From NCBI GenBank assembly GCA_020718225.1, contig DYSO01000002.1:5361-69360 (forward strand): a stretch of 64,000 bases of DNA, given 5' to 3'. The notes under the pieces are model-generated. The model was not told where the DNA came from. It saw only the letters and a list, made by a program, of their open reading frames with translations, and ran no database searches. The stretch is from Draconibacterium orientale (lineage in GTDB: Bacteria > Bacteroidota > Bacteroidia > Bacteroidales > FEN-979). This document shows positions 1 to 64,000 of the stretch, piece after piece. Every line of letters begins with the position of its first letter. Within the stretch, counting starts at the first letter, position 1. A program made the translations under genes and the position numbers.

Positions 1-11
1 TATGGATGTGT

Positions 12-153
12 GACAGGTTGGACAGGTTGAACAGGTTAACCTGGTTAACCTGGTTAACCCGGTTTAACATGGTCAACCTGGTTTAACCTGGTCCAACCTG
101 GTTTAACATGGTCAACCTGTTCCAACCTGTTCCAACCTGTTCCAACCTGTCAG
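12..153. repeat. Tandem array A: about 15 units of 9-10 nt. ACAGGTT-type units lie on the left, AACCTGGTT/AACATGGTC units in the middle and AACCTGTTCC units on the right. The ends are reverse complements of each other.
   Basis: Read directly: gacaggttg x2, aacaggtta, acctggtta x2, then aacctgttcc x3, then aacctgtcag. The right end overlaps the TGA stop (150-152, minus strand) of the transposase gene. Confidence 0.9.
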
Positions 154-713
154 TTTTCCAGGATGAACATTTTTATTTTTTCTTCATCTATTTCGGCAGA
201 GAGGTTTTCAGCAAGGGTTTTGCCATTATAAAAATATTTGGCAAGTTCCTCTTTGCAAATCAGACTTGGGCCGGAAGTAACGGTCGATCTGTACGATGAG
301 AACCGGTATCGTGAGTCATCATCGGCAATGCCATGTTTTCGGGCATTTTGATTGATATACCGGATCATTTCATAAAAATAATATTCCCGACGGATTTCAA
401 TACGCTTGAGTTTGAACTGAAACAATTTTCCTTCCTCTCCATTGTGGTTGTTATGCCCTTTGGCGTAAGCGTTGAAAAGTATGGAAAAAGGTCTGTACAG
501 GCTCCCTTCAGCATCACTTTTTATTCGCACCAGTAGATGAAGATGGTCTTTCAGAAGACAATAAGCATAGGTATCGGCAACAGGTGTGATATGCGATCGA
601 TATAGCCGAAGGAAAAACCGGTAATCTTCTTCATCTTCGAACAGTGGACCGCCATTTCTGGCCCGGTTATATATATGGTAATATTTTCCGGGCTCCAATA
701 ATAAAGTTTTCAT
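150..713 (-). CDS. IS200/IS605-type Y1 (HUH) transposase, RAYT-like
   Basis: 187-aa ORF. The HUH motif sits in KDHLHLLVRIK, and the catalytic-Tyr helix motif is MIRYINQNARKHGIA (the Y-x-x-x-N pattern typical of the Y1_Tnp / COG1943 family). It is flanked by repeat arrays. Confidence 0.8.
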   Translation of the reverse strand: MKTLLLEPGKYYHIYNRARNGGPLFEDEEDYRFFLRLYRSHITPVADTYAYCLLKDHLHLLVRIKSDAEGSLYRPFSILFNAYAKGHNNHNGEEGKLFQFKLKRIEIRREYYFYEMIRYINQNARKHGIADDDSRYRFSSYRSTVTSGPSLICKEELAKYFYNGKTLAENLSAEIDEEKIKMFILEN

Positions 714-822
714 AAGCAGTTTTTCTGCTTAATCGGAAAAACCTCAAAAAGTAATACGATTGTAAATTTTTTCCGAAAAATTCCAGATCCCCCTCTTTTT
801 CCTGTTAAACCAAGAAAAAACA

Positions 823-873
823 AGTTGACCAGGTTGACCAGGTTAACCTGGTTTAACCTGGTTTAACCTGTTA
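823..873. repeat. Tandem array B: 2x GACCAGGTT, a central GGTTAACC palindrome, then 2x AACCTGGTTT. It is an imperfect hairpin.
   Basis: Read directly: agttgaccaggttgaccaggttaacctggtttaacctggtttaacctg, followed immediately by tta, which is the stop codon of the minus-strand gene 871-3840. Confidence 0.9.
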
Positions 874-3840
874 CGGTTTATATACTACCCCCAGGTTCTT
901 TTTTCCGTCTATTGCAATCCGGATGGGTTTTTCGAAGTGGATGTGCCGGAGAAACTCATCTTCATAGGCTGCTGTTTGACCTGCCAGGTATTCAATATCA
1001 TAGAATCCATCGTTGATGAAAGGGTTTACCGTAAAATAGCCCACCCGGAATGAAGTGAGGTTTTGAAAAAAGTGGGTACCCTGGCTTGGGTCAATCCGGT
1101 AATGTTCGAGCCCCGATTCAACAATAAGCCTTGCTGCGCTGATCTGGGGCCATTTAACCGGGATTCCCAGCCATGGATCGCTGGAACCCCAGCGACCGGG
1201 GCCTACCAGTACATAATTTTTTTTCTCTGTTGTGAATTTATCGTTCAGCTTTTCAAGCAGATGAACTATTTCCTGGCTTTTTGAAGCATTAAAATTCTCA
1301 GGTTTTACGTAGACGAAATCGTGGATATTTTTAACGATGCCATTGCCCAGGGCAGTATTTGAAACCAGCAGCATATCTTCTTTACGGATATCTTCCGGCC
1401 GAAGGTTGATGGTTTCATCGCGTCCGGCGATGGGGCGGATCTGAAGCAAGCTGAAAATTTTGGGTTGTCCCTTGGGTAGATCGAGGTTTACCGCAAACTC
1501 AATTTCAACCGGTTTATTCATCTCCCGCTGACCTATTTCCAGCGCCTGGTTAAGAATTTCGGCCAAAGGAAAAGTATCATGATTAAGCAACTGCGAAAAA
1601 GTGATGATCCGTTTTCCATCGAATAAGGTCCCTTCTTTTAGTTGATGGCTCTCAAAATCAAAAGTTGATGCCACCATTTTCAAAGCGTTGTCATTTTCAG
1701 CATCCTTGATCCTCAGTTTCATGAGATTCACGGTATCATCCATGCTTGGTGCAAAACTCTCAGGACGGAGATCGAGGGCAAAAAAAGTTTTCTGTGTTTC
1801 ACTCAAGGCAAGGTCCGGAGTGGATAGTTGCAATATTTTTTTAGGATATTTCGGTGAAAACCGGATACCTATGCCACCATCAACGATATATTTCCCCAAT
1901 CCAAAAGCAATATTGGCAATGCCATCTTCTGGCTTCTCAGGGGCGATTGGATAAAAATTGATGGAACGGGCAACTCCCGAAATAGCCGGATAAAACCGAT
2001 CGCCATACTGGCGGCCGGTGACCTCCTGAAGCACAATCGCCATTTTTTCTTCGTCGATCATGTTAAGGGTCGCTGCCATGTATGATTTGCTATCTTTATA
2101 GTAGGCTGATGCATAAACACTTTTAATAGCATCCCCCAATTTATCGATCATGACCCGGTCGTTAAATTTAATATTTGGGATCATGTAGGTTGAATATATA
2201 CCTGCAAAAGGTTGATAATGTGAATCTTCGAGCAAACTTGAAGAACGGATCGCAATGGGGTTGTTGATACAGGAGATAAAACGGTACAGATCTTCATGGA
2301 TCCGGAAAGGCAACCTTGCTTTGACAAACCGCGCCAGAATATCTTTATCGCTCCGGTCGGAAAGGGCAATTTCATAGAGGTTGTTATCCTCCATAAACTC
2401 ATCAAAAATATCCGTTCCAAGAACCACTGTTCTGGGAATGGAAATAACAACATCCTCATACAGATCGGTAAGCCTGTTCCTTTTGATCAGGGAATCCAGA
2501 AATGCCAACCCCCGTGCTTTTCCGCCAATCGAACCTTCGCCGATACGGGCGAATTGCAGATATTCATCATAGCGGTCGCGGTCGAAATCGGCAATGACCC
2601 CTTTGGCTTTATTGATACGGAAAGCGGTGATGGAATCAAACAAATACCGTTTTGCTTCATCCATATCATTGGCGAATTCGGTTACCGATACTTCTTTAAA
2701 CATCTCGGCAATCGGGAATAAAGAGCGGGCATTCAACCATTTCGAAAAATGGTTCCGTTCCATATGATATAACAGGGAATCGTTCGGGATTTCAAAAATC
2801 TTATCCTGTAGTGATTTCAGGTCTACAGCCCGGGTGATCTCCCTTCCGTTTTTCGGATCGATGAAAATAAAATCGCCAAATGAAAAATATTCATTGATAT
2901 AATTCCGAAGTTCAATGGAAAGTGTTTTGGAAAGTTTGTTCAGGAACCCCACTTTCAGGTCATGGGCCAGGGTTTCGTATTCGGTATCGGTCGATTGAAA
3001 AAGAATGGGCATATAGGCATTTTCTGCACGGACTTTTTCAACGAATTTAATGCCTGCCGTTTTGTCGGTTACCCCGCCCCGCATAAAGCTGATATCGGTG
3101 ATAATCCCCAAAAGGTTTGCCTTATATTTTTCCCACATGCCAACGGCTTCTTCATAGTTGGTAGCAAGTAAAATTTTGCTCCGGCCACGCATCCTTAACA
3201 TTTTCTGGTGCTCGTTAAGGCCTTCGCTTACAGTAGTTTTCGATTGCTTCAGAAGAATTTTGTAAATATTTGGCAAATAGGTTGAATAAAAACGGATGGA
3301 ATCTTCAACCAGTAAGATGGCCTGTACCCCCTGTTTGACATCCTGGTCGATGTTCATTCTGTCCTCAATCAGTTTAATGATGGCCAACAGGATATCGGCA
3401 TTGCCAAGCCAGCTAAACACATAATCGATAGCGCTGAGGTCCTTTTCAACAAGTTTAAGGTTGACTTCGCGTGAAAAGGGAGTGAGTGCAACGATGGGTA
3501 TTGCCGGGTATTTTTTCTTGATCCGGATGGCCAGGTCGAAGGTGTCGGATTTTTCGATGTTCAGCATTGAAATAACCAATTCGACCCGCTTGTCTTCCAA
3601 CACTTCGAAGGCCTCTTCTTCCGAAGTGACTTTGAGAAACTGCGGCGGATAACGCAGGTTTAAAGAAACATATTCCAGAAAAATAGTCTCATCAATGCGG
3701 CCGTCTTCTTCCAGCATAAAAGCATCATAGGTGCTTGAAATAAGCAAGACCTGATATATCCGCCGTTTCATCAGAAGATTAAACGAGGTATCGATAAAGT
3801 AATACTTCTTCGGGTCCAGAACATTCTGTTTGTGCTTCAT
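871..3840 (-). CDS. Signal-transduction protein: pseudo-receiver + receiver + PEP/pyruvate-binding ATP-grasp domain (PPDK_N-like) + conserved C-terminal domain. It has no phosphohistidine swivel or PEP-utilizer TIM domain.
   Basis: 989-aa ORF. The first REC-like domain has VELVISMLNI, with no Asp at the acceptor position. The second has AILLVEDS, LLGIITDISF and PILFQST. ATP-grasp motifs are GGKARGLAFL, IRSSSLLEDS, PFAGIYSTY, and VEIEFAV followed by LLQIRP. The C-terminal domain carries GPGRWGSSDPWLGIPV and SQGTHFFQNLTS. It is a paralog of 10602-14477. Confidence 0.75.
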   Translation of the reverse strand: MKHKQNVLDPKKYYFIDTSFNLLMKRRIYQVLLISSTYDAFMLEEDGRIDETIFLEYVSLNLRYPPQFLKVTSEEEAFEVLEDKRVELVISMLNIEKSDTFDLAIRIKKKYPAIPIVALTPFSREVNLKLVEKDLSAIDYVFSWLGNADILLAIIKLIEDRMNIDQDVKQGVQAILLVEDSIRFYSTYLPNIYKILLKQSKTTVSEGLNEHQKMLRMRGRSKILLATNYEEAVGMWEKYKANLLGIITDISFMRGGVTDKTAGIKFVEKVRAENAYMPILFQSTDTEYETLAHDLKVGFLNKLSKTLSIELRNYINEYFSFGDFIFIDPKNGREITRAVDLKSLQDKIFEIPNDSLLYHMERNHFSKWLNARSLFPIAEMFKEVSVTEFANDMDEAKRYLFDSITAFRINKAKGVIADFDRDRYDEYLQFARIGEGSIGGKARGLAFLDSLIKRNRLTDLYEDVVISIPRTVVLGTDIFDEFMEDNNLYEIALSDRSDKDILARFVKARLPFRIHEDLYRFISCINNPIAIRSSSLLEDSHYQPFAGIYSTYMIPNIKFNDRVMIDKLGDAIKSVYASAYYKDSKSYMAATLNMIDEEKMAIVLQEVTGRQYGDRFYPAISGVARSINFYPIAPEKPEDGIANIAFGLGKYIVDGGIGIRFSPKYPKKILQLSTPDLALSETQKTFFALDLRPESFAPSMDDTVNLMKLRIKDAENDNALKMVASTFDFESHQLKEGTLFDGKRIITFSQLLNHDTFPLAEILNQALEIGQREMNKPVEIEFAVNLDLPKGQPKIFSLLQIRPIAGRDETINLRPEDIRKEDMLLVSNTALGNGIVKNIHDFVYVKPENFNASKSQEIVHLLEKLNDKFTTEKKNYVLVGPGRWGSSDPWLGIPVKWPQISAARLIVESGLEHYRIDPSQGTHFFQNLTSFRVGYFTVNPFINDGFYDIEYLAGQTAAYEDEFLRHIHFEKPIRIAIDGKKNLGVVYKP

Positions 3841-3882
3841 AACGCTATGTTTATCCGCGTTTTAACTCCATGAACAAAGGAT

Positions 3883-4338
3883 TTAATTTTCTCTCAGGAT
3901 ATAGTCATCGTATTCAACTTCAAACCGCAGTTTGTGTTTGGCCTCTTCCTGGGCGAGACTCAGAAATATACTACCGGTCCGGGAATCAGGGGCTGCTTCG
4001 GCTAATTCCGTGTACATCCGGTAGGCGGCCTTTTCCTTTTTCATGGCCAATATCAGGGCATCCTGATAGGTCATGTCCGGTGATGGTTTAATATCGACCA
4101 GGTATTCAGTTATTTTTAAGTCTTTGATTTTGGTCTCTGATAATTGAAAAGAACCATTTTCTTTTACTTTTATCAGATTTACTTTGTGGCGCATCTCCTC
4201 TTCGGCAAAATCGGTAAAGACCTCTTTGCTTTGTCTGCTTTTTGACTGACCGGCTAACATGAGATAAAAATCAACAGCAGCCTGTTCTTCCCCGATTGCA
4301 AAATCGAGGATATCTTCGATTGTTTTAAATTCTTTCAT
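3883..4338 (-). CDS. Rubrerythrin/ferritin-like diiron protein without a rubredoxin domain
   Basis: 151-aa ORF with two E-x-x-H diiron motifs (AEEEMRH, AQEEAKH) plus glutamates in GEEQAAVDFY. It is co-directional with the upstream oxidoreductase genes, with a 29-nt gap. Confidence 0.65.
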   Translation of the reverse strand: MKEFKTIEDILDFAIGEEQAAVDFYLMLAGQSKSRQSKEVFTDFAEEEMRHKVNLIKVKENGSFQLSETKIKDLKITEYLVDIKPSPDMTYQDALILAMKKEKAAYRMYTELAEAAPDSRTGSIFLSLAQEEAKHKLRFEVEYDDYILREN

Positions 4339-4367
4339 ATGGTTTTATTTAATTTTTTGATCCCTGT

Positions 4368-7300
4368 TTATTCTACTGAAAAGGCCTTATTGAATTCCTC
4401 ATCGAATCTTTTCACCAATGCGTCGCACCCATGCTTGAACAGTTTGATATGATTATCGCCGTCAGTGGGTTGCAACGTGTGTTTTTCATGGTCTCTTTTT
4501 CCGGGAAGAAGGGCAATGGCTTCCAAAAAAACATCCTGGGGGTTATCGGCTGCCGGCAATCCAAGCCGGTTGATTATGGAAGACAGTTGTTCCAGGGAAG
4601 TCATGGTTATCTTCGATTTTAACCCGGGATGAAACTCCTGTATCACTTTCTGTGTATTGGTATAGGAGCCACCAGTTTCGACCGGCATGGAAGCGGGCAG
4701 TATTAAATCGGAAGCCATGGCTGTCGGGGTCAGAAAATAATCCTGAACCACTTTAAAAGGCGCTTTCTCAAAAATGTCCTGAACGGTTGTGCTGTCTACC
4801 GCACAACCCATGGGGTCCTCACCGAAAATAAACAAATTTCTGATCCTGCCTTCCATTAATTGTGCATGAAGTGGTTTGGACACACCTCCTGCAATGTTTG
4901 CGGTTTTCCATTGTTCCCGGCATCGTTGGGCAAAGGCTTCATCTGACAGATCCTGGCCTCCGATACCCTTTTCCGGTACAATTCCCATATCAAACAAACC
5001 GTGTGCGTTGTTTTTCTCCTTTAATGAGATGATCCCGTTGGCGGTCTTTCCAAGTTTCCCGGTAATACAGGCAAGATTAAAAATCTCTTTACTGGTATTG
5101 GCTGAAATCTCCTTTTCCGAAAACAAGATGATGGCATTCATTTCCTTGTTATAAGATTCGGCAAAATCAGAAATTTCCCCTCCGGCAATTCCCGATTTCA
5201 TGACCAGATGTTCATAATCCTCCTGCAACAACCCGTTTTTATAGCCTTCCAGTCCTGTTACCCGGTCGTTGAGGAAAAGTCTGTTTTCCAATCCGTGTGA
5301 AAGCAGATAGTGGTTAACCGCTCTGATGAAATAATAATATGATTTTATGGTGAGCAGCCCATCCACTTTATGTGCCATGGTATGGCACTCTTTTTCAGTG
5401 ACCATGATTACCGGCGTTTTCTTCAGATAACGTGCATGCTGTACCATAAACCCCACCACCGCATGATCCTGGTTTATCTCCGTCCCTATGAGGTAGAGTT
5501 TACTGGCATGGGATATCTGGTCAAAAGGCACATTGTATTCGCTGTTGCTGCGATACCCTTCGCCTCTGCCAAGATAATGAAAACTACCGACATTATTTGT
5601 TTTTACAGCCCCCCGTGCCAGCTTCTGTATCATATACAATTCCTCATTTGATAAACGGGCGCCGCCAAAAAATGCATTTTCATCAGGTTTAGCCAAACCA
5701 ATCTTTTCAACAATCACTTCAATGGCTTTTTCGAATGTGATGGTTTCAAATTTGCCATCGACCTTCATTAAAGGTTTAGTAATTCGCTGTTTATCATTGA
5801 AGTATGAATAACCAAAAGCTGCATATTTGCATAGGTTCCCATCGCTGTTTACCAATCCGTTCCGGCCGGTTACACGCATTACAAAACCATTTTTATGGTG
5901 GAGGGTCAAAGCGCATCCAACAGAACAGTAATTGCAGATAGTATCGATGGTATCGGTTTTAACAGGGCCGGGTTTAAACAGGACATTTTCGGAAATAGCT
6001 CCGGTAGGACAGGTTGAGATACACAAACCGCAGGATTCGCAATGGGTGTTTTGGAGAGAATCGCCCATACTTGGGGCAACATAGGTGTCGAAGCCCCGGT
6101 TGATCAACCCAAGGGCATTGGCCCCTGCCACTTCGCGGCAAATCCGGATGCAGCGGGCACAGAGAATACATTTGTTATTGTCGATCTCAACATAAGGATG
6201 GCGAAAATCAACCGTATATTCTTTGAATTCACCGGAATAGGCAGTTTGCCGGGCTTCATACTCTGTAGAATAACGCTGGAGGCTGCAATCAAAAAAAGCG
6301 GTGCAGCCACATTCGAGACACCTTTGGGCTTCGTGTCGGGCCACCTCTTCATTGGAATAGCCCAATTCCACCTCTTTAAAATTAATCCTCTCATTGGCTG
6401 GCAACACAGGCATCTCCTCGCGAAGCTGAAACGCATAATGTCCCTGAAAATCTTCTTTAACCTGTTTCTTAAAATGGTCTCGTTTACTGGTAAATGGTTT
6501 GGGAACGGGCAACATGGGCAATCCCATCAGAAATTGATGGGCGCTGGTTGAGGCAATCCTGGCCTGAGCAATGGCCGCGATGATGGTAGCCGGTCCGGTC
6601 ACCCCGTCGCCGGCGGCAAAAATGGATGAGACCCCTGTTTGCAGGGTTGCTTTATCGGTATCGATATCGCCCCATTTATTGATCTTCAATTCCCCGTTGG
6701 ATGTATTCTGGTTGATATCATGGATAAAATCAACGTCTGTTTTCTGGCCAATGGCAGCCAATATATAATCCACATTCAGTTCGAAATCTGAACCTTCAAC
6801 AGGGACAGGTCTCCGACGACCTGAGGTATCGGGTTCTCCCAATTCCATTTTGATACAGGTAACCGATTGCACTTCACCCCGTTCATTTTTATTGATTTTT
6901 TTGGGTAAGGTAAGAAAAAGATACTCCACCCCTTCCAGTTTGGATTCATGAATTTCTATGGGATTGGCTGGCATCTCCTTTTCCGTCCGGCGATAAATCA
7001 CATATACCTTATCGGCATGGCAGCGAACCGATGTCCGGCAACAATCCATAGCTGTATTTCCGCCTCCCACGACCGCAATGGTCTTCCCCCGGAAATCGTA
7101 GTGTTGGCCGGTAACTTCCATGTTTTTTAAGAAATCGATACCCGAAAATACATTTTCCGCGTCATCGCCTTCACATCCAACCCCGGTCCCTTTCTGGGAA
7201 CCTATGGTGAGAATCAATGCATCATACTTTTCTTTCAGCTCCTTATAGCTCAGGTTGCCACCCAACCGCTGGTTATAAAAAATCCGGACACCCAGGTCGG

Positions 7301-8072
7301 TAATATTTTTTACCTCCTCATCCAGGATGTCATTCGGTAAACGATATTCCGGGATTCCATACCGAAGCCATCCACCGGATTTTGGGGCAGCTTCATAAAT
7401 ATCCGCCTGATGACCTTCAATCTGCATAAAATGGCCGGTTGACAAGCCGCCCGGGCCTGCCCCGATGACAGCAATCCGTTTTCCTGTAGAAGGTTTTACG
7501 ACAGGGATATATCTATTTGGAGATGTCAGGTCATAATCCGATGCAAACCTTTTCAGATAATCAATCCCAACAGGGGCTCCTTCATCCAGAAGGTTGCGAC
7601 GGCATTCGGCTTCACAGGGACGGACGCATACCCGGCCACATATGGCAGGCAACGGGTTTGTCTCCTTAATAAGGGCAACCGCCTCACGATACAGTCCCTT
7701 ATCGATCAAGGAAATATAACCCTGAACATCCACCCCGGCAGGACAAGTTTGTTTGCAGGGGCCTATGCAATCAGCATAATGGTTGCTCAGCATGAGTTCC
7801 AACGCCATCCGGCGCGATTTCCGGATGGCTGCATTGTCGGTAACGATTTTCATCCCTTCCGTAAGTTTCGTGGAGCATGAAGGTTGATGCCCGCGCATCC
7901 CTTCCACTTCGACAACACACAGGTAGCACGAAGTAAAAGGTTCGAGACGGTCGTCGTTGCATAAGGTGGGAATATCAACGCCATGCCGCTTTGCAAGGTC
8001 AAGGATGGTCTCTCCGGAAAACCCCTTTACGATATTTCCGTTCAGAATGATATTTAAAGAATTGTCAGCCAT
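4368..8072 (-). CDS. Multidomain Fe-S flavoprotein: [2Fe-2S] ferredoxin + GltD/NfnB-like NAD(P)H/FAD module + 2x[4Fe-4S] + molybdopterin-oxidoreductase-like (NuoG/FdhA-like) domain
   Basis: The start is taken at MADNSLNI (ATG 8072), because the 37 codons upstream only translate the heptamer array. Motifs: CNDDRLEPFTSCYLC ([2Fe-2S]); CGRVCVRPCEAEC; RIAVIGAGPGGLS (FAD); IAVVGGGNTAMDC (NAD(P)H); AAGDGVTGPATII; CILCARCIRIC and CESCGLCISTCP (ferredoxin-type clusters); CNYCSVGCAL followed by NLCKYAAFG (MopB Fe4S4 domain). Confidence 0.75.
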   Translation of the reverse strand: MADNSLNIILNGNIVKGFSGETILDLAKRHGVDIPTLCNDDRLEPFTSCYLCVVEVEGMRGHQPSCSTKLTEGMKIVTDNAAIRKSRRMALELMLSNHYADCIGPCKQTCPAGVDVQGYISLIDKGLYREAVALIKETNPLPAICGRVCVRPCEAECRRNLLDEGAPVGIDYLKRFASDYDLTSPNRYIPVVKPSTGKRIAVIGAGPGGLSTGHFMQIEGHQADIYEAAPKSGGWLRYGIPEYRLPNDILDEEVKNITDLGVRIFYNQRLGGNLSYKELKEKYDALILTIGSQKGTGVGCEGDDAENVFSGIDFLKNMEVTGQHYDFRGKTIAVVGGGNTAMDCCRTSVRCHADKVYVIYRRTEKEMPANPIEIHESKLEGVEYLFLTLPKKINKNERGEVQSVTCIKMELGEPDTSGRRRPVPVEGSDFELNVDYILAAIGQKTDVDFIHDINQNTSNGELKINKWGDIDTDKATLQTGVSSIFAAGDGVTGPATIIAAIAQARIASTSAHQFLMGLPMLPVPKPFTSKRDHFKKQVKEDFQGHYAFQLREEMPVLPANERINFKEVELGYSNEEVARHEAQRCLECGCTAFFDCSLQRYSTEYEARQTAYSGEFKEYTVDFRHPYVEIDNNKCILCARCIRICREVAGANALGLINRGFDTYVAPSMGDSLQNTHCESCGLCISTCPTGAISENVLFKPGPVKTDTIDTICNYCSVGCALTLHHKNGFVMRVTGRNGLVNSDGNLCKYAAFGYSYFNDKQRITKPLMKVDGKFETITFEKAIEVIVEKIGLAKPDENAFFGGARLSNEELYMIQKLARGAVKTNNVGSFHYLGRGEGYRSNSEYNVPFDQISHASKLYLIGTEINQDHAVVGFMVQHARYLKKTPVIMVTEKECHTMAHKVDGLLTIKSYYYFIRAVNHYLLSHGLENRLFLNDRVTGLEGYKNGLLQEDYEHLVMKSGIAGGEISDFAESYNKEMNAIILFSEKEISANTSKEIFNLACITGKLGKTANGIISLKEKNNAHGLFDMGIVPEKGIGGQDLSDEAFAQRCREQWKTANIAGGVSKPLHAQLMEGRIRNLFIFGEDPMGCAVDSTTVQDIFEKAPFKVVQDYFLTPTAMASDLILPASMPVETGGSYTNTQKVIQEFHPGLKSKITMTSLEQLSSIINRLGLPAADNPQDVFLEAIALLPGKRDHEKHTLQPTDGDNHIKLFKHGCDALVKRFDEEFNKAFSVE

Positions 8073-8085
8073 TGGGATAAGTATT

Positions 8086-8131
8086 GGTGAGGGGTGAGTG
8101 GTGAGTAGTGAGTGGTGAGTGGTGAGTGGTG
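8086..8131. repeat. Tandem array C: 6.5 units of the heptamer GGTGAGT
   Basis: Read directly: ggtgagg ggtgagt ggtgagt agtgagt ggtgagt ggtgagt ggtg, then tta, the stop of gene 8132-9907. The array ends 13 nt before the next start codon at 8072. Confidence 0.9.
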
Positions 8132-9907
8132 TTATGATAGTAAGATAGCATCGAACTTGCATTTTGAGTAGCAAACGCCGCATTTCGTACAGATATTCTG
8201 ATTGATTGTGTGGGGTTGTTTACGTTCTCCTGTGATGGCTTGTACCGGGCAGTTTTTCAGGCAAACCATACAGCCCGTGCATTTTTCGGTATCTACCCGA
8301 TAGGTCAACAAAGGTCGGCAAACCTTTGCCGGACATTTTTTATGGCGGATATGGGCTTCATATTCATCGCGAAAATAACGGATGGTAGTCAATACCGGGT
8401 TGGGGGCTGTTTGCCCTAAACCGCATAACGAATTTTCTTTAATCTGAAAGGCCAGTTCTTCCAGTTTTTCGATATCCCCTTCCTGACCCTGTCCATTGGT
8501 TATGCGATCGAGGATTTCCAGCATCCGTTTGGTCCCCATCCGGCAGAAAGTACATTTACCGCAACTTTCTTTACGGGTAAAGTCGAGAAAAAATTTTGCC
8601 ACATCCACCATACAGGTAGTTTCATCCATAACCACCATTCCTCCCGATCCCATAATGGCACCTGTGGCATTGACCGAATCATAATCAATGATGGTATCGG
8701 CCAGGAATTCGGGGATACAACCACCCGATGGGCCTCCCATCTGTACCGCTTTAAACTTTTTATCGTTTTTTATCCCCCCCCCAAGCTTAAAGATGACCTC
8801 CCGGATGGTCATTCCCATGGGGACTTCAACAAGTCCTGAATGACGTATTTTTCCGGCCAATGCGAAAACTTTGGTCCCTTTGCTTTTTTCGGTTCCGTAT
8901 TGTGCATACGCTTCGGCACCGTTCATGATGATCCATGGGATATTGGCAAAGGTCTCCACATTATTGATGTTGGTGGGCTTTTTCCAAAGACCGGAAACTG
9001 CCGGAAACGGAGGCCGTTTGCGGGGCATTCCGCGTTCGCCTTCGATGGAGGCGATCAGGGCCGTCTCTTCACCACAAACAAAAGCGCCTGCCCCCTCTTT
9101 GATATAAATATCGAAATTAAACTCTTCTATTCCGAAAAGATTTTTTCCGAGATAGCCCCTTTCATGAGCCTGTCGGATGGCAATATTTAACCGCTTGATG
9201 GCAAGCGGATATTCAGCGCGGCAATAGATTACACCTCCTGTGGCGCCGATGGCATAAGCAGCGATGACCATCCCCTCAAGTACCAAATGGGGATCGCCCT
9301 CCAATACAGAACGATCCATAAAAGCGCCGGGATCACCCTCATCGGCATTGCAAATAATATATTTTTCGGCCGATTTATTGGCATGGGCAAATTTCCATTT
9401 CATCCCCGTGGGAAACCCACCGCCCCCACGACCACGCAACCCCGACCTGAGAACCGTATCAATCACCTCTTCCTGCCGCGTCTTTTCTGCGGCAATTTTT
9501 TTTATCGCCAGATACCCTTTCCGTTTTTCATAATCGTCGATGGATTCAGGATCCATATACCCGCAATTCCGGAGTACTATTTTAACCTGGGATTCCAGGA
9601 AATCATTTTCGGGAGCATCAAATAAATCGGTATAAACAATATAATCGCGAATGGGATCGTGCTGATTGATGTGTTTTTCGATGACTTCGATGGCGCGATC
9701 GGCATCTACCTCCCCATACAGATAGGTCCCGGTATCATCGGTAATCTCAACCAAAGGCTCACGGTAACACATGCCCACACAACTGGTTTTCCGAAGTTCA
9801 AAATGTAAGTTTTCGGTCTCCTTTAGCGCCTGGATCTTTTCAAAGGTCTTTTTTGCACCGGCAGCAATGCCGCAACTTCCAAGACCAACTGTGACGGTAG
9901 GTATCAT
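8132..9907 (-). CDS. NuoF/HydB-like NADH-binding FMN/Fe-S subunit with an N-terminal thioredoxin-like [2Fe-2S] domain and a C-terminal 2x[4Fe-4S] ferredoxin domain
   Basis: 591-aa ORF. Motifs: GLRGRGGGGFPTGMKWKF (FMN/NADH site), ESCGKCTFCRMG (N3-type cluster), CTGCMVCLKNCP and CTKCGVCYSKC, and an N-terminal GLGSCGIAAGA followed by CVGMCYREP. Confidence 0.85.
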   Translation of the reverse strand: MIPTVTVGLGSCGIAAGAKKTFEKIQALKETENLHFELRKTSCVGMCYREPLVEITDDTGTYLYGEVDADRAIEVIEKHINQHDPIRDYIVYTDLFDAPENDFLESQVKIVLRNCGYMDPESIDDYEKRKGYLAIKKIAAEKTRQEEVIDTVLRSGLRGRGGGGFPTGMKWKFAHANKSAEKYIICNADEGDPGAFMDRSVLEGDPHLVLEGMVIAAYAIGATGGVIYCRAEYPLAIKRLNIAIRQAHERGYLGKNLFGIEEFNFDIYIKEGAGAFVCGEETALIASIEGERGMPRKRPPFPAVSGLWKKPTNINNVETFANIPWIIMNGAEAYAQYGTEKSKGTKVFALAGKIRHSGLVEVPMGMTIREVIFKLGGGIKNDKKFKAVQMGGPSGGCIPEFLADTIIDYDSVNATGAIMGSGGMVVMDETTCMVDVAKFFLDFTRKESCGKCTFCRMGTKRMLEILDRITNGQGQEGDIEKLEELAFQIKENSLCGLGQTAPNPVLTTIRYFRDEYEAHIRHKKCPAKVCRPLLTYRVDTEKCTGCMVCLKNCPVQAITGERKQPHTINQNICTKCGVCYSKCKFDAILLS

Positions 9908-9988
9908 TTTTTATGTTGTTAAATTTTAAAATGTGAGGTGCTGGCTTTTATATTTTTGTTAAGCCCCCGGTGATTTGTCACTTGATTT

Positions 9989-10510
9989 TCAACCTGCTTT
10001 CTCGTTTAACCGGATATTTTTTACAATTTTTACTGCTTCATTGCCTGTGAGTTTCCCATATGTCTGGTCACCAATCATCATAACCGGGGCAAGGGAACAA
10101 CAGCCCAGACAGGCTACCGATTCGAGGGTATAGAACCGGTCGTCGGTGGTTTGTCCATCCTTAATTCTCAATGCTTCTTCGAGTGACTCACTGATTTCCA
10201 ATGCATTTTGGACATGACATGCGGTTCCATGACAAACCTTAATAATGTATTTTCCTACCGGATGAAGCCTGAATTGGGCGTAAAATGTTGCCACCCCGAA
10301 CAAATCGCTCAAGGGGATCGCGGCATCTCTGGAAATTTTTTCAAAAACAGCTTTGGGAATATGCCCAAAAAGCTCCTGGGCGCCCTGTAAAAGGGGAATA
10401 AGGTTTCCTTTCTTCCCTTTATATTTCACAATCAGGGGATCAAGCAAACTCAGTTCAAGGCCATCACTTTCAATGACCTTATCGATAGAATGTATCCGGA
10501 CAACACGCAT
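9989..10510 (-). CDS. NuoE/HydC-like thioredoxin-like [2Fe-2S] ferredoxin subunit
   Basis: Cluster motifs are CHGTACHV and CLGCCSLAP. The start is taken at MRVVRIHS (ATG 10510), because the 55 upstream codons overlap array D and the 3' end of the upstream gene. Confidence 0.8.
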   Translation of the reverse strand: MRVVRIHSIDKVIESDGLELSLLDPLIVKYKGKKGNLIPLLQGAQELFGHIPKAVFEKISRDAAIPLSDLFGVATFYAQFRLHPVGKYIIKVCHGTACHVQNALEISESLEEALRIKDGQTTDDRFYTLESVACLGCCSLAPVMMIGDQTYGKLTGNEAVKIVKNIRLNEKAG

Positions 10511-10557
10511 ATTTCTTGATTTTATAAAAACACCCTGCAATAACCCCCTATTAAAAA

Positions 10558-10601
10558 CACCTGTCCAACCTGTCCACCTGTCCAACCTGTCCAACCCGTT
10601 C
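10558..10601. repeat. Tandem array D: 5 units of C(A)ACCTGTC, ending in CAACCCGTTC
   Basis: Read directly: cacctgtc caacctgtc cacctgtc caacctgtc caacccgttc, then tta, the stop of gene 10602-14477. It lies 47 nt upstream of the nuoE-like start. Confidence 0.9.
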
Positions 10602-13600
10602 TTACTTTTCCTCTTCCCAGGTAATGACCGAAATACGTTTCTTTCCGTCCATTCTGATACAGAGCGGGTGGTCAAAATGGATGATTGAGAAAAAATCTGT
10701 TTTCCTTAGATTTTTCTGGCTTTTTAAAATATCATATCGGATAAAACTGTTGGTCAATTCAGGCTGGATGCAAAAGTAACCCACATTCATAGAGGTTACA
10801 TTATGGAAAAAATGAGATCCTGACGAGGCATCGAGTGGAAATCCTTCAAGGCTGGTTTCGACAATGATCTTGGCATGGCTGATCTGAGGCCATGCAACCG
10901 GGATACCAATCCAGCGGTCGCGTGTGCCCCATCGTCCCGGGCCAATCAGGACATAATTTTTTCCCTCTCTTCCCATCTCAGCATTAATGGTATCAATCTC
11001 CGCCGCCATTTCAACGGTCTTCGATTTGTCGAAGGTATCCGGATCTACAAAAATTACATCGTAAATATTGTCAATCAATCCGTTGCCCATCTCTTTTTCA
11101 GAATACAGAAGGATTTGGTCCCGGTTGATCTTCTCCATATCAATATGAAAATCGGTAGCATTGCCGATCAGTGGTTTTATCTGAAGCAGATAGAAAGAAG
11201 CTTTATTATCGTCATCCTTGTTCAGATCGATGGCAAACTCCATTTCCACCGGTGAACCCAGCGCCTCTTTGACTACATCGAGCACCACTTCAATGGTTTT
11301 TGCAAGGGGAATATAGTTGTATTTTAAAATATCGGCAAAGTTGAGTACCCGCGGGCCGCCATCGCGTAATCCGGCAGTAATCCGATCATTTTCAACGGAA
11401 TAAACCGAAGCGCAGTGCTTCAGGGTCCCATGCATTTCGGCATCGTAGATATCCATTTTCCGAAGGCCGGCATCTTCGCCTTCCAACAGGTTCATCTCCT
11501 TTTTTTGCAGATCCACGGCATAAAAATAGACCTGCGACCCTTTGTACTGATCCTTTGGCGAATTGATTTCAAGAGTTGGATACAAGGGTGAAAAACGGAA
11601 TGCCTTTTCTCCCTCAACCACATAGCGTCCAAGGCCTAATGCAATTACGGCAAACCCCTCTTCGGGTTTCATATGGGCAAATGGATAATAATTATAGGAT
11701 TGGGCAACTCCGCTGATATGTGGATAGTACACATCGGCATATTGGTTTCCGACGACCTCCTGGATTACAACGGCCATCTTTTCCTGCTCTATGCGATAAT
11801 TAACCGCTTCGATGTACCCCTTGGCAATGGGGGAATACACGGAAGCATAAACCAGTTTGATTGCATCCATCAATTGATCAAGCCGCACTTTTGGGTCCGG
11901 ATGACAATTGGGGATCAGGTAGGTTTCGAAGATTCCTGCAAAAGGCTGATTAAGAGAATCTTCAAAGAGTCCGGAAGAACGTATTGCCAAAGGCTTCGTG
12001 ATATTTTTAATGATTAATTTCAACTTCCGGATAAGGGTTTCTGTGAGCCTGCCTTCCAAAAACCACCTTTTTATCTGGTCATAATCTGACTCATAGACTG
12101 CTTTTTCCCTCAATTTATTCCTGTCAAGGAAATATTCAAATTCATCGGTACCCACAATGGAGGTTTTCGGGGTACGGATTTTAATGTTGGGGATGTGTTG
12201 AGAAAAATCGTAATTGTATATTAACGTGTTGATAAAAGCGAGCCCGCGTCCTTTTCCCCCCAACGCCCCTTCGGTCAGCGCCAGGATATTACGTTCGTCG
12301 GATATAGCCGATTCCTCAAAAGGGATCACCTTCCCGGTATTTTGTTCGTTGCGGAAATGCTGGATCACATTGATGAGGTATTCGCGTAACGAAGTCGGAT
12401 CTTTAAAATCGGTCACTTTTGCCGGGTTCAGTATCTTGGCAACCTGAATTTCTCCACGGGCCATCAGCCAAAGGGAGAAGTGGTCTTTCCGTGCATGATA
12501 TAAGAGAGATTCTTCCGGGATGGTCTTTAGTAAATCCTCAAATTCTTTCAGCGAACGTGCAACAGCGATCTGGGTACCCTCCTGATCGCGATAAATAAAA
12601 CTGCCAAATCCCAGATAATGGGTAATGAAACTTTTAAAATCAAGAAGCAGGGTTTCTGAATTTTTATTAATAAAAGAGGCTTTTAATTCATATGCTCTCT
12701 GGGCATTAATTTCATCGGACGACTGCATCACAATGGGAAGGTCTTTAATCTCCTTCCGGGTCTGCCTGACCAGGCTGAACCCCGCCGTATTGTTCAGTTT
12801 GCCATCCTTTTTAAATTTCACATCTGAAATGAGACAAAGGATAAAGTCTTTGTACTTGTTAAAAATATAGAGGGCCTCTTCATAAGTTGAGGCCAATAGA
12901 ATTTTCGGTCGTGCTTTCAGTCTGAGGATGCGGTACAATTCATCGGTAGTAACATCCTCAATGATGTTTTTAGTCTGTTCCAGCACGATATTGTACAACA
13001 TCGGAAGGTATAATGAATAATACTTTGAGGAATCTTCTACCAGCAGGATGACCCGTGTCATGCCAATGGTGGTATCGTTTTCCACATTGATTTTGTCTTC
13101 CAGATAGTTGATCATTGCGAAGAAGATCTTGGAATCGCCATTCCAGACAAAAATCCGGTCGACCCAGGTCAGTTTTTCAGGTTCTTCTTCATATTTAGCG
13201 ATCTCTGTATTGCTGTTCAATAAAAGGAATACGGGAATATACTGATATTTTTCCTTGACGGTTTTACTCAGTTCTACCGGGAATTGTTTATCCGTACCGA
13301 TCATGATGATGATCAGGTCGTAATGTTTCAGACTGAGTTGTTCCATTACCTCACCGATCGTTGATACACCGGTGATCCGTGGCATGGTACTCAGGCTCAG
13401 TGCATAAAATTCCCCCAGTACATGTTCTGAAAAACGGCCTTCCTTTTCGATGCTATAAGCGTCATAGAGATTGGCGACCAATAATATCTCTTTGACTTTA
13501 AAAGGCATCAGGTCATGATACAGGTCGCGGTTATAGTTGGTACGATTTAAAAAGGTCTGGAGGAGTTGACGGCTGTATTTAACCGGGCCGGAAGCATCCG

Positions 13601-14477
13601 GTTGGGGTTCCGTCACCTCTTTCTGTACCGTTTTCCGCAGGATGGCCTTACCTTTAATAGAATTCAGATAACCGGCGATCAGGTTGGCCAGATTGATAAT
13701 AAGATGGCGCTCCTCTTCAAGGAAAGGTCCTTCAAATTGTGGGGGAAATGCTTTCAGGTAACAAATCTCAATAAACCCCGAAAGGTTGTCAATGGTTTCG
13801 AAAGGTTGAATCTGGGCCCACTGGGTTTCAACGAAACCCGGACTTATAAGTTCGAGGTTCCCATATTTAATACGGCATACCGTATATTCGGGATATTGCC
13901 AGGCCGTAGGCAGGATCAGGCAGATTTGGTGAAGGGCCTCTTCATTTGGTTTCCCTGCGCGAAGGATGGCAGTGGTCTGGTTAATGGCGCTGAGTTCCTT
14001 TAGTCTTTCCCGGGTAATGTACCGCCCCTCCCTGCCTTTTACCGCGTTGAGGTACCCTTCAATCAAACTGGCCAGGTTCAGTATTAAATGGCGCTCTTCT
14101 TTCAAAAATGGCCCCTCATCTGCCTCGGGAAATTCTTTCAGATAAAAAACCTCAATAGAACCAGTGAGGCTGTCGATGGTTTCAAAAGCCTGTAATTGTC
14201 TCCATTGTGTTTCCAGAAATCCCTGACTTGTAAATTCCATCTCTTCGTAACGTATCCGCGCTACTGCATGTCCTGGATATTGCCAGGCATGCGGCAGAAG
14301 CTGACAAATCTCAAAAAGGGTTTCGTAAACAGGTTTATTGCCCCTGATAATAGCAGCTGTTTCATTAATCGCGGCCAATTCTTTGAGCCGTTCCTGATTA
14401 TCATAAGCCAGCTTTTCAAAACTGCCGGAACCCGGGCCGGAGATTACTGAGTTTAATCCTTTATCGTTTGTCAACAT
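10602..14477 (-). CDS. Sensor/signal-transduction protein: 2x duplicated N-terminal GAF-like sensor domain + pseudo-REC + REC + PPDK_N ATP-grasp + conserved C-terminal domain
   Basis: The ATG at 14477 (MLTNDKG) is preferred over the TTG at 14501. The two 120-aa repeats begin ERLKELAAINET and ERLKELSAINQT. The pseudo-REC has YDLIIIMIGTD. The REC has VILLVEDS, LCLISDVKF and VMQSS. ATP-grasp motifs are GGKGRGLAFI, IRSSGLFEDS, PFAGIFETY, and VEMEFAI followed by LLQIKP. The C-terminal domain carries GPGRWGTRDRWIGIPV and SSGSHFFHNVTS. Confidence 0.75.
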   Translation of the reverse strand: MLTNDKGLNSVISGPGSGSFEKLAYDNQERLKELAAINETAAIIRGNKPVYETLFEICQLLPHAWQYPGHAVARIRYEEMEFTSQGFLETQWRQLQAFETIDSLTGSIEVFYLKEFPEADEGPFLKEERHLILNLASLIEGYLNAVKGREGRYITRERLKELSAINQTTAILRAGKPNEEALHQICLILPTAWQYPEYTVCRIKYGNLELISPGFVETQWAQIQPFETIDNLSGFIEICYLKAFPPQFEGPFLEEERHLIINLANLIAGYLNSIKGKAILRKTVQKEVTEPQPDASGPVKYSRQLLQTFLNRTNYNRDLYHDLMPFKVKEILLVANLYDAYSIEKEGRFSEHVLGEFYALSLSTMPRITGVSTIGEVMEQLSLKHYDLIIIMIGTDKQFPVELSKTVKEKYQYIPVFLLLNSNTEIAKYEEEPEKLTWVDRIFVWNGDSKIFFAMINYLEDKINVENDTTIGMTRVILLVEDSSKYYSLYLPMLYNIVLEQTKNIIEDVTTDELYRILRLKARPKILLASTYEEALYIFNKYKDFILCLISDVKFKKDGKLNNTAGFSLVRQTRKEIKDLPIVMQSSDEINAQRAYELKASFINKNSETLLLDFKSFITHYLGFGSFIYRDQEGTQIAVARSLKEFEDLLKTIPEESLLYHARKDHFSLWLMARGEIQVAKILNPAKVTDFKDPTSLREYLINVIQHFRNEQNTGKVIPFEESAISDERNILALTEGALGGKGRGLAFINTLIYNYDFSQHIPNIKIRTPKTSIVGTDEFEYFLDRNKLREKAVYESDYDQIKRWFLEGRLTETLIRKLKLIIKNITKPLAIRSSGLFEDSLNQPFAGIFETYLIPNCHPDPKVRLDQLMDAIKLVYASVYSPIAKGYIEAVNYRIEQEKMAVVIQEVVGNQYADVYYPHISGVAQSYNYYPFAHMKPEEGFAVIALGLGRYVVEGEKAFRFSPLYPTLEINSPKDQYKGSQVYFYAVDLQKKEMNLLEGEDAGLRKMDIYDAEMHGTLKHCASVYSVENDRITAGLRDGGPRVLNFADILKYNYIPLAKTIEVVLDVVKEALGSPVEMEFAIDLNKDDDNKASFYLLQIKPLIGNATDFHIDMEKINRDQILLYSEKEMGNGLIDNIYDVIFVDPDTFDKSKTVEMAAEIDTINAEMGREGKNYVLIGPGRWGTRDRWIGIPVAWPQISHAKIIVETSLEGFPLDASSGSHFFHNVTSMNVGYFCIQPELTNSFIRYDILKSQKNLRKTDFFSIIHFDHPLCIRMDGKKRISVITWEEEK

Positions 14478-14690
14478 CGGGAAATGGGATGGAAATGCCA
14501 AAATTAAAATAATTCTGTTATCAATTTGTAAGATAATGACGACTTTTATAAAGTTCAGTATAATTCGTACTCTTATATACGCAGGATACGTATGTATTGT
14601 AAGTGCATTTCTTATCTAATTGAATAAGAATTAATTATATTTCAATTTATGGTAATTTTTACATCGTTGCATTAAAATATTAGTTAATAT

Positions 14691-14706
14691 TGTGAAAATT
14701 TTCACG
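14691..14706. promoter_or_regulatory. Candidate Crp/Fnr-type operator (TGTGA-N6-TCACG) upstream of gdhA
   Basis: tgtgaaaattttcacg contains the perfect 14-bp palindrome gtgaaaattttcac. Its centre is 65 nt upstream of the gdhA ATG, in the divergent intergenic region 14478-14762. Confidence 0.4.
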
Positions 14707-14762
14707 TTCTTTTATCCATTTTTATACATTATTAATACCCCATCACTTAAAATCCAACCATT

Positions 14763-16121
14763 ATGAACAATGACATGTTAAAAAAGTTAATTGACGAATT
14801 CATGGCAAACATCATTGCTAAAAATCAGGGTGAAAAAGAATTTCATCAGGCTGTAATGGAAGTTGCCGAATCGCTGATCCCATTCATTGAAGAGAATCCG
14901 AAGTACAAGCAGGCTAAGATCCTGGAACGGATGGCTGAACCCGAAAGGGTGATCATCTTCCGGGTACCCTGGATGAACGACAAAGGGGAAATACAGATTA
15001 ACCGTGGCTATCGGATTGAAATGAACAGCGCTATTGGCCCCTATAAAGGTGGTTTGCGCTTTCACCCGACGGTGAATTTAGGAATTTTGAAATTCCTGGC
15101 TTTCGAACAGGTATTAAAAAACAGCCTGACCACATTGCCAATGGGTGGTGGTAAAGGCGGCAGCGACTTCGACCCAAAAGGGAAAAGCGACAATGAAGTG
15201 ATGGCTTTCTGCCAGAGTTTTATGACCGAATTGCAGCGGCATATCGGACCCGATACCGATGTACCTGCCGGTGATATTGGCGTTGGCGGCCGTGAAATCG
15301 GCTTTATGTTTGGACAGTACAAGCGTTTACGCAACGAGTTTACAGGTGTCCTAACAGGTAAAGGATTGGAATGGGGAGGCAGTTTGATCCGTCCCCAAGC
15401 AACAGGTTACGGTCAGGTTTATTTTGCTGAGGAGATGCTCAAAACCCGCGGACTCGATTTCAAAGGAAAAACGGTGCTTGTCTCAGGAAGCGGTAATGTT
15501 GCCCAGTATGCAACCCAGAAAGTAACCCAGCTGGGAGGAAAAGTTGTAACCCTTTCCGACAGCGAAGGTTATATTCATGACCCCAAAGGCATCGATGCCG
15601 ACAAGCTGGCTTTCGTAATGCATCTGAAAAACGTGAAACGCGGACGTATCAAAGAGTACTGCGAAAAATATGCCGAAGCAACCTTTGTCCAGGGTAAACG
15701 GCCATGGGAAGTAAAATGCGATATCGCATTACCCAGCGCTACACAAAATGAAATCGACGGCAACGATGCCCGTACCCTGATGGCCAACGGATGTATGTGT
15801 GTTTCGGAAGGGGCCAATATGCCATCAACCCCGGAAGCCATTGAGATTTATATTGCGAAAAAAATCCTTTATGGCCCTGGTAAAGCAGCAAATGCAGGTG
15901 GTGTAGCCACTTCAGGACTTGAAATGTCGCAAAATTCAATGCGTCTTTCCTGGACACGCGAAGAGGTTGACCAACGACTCCATACCATCATGGTTGACAT
16001 TCATAAAAATTGTGTGAAATGGGGAACCGAGCCCGATGGGTTCATCAATTACGTCAAAGGGGCCAACATCGGTGGTTTTGTTAAAGTTGCTGATGCAATG
16101 ATGGCACAGGGACTGGTATAA
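14763..16121 (+). CDS. gdhA: NAD(P)-specific glutamate dehydrogenase
   Basis: 452-aa ORF with the hexameric GDH family signatures GPYKGGLRFHP and LPMGGGKGGSDFDPKGKS, and the Rossmann motif VSGSGNVAQYA. Confidence 0.95.
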   Translation: MNNDMLKKLIDEFMANIIAKNQGEKEFHQAVMEVAESLIPFIEENPKYKQAKILERMAEPERVIIFRVPWMNDKGEIQINRGYRIEMNSAIGPYKGGLRFHPTVNLGILKFLAFEQVLKNSLTTLPMGGGKGGSDFDPKGKSDNEVMAFCQSFMTELQRHIGPDTDVPAGDIGVGGREIGFMFGQYKRLRNEFTGVLTGKGLEWGGSLIRPQATGYGQVYFAEEMLKTRGLDFKGKTVLVSGSGNVAQYATQKVTQLGGKVVTLSDSEGYIHDPKGIDADKLAFVMHLKNVKRGRIKEYCEKYAEATFVQGKRPWEVKCDIALPSATQNEIDGNDARTLMANGCMCVSEGANMPSTPEAIEIYIAKKILYGPGKAANAGGVATSGLEMSQNSMRLSWTREEVDQRLHTIMVDIHKNCVKWGTEPDGFINYVKGANIGGFVKVADAMMAQGLV

Positions 16122-16147
16122 TCACCTGATTTTGTTTATAATCCAAA

Positions 16148-16180
16148 GGGGGATCCGGGATACCGGGTCCCCCTGTTTTT
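16148..16180 (+). terminator. Rho-independent terminator of gdhA, shared by the convergent gene pair
   Basis: gggggatccgg-gata-ccgggtccccc forms an 11-bp stem (one G-U pair) with a GATA loop, followed by tgttttt. It lies 27 nt after the gdhA stop. Confidence 0.8.
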
Positions 16181-17435
16181 ACATATCCTTTTTCTGTGAT
16201 AATTTCAGTTTCCGACGGCCAACATAGGACAAAACAAGAACAAATACGATATACAAGGTTGAAGATGCCAGCATGGATATGGGAGAAACGATGATTCCGT
16301 AGACAGGCAACAAGGTTAAATTGATAATCACATTAAGTATAACAATAAGGGCTAAAGCAATCAGCATCAGGTTAATTCTGAATATAAACTCCACATACCG
16401 TTGAAGAAGCAGGGCTGTTTGCCAAAGAAAGGCTGAAAGCAGCAATGGAAGATAGATCATCCAGTAATTCATCTCGGGAATATCCAGCCAACTTTCCAAC
16501 AACTTCGATTTGATGACCATAAAGACAATAAAAACAAGAATATAGACCAGTGACTGAAAACTTAAAGCCTCTTTGATTTCACTCCATGCCGCTGCTTTTT
16601 GGTTGGTATGCCAGAGATCAACCATTTTTGCCTGGTACGACACATAAATAGGCAATCCGCTGAATATCACCGCTTTACTAATAAGGTCTTTGAGTGCAGA
16701 ATAACTTCCGGCATTTTGATAGCCAAAATACTCCGCAATAACAAAACGGTCGAATGCCATGAGAATATGGGAAAATAAGAGCCAAAACATTACGCCGTAA
16801 CCAAAAGCGACCGCCTTTCCAAAAAACCGGGAATCCCAATAAAATCGGGTCCTTTTTATGGCCAACAACCCTTTCACCCGGATAAAAAACCGGAGAACTA
16901 ACACTCCAACCAAACCCACTACCAATGCGCCAAATACAAGGGACTGATTTTTCCATCCCAGGATAAAAAGACCCGCCAGAAAGGTCGCGATCATGATCAA
17001 CTGATCAGAACCTTCAATAATGGCTGTACGCACCGACCGGTGATGAACCTGAAGGATGGCCATATGAAAAAGGTAAAAATGGGTCAAAAAGGTAAAGGCA
17101 CAAACCAGTAAAAGTTCCGGTGTGTCAGAATGAAAATAAAAAAAACCTGCCAGAAATACGAGGAATGTGGAAATCAATGCAGTGATAATGGTCAGATCAT
17201 AAAACCGGCCTACAACAATATTGAACTCCCGGGAAGGATGGCCCAGAAATTTTAATATACTGACCTGTACCCAATGATACGTAAAGGTGATAGCAATCAG
17301 GGCAGAATAAAACAAAAGAGAATAGCGGCCATATAAAACAGGCCCAAGATATCGGATTGCAAGGATTATAAAAGCCAGGCTTATAACAGCAGGAACAAAC
17401 CTCCCGGCAAGATAAATAATGGCTTCTTTTTCCAT
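16179..17435 (-). CDS. Polytopic membrane protein, oligosaccharide/polysaccharide flippase-like (MOP/Wzx-type)
   Basis: 418-aa ORF that is almost entirely hydrophobic helices (about 12 predicted by eye). The family call is weak and based on architecture only. Confidence 0.45.
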   Translation of the reverse strand: MEKEAIIYLAGRFVPAVISLAFIILAIRYLGPVLYGRYSLLFYSALIAITFTYHWVQVSILKFLGHPSREFNIVVGRFYDLTIITALISTFLVFLAGFFYFHSDTPELLLVCAFTFLTHFYLFHMAILQVHHRSVRTAIIEGSDQLIMIATFLAGLFILGWKNQSLVFGALVVGLVGVLVLRFFIRVKGLLAIKRTRFYWDSRFFGKAVAFGYGVMFWLLFSHILMAFDRFVIAEYFGYQNAGSYSALKDLISKAVIFSGLPIYVSYQAKMVDLWHTNQKAAAWSEIKEALSFQSLVYILVFIVFMVIKSKLLESWLDIPEMNYWMIYLPLLLSAFLWQTALLLQRYVEFIFRINLMLIALALIVILNVIINLTLLPVYGIIVSPISMLASSTLYIVFVLVLSYVGRRKLKLSQKKDM

Positions 17436-17468
17436 TTTGAAATGATCTCCCGGTCCAATTCTTTGGTT

Positions 17469-18539
17469 TTAGCGAATTTCACCCGGCGCCTCTTTTGTAA
17501 AAAAAGTTTTCGGCCTTAAAACTTTATCAAATGTGAAATATTGAATGAGCGTAAAATCCTGGCCATCATTAACGAGTGCATACAACCGGTCAAGATCATA
17601 AGGCAGAATATTACCCATCGGGTCGGTCTGGCCTTCCGGGCCCTGTTTGTGCCAGGTCCGGATGGTTTTTTGCACCCCCGATGTGTCGGTAAGGGTGATA
17701 ACGATAAACGGCGGAGAAGCAAGAATCGAGTCTTTTCGCCGGCGGTCCATATCGTTGATCAAGGTCTCAAAGTTCAGGTTCCTGAATCCTGATAAAAAAT
17801 TTAACACCCTGAGCGTATCATAATCAGCAATAATCCGGTTGTCATCGATGGATATCAGGGTGAAAAAATTTTTCCCGTCGTTTCTCAATTCATAGGAAAG
17901 ATCGGGAGTCAAGGGTACCTCCACCCGCACAGCGGCAATCTCGGGTATCGTCTTTTTAAATACGGTGTAATCCCTCCAATATTTTTCGATCGGACTGTAC
18001 CGGGGAGAAACAAACCCACGGAAACCGGGAATATAAGTTATGAAAGCACGGGTTGATTTTTCCATCAGCATATAACTGCCCAGATTATTCTGTGTTGCGC
18101 CTCCCACATAATAGACCTTTGTCCTCTTTTCATGTGGGAACATCCGTATCTTATTAAACAAGTCAATCCGGTAAACCCTTTGATAAACCTCAACTTTCAC
18201 TGCATTGACCGCCATTTCACGGATAATATTATCCTGAGCGGCATTGGCCACCGGCTGACTGACCGCCAGGTCGAGCATGGTCTTTAACAGCATTTCAACA
18301 GATAATTTCTGCGCTTGATATTTATCGTTAACGGTCCAATTTCCCGGCGCCTTTTTGACAAGTTTAACCGTATTGTTGTTTTTATCTGATAAGAAAATCT
18401 TTGTTACATTGGAAGTATCATCGACCGCAAAATCGCACAGCTCGCGCTGAAACGTTGAAGATGACTGTGTAAGCCACAAGATCAGGGCGATCAATGAGAG
18501 TACAATGACAACAAGAAAGATAACCTTGTTTTTTTTCAT
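17469..18539 (-). CDS. DUF4340-like protein with an N-terminal membrane anchor, downstream partner of gldG
   Basis: 356-aa ORF with the N-terminal anchor MKKNKVIFLVVIVLSLIALILWL. Its start overlaps the gldG stop by 4 nt (ATGA). The position after gldG is typical for DUF4340. Confidence 0.5.
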   Translation of the reverse strand: MKKNKVIFLVVIVLSLIALILWLTQSSSTFQRELCDFAVDDTSNVTKIFLSDKNNNTVKLVKKAPGNWTVNDKYQAQKLSVEMLLKTMLDLAVSQPVANAAQDNIIREMAVNAVKVEVYQRVYRIDLFNKIRMFPHEKRTKVYYVGGATQNNLGSYMLMEKSTRAFITYIPGFRGFVSPRYSPIEKYWRDYTVFKKTIPEIAAVRVEVPLTPDLSYELRNDGKNFFTLISIDDNRIIADYDTLRVLNFLSGFRNLNFETLINDMDRRRKDSILASPPFIVITLTDTSGVQKTIRTWHKQGPEGQTDPMGNILPYDLDRLYALVNDGQDFTLIQYFTFDKVLRPKTFFTKEAPGEIR

Positions 18540-20317
18540 GGTTGCTTTTTTCGTGCAAAAGGTGCATATATGGCCTTACGGATGCGATATCTGACAAAAC
18601 CAAATCCGAGGATAAACCCTACCGGTAACAAAATATTTAACAATTGCCAGAAAAGTCTGTTTTTGGCAATTTTATTGCCATCGAGCAAACGCAGTTTTAA
18701 CTCCCTCGAACGGATTGAGATCAGGCCGGAATCGTCGATCAGAAAATTGACGGCATTTAAAACCAGCTCTTTATTTCCAAACGTCTGACGCGAATATTGG
18801 TCATAACCCAACGGTAACGGATAACCCTCCTTGTGGGAGAAGTCATTTTTTGCAACATCTCCATCAGAAATCACAATCATTCTGGTATTTTTACTTTTTG
18901 AACGAAATCCAAGTCCTTCATTGGCAGATAGTTCCGGTGGAATACGATAGAGAAATGCCGAAGGAAATTCCCCTTCAAGCAACAGTGCTACCGGCTGTGG
19001 GCCCTTGTTGAACATACGTTCATCGGGAGGTTCCCTGAGAATTTCCAGATCGATTAAGGCAGGGGCATTCACTGTTCGCGAATAGGGAGAAGTTGCCAGG
19101 AGAAAAGTTTTCTTCACCCCCGGTACAGCCACTGTGTCAAGCGAGCTGATGAACTCCGTTTTTACAGCGTTCAGGCCGTTTACAATGGGATGGTTCATGA
19201 CAGGGACCAGAATGGGAAAAAAGAACCATTTGAAAAAATCAAACTGGGGTTGGTTTCCAATTTGTCCTGTTTTTACCGGAATCTGAAGTGCATTCATATC
19301 CTGAACAAGGTTCAGGTTCAACCTTGCTCCATAATTAAACAGGATATCCTCTAGGTTGATGTCGTTTGGTATCCCAATCGTAGTGTTGTACTTCTGAAGG
19401 CTGTCCATGCTGGCAAACACCGGATCGATGAGCCAGAGTATCCGGCCTCCTCGCATGATAAACTGGTCAATCAGAAATTTATCTTTTTCGTCGAAGGGTT
19501 TTACCGGTTTTACGATGATGATGGCCCTGTATTTATTTAAAAGGACATCGTGGCTTGAATCGGATTTTATTCTTACAGCCAAACTGTTGATTTTATGATC
19601 CATAGTGACCCTGTCGACCGAATAAAAAGCCGAAAGTTCATTTTGAAGATCAATGGATTGTATCTGGCTCAGCTCTCCATGTCCTTCGATGATGGCCAAG
19701 CGTGGTTTTACAGGAGTCATTAAAATCTGAACAGCGCTGGCCAGATTGTATTCAAGCGACTGAACAGAAGTGTTGAGTACCTGTTCTGACCCTTCCTGCA
19801 ATTGTGCCATCAGCAGTTGTACCGGTATTTCGTGCCCCCTGTATGAAACCAGCGCACCCGGGAAGATGATCAACTGCGATGATTCTCCCTTTCGGGTAAC
19901 CCGCAGGTCGGTAGGTTGAAGGCCACGCTCAACCAACATGCGATAGGTGTCGTTCCGTTCTTTCACATTCGGATTTTCCGACGGGTCAACAAACTGGTAT
20001 TGGATGTTTTTATTATACGCCCGGAATTCATCGAGCATCTCTTTTGTTTCATTCGAAAGCCGCTGAAACCCCGGTGGAAGATCCCCGTTCAGAAAAACCT
20101 TGAAAAAAACCACATCATCCACTTTTTTTAATAGTTTTTTTGTGGCCGGCGATAAGGAATAGCGTTTTTCTGAAGTCAGATCAATCCGGGTAAATAGAAA
20201 AGAAGCGATGATGTTGACAAGCAAAATAATAACGATTCCAAAAACAAGTTGGTAAACATTGGATCGTCTTATGTTTTTTTTTCTGTTGGTCATCGTCCCT
20301 TCAAAGAGTTTCACCAT
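18536..20317 (-). CDS. gldG: Gliding-motility-associated ABC transporter accessory protein GldG
   Basis: 593-aa ORF with N- and C-terminal TM helices around a large periplasmic domain. It overlaps the gldF stop. The architecture and context match the GldG/ABC_transp_aux family. Confidence 0.7.
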   Translation of the reverse strand: MVKLFEGTMTNRKKNIRRSNVYQLVFGIVIILLVNIIASFLFTRIDLTSEKRYSLSPATKKLLKKVDDVVFFKVFLNGDLPPGFQRLSNETKEMLDEFRAYNKNIQYQFVDPSENPNVKERNDTYRMLVERGLQPTDLRVTRKGESSQLIIFPGALVSYRGHEIPVQLLMAQLQEGSEQVLNTSVQSLEYNLASAVQILMTPVKPRLAIIEGHGELSQIQSIDLQNELSAFYSVDRVTMDHKINSLAVRIKSDSSHDVLLNKYRAIIIVKPVKPFDEKDKFLIDQFIMRGGRILWLIDPVFASMDSLQKYNTTIGIPNDINLEDILFNYGARLNLNLVQDMNALQIPVKTGQIGNQPQFDFFKWFFFPILVPVMNHPIVNGLNAVKTEFISSLDTVAVPGVKKTFLLATSPYSRTVNAPALIDLEILREPPDERMFNKGPQPVALLLEGEFPSAFLYRIPPELSANEGLGFRSKSKNTRMIVISDGDVAKNDFSHKEGYPLPLGYDQYSRQTFGNKELVLNAVNFLIDDSGLISIRSRELKLRLLDGNKIAKNRLFWQLLNILLPVGFILGFGFVRYRIRKAIYAPFARKKQP

Positions 20318-21042
20318 TTCCGGCTTTCAAGTGATAATTTTGTCATCAAAATAAACAGAGCGGTGACACTGATAAAATAGATCACATCTCGGGTATCAAC
20401 CACGCCCCGGCTCATCGACGAATAATGAGAGCTCATTCCCAACGATTCAATCACCAATCCGGCTTTGCCTGATACGATAAAGGTGTATATAAATTCGAAT
20501 CCCATATACATGAAAAAACTGATAAACAAAGCCAGAATAAAGGAAACAATCTGATTGTCGGTAAGGGATGAGGCAAAAGTCCCGATTGCCACAAAACCAG
20601 CCCCAAGAAAAAACAATCCGATATAAGATCCCCAGATGGCTCCCGAATCGAGATTCCCTGGCGATAGTCCCAGAAGATAAACCGAGATATAGTAAACTAT
20701 CGTTGGGGCCAATGAAAAAACAACCAGGATGACCCCTGCAAAATATTTGGCGAGGATCACCTGAAGATCGGTCAGTGGTTGGGTCATTAGAAGTTCCAGT
20801 GTGCCGCTCTTTTTTTCATCGGCAAAAGAACGCATGGTGATGGCCGGAACCAGAAAAAGAAAAATAAAAGGGGCCAACATGAACAATCCATCAAGATTGG
20901 CATAACCATTATCGAGGATGTTAAAACCCAACGGGAACACCCACAGAAAAAGCCCCGTCATTACAAGGAATACTACGATTACAATATACCCTGTCAGGGA
21001 ATTCAGGAAACCATATATCTCTTTTTTTAACAATGCATACAT
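20311..21042 (-). CDS. gldF: Gliding-motility-associated ABC-2 type permease GldF
   Basis: The start is taken at MYALLKKEIYGFLNS (ATG 21042). It is a six-helix ABC-2 permease immediately upstream of gldG. No gldA ATPase gene is adjacent. Confidence 0.7.
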   Translation of the reverse strand: MYALLKKEIYGFLNSLTGYIVIVVFLVMTGLFLWVFPLGFNILDNGYANLDGLFMLAPFIFLFLVPAITMRSFADEKKSGTLELLMTQPLTDLQVILAKYFAGVILVVFSLAPTIVYYISVYLLGLSPGNLDSGAIWGSYIGLFFLGAGFVAIGTFASSLTDNQIVSFILALFISFFMYMGFEFIYTFIVSGKAGLVIESLGMSSHYSSMSRGVVDTRDVIYFISVTALFILMTKLSLESRKW

Positions 21043-21110
21043 ACACCTGTCCATTAAGGGCTTGCAAAAGTACAAATTTTCGGGTTTAAAACGGTAACAG
21101 AAACCGGGTT

Positions 21111-21578
21111 TTAGGGGATTTGCCGTGATATATAAACCGAATAATCGACCAGGCGTGGTTCATATTTCTCTTTTAAAAGATGTGATGAAATCATGAAGTC
21201 GGCCGTTGAACGGTTACAGGCAGTAGGAATATTATATACAACTGTAATCCGCAACAAGGCTTTGACATCCACATCGTGAGGCTGGGGCTGCATGGGGTCC
21301 CAGAAAAAGATCAGAAGGTCGATACCCCCTTCGCTGATAAGGGCTCCCAATTGCTGATCGCCTCCCAGCGGCCCCGATTTCAATTTGATGATCGGGAGCA
21401 TCAGCTCTTCTTCTGGTTCCAATTTATTTAATATGGTCTCTTCAACTAATTTTCCGGTGGTTCCGGTACAAATTAACTGATGGCCCAATAACGTTTTATA
21501 ATTGTATTCAACCCATTCAACCAGGTCTTTTTTACGGTTATCGTGTGCTACAAGTGCAATTTTTTTTGATTTTTCCAT
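21111..21578 (-). CDS. mgsA: Methylglyoxal synthase
   Basis: 155-aa ORF with the MgsA motifs IALVAHDNRKKDL, LICTGTTG, SGPLGGDQQLGALI and LIFFWDPMQPQPHDVDVKALLRI. Confidence 0.9.
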   Translation of the reverse strand: MEKSKKIALVAHDNRKKDLVEWVEYNYKTLLGHQLICTGTTGKLVEETILNKLEPEEELMLPIIKLKSGPLGGDQQLGALISEGGIDLLIFFWDPMQPQPHDVDVKALLRITVVYNIPTACNRSTADFMISSHLLKEKYEPRLVDYSVYISRQIP

Positions 21579-21651
21579 AATTTAAAATATAAATAATTCA
21601 TTAGATATACGTTGGCTCGATCCGAGAGCCAATTCCGGAAGGGCAGGATAT

Positions 21652-22539
21652 TTAATCAGGGATCGCGGGGACCATCTTCAGATGATCCTCTTCAGGCTCA
21701 ATATGTATATGGATTTCGCTACGTTCGATAGCCTGTTTGATCCGGTCCTCCACCGTATGTGAAATCTTATGTGCCTGCTCAATGGTCAATCCCGGGGTTA
21801 CATGAATGTTGATTTCGATAAATGTATCAGCCCCCGAAGTACGGACTTTGACATCGTGAAAGCTCGATATTTGAGAAGTTTGCGATAAAATCCTTTCCAC
21901 CTTTTTTATCAGTTCCGCCGGTGATTTATCCAACAGTACATCCACAGCCCTCTTCCCAAGCCGGAAAGAGAGAGCCAGAACAATCACTGCAACACCAAGC
22001 GCAGCAATGGAATCGGCAAAATGATAGCCAAAACCGGAACAGATCAATCCAATTAAAACAACAGCAGAGCTAAATACATCGGAAGAAAAATGAAGCGCAT
22101 CTGCTTCCAGCGCCTGGCTGTTGACTTTTTTTGCAACCCTTGATAATGCACGCGACCGGAAAAAGTCAATAACAATAGAAACGATCACCACAAGGTAGCT
22201 GAAGATATTTACCTCAATATGGGTATTACCGGTTAACAGGCGGTGAACCGCTTCAAAAATAATCCAGCCACAGGTTATCAGTAAAAGGACCGTCTCAACA
22301 AGGGCAGAAAAATTTTCAATTTTACCATGGCCGTAATGATGGTCGGCATCGGGGGGGCGATCGGAAATCCGGACCGAAAACCAGGTGATAACCGCTGCAA
22401 CCAGGTCAAGCCCAGAGTGAAGCGCCTCTGAAAGCAATCCCAGGCTCCCGGTCATAATACCGGCAACAAACTTCAACCCGGTTAAGAAAACCGCTGCAAT
22501 GACAGAGACCCCTGCAACGTTTTGCTTTTCATTTTTCAT
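21652..22539 (-). CDS. Cation diffusion facilitator (CDF) family metal efflux transporter
   Basis: 295-aa ORF with six TM helices, the metal-site motifs SEALHSGLDLVA and HFSSDVFSS, and a C-terminal cytoplasmic domain. Confidence 0.8.
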   Translation of the reverse strand: MKNEKQNVAGVSVIAAVFLTGLKFVAGIMTGSLGLLSEALHSGLDLVAAVITWFSVRISDRPPDADHHYGHGKIENFSALVETVLLLITCGWIIFEAVHRLLTGNTHIEVNIFSYLVVIVSIVIDFFRSRALSRVAKKVNSQALEADALHFSSDVFSSAVVLIGLICSGFGYHFADSIAALGVAVIVLALSFRLGKRAVDVLLDKSPAELIKKVERILSQTSQISSFHDVKVRTSGADTFIEINIHVTPGLTIEQAHKISHTVEDRIKQAIERSEIHIHIEPEEDHLKMVPAIPD

Positions 22540-22542
22540 AAA

Positions 22543-23322
22543 TCAAAGCAGTTCCACGATTACAAGCTGGTCCATTTTCAGCCCCAGCAAACTACTTGCT
22601 TTTCCCTCACGGATGGCGATTTCAAGATAACCGCTGGCTGAAAGCAGCGCTAACATTTCGCCCTGATGTACATCTTTGTATGATTTACTGATCTCTGTAA
22701 TGCGATAGGAAGGGGAACGAAAGGTGATCGCGAATTTCCGCCCTGTAGTTGCAGAGATGAAAAGAGATTCGGTGATGTTTACGTAAACATTTTCATAATT
22801 ATCAACATAGATCACTTTGCCTTTGATAAGACCTTCCTGAATGACCGGCTGGAAAGCCATTTTTTGTAACACATTATCCTTGGGATGGCCCAGTTCGGAA
22901 AGGGGTTTCCCTTCCGCGATATGACAGGCCACTTTAACAAAAACATCGCGTGCCGGAAAGGTAAAGTAATCAGAATCCTGGATCACATCCAGTTCAATGA
23001 TCTGTTCCGGTTTCTCATCAAACAACAGAGAAAAGATTCCGTTATCAGCGCCGATAAAATAGTGGCCATGATGGCTGACCAGGGTATGGGGTGTTTCAAT
23101 CGCTGCCTCACTGTTAATAGCTATGATGTGAACAGTCCCTGCCGGAAAGACACGATATGAATTGCGCACGATAAAGGCAGCCTGGTTTAAATCGAAAACC
23201 GGAACCTGGTGCGATATATCAACAATCTGTACACCGGGCAACTTTTTTAAAATAGCGCCCTTGACAACGCCGGCATAATAATCTTTGAGCCCCCAGTCGC
23301 TCGTCAGGGTAATAATGGCCAT
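22543..23322 (-). CDS. SAM hydrolase / SAM-dependent halogenase family protein (DUF62, S-adenosyl-L-methionine hydroxide adenosyltransferase-like)
   Basis: The start is taken at MAIITLTSDWGLKDYYAGVVKG (ATG 23322), which is typical of the DUF62 N-terminus (TDFG/TDWG). The upstream 314 codons of the 573-aa ORF are antisense to phoH. A TACCTTTG promoter box lies 25 nt upstream. Confidence 0.75.
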   Translation of the reverse strand: MAIITLTSDWGLKDYYAGVVKGAILKKLPGVQIVDISHQVPVFDLNQAAFIVRNSYRVFPAGTVHIIAINSEAAIETPHTLVSHHGHYFIGADNGIFSLLFDEKPEQIIELDVIQDSDYFTFPARDVFVKVACHIAEGKPLSELGHPKDNVLQKMAFQPVIQEGLIKGKVIYVDNYENVYVNITESLFISATTGRKFAITFRSPSYRITEISKSYKDVHQGEMLALLSASGYLEIAIREGKASSLLGLKMDQLVIVELL

Positions 23323-23332
23323 AAAATATTCG

Positions 23333-23340
23333 TACTTTTG
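23333..23340 (+). promoter_or_regulatory. Bacteroidota -7 promoter box (TAnnTTTG) for phoH
   Basis: TACTTTTG lies 25 nt upstream of the ATG at 23365. Confidence 0.5.
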
Positions 23341-23346
23341 CGTAAT

Positions 23347-23354
23347 CAAAGGTA
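23347..23354 (-). promoter_or_regulatory. Bacteroidota -7 promoter box (TAnnTTTG) for the DUF62 gene
   Basis: TACCTTTG on the minus strand (caaaggta on plus) lies 25 nt upstream of the ATG at 23322. Confidence 0.5.
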
Positions 23355-23364
23355 TAAATTTTTC

Positions 23365-24318
23365 ATGAGCGAGAAAATTATCAACATTGAAACGGTTCAT
23401 CCGTTGGATATTTTCGGGGCCAACGACCAGAATCTTGAATTGGTCAGGAATTTTTTCCCAAAGCTGAAGATCGTTTCCCGTGATAATTATGTTAAAGCTT
23501 ATGGGGAAGAGGCCGATCTGCTCGATTTTGAGCTGAAATTTACTGCGCTGATACTCCATTTCGAAAAATTCGGCCGGTTGAATAAAACCGATATTGGCCA
23601 TCTGCTCGACGCCCATCAGAATGGAATCGACATGACTCCCGAAGCGGTTGCCGATGTGCTGGTTCATGGTAAAAACGGAATGTTGGTCCGGGCACGCACA
23701 GCCAATCAGCAGCGGCTGGTCGACTGCTCCCTGAAAAACGACCTGGTTTTTGCCATCGGGCCTGCCGGGACAGGAAAGACCTATACCGCTGTGGCTTTGG
23801 CCGTGCGTGCCCTCAAAAACAAAGAGGTACAACGCATCATCCTTACCCGTCCGGCCGTGGAAGCAGGCGAAAACCTCGGATTTCTTCCCGGCGATCTGAA
23901 AGAAAAACTTGATCCCTACCTCCAACCGCTGTACGACGCACTGGGCGATATGCTCCCCACGCAGAAACTGTTGCAATATATTGAAGACCGGGTCATCGAA
24001 ATAGCCCCCCTGGCTTTTATGCGCGGCCGGACACTCAACAACGTTTTCGCCATCCTCGACGAAGCCCAGAATACCACCCCGGCACAGCTTAAAATGTTTC
24101 TCACAAGGATGGGAGCCCTGTCCAAATTCATCGTCACCGGTGATATCACCCAGGTTGACCTTCCCAAAAACCAAACCAGCGGCCTGATCCATTGCCAAAA
24201 CATCCTCAATGGGATATCCGGTATCGATTTCGTATATCTCGACAATTCCGATATCATCCGGCACAAACTGGTGAGCCGGGTTATTGATGCATATTCAAAA
24301 GAGAGGCAGGGCCCCTGA
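23365..24318 (+). CDS. phoH: PhoH-like ATPase
   Basis: Motifs are Walker A GPAGTGKTYTAVALAV, ILTRPAVEAGENLGFLPGD, and Walker B/DEAQN in FAILDEAQNTTP. ATG 23365 is preferred over the TTG at 23338 because the promoter box overlaps the latter. Confidence 0.88.
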   Translation: MSEKIINIETVHPLDIFGANDQNLELVRNFFPKLKIVSRDNYVKAYGEEADLLDFELKFTALILHFEKFGRLNKTDIGHLLDAHQNGIDMTPEAVADVLVHGKNGMLVRARTANQQRLVDCSLKNDLVFAIGPAGTGKTYTAVALAVRALKNKEVQRIILTRPAVEAGENLGFLPGDLKEKLDPYLQPLYDALGDMLPTQKLLQYIEDRVIEIAPLAFMRGRTLNNVFAILDEAQNTTPAQLKMFLTRMGALSKFIVTGDITQVDLPKNQTSGLIHCQNILNGISGIDFVYLDNSDIIRHKLVSRVIDAYSKERQGP

Positions 24319-24409
24319 CTTCAGAAAAACCAGGAAAAAGAGTTAAACAGTCCGTCCGGGCCGCAATGAAAACCGCAACAGCCCGTTTCTACCATATTTT
24401 AAAATCCGC

Positions 24410-24417
24410 TATCTTTG
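24410..24417 (+). promoter_or_regulatory. Bacteroidota -7 promoter box (TAnnTTTG) for purC
   Basis: TATCTTTG lies 20 nt upstream of the ATG at 24438. Confidence 0.55.
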
Positions 24418-24437
24418 CATTTTAAACCTCTCGCTTT

Positions 24438-25388
24438 ATGACCCATGTCCTGCAACAAACCAACTTCAACTTTCCCGGCATGAAAAGCCTTTATAAAGGA
24501 AAAGTCAGGGATGTATATAATATTGATAATCAATACCTGGTGATGGTTGCCAGCGACCGGATATCCGCATTCGATGTTGTTTTGCCCCGGGGAATCCCAT
24601 TCAAGGGACAGGTGCTGAATCAGATTGCCTCAACATTTCTCGATGCAACAGCCGATATTTGTCCCAACTGGAAAGTTTCAACCCCCGATCCGAATGTGAC
24701 CATTGGTCGTTTTTGTTCAATTTACCCGATAGAGATGATCATCCGCGGCTACCTGACCGGAAGTTCATGGCGTACCTACCAGAAAGGCATCCGCACCATT
24801 TGTGGCGTACAGGTCCCCGACAACATGAAAGAACATCAGCGTTTCCCTGAACCCATCATTACTCCCACAACCAAAGCCGCAGAAGGGCACGACGAAGATA
24901 TAACCAGGGAAGAAATCATCGCCCGGGGCTTTATTCCGAAGGAAACGTATGAATGCATCGAAAAATATACCTCAGCCTTGTTCCGGCGGGGCACAGAAAT
25001 CGCTGCCTCCAAGGGACTGATCCTTGTTGACACCAAGTATGAATTCGGGAAAGGGGCCGATGGTAAAATTTATCTCTGCGACGAAATCCACACCCCCGAT
25101 TCTTCCCGTTATTTTTATCTTGATGGTTATGATGAACGCCAGGCAAAAGGCGAACCCCAACGGCAACTATCCAAGGAATTCGTGCGTGAATGGCTTATGG
25201 CCAATGGATTCATGGGAAAAACAGGACAGCAGGCGCCCGGGATGAGCGATGCCTGGATCCACGAAATCTCTGACCGTTACATAGAACTTTATGAAACCAT
25301 CACCGGCGAACCATTCATCAGGGCAGATACCGAAAACCTTCAGGAACGCATTGAAAAAAGCATAAACAACTGGCTGAAAAACCGATAA
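24438..25388 (+). CDS. purC: Phosphoribosylaminoimidazole-succinocarboxamide (SAICAR) synthase
   Basis: 316-aa ORF with [19 protein letters not shown] and [11 protein letters not shown], which matches the long-form PurC. Confidence 0.9.
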
Positions 25389-25451
25389 TTCGTTATTAGA
25401 TTACCGGAATTCAATATTCGGAATTCGGTATTCTTCATTAAATAAGCTTCC

Positions 25452-26663
25452 ATGATTCCCTTTAGCCCTCCGAGAATGGATCAGCGTATTGTCGATGAAG
25501 TTGTCGATACACTCTATTCAGGATGGATCACTACCGGCCCAAAAACAAAAAAATTCGAAAAGATGTTGACAGCCTATGGCGGTCATCGGGTTACCCTGTG
25601 CGTCAATTCAGGTTCTGCCGGACTGGAGCTGATGCTCCGGTGGTTTGGCGTTGGTCCGGGGGATGAGGTAATCGTTCCGGCCTATACCTATGCCGCTTCG
25701 GCAAACGTGGTTGTCCATTGCGGGGCAACGGTTGTTTTTGCAGACTCCAATCCCGATTTCAACCTGTCCGTTGAATCCATCCGTAAGGCAATAACACCTC
25801 ATACCAAAGTTATAATTCCGGTTGATATTGCCGGTTGGCCTTGCGATTACGATGCCATCAATGCCCTTGTCAGGGAACCCGGTATTCAACAACTGTTCAA
25901 TCCGGTTACGAAACCCCAGCAGATGCTGAACAGGATACTGATACTTTCGGATGCCGCCCATTCAATAGGAGCCTGGTACAAAGGCAGGATGGCCGGTAAC
26001 CTCACCGACATTACCGTTTACTCCTTTCATGCAGTGAAAAACCTGACTACCGCCGAAGGTGGCGCCGTTTGCCTCAACCTGCCCGAACCATTCAATCACG
26101 ATGAACTTTACCGCGATCTTAATGCCAAATCCCTTCATGGGCAAACCAAAGATGCCCTTGCAAAAATGCAGATCGGAAGCTGGCGGTACGATATCATCGA
26201 ACCGGGATACAAGTATAACATGACCGATATCCAGGCTTCGATGGGAATTGTAGAACTGGAAAGGTATAACGACGATATGCTGGTACGCCGGAAACATATT
26301 TTTGACCGTTATGCACTGGCCTTTTCAAAATACCCCTGGGCCTTGCCACCGGTTTACCAAACCGATGAGCGCAGGTCGTCGTACCATGTTTTTCTGCTGC
26401 GCATCAAAGGGATCACAGAGGGACAACGCGACCAAATCATCCGGGAAATCTTTAACCGCGACGTGGCCGTGAATGTGCATTTTGTCCCCCTGCCAATGAT
26501 GACTTATTACAGGAATGCAGGATACCGGATGCAGGATTATCCGAATGCATATGACAACTATGCACACGAAATCAGTTTACCCGTATATTATGACCTTACC
26601 GACGGGATGGTTGACACCGTCGTTTCAGCAGTTGCCAGCTCAGTCCGGACTGTTATTGGTTAA
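25452..26663 (+). CDS. DegT/DnrJ/EryC1/StrS family PLP-dependent sugar aminotransferase
   Basis: 403-aa ORF with the PLP-lysine motif SFHAVKNLTTAEGGA and an N-terminal region (W)ITTGPKTKKFE that is typical of the family. Confidence 0.85.
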   Translation: MIPFSPPRMDQRIVDEVVDTLYSGWITTGPKTKKFEKMLTAYGGHRVTLCVNSGSAGLELMLRWFGVGPGDEVIVPAYTYAASANVVVHCGATVVFADSNPDFNLSVESIRKAITPHTKVIIPVDIAGWPCDYDAINALVREPGIQQLFNPVTKPQQMLNRILILSDAAHSIGAWYKGRMAGNLTDITVYSFHAVKNLTTAEGGAVCLNLPEPFNHDELYRDLNAKSLHGQTKDALAKMQIGSWRYDIIEPGYKYNMTDIQASMGIVELERYNDDMLVRRKHIFDRYALAFSKYPWALPPVYQTDERRSSYHVFLLRIKGITEGQRDQIIREIFNRDVAVNVHFVPLPMMTYYRNAGYRMQDYPNAYDNYAHEISLPVYYDLTDGMVDTVVSAVASSVRTVIG

Positions 26664-26676
26664 TTTTTAAACCTGA

Positions 26677-27276
26677 ATGTTGATGGTGATCCGGTTTTTT
26701 GATATAGTTTTTTCCCTTACCGGGTTGATCCTCCTCTCCCCACTTTTTTTAATTCTGGCTATTCTCATTGCATTTGATTCGAAGGGGGGCATCTTTTACT
26801 TACAGCGGCGTGCCGGAAAAAACAACCGCGACTTTCTGATGATCAAATTCCGGTCCATGAAAACCGGTTCCGATCAAAAATGGGGCCTCACCATCGGGGT
26901 GCGCGATAGCCGGATTACAAAGATGGGCGCCGTTTTAAGAAAATATAAACTCGATGAACTGCCTCAGTTGCTGAATGTCCTTAAAGGAGATATGAGCCTT
27001 GTCGGTCCCCGTCCTGAGATCCGCAAATATGTTGATCTGTACACGAACGACCAACGAAAAGTCCTTTCCGTCAGACCAGGGCTTACCGATTATGCCTCCA
27101 TTGAATTTATCCATGAAAATGACATCCTGGGAAACTCCCCAAACCCCGAAAAAACATATATTGAAGAGATAATGCCAGCTAAGATCTGTTTAAATATGCA
27201 GTTCATCAACCATCCAACCGTTGGTAATTACTTTTCAATTCTCCAAAAAACCATTAAAAAAATTGTTGTCCGGTAA
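26677..27276 (+). CDS. Undecaprenyl-phosphate sugar phosphotransferase (small PglC/WbaP C-terminal type bacterial sugar transferase)
   Basis: 199-aa ORF with one N-terminal TM helix and the motifs KFRSM, DELPQLLNVLKGDMSLVGPRP and PGLTDYASI. Confidence 0.85.
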   Translation: MLMVIRFFDIVFSLTGLILLSPLFLILAILIAFDSKGGIFYLQRRAGKNNRDFLMIKFRSMKTGSDQKWGLTIGVRDSRITKMGAVLRKYKLDELPQLLNVLKGDMSLVGPRPEIRKYVDLYTNDQRKVLSVRPGLTDYASIEFIHENDILGNSPNPEKTYIEEIMPAKICLNMQFINHPTVGNYFSILQKTIKKIVVR

Positions 27277-27446
27277 TTTTTAAAACTGCTTATCCCTTTC
27301 GGTCAGGCCAGATTAACGGCCATAAAATAAATTACCCCTGGCTTTTGCGCGTCTTCCATTTAAATGCCTTAATTTTTCGCCATGTCGAAGGCACCTCATC
27401 CCCCTAACCCTCCTCCCAAGTGTGAAGGAGAACCTCTCTCCAGTCC

Positions 27447-27488
27447 CACCTGTCCACCTGTTCCACCTGTCCACCTGTCCAACCCGTC
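27447..27488. repeat. Tandem array E: 5 units of CACCTGT(T)C, ending in CAACCCGTC
   Basis: Read directly: cacctgtc cacctgttc cacctgtc cacctgtc caacccgtc, then cta, the stop of gene 27489-28604. It has the same unit family and terminal unit as array D. Confidence 0.9.
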
Positions 27489-28604
27489 CTACTCCACCCG
27501 AATCAATTTCTGCACGGTTTTAGAGTTACCCGATGTAAGTACACAAAGGTAAACACCCGGAGCGCCGGCGCCGGCATTCCATGTAACTTTATGGTATCCG
27601 GAGGGGAGTATCTGACTGATCAGTGTATCCTTCAGTACACCCGTATTATCATACACCATCAGGGTAACCGGAGTATTATCATGCCTGATTTCGAAAGCAA
27701 TGGTCGTCTCCCTGATGAAAGGGTTAGGGAAGTTAGGGAGCAGCCGGGGTTTTCCCAGGTCAACCGGTACCTGGACGGAAAGAGGGTAAAATACCGGACT
27801 TCCAGCCTGGACCCAGGCGGTATAAATTAGGTCGGCAAGCGATCCTGAAGCGCGCCGCAACAAATCGATGGTAAAAAGTCCTGTTTTGTTCCACAGCGCC
27901 TGGTAGTAGGCGTCGGAATTGTTATTCCCTGCTTCGGCCCGGGCTTCATTATCAGCAATCATAATGCTATCGACATATTGATAATTAAAGTAAAGGCTGG
28001 AGAATACAAAACTGCTGACATCGTTGATATAGTGAACCGAGTCTGCCGGATATATAAGCATCGCTTCATAACGGCTGATCATCCGGGACTCATACCGGGA
28101 ATGGACCCCATTCTGACCGGTATATTGACCGTCGTAGTTCCTTGTAATGTGCAGGGGCATGTGTCCGTCACCCACATAATGACCCAGGTCGGCTGCGAAC
28201 AGTGCCGATTTCAGCCAATCATGACGTTCAAAACAGGCCTTGAGTGAATCGAAGGTGATCAGGGTTGCCCAGGGTAAAATTCCCTGGTCTATCACAAAAG
28301 CGTAACCATGTAATGCAACAACGCTATCAAAACGGGTTGGGATATGACCGGTTTGCAAAAATTCGGGGTAGTTGTCGATATCGATATAATGTTTTGGCGA
28401 CTCGTTCGGATCGGTATCTTTACGGTTATCGGCCTCGGAGGCATATAAAGTTACAATGTTGGTCCAGTCGGGCTTCAGGAAGGAAAGACGGACAGGAAAA
28501 AAGTTGGCGGTATTCTGGTTGATGACCCGGTGGCCTTTGTATCCCCAACCGGAAAAAATTACACCAAGGAAAACCAATGGGAGGATAAGCCTGAGTTTTT
28601 TCAT
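27489..28604 (-). CDS. Secreted S1/P1-type zinc nuclease family protein with a T9SS C-terminal sorting domain
   Basis: Signal peptide. S1-P1 motifs are WGYKGHRVI (WGxxGH), HYVGDGHMPLH (HxxGDxHQPLH) and GVHSRYE. The C-terminal 80 aa (FPNPFIRETT through GVYLCVLTSGNSKTVQKLIRVE) form a Por secretion tail. Confidence 0.75.
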   Translation of the reverse strand: MKKLRLILPLVFLGVIFSGWGYKGHRVINQNTANFFPVRLSFLKPDWTNIVTLYASEADNRKDTDPNESPKHYIDIDNYPEFLQTGHIPTRFDSVVALHGYAFVIDQGILPWATLITFDSLKACFERHDWLKSALFAADLGHYVGDGHMPLHITRNYDGQYTGQNGVHSRYESRMISRYEAMLIYPADSVHYINDVSSFVFSSLYFNYQYVDSIMIADNEARAEAGNNNSDAYYQALWNKTGLFTIDLLRRASGSLADLIYTAWVQAGSPVFYPLSVQVPVDLGKPRLLPNFPNPFIRETTIAFEIRHDNTPVTLMVYDNTGVLKDTLISQILPSGYHKVTWNAGAGAPGVYLCVLTSGNSKTVQKLIRVE

Positions 28605-29461
28605 TCAAATGCGTTTAACAAAACTTCCAAATCTTCAATTTTATCATTATTCCCTAACTTCGTATAAGCAAAGATAAGGTTATTGATTAAACGATAGATA
28701 ATATCCTGGTTTGTACAAGGGGCAAAAAAAGAGGGATCGGGTTTTATTTTCATCTGTCTGATAAATAATTCAATTTCCCGACTGGTAAACACTGCTCCTT
28801 TATTGAATGGATTGATATAAAACAGGACATCATCTTCTGTGGGATTATCAATCCCGGTATCGGTAAGATAAGCTAAAATAAAATGTTGGGGAAGGTTGAC
28901 CCCATAAACAGGCATTTCCAGTTTCCGGGCAAGGGACATATAGAGTATTCCCAGAGAAAGCGGGTTCCCCTGATGCGATTCAAGGAGTGTATTGATATAC
29001 GAATTTTGCGGGGCGGCAATGTTGCTCTTGTTTCCGTCAAAATGGTGTACCTCAAAAAAAATGTGGTTCAACACCTTTACATTTTCGAGTGCGGTCAGGT
29101 TTTCGTGGAGTTCGAGCCAGACATCCATCCTGATTGCTTCAATTTTCGATCGAATTTCTGCATCATCCAGGTTGGGATACTGAGTTTTGGTAACCAGTAT
29201 AAAGCCTTTAAGCAAATCGGAAGGGCCCAGTTTCACCCAGTTGACAAAATCGACATATAAATTTTCGCTTTGAATCTGATGGCTGATCTCTTTAATACGT
29301 TCCTGCACCAGCGGGTCGAAGATGTTTTCCCGGGCGGTTTCCAGAGCGGGAAGGGCTTCCATCCCTAACGAATAAATCTGTTCGCGGATGAGTTGAAAAG
29401 TAGTTTCATCCGGCTCATCCAGCAATTTGATCAGGGCGAATATGTTCGAAGAATCTGTCAA
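28601..29461 (-). CDS. Transglutaminase-like / SirB1 (YchA)-family protein
   Basis: 286-aa ORF. GNPLSLGILYMSLARKLEMPVYGVNLPQHFILAY resembles the SirB1 N-terminal transglutaminase-like fold. The stop overlaps the downstream start by 4 nt. Confidence 0.5.
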   Translation of the reverse strand: MTDSSNIFALIKLLDEPDETTFQLIREQIYSLGMEALPALETARENIFDPLVQERIKEISHQIQSENLYVDFVNWVKLGPSDLLKGFILVTKTQYPNLDDAEIRSKIEAIRMDVWLELHENLTALENVKVLNHIFFEVHHFDGNKSNIAAPQNSYINTLLESHQGNPLSLGILYMSLARKLEMPVYGVNLPQHFILAYLTDTGIDNPTEDDVLFYINPFNKGAVFTSREIELFIRQMKIKPDPSFFAPCTNQDIIYRLINNLIFAYTKLGNNDKIEDLEVLLNAFE

Positions 29462-29487
29462 TGAATGTGTTGTGGTTTCATGGCTTA

Positions 29488-29676
29488 TTATGGAACTATT
29501 TTTTCAGGATATAAATCCAAAATTGGAAAAATGAGGTCGTAATCATTCCAGTTGAGGTTTCCATCAGTCAGATTAAAATTTGAAAACTGTTTCTCATCAA
29601 GATACTTTTCTATCGAAGGATGTAATGACTTAGATAAAAATGATAAAAAAACAACCCATATTCTCATGATCATCAT
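29488..29676 (-). CDS. Small hypothetical protein (62 aa) with a hydrophobic N-terminus
   Basis: The ORF exactly fills the gap between two co-directional genes: 4 nt after the stop at 29681 and 26 nt before the start at 29461. It has no recognisable motif. Confidence 0.3.
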   Translation of the reverse strand: MMIMRIWVVFLSFLSKSLHPSIEKYLDEKQFSNFNLTDGNLNWNDYDLIFPILDLYPEKIVP

Positions 29677-29680
29677 TTTG

Positions 29681-30571
29681 TTATTTTCTCAAATTCAACA
29701 TCGCGGCTATTTTCTCCAATACCAGGGCAATAAGGTCATTGACCACCAATTTGTGGTTGGGGTTATAATGGCCGGTTGCCCGGTTGGCAATCAGGGCACA
29801 GATGGTTACCATATCATGGCCCATCAGTGCGCCCAATCCATAGAGGGCTGAAGTTTCCATCTCGAAATTTACAATGCGATGACCGTTGTGGCGGAAACCC
29901 TGAAGTTTGGCGATCATCTGGGGGTCGCTCAGCGGAAGGCGCAGGAAGCGGCCCTGAGGGCCGTAAAATCCGGGCGCTGTGGCCGTAATCCCGGCAACTG
30001 CATAAGGCCTGAATACATCGATCAAACGGTCGGACCCTTTGATTATATAAGGTTTTGAAAGATCCTTTGGCCATGTTGTGTGGGCGGCAAATGCTTCCGT
30101 CAGCTCCGTATCAATGATATCCGGTGTTCCTTTATAAAAATGCAACAGGTTATCCAGTCCGATGGCATGTGTGGACAAACCAAAACTGTTTACAGGAACA
30201 TCGGCTTGAATGCTGCCTGAAGTACCGATCCGGATGATACTTAAAGAACGGTGGACCGGCTTTTGAGTACGTAATACAAGATCAAAATTAGCCAATGCGT
30301 CCAGTTCATGCATTACAATATCGCAATTGTCGGTACCAATTCCTGTGGATAATGTAGTAATTCGCTTACCTTTATAGTAACCGGTTTGCGAGATAAACTC
30401 CCGGTTGGATGCCGTATGGTCTATCCCTGTGAAATGGTCGGAGATTTCATGGACACGCTGTGGATCGCCAACAACAATGACCGTGTCGGCAAGATTTTCA
30501 GGGCGCATGCATAAGTGGTAAACGCTTCCATCTGCATTTACAATTAAATCGGGTTCAGCAAGTAAGGACAT
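29681..30571 (-). CDS. Nucleoside phosphorylase (PNP_UDP_1 family, uridine/purine nucleoside phosphorylase-like)
   Basis: 296-aa ORF with VIVVGDPQRV, RIGTSGS and VNFEMETSALYGL, which are typical of the family. Confidence 0.75.
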   Translation of the reverse strand: MSLLAEPDLIVNADGSVYHLCMRPENLADTVIVVGDPQRVHEISDHFTGIDHTASNREFISQTGYYKGKRITTLSTGIGTDNCDIVMHELDALANFDLVLRTQKPVHRSLSIIRIGTSGSIQADVPVNSFGLSTHAIGLDNLLHFYKGTPDIIDTELTEAFAAHTTWPKDLSKPYIIKGSDRLIDVFRPYAVAGITATAPGFYGPQGRFLRLPLSDPQMIAKLQGFRHNGHRIVNFEMETSALYGLGALMGHDMVTICALIANRATGHYNPNHKLVVNDLIALVLEKIAAMLNLRK

Positions 30572-30586
30572 TTTCTAACATTTTTG

Positions 30587-30594
30587 CAAAGATA
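30587..30594 (-). promoter_or_regulatory. Bacteroidota -7 promoter box (TAnnTTTG) for the nucleoside phosphorylase gene
   Basis: TATCTTTG on the minus strand (caaagata on plus) lies 16 nt upstream of the ATG at 30571. Confidence 0.5.
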
Positions 30595-30647
30595 CGAAAA
30601 ATAGTGGTTTTCTATGGTTTTGAAGATAAGGGGAGCGTTTCTATTGC

Positions 30648-30655
30648 TATTTTTG
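30648..30655 (+). promoter_or_regulatory. Bacteroidota -7 promoter box (TAnnTTTG) for cinA
   Basis: TATTTTTG lies 29 nt upstream of the ATG at 30685. This supports the downstream start rather than the GTG at 30604. Confidence 0.5.
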
Positions 30656-30684
30656 CATCAGGTTTAAACTTATTACTGATACGA

Positions 30685-31941
30685 ATGAAAGTTGAAATCA
30701 TCAATATCGGAGATGAACTCCTGATCGGCCAGGTTGTGAACACAAATGCTGCCTGGATGGCGGAACAACTCAATCTTTCGGGATTTGCCGTACATCAGTT
30801 TACCGTGATCAGCGACACCCGCGAACACATCCTGAAAGCGCTCCGGGAAGCGGAAAACAACGCTGAAATCATCCTTATCTCGGGAGGCATTGGCCCCACC
30901 CGGGACGATGTCACGAAAACCACACTCTGTGAATTTTTTAATACCCGATTGACCTTTAATAACGAGGCCTACCAGGATATAAAAACCTTGTTTGCCCGGC
31001 GTGGCTTTCCGGTGACGGAGCTGAACCGTCAACAGGCGGAATTGCCGGAAGGATGCCTTACCCTGCCTAATAAACTGGGGACAGCCCGGGGCATGTGGTT
31101 CGAAAAAAAACGTCCCGGGGAGGGGAAAACAATATTCATCTCCATGCCCGGAGTCCCTTTTGAAATGAAAGAGATGATGACCAACGAAATCATTCCCCGG
31201 CTGCTCATGTGTTTTAGCGCCCCATTCATTTATCATAAAACCATTCTTACCCAGGGGATAGGAGAATCGTTTCTGGCAAAAAAAATTGAATTCTGGGAAA
31301 ACAACCTCCCCGAAGATATAAAGCTGGCATACCTTCCTCAACCCGGAATGGTCAGGCTGCGGCTCAGCGGGACAGGGAAAGAGGAGCGCCTGGTCAGGAA
31401 CCGGGTTTCATCAGCCATTGGGGAACTGGAAAAGATAATCCCCGAATATATCTTCGGTTATGATGAAGAGACCCTGGAAGAGATCATCGGCAAACTTCTG
31501 CTCGAAAAAGGGAATTCAATGGCAACGGCCGAAAGCTGTACAGGAGGATATATTGCCCATCTGATCACAAGTATCCCGGGCAGCTCGGGATATTTCAAAG
31601 GTGCAATAGTAGCCTATTCCAATGAAGTCAAAGAGAACCTTCTGGGTGTCCCCTCCGGTACGCTTCAGAAGTTTGGCGCCGTGAGCGAAGAAACTGTCCT
31701 TGAAATGGCCATATCGGCCCAAACCCAATTCAATGCCGATTATGTTATTGCCACTTCCGGAATTGCCGGTCCTGATGGGGGCTCCATCGACAAACCCGTC
31801 GGGACTGCATGGATTGCCATTGCCACACCCAATGAAGTCTTTGCCAAAAAATATAGTTTCGGCGATAACCGCAGCCGCAATATCCGAAAAACAGCCCTCC
31901 AGGCAATGGCCCTTTTAAGAAAAAAACTGATCGGTCAATAA
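30685..31941 (+). CDS. cinA: CinA family protein (MoCF-biosynthesis-like domain + nicotinamide-nucleotide amidohydrolase PncC domain)
   Basis: The start is at MKVEIINIGDELLIGQVVNTNAAW. Motifs include SGGIGPTRDDVT, and ATAESCTGG in the C-terminal domain. Confidence 0.88.
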   Translation: MKVEIINIGDELLIGQVVNTNAAWMAEQLNLSGFAVHQFTVISDTREHILKALREAENNAEIILISGGIGPTRDDVTKTTLCEFFNTRLTFNNEAYQDIKTLFARRGFPVTELNRQQAELPEGCLTLPNKLGTARGMWFEKKRPGEGKTIFISMPGVPFEMKEMMTNEIIPRLLMCFSAPFIYHKTILTQGIGESFLAKKIEFWENNLPEDIKLAYLPQPGMVRLRLSGTGKEERLVRNRVSSAIGELEKIIPEYIFGYDEETLEEIIGKLLLEKGNSMATAESCTGGYIAHLITSIPGSSGYFKGAIVAYSNEVKENLLGVPSGTLQKFGAVSEETVLEMAISAQTQFNADYVIATSGIAGPDGGSIDKPVGTAWIAIATPNEVFAKKYSFGDNRSRNIRKTALQAMALLRKKLIGQ

Positions 31942-31988
31942 CCTGAAACAATTTTTACCCCGTGCTTGGTGGTTTAAAATAAAACCCC

Positions 31989-31996
31989 TATCTTTG
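31989..31996 (+). promoter_or_regulatory. Bacteroidota -7 promoter box (TAnnTTTG) for rpmB
   Basis: TATCTTTG lies 36 nt upstream of the ATG at 32033. Confidence 0.55.
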
Positions 31997-32032
31997 CACT
32001 CCATTTTCTAATCCCATTTAATCTGAAATACC

Positions 32033-32272
32033 ATGTCAAGGATTTGTGAAATCACAGGGAAGAGCGCCATAAAAGGAAATTCGGTTTCCCATTCAAATAA
32101 AAAAACAAAACGTTGGTTCAATGCCAATATACAAACAAAAACCTTCTTCGTTCCGGAAGAGAACAGAGAAATTACATTAAAAGTTTCTGCAGCTGGTTTG
32201 CGCCATATCGATAAAAAAGGCGTTTACAACTGTATCAAAGAAGCAAGGGAAAAAGGATTTCTTACCAGGTAA
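32033..32272 (+). CDS. rpmB: 50S ribosomal protein L28
   Basis: 79-aa ORF. MSRICEITGKSAIKGNSVSHSNKKTKRWFNANIQ matches the L28 N-terminal signature. Confidence 0.92.
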   Translation: MSRICEITGKSAIKGNSVSHSNKKTKRWFNANIQTKTFFVPEENREITLKVSAAGLRHIDKKGVYNCIKEAREKGFLTR

Positions 32273-32293
32273 GTTTTTTTTTCATGGGTATGA

Positions 32294-32325
32294 ATGCTGT
32301 TACAGAAAGTAACAGCATTTTTTTT
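32294..32325 (+). terminator. Rho-independent terminator of rpmB
   Basis: A perfect 10-bp stem atgctgttac / gtaacagcat with loop agaaa, followed by a run of T residues. It lies 22 nt after the stop. Confidence 0.9.
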
Positions 32326-32449
32326 GCCCCTTAAACTCAACTTGCATCCCGTAACGGGGTTTGAAAAAACTTCATTTTACAAATAATATTTTTCCTCTAT
32401 AAATCTCGCTGATTTTTATGCGGTGCGTTTATGAATCGTGATTATTATG

Positions 32450-32457
32450 TAAGTTTG
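32450..32457 (+). promoter_or_regulatory. Bacteroidota -7 promoter box (TAnnTTTG) for the Uma2 gene
   Basis: TAAGTTTG lies 21 nt upstream of the ATG at 32479. Confidence 0.5.
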
Positions 32458-32478
32458 TATTAATAAAATTCCCGGAAA

Positions 32479-33069
32479 ATGAAGACGCTTAATTTAGACC
32501 TGAACAAACGTTACACATACGCTGATTATCTCACCTGGATGGACAACGTGAGGCGTGAGTTATACAACGGGTTTATTAATCTGATGACCCCGGCCCCGTC
32601 AAGAAAGCATCAACGTATCTCTACAAATCTTGTCAGTATTTTCTGGAATTTTTTACGATATAAATCCTGTGAAGTTTACCATGCACCATCGGATGTTCGC
32701 CTCCCAAAAGATAAAAACGACTACGATGATAAAACCATAACCACGGTAGTGCAACCCGACATTTATGTAATTTGCGACCTGTCGAAAATGGATGATAAAG
32801 GCTGCCTTGGGGCTCCCGACCTGATTGTTGAAATAGTTTCAGCCAACAATTCAAAACGCGATGTTAAGGATAAATTTGAAATTTATCAGGAACATGGGGT
32901 CAGGGAATACTGGATCGTAAATCCCAACGACGAAAATGTAACGGTCTTTTTATTGGATAAAAATGGAAAGTTTCAGTTCGTTGGCATGTACGCAGGCGAT
33001 GACAAAATTCCGGTAAACATTTTCAAGGGGGATTTGCGAATTGATCTTTCAGAGGTGTTTCTGCCTTAA
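32479..33069 (+). CDS. Uma2 family (DUF820) PD-(D/E)xK endonuclease-like protein
   Basis: 196-aa ORF with YTYADYL, the nuclease core PDIYVICD, and APDLIVEIVSANNSKRDVKDKFEIYQEHGVREYWIVNP (the D-EXK pattern). Confidence 0.8.
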   Translation: MKTLNLDLNKRYTYADYLTWMDNVRRELYNGFINLMTPAPSRKHQRISTNLVSIFWNFLRYKSCEVYHAPSDVRLPKDKNDYDDKTITTVVQPDIYVICDLSKMDDKGCLGAPDLIVEIVSANNSKRDVKDKFEIYQEHGVREYWIVNPNDENVTVFLLDKNGKFQFVGMYAGDDKIPVNIFKGDLRIDLSEVFLP

Positions 33070-33310
33070 ACAACAGTTGAGCCAGAACAGTCGTAGCCAT
33101 ATGAATAGTCATCCAGGTACAACCTTCTCCGATATAGCTATTTCAGGTTATGATTCATAAATGATGATCGAATGATTGACAATGAAAGGAATTCAATCCC
33201 GGAATTTTTAGCCGGACACGATATGATAACAGAAACGGGAATGTAAATATTCAAAAAGAAATAATTCCGGCAATTTTCCGTTATTTGCAGAGCTGTCCCA
33301 ATTACCACGA

Positions 33311-33970
33311 ATGAGAGAATGCTTTCTGTTTTTCCTTCCCTTGCTGTTCTGTCCGTTTTTTTCCCGATCGCAACAGACCCGGGACCCTGATGAGAACCAC
33401 GACCTGGTCCAATTTTCGGGGATCGTCATCACTGCCGACAGCCTGAACCCGGTCCCCTATACCCGCATCCTGGACCAAACCAGCCATCGGGGCACCACCA
33501 GCGATATGACAGGCTATTTTTCATTTGTTGCCCATAAAAATGATACCATCTTTTTTACTGCACTCGGGTTTAAACCCGCTTCGTTTATCATTCCCGATAC
33601 CATTACAAAAAAACGATACTCCCTGATCCAATTGATGACTTCCGATACCCTGACACTGACCCCCGCATACATATTCCCCTGGCCAACATTAGAAGAATTT
33701 AAACGGGCTTTCATTGAAACAAAAATCCCAGACGATGACATCGAAATTGCCCGTAAAAACCTTCTTGCAGCCGATATTCGCATGATGGCCGAAGAGTATC
33801 CCATGGATGCACAGATGAATTATAACAATTATATCGAAAATCAAACCAGTAAACTATACTATTCCGGTCAACAACAGCCCTTCCAGATTTTTAATCCCTT
33901 TGCCTGGGCAAAATTTATCAAAGCCTGGAAAGATGGTAAATTCAAATCACAGGAAGAACGGTTAAAATAA
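33311..33970 (+). CDS. Carboxypeptidase-regulatory-like domain protein, upstream partner of the TonB-dependent receptor
   Basis: 219-aa ORF with a signal peptide and FSGIVITADSLNPVPYTRILDQTSHRGTTSDMTGYFSF, which resembles a CarboxypepD_reg beta-sandwich. Confidence 0.5.
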   Translation: MRECFLFFLPLLFCPFFSRSQQTRDPDENHDLVQFSGIVITADSLNPVPYTRILDQTSHRGTTSDMTGYFSFVAHKNDTIFFTALGFKPASFIIPDTITKKRYSLIQLMTSDTLTLTPAYIFPWPTLEEFKRAFIETKIPDDDIEIARKNLLAADIRMMAEEYPMDAQMNYNNYIENQTSKLYYSGQQQPFQIFNPFAWAKFIKAWKDGKFKSQEERLK

Positions 33971-33980
33971 CAATTTACAG

Positions 33981-36416
33981 GTGAAACACATCGCCCTTCT
34001 GCTTCTTTTACCGCTTGCACTTATTTCGATGGAAAGCAGCGCCCAGCAACCCGTTGCAACGGTGACCGGGAACGTCTTTGTGTCGGGGACAAACCTCCCG
34101 CAGCAGTATGTAAACATTGCTATAAAAGGCACCAGCTCGGGGACAACAACCCTGCAGAACGGACACTATGAATTAACCGTCCCGGCAAATAAGGTAATTA
34201 CACTTTTATATTCTTTTATAGGATATGAAACAGATTCGCTGTCCATACAACTGATGCCTGACGAACGTCGTGAAATCAACCTTACCCTGAAAGCCGTTTC
34301 CACCCAACTGGAATCCATTGAGGTGAGAGACCAGCAGGTACGTACCAACTCGTTCAGCCGTCTCGACCCGAAAGTGATGACGTTTATACCGACCATCAAC
34401 GCAAGCGTGGAAGATCTCATTAAAACCCTTCCCGGTGTGGTTTCACGTAATGAACTCAGTTCACAGTATTCTGTCAGGGGAGGAAATTATGATGAAAATT
34501 TAGTCTTTGTCAACGACATCGAAATTTACCGCCCATTTCTGGTCAGGTCCGGCCAACAGGAAGGCCAGAGTTTCCTGAACCCCGATCTGGTATCGGGAAT
34601 ATCTTTCTCTGCCGGTGGGTTCGATGCCAAATATGGGGATAAAATGTCGTCGGTACTTGACATCCGGTACAAAAAACCAACCTCGTTTGCCGGTTCTTTC
34701 GACATCAGTCTTCTTGGCGCATCTGCCCATGTGGAGGGCCGTTTTGCAAAAAAGTTTTCGTACCTGCTCGGAGCAAGGTATAAAACAAATTCATATCTGT
34801 TAAAATCACTGGATACCAAAGGAAATTACAAACCCAGGTTTTTCGATATCCAGGGAATGATCAATTATGATATCAATAAAAAATGGGAACTCTCCCTTTT
34901 CGGGGCCTATGTCGATAACTCCTATAAATTAATCCCCGAAACCCGGGAGACCAGCTTTGGCACCCTCGATGAAGCATATAAAATCACCATCTACTTCGAT
35001 GGCCGGGAGGTTGATTCGTATCAGAATTGGCTTTCGGCCCTTACCCTGACCTGGAAACCAATACAAAACCTGCGCCTCAAACTGATCTCTTCCGCCTATC
35101 AGACTTATGAAGCTGAAACCTATGATATTTCAGGCGAATACTGGCTGGGAAAACTTGAGATTTTTCAGAATAGCGCTGAAGCCGGCCAGGTAACCGAAAT
35201 TATGGGAGTAGGGGCTTACCTGCAACATGCCCGGAACTATCTCGACGGAACGGTATTCAATATGGAACAACGCGGCTGGTGGGAGAAAAACAACATCAAC
35301 CTGCAATGGGGCGTAAAGTATCAACATGAGTTTTTCAAATATATTGTCAACGAATGGGAGTTGCAGGATTCATCGGGATATTCCCTCCCCAGGCCCGATG
35401 ATTCACTTGGATCGCCCAACCCGCCACACGAAGAGCTCTACCTCTACCATGTGATCCGGAACAACAATACCATCAATACCAACCGGTATTCGGCGTTTAT
35501 TCAAAATACCTGGGTTTTTAAAAATCGACACAACGATATTTCGCTTACAGCCGGATTAAGGGGTATTTATTACGATTACAACAACCAGGTATCACTGAAC
35601 CCAAGGGTGTCTGTTTCCTTTAAGCCTCACTGGAAGCGGGATATGGTATTCAGGCTTTCGTCGGGATACTATTCACAACCGCCCACCTTCAGGGAAATGA
35701 CCGATCTGGAAGGGACCATTGTTAATAACCTGAAAGCACAAACAGCCATTCATGTGGTTGCCGGAAGCGATCTCTATTTTAAAGCCTGGGGGCGGCCTTT
35801 CAAATTCGTGACGGAACTCTACTATAAATACATCCAAAACCTGATCCCTTACGAAATCGATAACATGAAGATCCGTTACTACGGAACAAACGATGCACAC
35901 GGATATGCCACAGGGATCGATTTCCGTATCAACGGGGAATTTGTGAAAGGGGCAGAATCGTGGGCCAGCCTTTCGATCATGAAAACGGAAGAATACTTTC
36001 AGGGCGCCTGGATCCCCCGCCCTACCGATCAACGGTTGAGCCTGGCGATTTTTTTTCAGGATTACATCCCCAAATTTCCAACCTGGAAAATGAACCTTAC
36101 CCTGGTTTATGGTACCGGTATCCCTTTCGGGCCACCCGATTCACCACGTCAAGACCAAACCCTGCGCATTCCGCCATACCGGCGTATCGATATTGGCCTG
36201 TCAAAACAAATAATCGGGGAAAATACCCGGTTTTCACCCAAAAACCCATTGCGGGCATTCAACTCCATGTGGATCACACTCGAAATTTTCAATCTTCTCC
36301 AGATCAACAATACCATCTCATACCTCTGGGTAACTGACATCACAGGAAAAGAATATGCCGTTCCCAATTATCTTACCCCGAGAATGTTCAACCTGAAACT
36401 GATAACCAATTTTTAA
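33981..36416 (+). CDS. TonB-dependent receptor with an N-terminal CarboxypepD_reg domain
   Basis: 811-aa ORF with a GTG start and a signal peptide. It has a CarboxypepD_reg-like segment (VTGNVFV through GHYELTV), a plug region (VRGGNYDENLVFVNDIEIY) and a C-terminal beta-barrel ending in NLKLITNF with an aromatic terminus. Confidence 0.8.
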   Translation: MKHIALLLLLPLALISMESSAQQPVATVTGNVFVSGTNLPQQYVNIAIKGTSSGTTTLQNGHYELTVPANKVITLLYSFIGYETDSLSIQLMPDERREINLTLKAVSTQLESIEVRDQQVRTNSFSRLDPKVMTFIPTINASVEDLIKTLPGVVSRNELSSQYSVRGGNYDENLVFVNDIEIYRPFLVRSGQQEGQSFLNPDLVSGISFSAGGFDAKYGDKMSSVLDIRYKKPTSFAGSFDISLLGASAHVEGRFAKKFSYLLGARYKTNSYLLKSLDTKGNYKPRFFDIQGMINYDINKKWELSLFGAYVDNSYKLIPETRETSFGTLDEAYKITIYFDGREVDSYQNWLSALTLTWKPIQNLRLKLISSAYQTYEAETYDISGEYWLGKLEIFQNSAEAGQVTEIMGVGAYLQHARNYLDGTVFNMEQRGWWEKNNINLQWGVKYQHEFFKYIVNEWELQDSSGYSLPRPDDSLGSPNPPHEELYLYHVIRNNNTINTNRYSAFIQNTWVFKNRHNDISLTAGLRGIYYDYNNQVSLNPRVSVSFKPHWKRDMVFRLSSGYYSQPPTFREMTDLEGTIVNNLKAQTAIHVVAGSDLYFKAWGRPFKFVTELYYKYIQNLIPYEIDNMKIRYYGTNDAHGYATGIDFRINGEFVKGAESWASLSIMKTEEYFQGAWIPRPTDQRLSLAIFFQDYIPKFPTWKMNLTLVYGTGIPFGPPDSPRQDQTLRIPPYRRIDIGLSKQIIGENTRFSPKNPLRAFNSMWITLEIFNLLQINNTISYLWVTDITGKEYAVPNYLTPRMFNLKLITNF

Positions 36417-38152
36417 TGTGGCTCTTTCACCTTGAACCTGTCGCCGGTATTTTCTATCATCTTCCGTTCCCACTCCTTCCCATATCCCGGTTGCATGATT
36501 TTTTTCGGAACACCGCGGTCATTGCCATTATCCAATAGCTGACGATCAACAGATAACTTGATGTTGCCATCCATATATTTCATGAAAAGATAATGATAGA
36601 AGTCCGACCATTTAGAGACAAGCAGATCTCCGCTATATACTGAATAATCGGTAATATAGTTCAGGCAGGCCTTAGGGTCCTCTTTATATAGTATTCCGGC
36701 ACGGTAATCAACAATCTCCGTTTCCCTGATAAAGCGTGACTCCAGTTCTTCCTGATATTTCTGAATTTCAGGATGTATCACATTATACCGTGAATATGCC
36801 CAGTTGTTGACTTGATTAAAAGTCCAGAATGCCGAATGGTCCGACCAGCGGACCATAGCGCCATTACCAATGGCATAACTATGAGGCACGGAGCGGATCC
36901 CGCAATACATCGGAGCATAAACACAACCATCGGAATCATCCACGCCAAACCAGAAAATGCCACCCAGGGGATCGGGCAGCCATGATCTTGATTGTGCCAC
37001 AAAACTATAGCCGGTTTGCTGTGTCGCAATGGCCCGTTCGTTGCAATACAGTACGCTGTCGATGGTAAATTCCAGGGGGCGCCAGCGGTAAGGGTTCTGA
37101 AAAGGGCCAGCCCCAAAATCGTATCGCATGTCAAGTGGTGTATCTTCAAAATGGTCACGCATCCCGTGCATTACATCCTGCAAGGATACCGGTACATCGG
37201 GTTTAACCCAGAGTGGTAACCGATTGGAAACAAAGTGGTTCGGGTTTGGGGAATGGTCCTGAAAATGAGCCCCTTTCAGGATAATGCCCGCTGCATATTC
37301 GTTATAAACGGCATTATCGCGCAGCTCCCGGTTGATCTTTCTGAAAAACGACCAAACCCGGGCATCACAAAAGCGGGCCCCTCCGAAATTCAACGGATTA
37401 TAAACATCTGAAAAACTAAAGTCACCATCATCTCCGTTATAAAAACCATGCGCTTTGGCAAAGCTGATCACATCGGGCGAATGGTAGGTTGTTTGCTCCC
37501 TGTCGCTCCAGTTGTTGTTTTTCTGAAACGGGAATGTAGTAATCCTCGACTGATTGGCATGACCGCTCACATATCCGTCCGGGACCATTCGGGCTACCCA
37601 AACGGCTCCCATTTCATATTTCCCTTTTCCGATAATTTCCATGATCCAAGCTTCATTGGCATCGGATATGGAAAATGATTCACCGGCAGAGGCATACCCA
37701 TATTTTTCGACCAGTTCCGTGATGATACGTATCATCTCCCGGGCCGTTTTTGAACGTTGCAAACCGATTTTCATCAAAGAACCGTAATCAAGGAAGGCTC
37801 CGGGCTGACGTCCCAATGAGTCGAGCCCCCCGAACGTTGTTTCCCCGATGGCTACCTGGTTTTCGTTCATAAACTGCACCACCGAATAGGTATGGGGAAC
37901 TTCGGGAATCTGGCCTAAAAACTTCCCGCTTTCATAGTGTACGATATCGCACATATCACCCGGTTTATGGTCGGATGCAGGATAAAAGGCAATGGCCCCA
38001 TACCGGGTATGCGAATCGGCGGCATAGGTTATCATCACCGATCCATCTTTGCTGGCACCTTTGGTCACAATAAGGTTGGTACATGCAACAGCAGGTTGGT
38101 AAAGGAATCCAACAGCTATTATAAAAGCAGATGCAGCGAGCGCTTTTTTCAT
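36413..38152 (-). CDS. C69 family dipeptidase
   Basis: 579-aa ORF with a signal peptide followed by the N-terminal nucleophile motif ACTNLIVTKGASKDGSVMITY, which is typical of peptidase C69. Confidence 0.85.
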   Translation of the reverse strand: MKKALAASAFIIAVGFLYQPAVACTNLIVTKGASKDGSVMITYAADSHTRYGAIAFYPASDHKPGDMCDIVHYESGKFLGQIPEVPHTYSVVQFMNENQVAIGETTFGGLDSLGRQPGAFLDYGSLMKIGLQRSKTAREMIRIITELVEKYGYASAGESFSISDANEAWIMEIIGKGKYEMGAVWVARMVPDGYVSGHANQSRITTFPFQKNNNWSDREQTTYHSPDVISFAKAHGFYNGDDGDFSFSDVYNPLNFGGARFCDARVWSFFRKINRELRDNAVYNEYAAGIILKGAHFQDHSPNPNHFVSNRLPLWVKPDVPVSLQDVMHGMRDHFEDTPLDMRYDFGAGPFQNPYRWRPLEFTIDSVLYCNERAIATQQTGYSFVAQSRSWLPDPLGGIFWFGVDDSDGCVYAPMYCGIRSVPHSYAIGNGAMVRWSDHSAFWTFNQVNNWAYSRYNVIHPEIQKYQEELESRFIRETEIVDYRAGILYKEDPKACLNYITDYSVYSGDLLVSKWSDFYHYLFMKYMDGNIKLSVDRQLLDNGNDRGVPKKIMQPGYGKEWERKMIENTGDRFKVKEPH

Positions 38153-38154
38153 AA

Positions 38155-39378
38155 CTATGAAAGTTCAGCCAATGATTTTTTTATTATTTCAACGGCTTCA
38201 TGAATCTGTTCTTCATTGATAACCAAGGGTGGCGCAAACCGGATAATATGATCGTGGGTGGGTTTGGCAAGCAATCCGTTGTCGCGCATTTTAAGGCAGA
38301 CATCCCAGGCTGTTTTTCCGTTGAAAGGTTTGATCACAACAGCATTCAGAAGTCCTTTACCACGTACGAGTTCAATATAAGGAGAATGGATTTTACGGAG
38401 TTCGTCCCGGAAGATGATTCCCATTTTCTCGGCATTCTCCGCCAGTTTTTCATCACGGATCACTTCAAGTGCAGCAATGGCTACTTTTGCAGCGATGGGA
38501 TTGCCGCCAAAAGTGGAACCATGTTCCCCCGGATGGATGGTCAGCATAATCTCGTCATCTGCCAGTACGACAGATATGGGATAAACACCACCGGAAAGGG
38601 CCTTTCCAAGGATGAGCACATCCGGACGGACATCTTCCCAGTCGCAGGCCAGAAGTTTCCCTGTCCGGGCAATACCGGTTTGAACCTCATCGGCGATAAA
38701 CAGTACATTTTTTGCCTTACAAAGCGCATACGCTTTTTTCAGATATCCTTCATCCGGGACAAACACACCCGCTTCACCTTGTATGGGTTCTACCAGAAAA
38801 CCTGCCACTGTCGGATCGTCCAATGCTTTTTCAAGGGCATTCAGATCGTTGTAAGGAATGGGAACAAAGCCGGGGGTAAAAGGCCCGAAATCCTTACGTG
38901 CATCCGGGTCGCTCGACATAGAGATCACCGTAATGGTACGCCCGTGAAAATTATTGAGGCAGCAAATGATTTTTGCCTGATTTTCGGGGACCCCCTTTAC
39001 TTTATATGCCCATTTCCGGGTGAGTTTCAACGCTGTCTCATCCCCTTCTGCCCCTGAATTCATTGGCAAGACCCGCTGGTAACCGAAATATTCGGTTATA
39101 AATTTTTCGTACACCCCTAACACATTGTTGTAAAATGCCCGTGAAGTAAGTTCCAGCGTCTGGGCCTGTTCAACCAGGGCATTTACGATCCGTGGATGAC
39201 AATGTCCCTGGTTTACCGCAGAATATGCAGATAAAAAATCATAATAACGCTTTCCTTCAACGTCCCACATGAAAACGCCTTTCCCTTTGGCAAGGACTAC
39301 CGGAAGCGGATGATAATTATGGGCCCCGAACTTATCTTCAAGTTCCATGGCCATTTGTGATGTTTTTACTTCAATCAT
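38155..39378 (-). CDS. rocD: Ornithine--oxo-acid aminotransferase
   Basis: 407-aa ORF with [59 protein letters not shown] and the PLP-Lys region LGKALSGG. Confidence 0.88.
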
Positions 39379-39407
39379 AATCCATTTGGTTTAAAAAAGT
39401 TCTGAAA

Positions 39408-40379
39408 TCAATGACGGATGATGAAAGATCCGGTTCCCAAAGTCTGTCCGGAACCCATCAGCCGGTAATAAAAAACTCCTGAAGAAAGTGAATTCACGCT
39501 GAAACGCCCGGTGGTTTCAACCATGGGGTGTTGTGCAACCAAACGCCCCTGTGCATCAAAAATATCCAAACGTCCCTCTTTCACTGCTTTTTTCATGGAT
39601 ACATGGATGAACCCGGAAGCAGGATTGGGGCTTATGGCAAGCGTTGTTTCCTGTGGAATCAGGTCGTTGACGGCATAGGGCGGCAATCCGGTAAGCGTAA
39701 CATCATCAAACAATGCCTGGGAGCCAACCTGTCCGACAGAGCCAAACATATTGGAAGCATTATATCCCCCACATGACAATAAAAGGATGGTTATGGAGTC
39801 GGGCATCACCGTATTGTTTCGGTAGGCAACTTCTGCATCAAACAAAGTCCAGTCGGTGACAGTCCCGTGAAAAATCAATTTGTTGTAAGCAATGGTATCT
39901 CTTTTCGAAGTCGCTGTGTTCCATTTCGACAACAATAAAATGGCCCCGGTCGAATCGCCGTTCACCGGGTACGATTTGTAATAACCCTGAAACCGCAGTG
40001 GTTTAACGGTCCACAGATAAGGTTCCCCTAAAATGGCAGAATTTCTGGCCCAGTTAATTTTAATATTCCCGATGACCCCCGGGATGAGGATAGACATTAC
40101 ATCGATCCTGCGCGTAATACAACGCGCCGAGTAAGAACCGGCATGGGCGGTATCACATCGATAGACGGTAATTCCCGGAGGCGTGGGGATCGTATCCAGA
40201 ATATTTATGGTATGGAAGAACCCGCCGGTTGGTTCATAAAATGGTTGCGACGGGGGCACCGGGGTGTAAAGGCTCCATCCCTCGAAATCACCATTGGGAA
40301 GAATAAGCTGGGCCTGACTGATCGCATTGAACCCAAGCAAAAACAGAACGAAGGGCAACATTACTTTTTTCATATACAT
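39408..40379 (-). CDS. Secreted protein with a T9SS C-terminal sorting domain. The N-terminal part resembles PCMD-type (putative carbohydrate metabolism) domains.
   Basis: 323-aa ORF with a signal peptide, LPNGDFEGWS near the N-terminus, and a C-terminal tail ISPNPASGFIHV through GVFYYRLMGSGQTLGTGSFIIRH. Confidence 0.6.
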   Translation of the reverse strand: MYMKKVMLPFVLFLLGFNAISQAQLILPNGDFEGWSLYTPVPPSQPFYEPTGGFFHTINILDTIPTPPGITVYRCDTAHAGSYSARCITRRIDVMSILIPGVIGNIKINWARNSAILGEPYLWTVKPLRFQGYYKSYPVNGDSTGAILLLSKWNTATSKRDTIAYNKLIFHGTVTDWTLFDAEVAYRNNTVMPDSITILLLSCGGYNASNMFGSVGQVGSQALFDDVTLTGLPPYAVNDLIPQETTLAISPNPASGFIHVSMKKAVKEGRLDIFDAQGRLVAQHPMVETTGRFSVNSLSSGVFYYRLMGSGQTLGTGSFIIRH

Positions 40380-40399
40380 TTGATTTTATGGTTAATTTT

Positions 40400-42820
40400 T
40401 TAAATGTTCACAACTACCTGCACAGAGGTGGTGCGTGGCGCTTCAATGGTAATTGGCCTGAGCGAATACTCTGTGTTCATAAGGTTATTGACAAGCAGGG
40501 AAACTTTAAAAATGCCAAAAGCATATCCGACCCGGAAGTCGAGGATAAAATTCCCATCGTGGTGCGCCTCCCGGTATTTAACAATCCCCGAATGCATTGC
40601 CTTTGGGGTATCGAGCTGGTACAGAAAAATATCGATATTACGCATATAGCCATAATATCTTCCGGAAAATCCGGCCGAAAAGCGTTTCTTATAGGTAAAC
40701 TGGACATCCGATTTTACCAGGTACTGTAAACGGTATTTAAGGATGTTGTTTGTGGTATCGGTTGAAGTATTCGCATAAGAATAATAACGTGTTTTCTGGG
40801 TAGAGGTTTCAAAATTTTCATAATAGACCTCATCCGGGTTTAATGCCTGGGGTACCGTATAGGTATATCCCATCAACAATGAAAGTTCGAGGTTCCTGGT
40901 GAGTTTCCCTTCTCCTGCAATGGTAAAGTCGGCCCCATAAATCCGTGCCGGCCCTGTATTGAGAAATTTAAAACCAAGACTTTTATTGATTTCGCCATGG
41001 CCCCATATCCCGAAATTGAATTCCACATAGTTCCAATAGTCTTCATAAAACCCTGCCAAATCAATCATCCCGGCAAATTTTCCAACTTTGAAAAGTTGTT
41101 TGACTCCCAGTTCGTACGAATTGCATGTTTCTGACTGCAATGTCGGGTTGGGATAAAAGCCAAACCCTCCTGAATTGGTTGTAATATACCGTTCACCAAT
41201 GCTGGGGGCGCGGTATCCCTGACCTGCAGAAGCGCGGATATAAGTTCCTTTCGAGGCCTGGAAATTCAATCCGGCCCTGAATATCGGTTTGCCCTCAGTC
41301 AGGTCAGCAATGTTATAATATTCGTACCTGGCGCCGGCTTCTATGGTGAGCCGTTTAAAGAACTTCTTGGAGAGCTGAAGGTAAACGCTGAAGTTTTCAG
41401 AATTATAGGTCGCCGACTGATTGGCTGTGGTCGTTCCATCGGGTGCAAGAATACCGCTGAAAACCTGTCCCTCAGAATGAGAATACACATTCATGACCCC
41501 GACAACAAGCGTGAGGCCACCAAAATTTTCAAACCTGCGATTGTATTTAAGCTCATTGAACAATGTTGTATACCGGTTCGACTGGTTGTTGTTGGCATTG
41601 GTATTACCGTAATACACCCTGTTCTTAAAATTGAATTGATTGCCTTTTTTATCGAAATATTTAATATAGGGATCCGCATAAAAACTGAACACTTTAAAAT
41701 GGGATAAGGCGCCTGGATAGGAGCGATAGATATTGGTATCGGCATCATACCAAAAATAGGTCTCCGCGCTTTCGTTGTACATGAAATTGCCATTCAGTCC
41801 ATACGTAAGCCCTTTGACTTTCTTGTTTCGTACGCGGGTATTGAAATAGACTTTGGCGCGCTTGATAAACTCCCCACTATTAAACGCCGTATCGGAAGCA
41901 ACTTCCGGAACGCCGCGGATATACCCCTGATCGTCATAATAACTGGCCCCGACTCCCAGGTCAATGTTGTCGAACTGCTGAAGATGGGATATCGATATTC
42001 CATATTGAATGGGGTTAAAGCCAGACCACGGGGAGGCAAATTTTCGGGAAGGCTTACTATAAATGCCAAAAAAAGAGTTGATTTTTGTTTCAGGTAAAGC
42101 TTTTGGGTAAACGGTCCGGATATTGATAACACCCGTGATGGCTGAAGAACCGTAAACCACTGACGAAGCGCCTTTTACAAGTTCAATCTGTTCTACATCT
42201 TCGATTGGCAGAAACCCCCAGTCGGGCCTTCCTGCATCACCCCTGAGCATGGGGATCTCATCCACCATTACCATGACCCTGCTTCCAAGGCCGGAACTAA
42301 ATCCGCTGCCTCCACGTATCTGAGGTTCATTATCAATGATGGCAATCCCGGGTAATTTATCAATGGCCTTGTCCACACTGGCGGGGTTGGATACATGGAT
42401 GGAGTTTGCTTTCAACACTTCGATGGTGGCTATGGATTCCTCAACTTTCTGGTCATAACGGGAACCGGAAACCACCACTGTACTGAGCTCCTGAACTGTA
42501 GGCTGAATCAGGATATCAAGAGTCATCTCCTTTTTCGTTCCGGAAATATTAACCAATTGTTCAAGCTTTTCATATCCGATGCATGAAATAACAATCACAT
42601 GATCCCCTTTATCCAAATCCATCTTATAATAACCGTTTTCGTCGGTGAATGTAACGCTCGATTTTCCTTTAATACTGATATTGGCAAAAGGGACCGCATC
42701 TGAGTTTGAAGCATCGATCAACCTCCCTTTTACAACAGTAAGGTTCTGGGCCATCAGGTCTGTATCAGGAAGGAATATGAACGTGATTGAAAAAAGAACA
42801 AGAAGTATAAATTGCTTCAT
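40400..42820 (-). CDS. TonB-dependent receptor with an N-terminal CarboxypepD_reg domain
   Basis: 806-aa ORF with a signal peptide, VKGRLIDASNSDAVPFANISIKG, the plug motif IRGGSGFSSGLGSRVMVMVDEIPM, and a barrel ending in VQVVVNI. Confidence 0.8.
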   Translation of the reverse strand: MKQFILLVLFSITFIFLPDTDLMAQNLTVVKGRLIDASNSDAVPFANISIKGKSSVTFTDENGYYKMDLDKGDHVIVISCIGYEKLEQLVNISGTKKEMTLDILIQPTVQELSTVVVSGSRYDQKVEESIATIEVLKANSIHVSNPASVDKAIDKLPGIAIIDNEPQIRGGSGFSSGLGSRVMVMVDEIPMLRGDAGRPDWGFLPIEDVEQIELVKGASSVVYGSSAITGVINIRTVYPKALPETKINSFFGIYSKPSRKFASPWSGFNPIQYGISISHLQQFDNIDLGVGASYYDDQGYIRGVPEVASDTAFNSGEFIKRAKVYFNTRVRNKKVKGLTYGLNGNFMYNESAETYFWYDADTNIYRSYPGALSHFKVFSFYADPYIKYFDKKGNQFNFKNRVYYGNTNANNNQSNRYTTLFNELKYNRRFENFGGLTLVVGVMNVYSHSEGQVFSGILAPDGTTTANQSATYNSENFSVYLQLSKKFFKRLTIEAGARYEYYNIADLTEGKPIFRAGLNFQASKGTYIRASAGQGYRAPSIGERYITTNSGGFGFYPNPTLQSETCNSYELGVKQLFKVGKFAGMIDLAGFYEDYWNYVEFNFGIWGHGEINKSLGFKFLNTGPARIYGADFTIAGEGKLTRNLELSLLMGYTYTVPQALNPDEVYYENFETSTQKTRYYSYANTSTDTTNNILKYRLQYLVKSDVQFTYKKRFSAGFSGRYYGYMRNIDIFLYQLDTPKAMHSGIVKYREAHHDGNFILDFRVGYAFGIFKVSLLVNNLMNTEYSLRPITIEAPRTTSVQVVVNI

Positions 42821-42874
42821 CTGCTTTTTGGTTTACCTGTCAAAAGTATAAAAAATATTGGAACAATCGGGATA

Positions 42875-44806
42875 TTAACCGTAAACGGTTGCCCCGGGAT
42901 TGATTACCAACGATTTAAAATGGAGGGAGGGAGAGGGAATAAAAGAGCCTAATTGCAGAGAACCCCACTGCTGATCTATTTTTGAAATAGTCGTATCATC
43001 CATCACAATTACATTGGGCCAGTTGCGCGTAAAACCATCCAGCTCTCCGGTTTTTCGTGTACCATCCTGACAAAGAACAGCGTACCGCTTACCATCCCCC
43101 TTGTCAGGGTAAAAGCAATCGCGGACTGGATCCAGGTTGTTGGCAACCAGCCAAGTCACTTCCGAAAGAAGGGAAAGGTCGGTGGAGGCATCGGTAAAAA
43201 CCAGAAATTTGACATTTCGGATCCAATCATGCCGAAAAATATCAGCGGTAAGTTGTCGAACCTGGTCTTTCTTCGTTTTCCATATAGAAATGATAATCAA
43301 CGATATACCGTTTTCTAAAAAATCAGAACGAAGGGCGCTGATTTCGGGGAAGGCTCTTAAAATGCTCTCTTCATCCACCTCCGGTGAATTTGACATTTCA
43401 GGATCTGTTCTCTCCTCTGGCAATTTTAAAGTGGCGTCGATGCCTATTTTACTGCCGTAAGCGTAATGTGAACTTGAGTGGTCAAGAATGTCGGCCGGGC
43501 CGCGCAGGATATGAACATCCATCAGCGGATCCACCTGCTTGGATACAATCTGTGCCAATTGCCGGTAATTGTACAGGTCAACGCCCGCATCGAAAACCAC
43601 CATGGTTTTGTTAAACATCATTTGTCCGGCGCCCCATAATGAACCCATGATTTTGGCTGCCTGTCCGGGATACTTTTTATTAATGGAAACCAGCGTAAGG
43701 TTATGAAAAACACCCTCTACCGGCATATGCATATTTTCAATCTCCGGGGCTACGGTCATTTTCAGGGGCAACCTGAAAATACGTTCGGTTGCTTTTCCTA
43801 TCCAGCCATCTTCCTGAGGCGGGATTCCAACAATGGTTGCCGGGAAGATGGCATTTTTACGATGGGTGATGCAGGTAATGTGAAAGCGGGGAAAATAACC
43901 GGTCAATGAATAAAACCCGGTATGGTCGCCGAAAGGGCCTTCAAGGATGAAGTCCTCTGTCGGGTCAATATATCCTTCCAATACAAAGTCGACATCGGAA
44001 GGGACCTCCAGATCGTTTGTCAGACACCTCACCAAAGAGACCCTTTTATGTCGCAGAAATCCGGCAAAAATATACTCATCTAAGTTTTCGGGCAAAGGGG
44101 CAGTTGCCGCATAGGTATAAACCGGGTCGCCACCCAGGGTTACGGTGACGGGCATCCGTTGCCCTGATTTTTTGTATTTGTCGTAATGACCTGCTGAACC
44201 CTTATGGAGGTGCCAATGCATCCCGGTTAGTTCGGGTCCGAAAACCTGCATGCGGTACATCCCGAGGTTCCGTGTACCCGATTCCGGGTCCCTGGTATGT
44301 ACACAGGGCAACGTTATAAACGGGCCGCCATCAGAAGGCCAACAGGTTAAAACTGGCAATTTTGACAAATCGGGCTTATCCATCACAATTTCCTGGCATA
44401 CCCCCCGACCCCCGACCGATTTAGGCATCCATGAAGAGAGATCTTTTAAAACAGGTAAAATTCTTAATTTATCAAGAAAACCCTCCCTGGGGCCAGTAAT
44501 TTTATGAAAAAGGTGACCGATATTCTTTTCAATGTCGTCCAGATGATTAACTCCCAGCGCCATACAAATCCTGCGATCGGATGCAAAGGCATTGATAAGC
44601 AATGGGAATGCAGTGCCGTTGTTTTCGAACAACAGGGCTTTCCCTCCATGTTTTACCATCCGGTCGGCAATCTCAGTAATTTCAAGCCGGGGTGAAACAA
44701 AGGCTTTAACACGTAATAATTCGTCTTCCGATTCAAGAAGAGAAACAAAGTCGTGCAGGGATTTATATACCAAATTTCTTTTCACTGAATTTCGAAGGTT
44801 TCTCAT
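42875..44806 (-). CDS. UbiD family decarboxylase (menaquinone-biosynthesis-decarboxylase type)
   Basis: The N-terminus YKSLHDFVSLLESEDELLRVKAFVSPRLEITEIADR and the motifs GMYRMQV and GPFGDHTGFY indicate UbiD. The start is ambiguous (ATG at 44806 or 44863), and either choice overlaps the ccmE 3' end. Confidence 0.8.
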   Translation of the reverse strand: MRNLRNSVKRNLVYKSLHDFVSLLESEDELLRVKAFVSPRLEITEIADRMVKHGGKALLFENNGTAFPLLINAFASDRRICMALGVNHLDDIEKNIGHLFHKITGPREGFLDKLRILPVLKDLSSWMPKSVGGRGVCQEIVMDKPDLSKLPVLTCWPSDGGPFITLPCVHTRDPESGTRNLGMYRMQVFGPELTGMHWHLHKGSAGHYDKYKKSGQRMPVTVTLGGDPVYTYAATAPLPENLDEYIFAGFLRHKRVSLVRCLTNDLEVPSDVDFVLEGYIDPTEDFILEGPFGDHTGFYSLTGYFPRFHITCITHRKNAIFPATIVGIPPQEDGWIGKATERIFRLPLKMTVAPEIENMHMPVEGVFHNLTLVSINKKYPGQAAKIMGSLWGAGQMMFNKTMVVFDAGVDLYNYRQLAQIVSKQVDPLMDVHILRGPADILDHSSSHYAYGSKIGIDATLKLPEERTDPEMSNSPEVDEESILRAFPEISALRSDFLENGISLIIISIWKTKKDQVRQLTADIFRHDWIRNVKFLVFTDASTDLSLLSEVTWLVANNLDPVRDCFYPDKGDGKRYAVLCQDGTRKTGELDGFTRNWPNVIVMDDTTISKIDQQWGSLQLGSFIPSPSLHFKSLVINPGATVYG

Positions 44807-45170
44807 CTTTATATTTCGATGGACATTTAAGCAGCAAACTGGTCGCAACAAACTGGTCGCCATTCATCGAACCAATAACAACTACTTTTTCGGATTTTTC
44901 AAAATCCTGTGGCTTGGAATTATTGTAAACTACTTTTTTTTTATCTCCGTTTCCATCGACCATAAAAAATGAAAACTGGTTGGCGTTTTTCAGAACATCA
45001 TAATCGATGGGCTTTGAACGATCCAGTGTGCCAATAATGTGCAACTCCCTCCCCGGATTTTGAGCCGCCTCGGCAAATGTTGAATAGGTTCCCGAATCAG
45101 ACAGTGTTGTAACCACCACAGCGATGATCAGCGCCAATACAAGGATAATAATGATATGTATTACTTTCAT
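44763..45170 (-). CDS. ccmE: Cytochrome c maturation heme chaperone CcmE, CXXXY variant
   Basis: 135-aa ORF with an N-terminal TM anchor and an OB-fold-like body. The C-terminal LLLKCPSKYKDE occupies the place of the canonical H-x-x-x-Y heme-binding motif. Confidence 0.7.
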   Translation of the reverse strand: MKVIHIIIILVLALIIAVVVTTLSDSGTYSTFAEAAQNPGRELHIIGTLDRSKPIDYDVLKNANQFSFFMVDGNGDKKKVVYNNSKPQDFEKSEKVVVIGSMNGDQFVATSLLLKCPSKYKDEKPSKFSEKKFGI

Positions 45171-45313
45171 TACCGCTGGTCTGTATTTTTTTCGTTTACC
45201 TTTTTTTCGAGATTCCGTAACTTCCGGTCAATAAAAAAAAGATAGGCAAATAAACCGATGAATATCAGCGATAAAACGGCTACTACGACAAAAGTTTTAT
45301 CAGAATTTTCCAT
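45170..45313 (-). CDS. ccmD: CcmD-like small membrane protein (alternative CcmD family, 47 aa). It is not in the supplied ORF track.
   Basis: My own translation is MENSDKTFVVVAVLSLIFIGLFAYLFFIDRKLRNLEKKVNEKNTDQR. It has a single TM helix followed by a basic tail. Its TAA stop overlaps the ccmE ATG by 1 nt (TAATG), and it sits between ccmC and ccmE. Confidence 0.65.
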   Translation of the reverse strand: MENSDKTFVVVAVLSLIFIGLFAYLFFIDRKLRNLEKKVNEKNTDQR

Positions 45314-45320
45314 AATATCT

Positions 45321-45433
45321 GGACAGGTTAAAACAGGTTAAAACAGGTTAAACAGGTTAAAACAGGTTAAAACAGGTTAAACAGGTTAACTTGGTTAACT
45401 TGGTTAACTTGGTTAACTTGGTTAACTTGGTTT
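45321..45433. repeat. Tandem array F: 7 units of ACAGGTTAA(A) followed by about 5 units of CTTGGTTAA
   Basis: Read directly. The TAA stop of ccmC (45422-45424) lies inside one CTTGGTTAA unit, and the last partial unit encodes the final codons (K-P-S). The array ends 7 nt from the ccmD start. Confidence 0.92.
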
Positions 45434-46081
45434 GTCATTGGTCATTTTTCGGATGCGTATTTTTAGTTGTAAAATCCAGAATCCAAGTAATATCCAACCG
45501 GCCATAGCGGGATAAAAAACAAGTTGCAGGGATGGTTCGAGGTGCTTTGGTAAAACTGTTGACCCATCTGATCCCGGATGGATGCTATCGCCTGACAGGC
45601 GTGGAAGTAACAAAACAAAAACAATCCACAGGATGAAAGCAAAGATGTTATAGGCAGCTCCGATTTTTGCCCTTTTACGGATATCTTCAACAGAACCCCT
45701 CAGTACCATGTAAGCCAGATATATAAACATACCTACTGCCACACCGTTTAGCTTTGGGTCTTTCACCCAGAAGGAGCCCCATGTGAAGCGTGCCCAAAGC
45801 ATTCCGGTAAGAATACCAAGTACTCCAAACATCAAACCAACATTGGCAGATTCTACCGCGATGATATCTTCCTGCTCATCGAATTTTCCAAGGTATCGCA
45901 AGCTGTATATAAAACTGGTAACAAGCATGGCAAACATCCCAAACCACATACCGACATGAAAAAAAAGGTTGCGCATGGTCTGACCGATCATGGTTTCGGG
46001 GAGTTCCACAAGAAACCCGGCAATTATTGCATAAAGTATAAGGGCACAGGTCAGAAACTTCCAATAATCCCGCTTTAACAT
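45422..46081 (-). CDS. ccmC: Heme exporter protein CcmC
   Basis: 219-aa polytopic ORF with the tryptophan-rich WWD-type motif WARFTWGSFWVKDPKLNG and conserved His-containing loops. Confidence 0.8.
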   Translation of the reverse strand: MLKRDYWKFLTCALILYAIIAGFLVELPETMIGQTMRNLFFHVGMWFGMFAMLVTSFIYSLRYLGKFDEQEDIIAVESANVGLMFGVLGILTGMLWARFTWGSFWVKDPKLNGVAVGMFIYLAYMVLRGSVEDIRKRAKIGAAYNIFAFILWIVFVLLLPRLSGDSIHPGSDGSTVLPKHLEPSLQLVFYPAMAGWILLGFWILQLKIRIRKMTNDKPS

Positions 46082-46143
46082 AGCCTTATTGATTGACTTC
46101 CTGACTGAGATAAACTCCGATTAAACCACAAATTGCTTATCTT

Positions 46144-46818
46144 TTAGTCTTTCCAAAGATACGGAAATAACAGATATGCGACAATGATAACAGACATGTT
46201 GATGGTCATCAGGACAAGGAGCAAATTGCCAGCGTCTGTCCAGCTAACGGAGTTTAAGGCCATGCGTGATAATTTCATCAGCAACATCAGCAAGGGCAGG
46301 ATGATAGGAAAACTAAGAATGGCCATCAGTGAAAAATTATGACCGGCACGGGAAGCAATGGCTGCCACCAGCGTTAAAACCGAAGATAAACTGAAGCTCC
46401 CTGATATCAGTGTCAGAAGAAACAGTTGAATATGGATGACCGGGTTTCCCATCAGCAGAAAAAAGAAAATAAAGGATAGTACCGACAGAAGCGTCATCAT
46501 AAAAAAATTGTAGATTATCTTTGAAAGCAGCGCTGCCTGAGGGCTGGCAACGGTATAATAATAAAGGTGCCTGGCCGGGTTTTCCTGAATAAAACTTTTT
46601 GAAATTCCGTTGACCGCAACAAACAATAAAGTGATCCAAAAAAGGGAATTCCAGGTATCACGGTCAATTATATTATCGAAGGCCAGATAGGTTATAAAGA
46701 TGGTGGAAACCAGATAGAGGAGTATGCCATGAAGCGCATACTTTTGCTTGAATTCCAGTCGGAAATCCTTCCCGATCAACGTTTTAATTTCGGTTAATAA
46801 GACAAAAAATGGAATCAT
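46144..46818 (-). CDS. ccmB: Heme exporter protein CcmB (ABC permease)
   Basis: 224-aa six-helix membrane protein directly upstream of ccmC. Its N-terminal KDFRLEFKQKYAL resembles CcmB. Confidence 0.65.
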   Translation of the reverse strand: MIPFFVLLTEIKTLIGKDFRLEFKQKYALHGILLYLVSTIFITYLAFDNIIDRDTWNSLFWITLLFVAVNGISKSFIQENPARHLYYYTVASPQAALLSKIIYNFFMMTLLSVLSFIFFFLLMGNPVIHIQLFLLTLISGSFSLSSVLTLVAAIASRAGHNFSLMAILSFPIILPLLMLLMKLSRMALNSVSWTDAGNLLLVLMTINMSVIIVAYLLFPYLWKD

Positions 46819-46833
46819 GGTAAGTACAAAGAT

Positions 46834-46863
46834 AAAAAAACCCTGCAGGTACCTGCAGGGTTT
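46834..46863 (-). terminator. Rho-independent terminator of the T9SS gene 46921-48744
   Basis: A perfect 26-bp palindrome aaaccctgcaggtacctgcagggttt. On the minus strand the stem is followed by a run of 7 or more T residues. Confidence 0.9.
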
Positions 46864-46920
46864 AAAACGGTAATTTATCAGATCACGGTAAAAGATTAAA
46901 ACCGGAAGGGATAACCGGGA

Positions 46921-48744
46921 TTATTGAACAACAATTTTCCTGGTTTCTTTTTCTGAACCCATCATTACGGTATAAAAATAAATACCGGGTGAGAGGGCGC
47001 TGATATCCAGGGTTAAATCATGATATCCGGCGCTGAGTACCCCTTTCCGGATATTGATAACGTTGGCCCCGGCAATATTGGATACCGTGAGGCTGACATC
47101 GGTTGCCCGGACAAGTTCCACCCGGACACGGGTCATATCCAGGGCCGGATTTGGGAAATTCTGAAATACCCTGTTTTCCAAATTTGTGGCGCTTCCTTCA
47201 ATACCGGTAGGAAACAGGTCACTGGGGTCGATTTCAAAAGCAACGGTATTACAATCGTGGACCGGGATAGAGGTATCGACAATATTGGAACCAGGCTGAT
47301 CGCTCGTTTGATATACAACCTGTAATTTCCCGTCTTTTAAGCCTTTTGCCATACTGGGATAGACAAACTCCTGATAGATATATAAAAATCCGCTGTTCAT
47401 ATCCTTCATATCGGTCAAGTGGGCATGGTCATGAAATTTGATACGGCAATAAATATGACGGTAATTGAGCAGGTCGGCCGAGGGGTTTTCCCAGGTTACA
47501 GCCGACCATACAGCATAAACATTGTTGTATTCGTCGATGGAGAGTTGGGGAAAACTGGAAAGGCCGACGCGGTAATTGGGCACTGTCAGAAGGGTATCGC
47601 CTGGCCCAGGGCCGTCGGATACATATCCGAGTAATTGGCCGTTGGCTTCGAGCACATCAAGATCGAGGCTGTCGGTGACCATCGGCATGGTTGAATTCCA
47701 GTAAACCAGTCCGTTCTGGTTAATGAAAATATATCGGGTGCCTCCTTCCATGTATCCGCCACCGATTCCAAAAGCAATATGAAATACGCCATTATGGTCC
47801 ATTTCAACCGCTATGGCCCCATCCGAATTTTTAAAGGGTGGGACATAGGTTACGCTGGCTGGTAATTTTTTATTTGCATTTGAAAGTACCGGGATTTTTG
47901 TCCATGTTTCGCCATTATCAATTGATTTCATGATAAAAGTATCAACCCAGGGCCCGGATACGGCAAAGTAGATGGTATCGCCATAAGGGGTTCCCCAGGC
48001 ATACTCATCCCCATTGAACCCACCGTAATTGGTAGAATCCAATTGTGGGATGATAACATCTTTTTTATCCCAGGTAACGCCGCCATCAAGCGAACGATAA
48101 TACAGCAAAGCGTAAGAATTGTCTAATCCCATATAACCGGAATAGGTAGTAGCCAGGATATGGACATAGTTGTGGTCAGGGCCGTTGGTCATTGCCCTGG
48201 GCCATGATATATCCACTGCCCCGGCAGGTCCGGCAAGGATGGATTGGGCCCAGTTCCCGGTACTTTTATTGGGCCGTTTACAAACGATCAGCCCCAAAAT
48301 ATCATCATGGGTAACAACCATTTCCCCGTTGGGGCCCCAGGGGACATAGGATGGCCATCCGGCCCTGCGGGTTTCAATCCGGGCAGTAGGTGGATCGCCC
48401 CAGGAAGAACCGTTAAAATAGTTATACCCCGTTCCACGTTGGTTACTAACTGTCGTTCCCCGTATCCATGTTCCACCCATAGTCCCATCGGGATGGAGGT
48501 ATATTCTGTTCTGGATGGCCCCGTTGGTTTGCATATCATACCGGGTTTCGCCAATGATGATATCTTCAAGGACAGATTTTGAATTGGCAACAAAATTAAA
48601 GGGCTGCGAAGGTTCCACCTGTTCTTTGATGGCCTGTGCAGGAATTGCTTTTTTGGCAACAGCGGAATATTTCACCTGCGCCATGGTCATTGCACTGATA
48701 CAAAAGACCATAAGAAATAGTGTAAATTTTTTCATGGAGTTCAT
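46921..48744 (-). CDS. Secreted Asp-box (BNR-like) beta-propeller-type protein with a T9SS C-terminal sorting domain, paralog 1
   Basis: 607-aa ORF with a signal peptide, the Asp-box motifs SLDGGVTWDK and SIDNGETWTK, and the tail FPNPALDMT through GIYFYTVMMGSEKETRKIVVQ. It is roughly half identical by eye to 51154-53007. Confidence 0.7.
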   Translation of the reverse strand: MNSMKKFTLFLMVFCISAMTMAQVKYSAVAKKAIPAQAIKEQVEPSQPFNFVANSKSVLEDIIIGETRYDMQTNGAIQNRIYLHPDGTMGGTWIRGTTVSNQRGTGYNYFNGSSWGDPPTARIETRRAGWPSYVPWGPNGEMVVTHDDILGLIVCKRPNKSTGNWAQSILAGPAGAVDISWPRAMTNGPDHNYVHILATTYSGYMGLDNSYALLYYRSLDGGVTWDKKDVIIPQLDSTNYGGFNGDEYAWGTPYGDTIYFAVSGPWVDTFIMKSIDNGETWTKIPVLSNANKKLPASVTYVPPFKNSDGAIAVEMDHNGVFHIAFGIGGGYMEGGTRYIFINQNGLVYWNSTMPMVTDSLDLDVLEANGQLLGYVSDGPGPGDTLLTVPNYRVGLSSFPQLSIDEYNNVYAVWSAVTWENPSADLLNYRHIYCRIKFHDHAHLTDMKDMNSGFLYIYQEFVYPSMAKGLKDGKLQVVYQTSDQPGSNIVDTSIPVHDCNTVAFEIDPSDLFPTGIEGSATNLENRVFQNFPNPALDMTRVRVELVRATDVSLTVSNIAGANVINIRKGVLSAGYHDLTLDISALSPGIYFYTVMMGSEKETRKIVVQ

Positions 48745-48771
48745 GTTAATGGTTATTGAATTTGCTTGTTA

Positions 48772-48779
48772 CAAACTTA
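48772..48779 (-). promoter_or_regulatory. Bacteroidota -7 promoter box within the conserved TAAGTTTGTAACAA context
   Basis: TAAGTTTG on the minus strand lies 28 nt upstream of the ATG at 48744. Confidence 0.5.
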
Positions 48780-48887
48780 CAAAAAAAAGAGACAGGATCA
48801 ATTTAATTGGGAACTATTTTCAATCTATTCGACAACCTGAAATGAACAAACGGTAAATCTTCTATTTCGCCGGATTAAATTTCGATG

Positions 48888-48923
48888 AAAAAAAAAGCTG
48901 CCCCCTCATGGAAGCAGCTTTTT
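48888..48923 (-). terminator. Rho-independent (bidirectional-looking) terminator of gene 48942-50957
   Basis: Stem agctgc / gcagct with a 12-nt loop. It is flanked by 9 A residues on one side and 5 T residues on the other, so the minus strand reads stem followed by TTTTTTTTT. Confidence 0.75.
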
Positions 48924-48941
48924 CTTTGAAGTTGGAAAATG

Positions 48942-50957
48942 TTACTGAACAATCATTTTCTTTGTGATTTTCTGATCGTTGATCCATGCTGTTACCAGAT
49001 AAACACCGGAAGGAAGTGCGCTTGCATCCAAGGTGTACTGTTTTGTACCGGATACAACCATCCCTTTATCATACGACAATACCTGCTGGCCAACGAGGTT
49101 CGATACAACAATGGTAACCGTTGCCCCCTGGTTCAGATGTAAGATTACGGATGCGGTCTCTTTCACCGGGTTTGGAGAAACAATCATGGTATTGAGATCG
49201 ATGGATTTTTCTTCAGTTCCAACGGGGAATGGCGGATTGGCGACAGGAATTGTAAAGTCGGAATTCTCATAGGCAAAGTCGCAGAGATATTTGAATTCGA
49301 CACTTGCTGCCGGATTGGTCGGCACGGAGAGGAATTCGGTTACAATGGGAAGCGTGTATTTGTTGTTGTCGGTAAAAACATAATGCGAAGTACATTGGAA
49401 CCAGGCCTGTGAGCTGACATCAGAGAAAAGGGAAACGTTGTCGGGTTGATTTCCGTCCCAGGCTGAGGTGATTCTGTTGGTAATGAGGTCAAATCCACGC
49501 GCAAAGACATCGGGCATGCTGTTGTCGTCAACACCTGACATCTGTGTGTCGTCCCAGGTCACAAAAATTTTGTCGCCGGTTTGTGTGCTGGCGATATTAA
49601 CGCGGTTGTCTTCGGTCAGGTCGCCGAAAGTGCCACGGAAAGTCCAGGGGTACCCCATGGCAACGCCGTTCCAGGTAGCGCCGTCATCGGTGGTATAGAT
49701 ATCGAAAACAGCATAGGTACTGTCTTCGGTCATGATGGAATAGTCGGCGGTAGGAACCCCGATGATTACCCCAATGTGGGGATTTCCCCATTTATCAACG
49801 CTGAGGTCGCAATCGAAAGCGGTGGTGTAGGGAATTTCGTCGCGGGTTGGCAGGGGCGGTTCAAACCATTGCGAAATGGTGAAATCGCTCATATAATTTT
49901 TCACCCCTTCAATTCCGTCGGGGCCGTCCAATTGAACCGCAATCGGGTCGCTCCAGGTCAAACCGCCATCGATCGATTTGAACAGGATGGGATAATAATT
50001 GGCAAAATCGCCAATCTGGACCGCGTTTCCATTGTTGGCAAGGACGACAACCCAGACGACATTGCCGTCGGGGGAGGCTGCGATGCGTTCGTTGGAGGGA
50101 CGTTCATTGTCTTTGGTAACTAAGGGCAGTACGCTCTGTGTATAATCGAAAGCGTGGGTTTCGTTATTAAAGATACCTCTTCCAAGAATGATATTGCCCA
50201 TATAGACCACGGAACCACTTTCCCAATTTTGTTCAATATCGGTATAGAAAGCCAACCCGTTTTGAGTAAGGGTAAAACCATCCGCGATGTAAGTATAGGG
50301 GGGTGCGTCGTACCAATACATCGTCTTCACGGAATCGGCCTGGTTTACCAAGTTACAGGAACCATGGCTATAACCGCCCCAGGTGGAAAGAAGATTGGAG
50401 AGGTTTGGCGCAAAATAAACGGCATAGGCGTTTTCAAGATCCATGTTGCCAGCGGGATTGTAAATACCGCCCTGGGGATAACGGCCGGCATCGAGATAAT
50501 ACTGAGCGCCTGGCAAGGTAGCTGCATAGATCTGACGGTTGGGGGTCCAGTCGTCTAAACTTTGTCCCAGGTTTACGCCAAGGTCGGCAGCGAGATATCC
50601 GGATAAACTCGGGGGCGCAGAGCCTGGACCCATGCGGTGAACGTTGATCAGTGCGTTGAGGTTGTCATCGGCCCAGACCATGGTTTTTTGCCCTCCAGAG
50701 TAACCATATCCGTAAGCATTTGCCGAAGTGCCAATGGTAACCACATTGACAAAATCCTTTGAACCTTTTGTGTTTTTCAGTCCTGAAGGTTGTGGTTTCA
50801 CAGTTACATTCCCTGAAGGGTTGTTAGCCGGTTCAATTGCAATTTTCTGGCCGGTAATGGGTTTAGCGGACTGAACCCCCGATTTAAGCTTTACATTTTG
50901 CGCTGTTGTTGCCATTGCAAAAACAAGCGCCAGGCTCATGAGTAAAAATTTTTTCAT
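48942..50957 (-). CDS. Secreted Asp-box (BNR-like) protein with a T9SS C-terminal sorting domain
   Basis: 671-aa ORF with a signal peptide, the Asp-box motifs SIDGGLTWSD and TTDDGATWNG, and the tail VSPNPVKETASV through GVYLVTAWINDQKITKKMIVQ. Confidence 0.7.
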   Translation of the reverse strand: MKKFLLMSLALVFAMATTAQNVKLKSGVQSAKPITGQKIAIEPANNPSGNVTVKPQPSGLKNTKGSKDFVNVVTIGTSANAYGYGYSGGQKTMVWADDNLNALINVHRMGPGSAPPSLSGYLAADLGVNLGQSLDDWTPNRQIYAATLPGAQYYLDAGRYPQGGIYNPAGNMDLENAYAVYFAPNLSNLLSTWGGYSHGSCNLVNQADSVKTMYWYDAPPYTYIADGFTLTQNGLAFYTDIEQNWESGSVVYMGNIILGRGIFNNETHAFDYTQSVLPLVTKDNERPSNERIAASPDGNVVWVVVLANNGNAVQIGDFANYYPILFKSIDGGLTWSDPIAVQLDGPDGIEGVKNYMSDFTISQWFEPPLPTRDEIPYTTAFDCDLSVDKWGNPHIGVIIGVPTADYSIMTEDSTYAVFDIYTTDDGATWNGVAMGYPWTFRGTFGDLTEDNRVNIASTQTGDKIFVTWDDTQMSGVDDNSMPDVFARGFDLITNRITSAWDGNQPDNVSLFSDVSSQAWFQCTSHYVFTDNNKYTLPIVTEFLSVPTNPAASVEFKYLCDFAYENSDFTIPVANPPFPVGTEEKSIDLNTMIVSPNPVKETASVILHLNQGATVTIVVSNLVGQQVLSYDKGMVVSGTKQYTLDASALPSGVYLVTAWINDQKITKKMIVQ

Positions 50958-51005
50958 GGGTTTGGTTTTTGGTTTGACTTGGTTTTTTTAAAATATTTCA
51001 TTGTA

Positions 51006-51013
51006 CAAACTTA
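51006..51013 (-). promoter_or_regulatory. Bacteroidota -7 promoter box within the conserved TAAGTTTGTACAA context
   Basis: TAAGTTTG on the minus strand lies 49 nt upstream of the ATG at 50957. Confidence 0.5.
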
Positions 51014-51098
51014 CAGAAAAAATTCCAATTCGTGGTTATCTCTGAAAAAAACAACAGAACTTTTTGCAGATTGTGTATAAAAACGTAGAATTGGACCC

Positions 51099-51133
51099 AA
51101 AAAAAAGGCTGTTCATCACGAACAGCCTTTTTT
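51099..51133 (-). terminator. Rho-independent terminator of gene 51154-53007
   Basis: A 9-bp stem aggctgttc / gaacagcct with loop atcac. An A8 run on the plus strand gives a T8 run after the stem on the minus strand. Confidence 0.88.
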
Positions 51134-51153
51134 GAAAATCAGATAATGAGCGA

Positions 51154-53007
51154 TTATTCAACTATCATTTTGCGGGTAAACGCTTCACCATTAATCCTTA
51201 CGGTATAAAAATAAATTCCGGGGACCAGCTGGCTGCCATCGATGGTCATGCGGTGAGTGCCGGCATTCATCATGCCTTTGTCGAGGGTCTGTGTTTTCTG
51301 CCCCATGATGTTCGATACTTCCACAACGACAATGGCTGGTTTTTCGAGGTAAATATTAAAAAAGGCAATATCTTTCACCGGGTTGGGATAATTTTGCCCG
51401 ACCTGATTTTTTTCAGCTACTTTATCAGGGCCAACTCCGGTGGGCCAGAAGGTACTTCCCGGTATTTCGCGGTATTGCCAGAAATTATCATGGAAAGGTA
51501 TGGCTCCGGTTGTTCCGACAGCCGTGCCTGGTTGGTCGGCCGTTTGGAAGATAATCCTTAATTTATCGCCGGTTATTTTTTTGGCCATCACCGACCAGAT
51601 AAATTCATACCCATAGTATTCGATCCCTTCATTGAAATCGATGGGGTCGGTTGACCAGGTGGTTTGATCGTGGAATTTGGCGCGGCCGTAAATATGGCGG
51701 TAATTGATCTCCTCTGGGCTTGGATTTTCCCATGTAACCTGGCTATAAATAACATAGAGGTTGTTGGCTGCATCGACCGACATTTGGGGGAAAGTACTCA
51801 GACCCGTACGATAGCTGGTTAAAATTTTCAGTGTATCACCCGGATTGGGGCCATCGGCATAGTATCCAAGTAACTGGCCATGAACGTCAAGGGTATCCAG
51901 ATCGAGACTGTCGACCAGCATGGGCATGGTTGTATTCCAATAGATAAGGCCGTTATTGTATAACCGGATATATCTAGTGCCTGCTTCTATGCTTCCACCA
52001 CCAATGCCGGAGGCAAAATGGATAACCCCGTTCAGGTCCATTTCACAGGCAACCGCACCGTCGGAAGATTTCCAGGGAGGAATGGTCCCGGAAAAGGTGG
52101 ATTTTAATTTTTTATATCCGTTGCTCAGAATGTCAATTTTTGTCCAGGTATCTCCGTTATCTGTTGATTTCATGATAAAAGCATCAACATACGGGCCACC
52201 CATACAAAAATAGATGGTATTCCCATTGGGAGATCCCCATGCATAGGTGTCACCGGAATGGTTGGTATAATTGGAGGAATCCAGTCCTGGCAGTTGAACC
52301 CCTTGTTTATCCCATGTGGCTCCGCCGTCAAGGGAACGATAATAAAGCAGGCATCCGTTCATTCCTTCAAAGAGTGCACCTCCGTTACCGGTCGGGGCAG
52401 TAAGGGCGATCATGTGAACATAATTGTGGTTGGGCCCGTTGGTAATTGTTCTTGGCCACAACATCTCTCTGGTGAAACCGGCTGGTTTGGGTATAATCGA
52501 CTGGGTCCAGGCCCCGGTCCCTTTCGCAGGGCGGGTTGATTTAACCAACCCGGCCGTTGCGCTTTGATGGGCAATAACGATCTCTCCGTTGCCGTTCCAG
52601 GCATTGATGGATGGCCAGCCTGTTTTTAACGTTTCGATTCGTGTTGTTACCAAAGGCATCCAATTTGTCCCGTTAAAATAATTATAAGCAGTGCCACGGT
52701 CCGAAAAAGTTGCATCCTGCATACTGGTGGTCCAGGTTGCAGCCATTGTGCCATCATCATAAATTACAAACCGGTTCTGGATGGCTTCATTCGTTTGAAG
52801 GTCGTAACGGGTCTGCCCTAATTCATCCTCTAAAGCCGATTTGGAATTAACCGATGGGTTGCTCAACTGAGCAGGGTTCATCACCGGATTGTCAATGGCA
52901 ACAGCAGGCACCGATTTAATCAATCGGGAGCTGGTTTCCTTTGGCCGTTGCGCCATGGTTGAAAATCCAACAAAAAGCGCCAACGCAAAAAGTAAAAAAT
53001 TTTTCAT
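51154..53007 (-). CDS. Secreted Asp-box (BNR-like) beta-propeller-type protein with a T9SS C-terminal sorting domain, paralog 2
   Basis: 617-aa ORF with a signal peptide, the Asp-box motifs SLDGGATWDK and STDNGDTWTK, and the tail YPNPVKDIAFF through GIYFYTVRINGEAFTRKMIVE. Confidence 0.7.
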   Translation of the reverse strand: MKNFLLFALALFVGFSTMAQRPKETSSRLIKSVPAVAIDNPVMNPAQLSNPSVNSKSALEDELGQTRYDLQTNEAIQNRFVIYDDGTMAATWTTSMQDATFSDRGTAYNYFNGTNWMPLVTTRIETLKTGWPSINAWNGNGEIVIAHQSATAGLVKSTRPAKGTGAWTQSIIPKPAGFTREMLWPRTITNGPNHNYVHMIALTAPTGNGGALFEGMNGCLLYYRSLDGGATWDKQGVQLPGLDSSNYTNHSGDTYAWGSPNGNTIYFCMGGPYVDAFIMKSTDNGDTWTKIDILSNGYKKLKSTFSGTIPPWKSSDGAVACEMDLNGVIHFASGIGGGSIEAGTRYIRLYNNGLIYWNTTMPMLVDSLDLDTLDVHGQLLGYYADGPNPGDTLKILTSYRTGLSTFPQMSVDAANNLYVIYSQVTWENPSPEEINYRHIYGRAKFHDQTTWSTDPIDFNEGIEYYGYEFIWSVMAKKITGDKLRIIFQTADQPGTAVGTTGAIPFHDNFWQYREIPGSTFWPTGVGPDKVAEKNQVGQNYPNPVKDIAFFNIYLEKPAIVVVEVSNIMGQKTQTLDKGMMNAGTHRMTIDGSQLVPGIYFYTVRINGEAFTRKMIVE

Positions 53008-53054
53008 GGTTATGATTTTTAGTTTAACAAAATGCCTTATTAAAATTATTTGTA

Positions 53055-53062
53055 CAAATATA
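53055..53062 (-). promoter_or_regulatory. Bacteroidota -7 promoter box within the conserved TATATTTGTACAA context
   Basis: TATATTTG on the minus strand lies 48 nt upstream of the ATG at 53007. Confidence 0.5.
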
Positions 53063-53183
53063 ATTAAAAAAGATGAATCGCGAAAACATGGATTAACATT
53101 CGATAATGTAATCGAAAAAATATTTTTACAAAAATATCAAATTTCCATATATCCCGGGTTATTTTGATAAAATTTAACATTTA

Positions 53184-54383
53184 TTAATGACCTTCCCTCT
53201 GTAACGCTTTTTCTTTTGTATCCACCGGAATAATGGTTGAACGTTGAAACTCTATGCTCTCTGAAAACACCTTCCGGTAAGTAATATGCCTTTTTGCAAA
53301 GGTGGCCCCCACCGATTCGTGAAGGGCACGCATTTTGGGATTAAAGTCGCCTACCCATGAAAGTTCCAGTTCGGTAATATGCGGTTTTTTCTTCATCTTT
53401 TCGTTCAGGTGCCAGAAAATTCCGGATTCAAGCCCAAACCTTTGATATTTCGGCTTTACGCCCATGATCACGATCCGTGTCCGCGTCATGGTTTTTTTTG
53501 ATTTGAGATAGAAAAAGCGCAATTTGTTCCAAAGATGCAATTTGCCATGGAGGTGTTTCAGTATCTGGTTGACATCCGGGAACTGGACCAGGAATGCGGC
53601 CGGTTCTTTATCGTGATAAGCAAACCAGATCATTTCAGGATCAACAAATGATCGTGCCTTTTCAAGGGTACGGTGAAGGGTGGATTCATCCATTGGGGTA
53701 AAATTCTCGTGGAACTTCCATGCATCGTCATAGATCTCTTTCAAATCATGCATGAACTTATCTGCCTGGGCATAGGTAAAATGATGAAAGGAAAGCTCCG
53801 GTTTTTTCATGGCCCATTCTGCAATTTTCCAAAATCGTTCCGGAAAGGGTTTGGTAAGGTCCAGATGATTGGAAACCTGTTCAAAGTAATATTTGAAACC
53901 ATAGGCCTCAAAAAGATCTTTGTACCAGGGGGGATTATAATTCATGCCAAATCCCGGATGGATAAAGCCATCTACCAGCAAACCCCAATTAACATCATTT
54001 TCGCCAAAATTGATCGGGCCATCCATGGCCTGCATCCCCCGGGCTGCCAACCAGTCGCGGCAACCATTAAAAAGAAGGAAAGCTGCCTCCTGGTCGCGGA
54101 TACATTCAAAAAAACCCATCCCCCCTGTCGGTTGCTGAAATGTATATGCCTTGCGTTTATTGATAAAAGCCGCAACCCTTCCAATCACTTCGCCACCATC
54201 GCCGGTCAATATCCACCGGGTGGCCTCTCCGTGTTGAAAAAAACTGTTTGTCAACGGATTAAAAACGGATTCTGTTTCGCGGTCCAATGGACGTATATAA
54301 AAAGGGTCACCTTTATAAATAGTATCAACCATGTTTAAAAACTGACGTCGTGTCTTTTGGTTGGCAACTTCTATCAATTTCAT
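53184..54383 (-). CDS. Hypothetical protein, possibly a GNAT-like acyltransferase-fold family
   Basis: 399-aa ORF. The N-terminal pattern FLNMVDTIYKGDPFYIRPLDRETESVF recalls an uncharacterised Bacteroidota family that is often labelled GNAT. This call is from memory and is weak. Confidence 0.35.
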   Translation of the reverse strand: MKLIEVANQKTRRQFLNMVDTIYKGDPFYIRPLDRETESVFNPLTNSFFQHGEATRWILTGDGGEVIGRVAAFINKRKAYTFQQPTGGMGFFECIRDQEAAFLLFNGCRDWLAARGMQAMDGPINFGENDVNWGLLVDGFIHPGFGMNYNPPWYKDLFEAYGFKYYFEQVSNHLDLTKPFPERFWKIAEWAMKKPELSFHHFTYAQADKFMHDLKEIYDDAWKFHENFTPMDESTLHRTLEKARSFVDPEMIWFAYHDKEPAAFLVQFPDVNQILKHLHGKLHLWNKLRFFYLKSKKTMTRTRIVIMGVKPKYQRFGLESGIFWHLNEKMKKKPHITELELSWVGDFNPKMRALHESVGATFAKRHITYRKVFSESIEFQRSTIIPVDTKEKALQREGH

Positions 54384-54489
54384 ATTGCAATGATTAAATA
54401 ATTGTATAACAGAATGTTAACAAAGTTTCGAAAGGATTGGGCCAATGACCGGGTTACAAAAATACAATTATTCACTTCATCTTATTATA

Positions 54490-54497
54490 TATCTTTG
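54490..54497 (+). promoter_or_regulatory. Bacteroidota -7 promoter box (TAnnTTTG) for the LptF/G-family gene
   Basis: TATCTTTG lies 27 nt upstream of the ATG at 54525. This argues against the upstream TTG start at 54402. Confidence 0.55.
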
Positions 54498-54524
54498 CAC
54501 GGGTGCACAAAGGGCATAAAGGGC

Positions 54525-55985
54525 ATGATGAAAAAACTTGATCTGTTTATCCTAAAATCCTATCTCGGGCCATTGGTGATGACCTTTTTTATCGCCCTGT
54601 TTATCCTTTTAATGCAATTTGTATGGAAGTACATCGACGACCTTGTTGGCAAAGGGCTTGAATGGTACATCATTGTGAAATTGCTGTTTTATGCGTCATC
54701 CACTTTTGTCCCCCTTGCCCTTCCTCTGGCTATTTTACTGTCGTCGCTGATGATGTTCGGAAACCTGGGTGAACACTATGAACTGGTAAGCATGAAGGCT
54801 GCCGGGATCAGCCTGAACAGGATCATGCGCCCGCTGATTGTTGTCTCGGTTATGATCAGTATGCTGGCTTTTTATTTTGCCAATGTCGTCCTGCCGGTAG
54901 CCAACCTCAAATTTTTATCCCTTCTTTACGATGTCAGGGAAAAAAAACTGGCTTTCAACCTGAAAGAGGGGGTTTTTTATGATGGTATCGAAGGGTTTGT
55001 GATCCGGGTAGGAGAAAAAGACAACGATGGCAATACCATACGCGATGTCATGGTTTACGACCATACCAAACATCTGGGAAACATTTCCCTTACGGCTGCA
55101 AAATGGGGAAAAATGGAACTTTCACCCGATAAACGCTACCTTGTATTCAGACTTTTTGACGGCACCAACTATGAAGAACGGATTGACCTGAGGGGCAATG
55201 AACTGACCCGGCCCTTTCAACGGACCCGGTTTTCTGAACAATATCAAATGTTTGACCTCTCCACGTTTCAACTGACACGAACCGATGAAAATTTATTCAA
55301 GAAAAATTACGAGATGCAAAACATAGATCAGTTGAGCAAATCCATCGATTCTATTAAAAACCAACTTAAAACCGATAAGCTAAACTACGATCTGGGATAC
55401 ACCAATAACCTGCCATTGTATAGCCTGCTTGTCACCACCCGTTCTCCGGATACCAGTCCCCCGGATACCTTAAAAAACGTAAAACCGAAAAAATTCATTG
55501 CCGACATCCTCACCTATTTTCCTTCTAAAGAACAGTTGGCAATCCTGGAAACAGCCAAAAACAGCGCTGTTAACGTCAAACAGAACCTCGACATCCAGCA
55601 TGATAACCTCTTGACAAAAAGCAAATTGATATACAACCACCAGATTGTTTTTCATAAAAAGTTTGCTTTTTCCTTTGCCTGTTTTCTTCTTTTTTTTATC
55701 GGGGCGCCATTGGGGGCCATAATCCGTAAAGGGGGACTGGGAATGCCGGCTGTGATTTCAACCCTTTTCTTCATTCTGTACTGGGTCATATCTTTCATGG
55801 GCGAAAAATATTCGGCAGAAGGGGTACTACCCTCCTGGCAGGGCATGTGGATATCTTCTGCCGTGCTCCTTCCCATCGGTATTTTCCTTACCATTAAGGC
55901 GACCAACGATGCTTCATTGCTTGATATAGACGCATGGACCCGCTTTTTCAACAAATGGTTTAACCTTCCCAAACGGCGGCTATGA
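54525..55985 (+). CDS. LptF/LptG family permease (YjgP/YjgQ)
   Basis: The start is at MMKKLDLFILKSYLGPLVMTFFIALFILLMQFVW, typical of this family. It has three N-terminal TM helices, a periplasmic beta-jellyroll region and three C-terminal TM helices. Confidence 0.75.
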   Translation: MMKKLDLFILKSYLGPLVMTFFIALFILLMQFVWKYIDDLVGKGLEWYIIVKLLFYASSTFVPLALPLAILLSSLMMFGNLGEHYELVSMKAAGISLNRIMRPLIVVSVMISMLAFYFANVVLPVANLKFLSLLYDVREKKLAFNLKEGVFYDGIEGFVIRVGEKDNDGNTIRDVMVYDHTKHLGNISLTAAKWGKMELSPDKRYLVFRLFDGTNYEERIDLRGNELTRPFQRTRFSEQYQMFDLSTFQLTRTDENLFKKNYEMQNIDQLSKSIDSIKNQLKTDKLNYDLGYTNNLPLYSLLVTTRSPDTSPPDTLKNVKPKKFIADILTYFPSKEQLAILETAKNSAVNVKQNLDIQHDNLLTKSKLIYNHQIVFHKKFAFSFACFLLFFIGAPLGAIIRKGGLGMPAVISTLFFILYWVISFMGEKYSAEGVLPSWQGMWISSAVLLPIGIFLTIKATNDASLLDIDAWTRFFNKWFNLPKRRL

Positions 55986-57289
55986 AGATTCTTTTTTTAT
56001 GCAATAAATCGCCCTGGCCCCCGAAGGAAGGAGGGCCGATGGCCATGAATATGCTGGTGGAAGGCCTTCTGGCTGACGGCCATTCAGTAAAAGTGCTTGC
56101 CGTTAATTCATTTAAATACAACATCAACCTTTCGGACATCCCGCTCCCTTACCGGGAACAAACTGCCATTGAACTGATCCATGTCGATCTGAAACTCAGG
56201 CCATGGAAAGGGTTGACCAACCTTATAACCGGACAATCCTACCATGTGCAACGGTTTATTTCTGCAAATTTCAGAAAAAGGCTGGAAGAGATACTTCACC
56301 AGGAGGAGTATGATATTGTTCAATTGGAGACGCTCTTCATGAGCCCTTACATCGAAACGGTCCGGAACCATTCCCGTGCACGGATCCTACTCAGGGCACA
56401 CAATATCGAACACCGCATCTGGGAAAGGGTAGCCGATGATACGAAAAACCCTCTTCGCCGCTGGTATATCCGGCATCTCGCAAAAACCCTGAAAAGCTAC
56501 GAGCATAAGGTCATTCCTTCCTTCAACGGGATCATCGCCATCACTCCGACCGATGCTGAATATTTCACAGGACTGGCCGTAAAGAATCAAAAATCAAGAT
56601 TCAATATTCAAGTTTCAATTCAGAACCCGGACGAAACAGATAAAGTAAAACTACCACCCCATACCAATGATCCGATACCTGACAACCTTTTTCCTCCCGT
56701 AATCGACATCCCTTTTGGTGTTGACCCGGCGACCTACTCAGTAAACCAGGATGCCATAGAATTTCCTTCCCTTTTCACGTTGGGGGCCATGAACTGGATT
56801 CCCAACCAGGAAGGGGTCCGATGGTTTTTACAAAATGTTTGGCCCGATATCCACAAGGAATTTCCTTCCCTGAAATACTATCTGGCCGGCAGGGAGATGC
56901 CCCCATGGATGCACAACCTTAACCTCGACCAGGTAGTGGTATTGGGTGAGGTGGAAGATGCCCGTGAATTTATCTCCTCCAAAGCGGTGATGATCGTCCC
57001 GTTGTTTTCGGGAAGCGGCATCCGGATTAAAATTATCGAAGGGATGGCTTTGGGAACCGCGATCATATCTACAACCACAGGCGCTGAAGGGATCGATTAC
57101 AAGAAAAACGAAAATATCCTGATCGCCGATAGCCCCTGCGAATTTTTTGAAATGATCTCCATTGTTGTCCGGGACCGGGATTTGTGCCAAAGGATCGGGA
57201 AAGAGGCCCGAAAATTAATTGAAACAAAATACAATTCAGAAATCCTGATCCAAAAACTTATCGCTTTTTATAAACAACTCGCCCGGTAA
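55982..57289 (+). CDS. Glycosyltransferase family 4 (GT-B, Glycos_transf_1)
   Basis: 435-aa ORF whose ATG overlaps the upstream stop (ATGA). It has MKILFLCNKSPWPPKEGGPMA at the N-terminus and the E-x7-E region PLFSGSGIRIKIIEGMALG. Confidence 0.75.
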   Translation: MKILFLCNKSPWPPKEGGPMAMNMLVEGLLADGHSVKVLAVNSFKYNINLSDIPLPYREQTAIELIHVDLKLRPWKGLTNLITGQSYHVQRFISANFRKRLEEILHQEEYDIVQLETLFMSPYIETVRNHSRARILLRAHNIEHRIWERVADDTKNPLRRWYIRHLAKTLKSYEHKVIPSFNGIIAITPTDAEYFTGLAVKNQKSRFNIQVSIQNPDETDKVKLPPHTNDPIPDNLFPPVIDIPFGVDPATYSVNQDAIEFPSLFTLGAMNWIPNQEGVRWFLQNVWPDIHKEFPSLKYYLAGREMPPWMHNLNLDQVVVLGEVEDAREFISSKAVMIVPLFSGSGIRIKIIEGMALGTAIISTTTGAEGIDYKKNENILIADSPCEFFEMISIVVRDRDLCQRIGKEARKLIETKYNSEILIQKLIAFYKQLAR

Positions 57290-57301
57290 TGCACTTTTTT
57301 A

Positions 57302-57309
57302 TATTTTTG
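57302..57309 (+). promoter_or_regulatory. Bacteroidota -7 promoter box (TAnnTTTG) for the second glycosyltransferase
   Basis: TATTTTTG lies 19 nt upstream of the ATG at 57329. Confidence 0.5.
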
Positions 57310-57328
57310 CCTGCTACAAGCTATCTTC

Positions 57329-58489
57329 ATGCGAATATTTTTTCTTTTACCACGGGTCCCCTATCCTACTGAAAAGGGAGATAAATTAAGGGCCTTTCAT
57401 CAGATCAAACATCTTTCAAGACATCATGAAATTATACTCTGTGCCTTGAACGACGGGGTATTACATGAAGACGCCATCCCTGTATTAAAAAAATATGTGA
57501 AGGCCGTCCATATTATCCCTATTTCCAAAATTACCATTGTTTTTAACCTTATCAAGGCCTTGTTCTCCTGGAAACCTTTACAGGTAGGGTATTTTTACAA
57601 TTCATATTCGGTGAGGAAAGTCCATAAACTGATCGATCAGTACAAGCCAGACCATATTTTCTGTCAGCTTATCCGGGTTGCAGAATATGTTAAAGATATT
57701 CCCATTCCAAAAACGCTCGATTATCAGGACGTTTTCTCGAAAGGGGTTGAGCGGCGACTGGCCATTTCCCCTTTTTATCTGAAACCCTTTCTGAAAATCG
57801 AATATCAAAGGCTTCTCCGCTATGAACACATGGCATTTGAAGCCTTTGACCATAAGATCATAATCTCTGCGCCCGACCGCGACCTGATCCCCCATCCTGA
57901 TAAAAATAAAATTGTGGTTGTTGCCAATGGCGTTGATACCGACTTTTTCAAACCCGTGGAAGCCCGGAAACAATTCGACCTGGTCTTCACGGGGAACATG
58001 GGTTATCCACCCAACATCAAAAGCGCTGAATTTTTAGTCAATGAAATCCTCCCAAAAATAAGAGCGCACAAACCCGACCTCCGGTTGCTGATTGCCGGCG
58101 CAAATCCCCATCTTCGCGTTATGGTACTGAAATCACCACAGATAGAGGTCAGCGGATGGGTCCCCGATATGCGCGACTGCTACGCGGCTGCCCGGATTTT
58201 TATTGCCCCCATGCAAATCGGCACAGGACTGCAGAATAAATTGCTGGAAGCAATGGCCATGCAGATTCCCTGCATTACCTCCCCTCTGGCATTCCACGCA
58301 CTGAACGCAAAAGAGGGAGAAGAAATTCTGGTTGCCAGTACCCCCGACGAATACGCCCGTCATATCTTGTTCCTGTTGAATAATCCTGAAAAAGCACAGC
58401 AAATCGCAAAAAAAGGTTTCGATTTTGTCCACCGGAATTTCAATTGGGATAACGAGACCGATAAAATAGAGCGATTGATAGGGAGGTGA
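57329..58489 (+). CDS. Glycosyltransferase family 4 (GT-B, Glycos_transf_1)
   Basis: 386-aa ORF with MRIFFLLPRVPYPTEKGDKLRAFHQIKHLS and PMQIGTGLQNKLLEAMAMQIP. Confidence 0.75.
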   Translation: MRIFFLLPRVPYPTEKGDKLRAFHQIKHLSRHHEIILCALNDGVLHEDAIPVLKKYVKAVHIIPISKITIVFNLIKALFSWKPLQVGYFYNSYSVRKVHKLIDQYKPDHIFCQLIRVAEYVKDIPIPKTLDYQDVFSKGVERRLAISPFYLKPFLKIEYQRLLRYEHMAFEAFDHKIIISAPDRDLIPHPDKNKIVVVANGVDTDFFKPVEARKQFDLVFTGNMGYPPNIKSAEFLVNEILPKIRAHKPDLRLLIAGANPHLRVMVLKSPQIEVSGWVPDMRDCYAAARIFIAPMQIGTGLQNKLLEAMAMQIPCITSPLAFHALNAKEGEEILVASTPDEYARHILFLLNNPEKAQQIAKKGFDFVHRNFNWDNETDKIERLIGR

Positions 58490-58534
58490 GACGGGTTGGA
58501 CATGGGGACAAATTTTTTTAAATAAAACAGGGAT

Positions 58535-60211
58535 ATGTCCGACGATCGTAAAATCATCTTTTCCATGGTGGGTGTCTCCAAGAGTTATCCACCGCACAAA
58601 CAGGTACTGAAAAACATCTACCTTTCCTTCTTTTATGGGGCAAAAATCGGAATCATTGGCCTGAATGGGTCCGGTAAGTCAACATTAATGAAAATCATTG
58701 CCGGCGTTGAAAAATCGTTTCAGGGAGAGGTTGTTTTTTCACCCGGATACTCCGTGGGATATCTTGAACAGGACCCTTATCTGGACGACTCAAAAACCGT
58801 CAGGGAAATTGTAGAAGAGGGGGCCGGCGAAATAGTAAGCCTTCTCAAAGAGTACGAAACGGTCAACAACAGGTTCTCAGAACCCATGAGCGACGATGCG
58901 ATGGAAAAGCTCATCAACCGGCAGGGAGAACTTACGGAATTGTTAGACCAACACAATGGCTGGGAACTCGACAGCAAGCTTGACCGGGCCATGGACGCCC
59001 TCCGCTGCCCGGAGCCTGATTCGCCGGTTAAAAATTTATCGGGGGGCGAACGCCGCCGGGTTGCTTTGTGCCGTTTATTATTGCAGGAACCCGACATCCT
59101 GCTGCTCGATGAACCTACCAACCACCTTGACGCCGAATCGGTACAATGGCTTGAACTCCACCTGCAACAATACAAAGGGACTGTAATTGCCATCACCCAC
59201 GACCGCTATTTTCTCGATAACGCTGCCGGATGGATCCTGGAACTCGACCGTGGGGAAGGAATACCCTGGCAGGGAAATTATACCTCCTGGCTGGAACAGA
59301 AATCGACCCGCCTGGCCATGGAAGAAAAAACAGAAAGCAAACGCCGCAAAACCCTGGAACGGGAGCTGGAATGGGTCCGCATGTCCCCAAAAGCACGTCA
59401 GGCAAAGGGAAAAGCCCGTCTGAATGCCTATGATAAAATGATGAGCGAAGATATCAGGGAAAAAGAAGAACGTCTTGAATTATATATCCCCAATGGTCCC
59501 CGGCTGGGAAACCGGGTGATTGAAGCCATTGACGTTTCCAAATCATTCGACGACAAACTGCTTTTCGAAAAATTGAATTTTTCCCTTCCCCCGGCCGGGA
59601 TCGTGGGTGTTATCGGAGCCAACGGAGCAGGAAAAACAACACTCTTCCGCATGATCATGGGAGCAGAAACGGCATCTTCCGGTTCATTCTCCATCGGCGA
59701 AACAGTCAAAATAGGATATGTGGATCAAAGCCACACCGCCATCGACCCTGAAAAAACCGTTTTCCAGGTGATTTCCGGCGGGGCTGAAAACCTTCAAATG
59801 GGGGGCCGTACCATGAGCGCCCGCGCCTATGTTGCACGATTTAATTTCAGTGGCGCCGACCAGGAAAAAAAATGCGGCGTGCTGTCCGGCGGCGAACGCA
59901 ACCGCCTGCACCTGGCCCTGACCCTGAAAGAAGAGGCCAATGTCCTGCTCCTTGATGAACCAACCAACGACATCGATGTCAATACCCTTCGCGCCCTCGA
60001 AGAGGGATTGGATAATTTTGCCGGTTGCGCGGTGATCATCTCCCACGACCGATGGTTTCTCGACCGGATCGCTACCCATATCCTGGCTTTTGAAGGCGAT
60101 TCTCAGGTAGGTTTCTTTGAAGGGTCCTTTTCTGACTACGAAGAAAATAAGAAAAAAAGAATGGGCGATGATACGCCACACCGGATCCGGTATAAAAAGC
60201 TTAAGGGATAG
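58535..60211 (+). CDS. ettA: Energy-dependent translational throttle ABC-F ATPase EttA
   Basis: 558-aa ORF with two ABC cassettes (GLNGSGKST and LSGGERRRVAL; GANGAGKTT and LSGGERNRLHL). The EttA-type N-terminus is IFSMVGVSKSYPPHKQVLKNI, with an arm/linker region. Confidence 0.92.
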   Translation: MSDDRKIIFSMVGVSKSYPPHKQVLKNIYLSFFYGAKIGIIGLNGSGKSTLMKIIAGVEKSFQGEVVFSPGYSVGYLEQDPYLDDSKTVREIVEEGAGEIVSLLKEYETVNNRFSEPMSDDAMEKLINRQGELTELLDQHNGWELDSKLDRAMDALRCPEPDSPVKNLSGGERRRVALCRLLLQEPDILLLDEPTNHLDAESVQWLELHLQQYKGTVIAITHDRYFLDNAAGWILELDRGEGIPWQGNYTSWLEQKSTRLAMEEKTESKRRKTLERELEWVRMSPKARQAKGKARLNAYDKMMSEDIREKEERLELYIPNGPRLGNRVIEAIDVSKSFDDKLLFEKLNFSLPPAGIVGVIGANGAGKTTLFRMIMGAETASSGSFSIGETVKIGYVDQSHTAIDPEKTVFQVISGGAENLQMGGRTMSARAYVARFNFSGADQEKKCGVLSGGERNRLHLALTLKEEANVLLLDEPTNDIDVNTLRALEEGLDNFAGCAVIISHDRWFLDRIATHILAFEGDSQVGFFEGSFSDYEENKKKRMGDDTPHRIRYKKLKG

Positions 60212-60264
60212 AGAAGTAGCGAGGTAGCGAAATAGCGAGGTAGCGAAATAGCGAAATAGCGAAA
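60209..60264. repeat. Tandem array G: 7 units of the octamer TAGCGARR (the first unit is degenerate), strictly 8-nt periodic
   Basis: Read directly: tagagaag tagcgagg tagcgaaa tagcgagg tagcgaaa tagcgaaa tagcgaaa. The TAG of the first unit is the ettA stop codon (60209-60211). Confidence 0.9.
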
Positions 60265-60331
60265 TCGTTAAACCCTGAAATTTTTTGGGCTATTATTTGG
60301 TAGCAATGGAGAAGGTTTTCATAGAAGAAAT

Positions 60332-60835
60332 ATGATTAAAATCGACACCCGTTTACTTGACGAAATCTCTGCCCTTGGAAAGGCCTCTCCCCGCCGCCGG
60401 ATGAATTATAATTTTCACAAAGAATATTCAGATACCCTTCAGCGGATGCTCAATGCCATGGAGCCCTTTTCATATATTCAACCGCACAAACATGAAAATC
60501 CCGATAAACGGGAAGCTTTCTTAGCGCTTCGCGGAAGATTTGTTGTCATAGAATTCGACGAATTTGGAAATATTACCGATCACACCCTGCTTGACCCTTT
60601 GAAAGGAAACTTTGGCGCCGAAATTCCAAAGTGCACTTTTCATACCATCATTGCACTCGATCCGGATACCGTTGCCTATGAGGTCAAGGATGGACCTTAT
60701 TCACCCAATGACGATAAGAATTTTGCATCCTGGGCGCCAAAAGAGGGATCGCCGGAAGCTGATGATTATCTCCGGAATCTGCTCGATAAATGTAACTATT
60801 CCTTTCAAAATCAGCATCGGAACGTTTTAGAATAG
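60332..60835 (+). CDS. WbuC family cupin-fold metalloprotein
   Basis: 167-aa ORF with SPRRRMNYNFHKEYSDTLQRMLNAMEPFSYIQPHKHENPDKREAFLALRG, which is characteristic of the WbuC cupin family. Confidence 0.75.
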   Translation: MIKIDTRLLDEISALGKASPRRRMNYNFHKEYSDTLQRMLNAMEPFSYIQPHKHENPDKREAFLALRGRFVVIEFDEFGNITDHTLLDPLKGNFGAEIPKCTFHTIIALDPDTVAYEVKDGPYSPNDDKNFASWAPKEGSPEADDYLRNLLDKCNYSFQNQHRNVLE

Positions 60836-60872
60836 GTAACCATCAGAATCGGAACGTTTCAGGATTGGTAAC
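60810..60872. repeat. Tandem duplication of a 31-nt segment spanning the wbuC-family stop codon
   Basis: atcagcatcggaacgttttagaataggtaac (60810-60840) versus atcagaatcggaacgtttcaggattggtaac (60842-60872). 27 of 31 positions are identical. Confidence 0.8.
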
Positions 60873-61041
60873 GATTCGATTTTTTTCGTAAGGAAGGTTC
60901 CTGAAAGTTCGCTCCGAATGGAGCATCCAGGGTTATCGGAGATTGATTTAAAGATTGAGGTTTGTAAAAGATGCTATTTTCTAATCTACTCGCCCGAAAA
61001 ATTTGACCGGGGGTTTAACCCAAAAAGGGTCGGGGGTAATT

Positions 61042-63330
61042 TCATTCTTTCTGATCCAGCAGCCAGTGTTCAAGTTTAGAAAACAGGTCGTCGGGTTTGA
61101 TGGGTTTGGACAGGTAATCGTTCATTCCCGCAGCCAGGCACATCTCGCGATCCCCCTTCATGGCATTGGCCGTCATCGCAATGATGGGGATTTTATCAAA
61201 ATTCAGATGCTCACGGATCTGCCTGGTTGCTGTCAGGCCATCCATTTTTGGCATTTGAACATCCATTAATACCAGTGCATAATTTTTTTCCCGGATTGCC
61301 TTAACCGCTTCTTCCCCATCCGATACAACATCCACCGCAATGTTTGCTTTTTTTATAAGAGTCATGGTAACCCGCTGGTTAATCAGGTTGTCCTCGGCCA
61401 GCAATATACGGATCGTAGGGGGTAATGATTGTAAGCGTGAAAAGATAGAAACGACCGCTTTGCCTGCTGTGCCCTCTTCCGTTGAATCTGGTCCTCCCAT
61501 CAGTGTTAAAATGCAGTCCAGCAGAGCCGATTGCTTTACCGGTTTCGTGGTGCATGAAACATTTTCGAGTCGTTTTAAAATATTTTTTTCACACCAGGAC
61601 CCAAACGCTGTCAGCACAATAGCAGGAACTGGGTTTTTTTTTCGTACCTCCTTCATGAACTCATATCCATTCATTTCCGACATCAGGTAATTGGTGATTA
61701 CCAGGCAATATTTGTCTTTTTCTTCCTTTTGAATGGCCCGCAAGGCATCTCTTGCACTTTCAAATACATGAACAGAAAAACCGAAGCCGGCAAGAATCTC
61801 TTTCAGGACGATCAGATTGGTTTTATGATCATCCACGGCCATAACGGTTAAGCCCTGTAACCTGCCGGGTATTTTCAGACTGATCTCTTTGTTTTTATCT
61901 GAATATTTGAATCGCCCCGTGAAATAAAAAGTACTTCCCTGTTTTACTGTGCTTGTAACCCATATCTCACCTTTCATCAATTCGACCAGATTTTTACTGA
62001 TGGTCAGGCCCAAGCCGGTACCGCCAAACTTCCGGGTAGTCGATGAATCTGCTTGTGAAAAACTTTCAAAAATGGCCTGCTGTCTTTCTTCAGGAATGCC
62101 GATACCCGTGTCCCGCACAGAAAAGATCAGTTCCAGTTCATTTTCCCCCAATGGATGGTCGGCCTGGATATTGCTTGAATTATTGCATACAGTGATGGTA
62201 ATCTCCCCTTTGTCGGTAAATTTCAATGCATTGCTTACAAGGTTTAATACTACCTGCCGCAGGCGCATAGGGTCGCCTACCAGGAATTTCGGTACATCAT
62301 TTCTGATCAGAACATGGATATCAAGTCCTTTATCCTCTGCTTTCTGGATAACTACATCAGACACGCTTTCAATGATTTCGTGCAGGTTGAAATCAATTTG
62401 TTCAAGTTCAAGCAACCCTGCTTCAATTTTCGAAAAGTCAAGGATATCATTGAGCAGGCTCAGCAGTACGTCGGCGCTGTCTTTTGCCATTTTCAGGAAC
62501 TGGTGCTGCTCGGAATTCAGTTTCGTATCCAAAACCAAGTCGAGCATGCCAATAATTCCGTTCATGGGGGTACGGATTTCATGACTCATGTTTGCAAGGA
62601 AATCGCTTTTGGCCCGGTTCGCCTGTTCGGCCTCCGACTTGGCTTTTTCGATGGCAGATGTATTATCCTGCAACTCCCGGTTCAGGGCGACAACACCCCG
62701 GTTGGTCTCCTCCAGCTCATGGTTGATGGTTTCAATCTGGTTGTTTCGCTCCTGAATTTGTTTGAGGAGAAACATCAGTTCGTTGTTTTGAGAGTTGATG
62801 GTATCAACCATACTGGCATCACCGCGTTCAATGGTTTTAGTAAACGCTGACTGAATTTCCGCCAACCTTCCTTTATCATGCCTGACCGCATGGCGGGGAA
62901 GCCATTTTGCTGCCGTGATGGTGGTTCCCATTCCGGCCTGCGACCTGATATTAAAATCATCCATTAAACGCTGCGACCCCATCAGGCCTACACCCATGCC
63001 GGTTTTTGAATGGAAATTTCCCGATTCAATGGATTCCAGCTCACGGATTCCCGGGCCTTTATCGGTAAAAACGATCACAATGCCATCGGATGCCTCTTTT
63101 CTGACTGCAATGGAAAAATTCACTTTCCCCCCCTGTGCGTGTTCGATCATATTGCGCGACAATTCCGAAACGGCAGTCCCGATCCGGATACAGGTTGTTT
63201 TATCGAATTGCAATTCAGAAGAAAGCAACGATGCGAGGTTGCGCGAACGAACCACATCGGATTCGAACTGCACCGGAATTTCGCCAATCTTATATAGCGT
63301 AGCGGATGATAAGAACGGTAGCATCGTCAT
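61042..63330 (-). CDS. Hybrid sensor histidine kinase: N-terminal RsbT/RsbW-like serine-kinase (HATPase_c_2) domain + coiled coil + HisKA + HATPase_c + pseudo-REC + REC
   Basis: The start is taken at MTMLPFLSS (ATG 63330). The RsbT-like part has [59 protein letters not shown]. The H-box is [20 protein letters not shown]. HATPase motifs are VRDTGIGIP and [13 protein letters not shown]1 has CLVITNYLM, with Asn at the acceptor position. REC2 has [14 protein letters not shown] and LSKPIKP. Confidence 0.8.
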
Positions 63331-63994
63331 TGGCTCTTGAAAATTGATTGATAATATGTTCTGCGCTTTTCTGTGGATGTTCGCCCCAGTCAATGTCATC
63401 GGCTTTCCAATGCGTCGTAATTCCATCGGAGTACATGCAAACAAAATCACCGGGGTTAAAATCAAAATCAAAAACCCTTGGGGTACGCATGTTGTGTCCC
63501 ATAATACCGCCATAGGACATCAGGTTTTTCTTGCCTTCCGAAGTAAACAGAAACCCTTCGATATTGCCAATGCCTGAAAACGACAGATTTTGAGCACCGG
63601 TATCGAGGCGTACCAATCCAATGGTTGAACCGCGTGTACCCTGTAAGGCATTGTGCACATGCATCATCAATATGCTGACAGGCAATTCGGCCTTCAGGAT
63701 AATTTGCTCCCTTGCCAGGTGCGATGCAAGGTTGGCCTCGATGCCGTGTCCAAGACCGTCGATTACAGCAGCCACACTCAGGTCTGGCCCGAAATGGTTG
63801 ACAAGGTAACTATCGCCGTTCACCAACTCTCCGGGTTTACTGCGTGAAGCTGCTCCGATCTCAAGTTTTCTGTTTGTACCCATCCAGGACCTGGCAGGTA
63901 AATATTTTAATGTGCGGATGCAGTTCTTTAAAGGAAGATGACCCGAAAAAAATGTTTCCCTGAAATCCGGGGCCAATGAGGGGTTGATTTCCAT
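63290..63994 (-). CDS. PP2C-type (SpoIIE/RsbX-like) serine phosphatase. The 5' end is uncertain and may run off the window.
   Basis: Motifs are [37 protein letters not shown] and MYSDGIT, as in RsbX-type phosphatases. The likely start is [10 protein letters not shown] (ATG 63883), but the frame stays open to position 64000. The 3' end overlaps the kinase gene start by about 40 nt. Confidence 0.7.
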
Positions 63995-64000
63995 TTCATC

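Follow-up and report, generated by a model that had tools for sequence, protein, structure and literature searches.

Solved Nfn-Bfu/Stn complexes provide the framework for the locus described here. The reference for StnABC (Sporomusa-type Nfn) is the enzyme of Sporomusa ovata (PDB 8OH5/8OH9; Kremp 2020; Kumar 2023). Its large subunit StnC has 1172 aa and consists of a [2Fe-2S] domain (residues 1-101), a GltD domain (102-565), a NuoG-type Fe-S region and an inactive FdhF-like domain (683-1172) (PMC10482914). NfnA of Caldicellulosiruptor saccharolyticus (Csac), with 1178 aa, has the same build (PMC11829005), and members of the Nfn-Bfu clade in Bacteroidetes were already recorded by Schut et al. 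2022 (PMC9304861). We analyzed a window of 64,000 nucleotides from contig DYSO01000002.1 of Draconibacterium orientale. We suggest that three of its genes very probably encode a Bacteroidales orthologue of this electron-bifurcating transhydrogenase, NfnABC (Nfn-Bfu, equivalent to StnABC). The solved complexes 8OH5, 9BOV and 9N5U rank first for all three subunits. The preliminary description had proposed a Bfu/Stn-type complex, which is borne out by these matches to characterized NfnABC/StnABC; its guess of a transhydrogenase role would fit them as well.

As described before, the three genes are co-directional and followed by a rubrerythrin-like gene; open reading frames and translations agree on four minus-strand genes. 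These are nfnC (stnA, BfuC; NuoE-like, 9989-10510, 173 aa), nfnB (stnB, BfuB; NuoF-like FMN/NAD(H) subunit, 8132-9907, 591 aa), nfnA for the large subunit (4368-8072, 1234 aa) and a di-iron ferritin/rubrerythrin-like gene (3883-4338, 151 aa), which starts 29 nt past nfnA. The longest open reading frame for nfnA extends up to 8183 and would give 1271 aa, the extra N-terminus being a translated heptamer repeat; homologues have 1233-1236 aa. The order C-B-A is kept in all 53 related loci. Upstream and outside the enzyme lies a minus-strand gene for a PPDK_N (ATP-grasp) protein of about 1292-1299 aa (10602..14501; Pfam PPDK_N, E 1e-39); 33 of 49 loci have an orthologue upstream in the same orientation. 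Downstream, again as context only, follows a 989-aa receiver + PPDK_N paralogue (871..3840, minus strand; Pfam Response_reg and PPDK_N). This gene is found downstream of the operon in 16 of 43 loci and shares 4 nt with the rubrerythrin-like gene in the related locus L002. In one clade the operon is bracketed by two receiver/PPDK_N genes.

NfnC matches Pfam 2Fe-2S_thioredx (E 1e-46) and carries C93, C98, C134 and C138 as ligands of its cluster C1. Its top PDB matches are the NfnC chains 9N5U_C (182 bits) and 9BOV_C (175 bits) and StnA (8OH5_A, 162 bits). In NfnB Pfam finds an N-terminal thioredoxin-like domain, Complex1_51K, NADH_4Fe-4S and a C-terminal 2x[4Fe-4S] domain, in agreement with the earlier reading of NuoE-like and NuoF-like proteins, the latter with additional Fe-S domains at both ends. 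The thioredoxin-like domain holds the B5 site (C12, C43, C47), the [4Fe-4S] cluster B1 is liganded by C449/452/455/495, the B2 site is formed by H519/H522/C525/C530, and the C-terminal domain corresponds to the clusters B3/B4 for ferredoxin. A simpler function deserves consideration at this point. The NuoEF-like subunits could be reused in a non-bifurcating NADPH:ferredoxin or NADH:NADP+ oxidoreductase, as has been proposed for Geobacter SfrAB. NuoEF-like modules are indeed also part of non-bifurcating NAD-dependent formate dehydrogenases and of Nqo (PMC9304861), and GltD-like and Fdh-like parts are common to SfrAB-type proteins. However, NfnB has the Bfu-specific N-terminal thioredoxin-like and C-terminal 2x[4Fe-4S] domains as well as the BfuB signature motifs AFM (195-197) and GGPSG (391-395). 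It matches bifurcating StnB and NfnB with 894 bits (8OH5_B, the best match, 65.7% identity over 586 columns), 873 bits (9N5U_B) and 870 bits (9BOV_B), hydrogenase HydB chains with 613-763 bits, and the non-bifurcating Nqo1 and FdsB with only 403-417 bits (Nqo1 403). We therefore regard a non-bifurcating enzyme as improbable.

The Pfam annotation of NfnA that had been proposed gave, in this order, Fer2_4 (5-80), Fer4_20 (104-182), Pyr_redox_2 (199-504), Fer4_Nqo3 (626-693), Molybdop_Fe4S4 (708-759) and Molybdopterin (763-1153). Residues 1-95 (7788..8072; this and the following segments on the minus strand) form the [2Fe-2S] domain with cluster A1, whose ligands C38, C49, C52 and C66 recur at the aligned positions of 9BOV_A. 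Residues 96-560 (6393..7787) are the GltD/NfnL-like NADPH-FAD module with the motifs GAGPGG (204-209) and GGGNTAMD (336-343) and the [4Fe-4S] clusters A6 and A7. K174 in this module is the Stn-type Lys ligand and aligns with K170 of StnC, K170 of the Csac protein and the Lys of Thermococcus sibiricus (Tsib) NfnA, whereas the NfnL chains 4YLF_B and 5VJ7_A have Glu at this position. Residues 561-704 (5961..6392) comprise a linker and three [4Fe-4S] motifs, A3 (C585/588/590/596) and the pair A2 and A4 (C635/638/641/645 and C678/681/684/688), all conserved relative to 9BOV_A. Finally, residues 705-1234 with the stop codon (4368..5960) are an Fdh-like pseudo-catalytic domain (MopB domains I-III) bearing the [4Fe-4S] cluster A5 (C713/716/720/748). 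The Cys sets thus amount to one [2Fe-2S] and six [4Fe-4S] clusters and match those of Csac NfnA and StnC. By domains and motifs the protein is the suspected fusion of [2Fe-2S], GltD-like, Fe-S and MopB parts; the two ferredoxin-type clusters noted earlier have to be replaced by three [4Fe-4S] motifs.

This fusion is the normal form for the NfnABC/StnABC family. The preliminary description had seen in it an unusual third subunit and an undescribed variant, but StnC and Csac NfnA share the domain order, and the homologue search returned more than 120 proteins of the same length with at least 68% identity. Nor is it a new merger of Stn-type and Sfr-type arrangements, because StnC already unites [2Fe-2S], GltD, NuoG-type Fe-S and inactive FdhF-like parts. 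Csac NfnA is the best overall match (765 bits) and is colinear over query residues 17-1034 and 1072-1196; the alignment with StnC is colinear too.

Databases suggest another function for the large subunit: JGI and NCBI label homologues as "formate dehydrogenase major subunit" or "molybdopterin-dependent oxidoreductase". The MopB domain would then be catalytic, and the complex a working formate dehydrogenase of the Fdh-Bfu type or another Mo/W enzyme. The fold of the domain is indeed FDH-like. In Foldseek its AF2 model (pLDDT 88) reaches TM scores of 0.80-0.83 with formate dehydrogenases, compared with 0.76 for 9BOV_A and 0.75 for 8OH5_C, and also by sequence it is closer to the formate dehydrogenase 8RQZ_C (184 bits) than to the StnC/NfnA domains (132 and 119 bits). 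The FDH-type motifs KNNxxGxxDMG, GEDP and VQD are invariant in the NfnA family. Yet neither the catalytic residues nor domain IV of formate dehydrogenases are present. In the alignment with FdhH, Sec140 is replaced by Gly, His141 by Arg and Arg333 by Lys, and the Sec/Cys140 position varies across the family. Pfam finds no Molydop_binding domain (domain IV, pterin-capping) in NfnA, the Fdh-alpha profile matches only over positions 1-498 of 672, and the homologous domain of Csac NfnA holds no pterin (PMC11829005). A catalytic MopB domain is therefore highly improbable. In NfnABC this domain would be a non-catalytic scaffold bearing the A4-A5 side branch. Because it is nearer to true formate dehydrogenases and keeps invariant FDH-type motifs, it may have a residual role in ligand binding.

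We suggest that the transhydrogenase operates as follows. By homology to the cryo-EM structures, NADP(H) would bind at the FAD in the GltD-like module of NfnA. Single electrons would pass from A7, liganded by three Cys and K174, via A6, A3 and A2 to A1, from where they would reach B1 of NfnB and then the FMN. FMN, B1 and the [2Fe-2S] cluster C1 of NfnC would form the bifurcation site, with NAD(H) binding at the FMN and ferredoxin at the B3/B4 clusters. The reaction would be 2 NADPH + NAD+ + 2 Fd(ox) <-> 2 NADP+ + NADH + 2 Fd(red) + H+. In a fermenting anaerobe the cellular direction would most likely be from NADH and reduced ferredoxin to NADPH. Activity, direction and oligomeric state are predictions from the sequence; among sequencing runs, those that contain this stretch are all of DNA. 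The NADPH would feed anabolism, including the adjoining glutamate dehydrogenase. The gene for this NADP-specific enzyme, gdhA, is divergently transcribed (14763..16121, plus strand; NCBIfam NF006929, 773 bits, cut-off 536) and stands upstream of the operon in about 23 related loci; its product is a likely NADPH consumer.

The only less ordinary feature of the operon is the di-iron gene behind nfnA. Its product matches Pfam Rubrerythrin (61.7 bits) and is modeled by AF2 as a four-helix bundle (pLDDT 83) with the rubrerythrins 1B71 and 1RYT as best folds (TM 0.71-0.73). The ligands E18, E48, H51, E102, E132 and H135 do not vary among 25 orthologues. At 47 of 52 loci the gene lies behind nfnA at a distance of no more than about 40 nt, a synteny which spans Bacteroidales, Ignavibacteria and Kapaibacteria. 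It is possible, though rather unlikely, that the enzyme has four components and that the di-iron partner draws on the A2-A4-A5 branch of the Fdh-like domain for electrons with which it reduces H2O2 or O2. This would extend rather than exclude the explanation as an NfnABC transhydrogenase, and the complex would double as a self-protecting NAD(P)H/ferredoxin peroxidase. A4-A5 is a dead-end branch of unknown use according to the authors of the Csac structure (PMC11829005), and 32 family members all retain the A5 cysteines. Moreover, three relatives have, beside a full nfnCBA, a fusion of an Rbr-like domain with a copy of the 2x[4Fe-4S]/A5/Fdh-like module, and all six di-iron ligands are kept in two of the three; this hints that the di-iron protein uses the dead-end branch. 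A rubrerythrin-linked Bfu class has also been predicted (Schut et al. 2022, PMC9304861). On the other hand, the 151-aa protein has, by sequence and Pfam, neither Cys nor a rubredoxin domain through which electrons could enter, and the purified Stn/Nfn-Bfu enzymes consist of three subunits (PMC10482914, PMC12018979, PMC11829005). The fusion is rare (three clusters only), five of the 52 loci have no adjoining di-iron gene, and co-transcription for general oxidative-stress protection explains the synteny equally well.

With S. ovata StnABC the present NfnABC shares the order of nuoE-like, nuoF-like and large-subunit genes, the domain order of the large subunit, its six [4Fe-4S] and one [2Fe-2S] clusters and the Lys ligand. 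The two large subunits diverge in the Fdh-like domain; their phmmer alignment covers query residues 6-878 and ends there. NfnA has Val at the position of C114 of StnC, and Cys145 where StnC has Ile. S. ovata is an acetogen with pabAB behind the operon, whereas the present host is a Bacteroidales bacterium with a rubrerythrin-like gene at this place. Csac NfnABC (9BOV/9BP5, PMC11829005) has the same clusters A1-A7 including the A2-A4-A5 side branch, and likewise an Fdh-like domain, which is pterin-less and less close to true formate dehydrogenases than the present one. The B5 site holds Zn in Csac and [2Fe-2S] in S. ovata; the present NfnB appears compatible with either. NfnABC of T. sibiricus (9N5U, PMC12018979) is highly similar in NfnB and NfnC and has the Lys ligand in its GltD-like module, but Tsib NfnA is about 270 residues shorter (963 aa), has one cluster fewer and lacks the tetramer-making helices, and the complex is a monomeric heterotrimer (PMC12018979). 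In the predicted Rub-Bfu class (Schut et al. 2022, PMC9304861) a rubrerythrin-family gene also adjoins the Bfu genes; there BfuA is missing and the gene follows bfuB, whereas here it follows a full nfnA. NfnSL (NfnAB) of Thermotoga maritima and Pyrococcus furiosus (4YLF/5JCA) would share the overall reaction, and NfnL is homologous to NfnA residues about 104-517 (310 and 274 bits). It differs in the PyrK-like partner NfnS, in bifurcation at an FAD instead of FMN with clusters, and in having Glu rather than Lys as cluster ligand. In Geobacter SfrAB a GltD-like NADPH module and an Fdh-like module are two separate subunits without a NuoEF-like core. Compared by description, the present modules form one polypeptide, as in StnC, which sits together with BfuBC; only rare relatives (L073 and L074) have a second copy that is split in the manner of Sfr.

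The enzyme is encoded by three adjacent and co-directional genes on the minus strand, namely a NuoE-like gene (nfnC, 9989-10510, 173 aa, protein P0003), a NuoF-like gene (nfnB, 8132-9907, 591 aa, P0002) and the gene for a large subunit (nfnA, 4368-8072, 1234 aa, P0001). A rubrerythrin-like gene (3883-4338, minus strand, 151 aa, P0004) follows. The longest open reading frame of nfnA begins at 8183, and its 37 extra residues are a translated heptamer array. Since the homologues measure 1233-1236 aa, we assign the start to the ATG at 8072. The array itself (8086-8131) lies in the gap between nfnB and nfnA and consists, on the coding strand, of about 6.5 copies of ACTCACC, which give rise to the spurious N-terminal extension. 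A second short array of tandem units, on the coding strand of the GGACAGGT(T) type, is found at 10558-10601 in the gap between the preceding PPDK_N gene and nfnC.

Pfam detects 2Fe-2S_thioredx in P0003 and Rubrerythrin in P0004. P0002 has Complex1_51K, NADH_4Fe-4S, a C-terminal dicluster domain and a weak N-terminal match to a thioredoxin-like [2Fe-2S] domain. In the large subunit the order is Fer2_4 (5-80), Fer4_20 (104-182), Pyr_redox_2 (199-504), Fer4_Nqo3 (626-693), Molybdop_Fe4S4 (708-759) and Molybdopterin (763-1153); the Molydop_binding domain is absent from the Pfam matches of P0001. The genes reported in the preliminary description and every domain named there are thus recovered.

The three subunits were placed by searching the Protein Data Bank with their sequences and ranking the bit scores. 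P0001 scores 765 bits with NfnABC of C. saccharolyticus (Csac; 9BOV), 718 with StnABC of S. ovata (8OH5) and 614 with NfnABC of T. sibiricus (9N5U). The next matches are NfnL chains with 310 bits, and formate dehydrogenases reach 265 bits or less and only over the C-terminal half. P0002 scores 894 bits with 8OH5 (65.7% identity), 873 with 9N5U and 870 with 9BOV, compared with 613-763 for HydB of bifurcating hydrogenases, 417 for FdsB and 403 for Nqo1. For the small P0003 the scores are 182 (9N5U), 175 (9BOV) and 162 (8OH5), and other NuoE-type chains score 151 or less. The best matches of all three subunits are therefore the solved NfnABC/StnABC complexes, which bears out the Bfu/Stn type proposed from the first reading.

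P0001 aligns colinearly with 9BOV_A and 8OH5_C. An N-terminal [2Fe-2S] domain is followed by a GltD/NfnL-like FAD-NADPH module with two [4Fe-4S] clusters, the NuoG-type clusters and a formate dehydrogenase-like (Fdh-like) domain. StnC (1172 aa) begins with a [2Fe-2S] domain (1-101), continues with a GltD fold (102-565) and NuoG-type clusters, and ends in an FdhF-like domain without catalytic activity (683-1172); its cofactors are FAD, six [4Fe-4S] clusters and one [2Fe-2S] cluster (PMC10482914). Csac NfnA (1178 aa) has N-terminal, NfnL-like and Fdh/NuoG-like domains with the clusters A1 ([2Fe-2S]) and A2-A7 ([4Fe-4S]), and an incomplete pterin site that is unoccupied (PMC11829005). Domain order and ligand sets of P0001 are those of both proteins. 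The ligands are C38, C49, C52 and C66 for A1, C585, C588, C590 and C596 for A3, the cysteines in C635-645 and C678-688 for A2 and A4, and C713, C716, C720 and C748 for A5. A6 and A7 are bound by C102, C106, C110, C149, C153 and C157 plus K174. This lysine, at the FAD-proximal [4Fe-4S] cluster, aligns with a lysine of 8OH5_C (K170), 9BOV_A and 9N5U_A; K170 is reported to be strictly conserved among StnC proteins. NfnL (4YLF_B, 5VJ7_A), in contrast, has a glutamate at this position.

The other two subunits are equally complete. P0002 carries the FMN/NADH domain and cluster B1, in addition the Bfu-specific N-terminal thioredoxin-like and C-terminal 2x[4Fe-4S] domains, and all cysteine sets are present. 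It contains AFM at 195-197 and GGPSG at 391-395, motifs which, according to the T. sibiricus paper, Bfu enzymes conserve and their non-bifurcating relatives lack (PMC12018979). In P0003 the ligands of the [2Fe-2S] cluster C1 are C93, C98, C134 and C138 (CX4C...CX3C).

Two further GltD-related enzymes were considered. NfnSL (NfnAB), with its PyrK-like NfnS partner, does not agree with the cluster, in which there is no NfnS-like gene and the proximal ligand is lysine instead of glutamate. A glutamate synthase small subunit does not agree either, since a neighbouring large-subunit gene is lacking and the Stn-type lysine and the Bfu partners are present.

A search with P0001 gave 4747 hits. The best 120 of these are all about 1233 aa long, at least 68% identical and of the same Pfam set, and are annotated as proteins of Bacteroidales or of Bacteroidota MAGs. 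As StnC and NfnA share the architecture, the ligands match and the family is abundant, nfnCBA appears by sequence to be an uncharacterised Bacteroidales orthologue of a known enzyme family and not a new variant. The fusion in the third subunit had been taken as unusual and possibly undescribed; StnC and Csac NfnA are already built in this way. The family, Nfn-Bfu, is clade 53 of BfuB (Schut et al. 2022, PMC9304861). A literature search for NfnABC together with Bacteroidetes returned no paper; a single sentence in Schut et al. (2022) is the one mention that we came across.

By homology to the structures we suggest that NADP(H) reacts at the FAD of NfnA. Electrons would move along A7, A6, A3, A2 and A1 to B1 and FMN, and bifurcation would take place at FMN, B1 and C1. 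FMN would be the site for NAD(H) and B3/B4 the site for ferredoxin. As a member of the family the enzyme would couple the oxidation of NADPH tightly to NAD+ and ferredoxin together, or run in the opposite direction; the transhydrogenase-like role, at first a guess, fits the family assignment by homology. From the same comparison 40-42 Fe per protomer are expected, depending on whether B5 contains Zn or a [2Fe-2S] cluster. A gene for an NADP-specific glutamate dehydrogenase (14763-16121, plus strand; 773 bits, cut-off 536) is divergently transcribed beside the cluster, an arrangement shared by about 23 related loci. We infer that the enzyme works in vivo toward NADPH supply, which fits with this neighbour, and glutamate dehydrogenase is plausibly an NADPH sink linked to the enzyme.

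In its Fdh-like domain P0001 has, at the positions of E. coli FdhH, Gly for Sec140, Arg for His141 and Lys for Arg333, and the position equivalent to Sec140 is variable in a family alignment of 32 sequences. The Fdh-alpha profile match reaches only 1-498 of 672 and we conclude that domain IV is missing. The domain thus appears to possess neither a pterin site nor a catalytic site. A working Mo/W formate dehydrogenase of the FdhH/FdsA type can be dismissed, because Sec/Cys, His and Arg are replaced and the pterin-capping domain IV is missing. The preliminary description would have been refuted by a large subunit placed among genuine formate dehydrogenases whose catalytic sites are intact, and P0001 does not belong there.

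Taken alone, however, the domain matches true formate dehydrogenases better than its counterparts in StnC or Csac NfnA. With residues 705-1234, phmmer gives 184 bits for YjgC/ForCE1 (8RQZ_C), 162 for FdhH, 132 for StnC and 119 for Csac NfnA. Foldseek with an AF2 model of the same residues (pLDDT 88) gives TM scores of 0.83 for 8RQZ_C, 0.80-0.82 for FdhH, 0.76 for Csac NfnA and 0.75 for StnC. The FDH-type motifs KNNxxGxxDMG, GEDP and VQD...T.TA..AD.ILP are invariant in the 32-sequence alignment. A search of 1.84 billion representatives with the domain returned proteins of NfnA length interleaved with formate dehydrogenases of about 890 aa, at 25-31% identity. The formate dehydrogenase remnant is thus better preserved in this lineage than in the Firmicutes, which may reflect either a function or a slower decay.

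A sister family of NfnA-like proteins and several shorter relatives (together P0277, of 1199 aa, P0248, P0254 and P0260) are without the four A5 cysteines, and their Fdh-like domain is more degenerate. The side branch A2-A4-A5, which leads into this domain, is therefore dispensable in some lineages and strictly kept in the one studied here.

When a genome collection was scanned, an NfnA of at least 50% identity turned up at 63 loci, which come from Bacteroidales (Prolixibacteraceae, Draconibacterium, Lentimicrobiaceae), Ignavibacteria and Kapaibacterium MAGs. Counting only loci where the neighbour could be scored, nfnB is directly upstream of nfnA in all 53, and the rubrerythrin-like 151-aa gene lies 3' of nfnA in 47 of 52 (within 1.2 kb on the same strand, median gap about 40 nt). 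A PPDK_N gene of about 1292 aa is found upstream in 33/49 loci and a 989-aa receiver/PPDK_N gene downstream in 16/43. In the window, paralogous receiver/PPDK_N (ATP-grasp) proteins stand on either side of the operon (871-3840 and 10602-14501, both minus strand); among known families they resemble PEP synthase, PigC and rifampicin phosphotransferase most, and these only weakly. In one relative (L002) the downstream PPDK_N gene and the rubrerythrin-like gene share 4 nt, which suggests one transcript.

Scans for promoters, terminators and the Bacteroidetes -7 box (TAnnTTTG) were all at chance level, thus the operon boundaries follow from spacing and synteny only. Two instances of the -7 box are no more than a lead, as the motif count of the window is at chance: TAATTTTG at 14499-14506 (minus strand), where the upstream PPDK_N gene starts, and TACTTTTG at 10771-10778 (minus strand), about 260 nt before nfnC. 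We found no transcript run; the runs that hold the stretch are DNA metagenomes from aquifer, biofilm, lake, soil and cave. At the start of the window (150-713, minus strand) lies a gene similar to REP-associated tyrosine transposases (RAYT; NCBIfam NF047646, 44 bits, below the cut-off of 80). The genes from 16 to 64 kb are of kinds usual in Bacteroidota (T9SS-tailed proteins, TonB receptors, UbiD, a hybrid kinase), and none of them has a connection with the enzyme.

The 151-aa gene 3' of nfnA spans Bacteroidales, Ignavibacteria and Kapaibacteria (loci L004-L067). Its product has the putative di-iron ligands E18, E48, H51, E102, E132 and H135 (rubrerythrin pattern E, ExxH, E, ExxH), invariant in 25 orthologues, and a nearly invariant C-terminal tail EYD..(V/I)L(R/K)EN. 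The model is a four-helix bundle (pLDDT 83) with the rubrerythrins 1B71 and 1RYT as best structural matches (TM 0.71-0.73, weak E-values). In the whole protein cysteine and the rubredoxin-like FeCys4 domain, which rubrerythrins have at the C-terminus, are both absent. Since bundle and six ligands are present but rubredoxin domain and cysteine are not, P0004 is a ferritin/erythrin-like protein and not a canonical rubrerythrin.

The search of representatives also uncovered P0246 (757 aa), whose N-terminus resembles rubrerythrin (28% identical to P0004, E 4e-18) and is fused to a module of 2x[4Fe-4S], A5 and Fdh-like parts (45% identity to residues 618-1231 of P0001). Only three clusters of this fusion, 754-757 aa long, were obtained, two of which (P0393, P0394) keep all six di-iron ligands. 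The fusion genes (L072:8001-10274, L073:9001-11274, L074:9001-11265) are embedded in the order nfnC, nfnB, nfnA, a 294-aa gene, the fusion and the 151-aa gene. Only in L073 and L074 are a PyrK/NfnS-like gene (274 aa) and a GltD-like one (about 603 aa) inserted between the 294-aa gene and the fusion. Together with the fusion they form a second, split and Sfr-like copy of the NfnA halves. The Sfr-like arrangement, which the preliminary description had seen merged in the large subunit, thus has its closest case in these rare relatives and not in the window.

Could the di-iron protein be a part of the enzyme? P0004 might be a dedicated fourth component of Nfn-Bfu in Bacteroidota/Ignavibacteriota which docks on the Fdh-like domain and drains A2-A4-A5 to reduce peroxide or oxygen. 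The fusion to the Fe-S/Fdh-like module is a Rosetta-stone hint that this module and a di-iron protein work jointly. In the Csac study this branch is interpreted as a dead-end remnant or as an overflow pool (PMC11829005), and a rubrerythrin-linked Bfu class has been predicted (Schut et al. 2022). A simple co-regulation of nfnA and the di-iron gene for protection against oxidative stress, however, explains their synteny equally well, and we therefore regard a fourth component as rather unlikely. If it were true, the unexplained A4-A5 side branch and the "remnant" Fdh-like domain would gain a function, and the predicted connection of rubrerythrin with Bfu enzymes would have its first concrete case.

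The nfnCBA operon itself carries little weight, as it adds one more orthologue to a family with three cryo-EM structures. The assignment nevertheless corrects the database names "formate dehydrogenase major subunit" and "molybdopterin-dependent oxidoreductase" and indicates how Bacteroidales of sediments, aquifers and lakes may balance NADH, ferredoxin and NADPH. What makes the locus interesting is mainly the di-iron partner gene, which is conserved, and the good preservation of the Fdh-like domain. Most worth following are the near-universal presence of this gene behind nfnA in the lineage and the rare fusion of such a domain to an Fe-S/Fdh-like module.

With regard to the partner gene the operon differs from known and predicted systems. 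In S. ovata the stn genes are followed by pabAB, in most of the related loci by the 151-aa gene. Since pabAB takes its place there, the partner gene is lineage-specific. The predicted type 4 Bfu, Rub-Bfu, has a BfuBC core without BfuA and a rubrerythrin gene directly after bfuB (Schut et al. 2022). The operon described here is not of this type, as a full NfnA (BfuA) stands between nfnB and the rubrerythrin-like gene.
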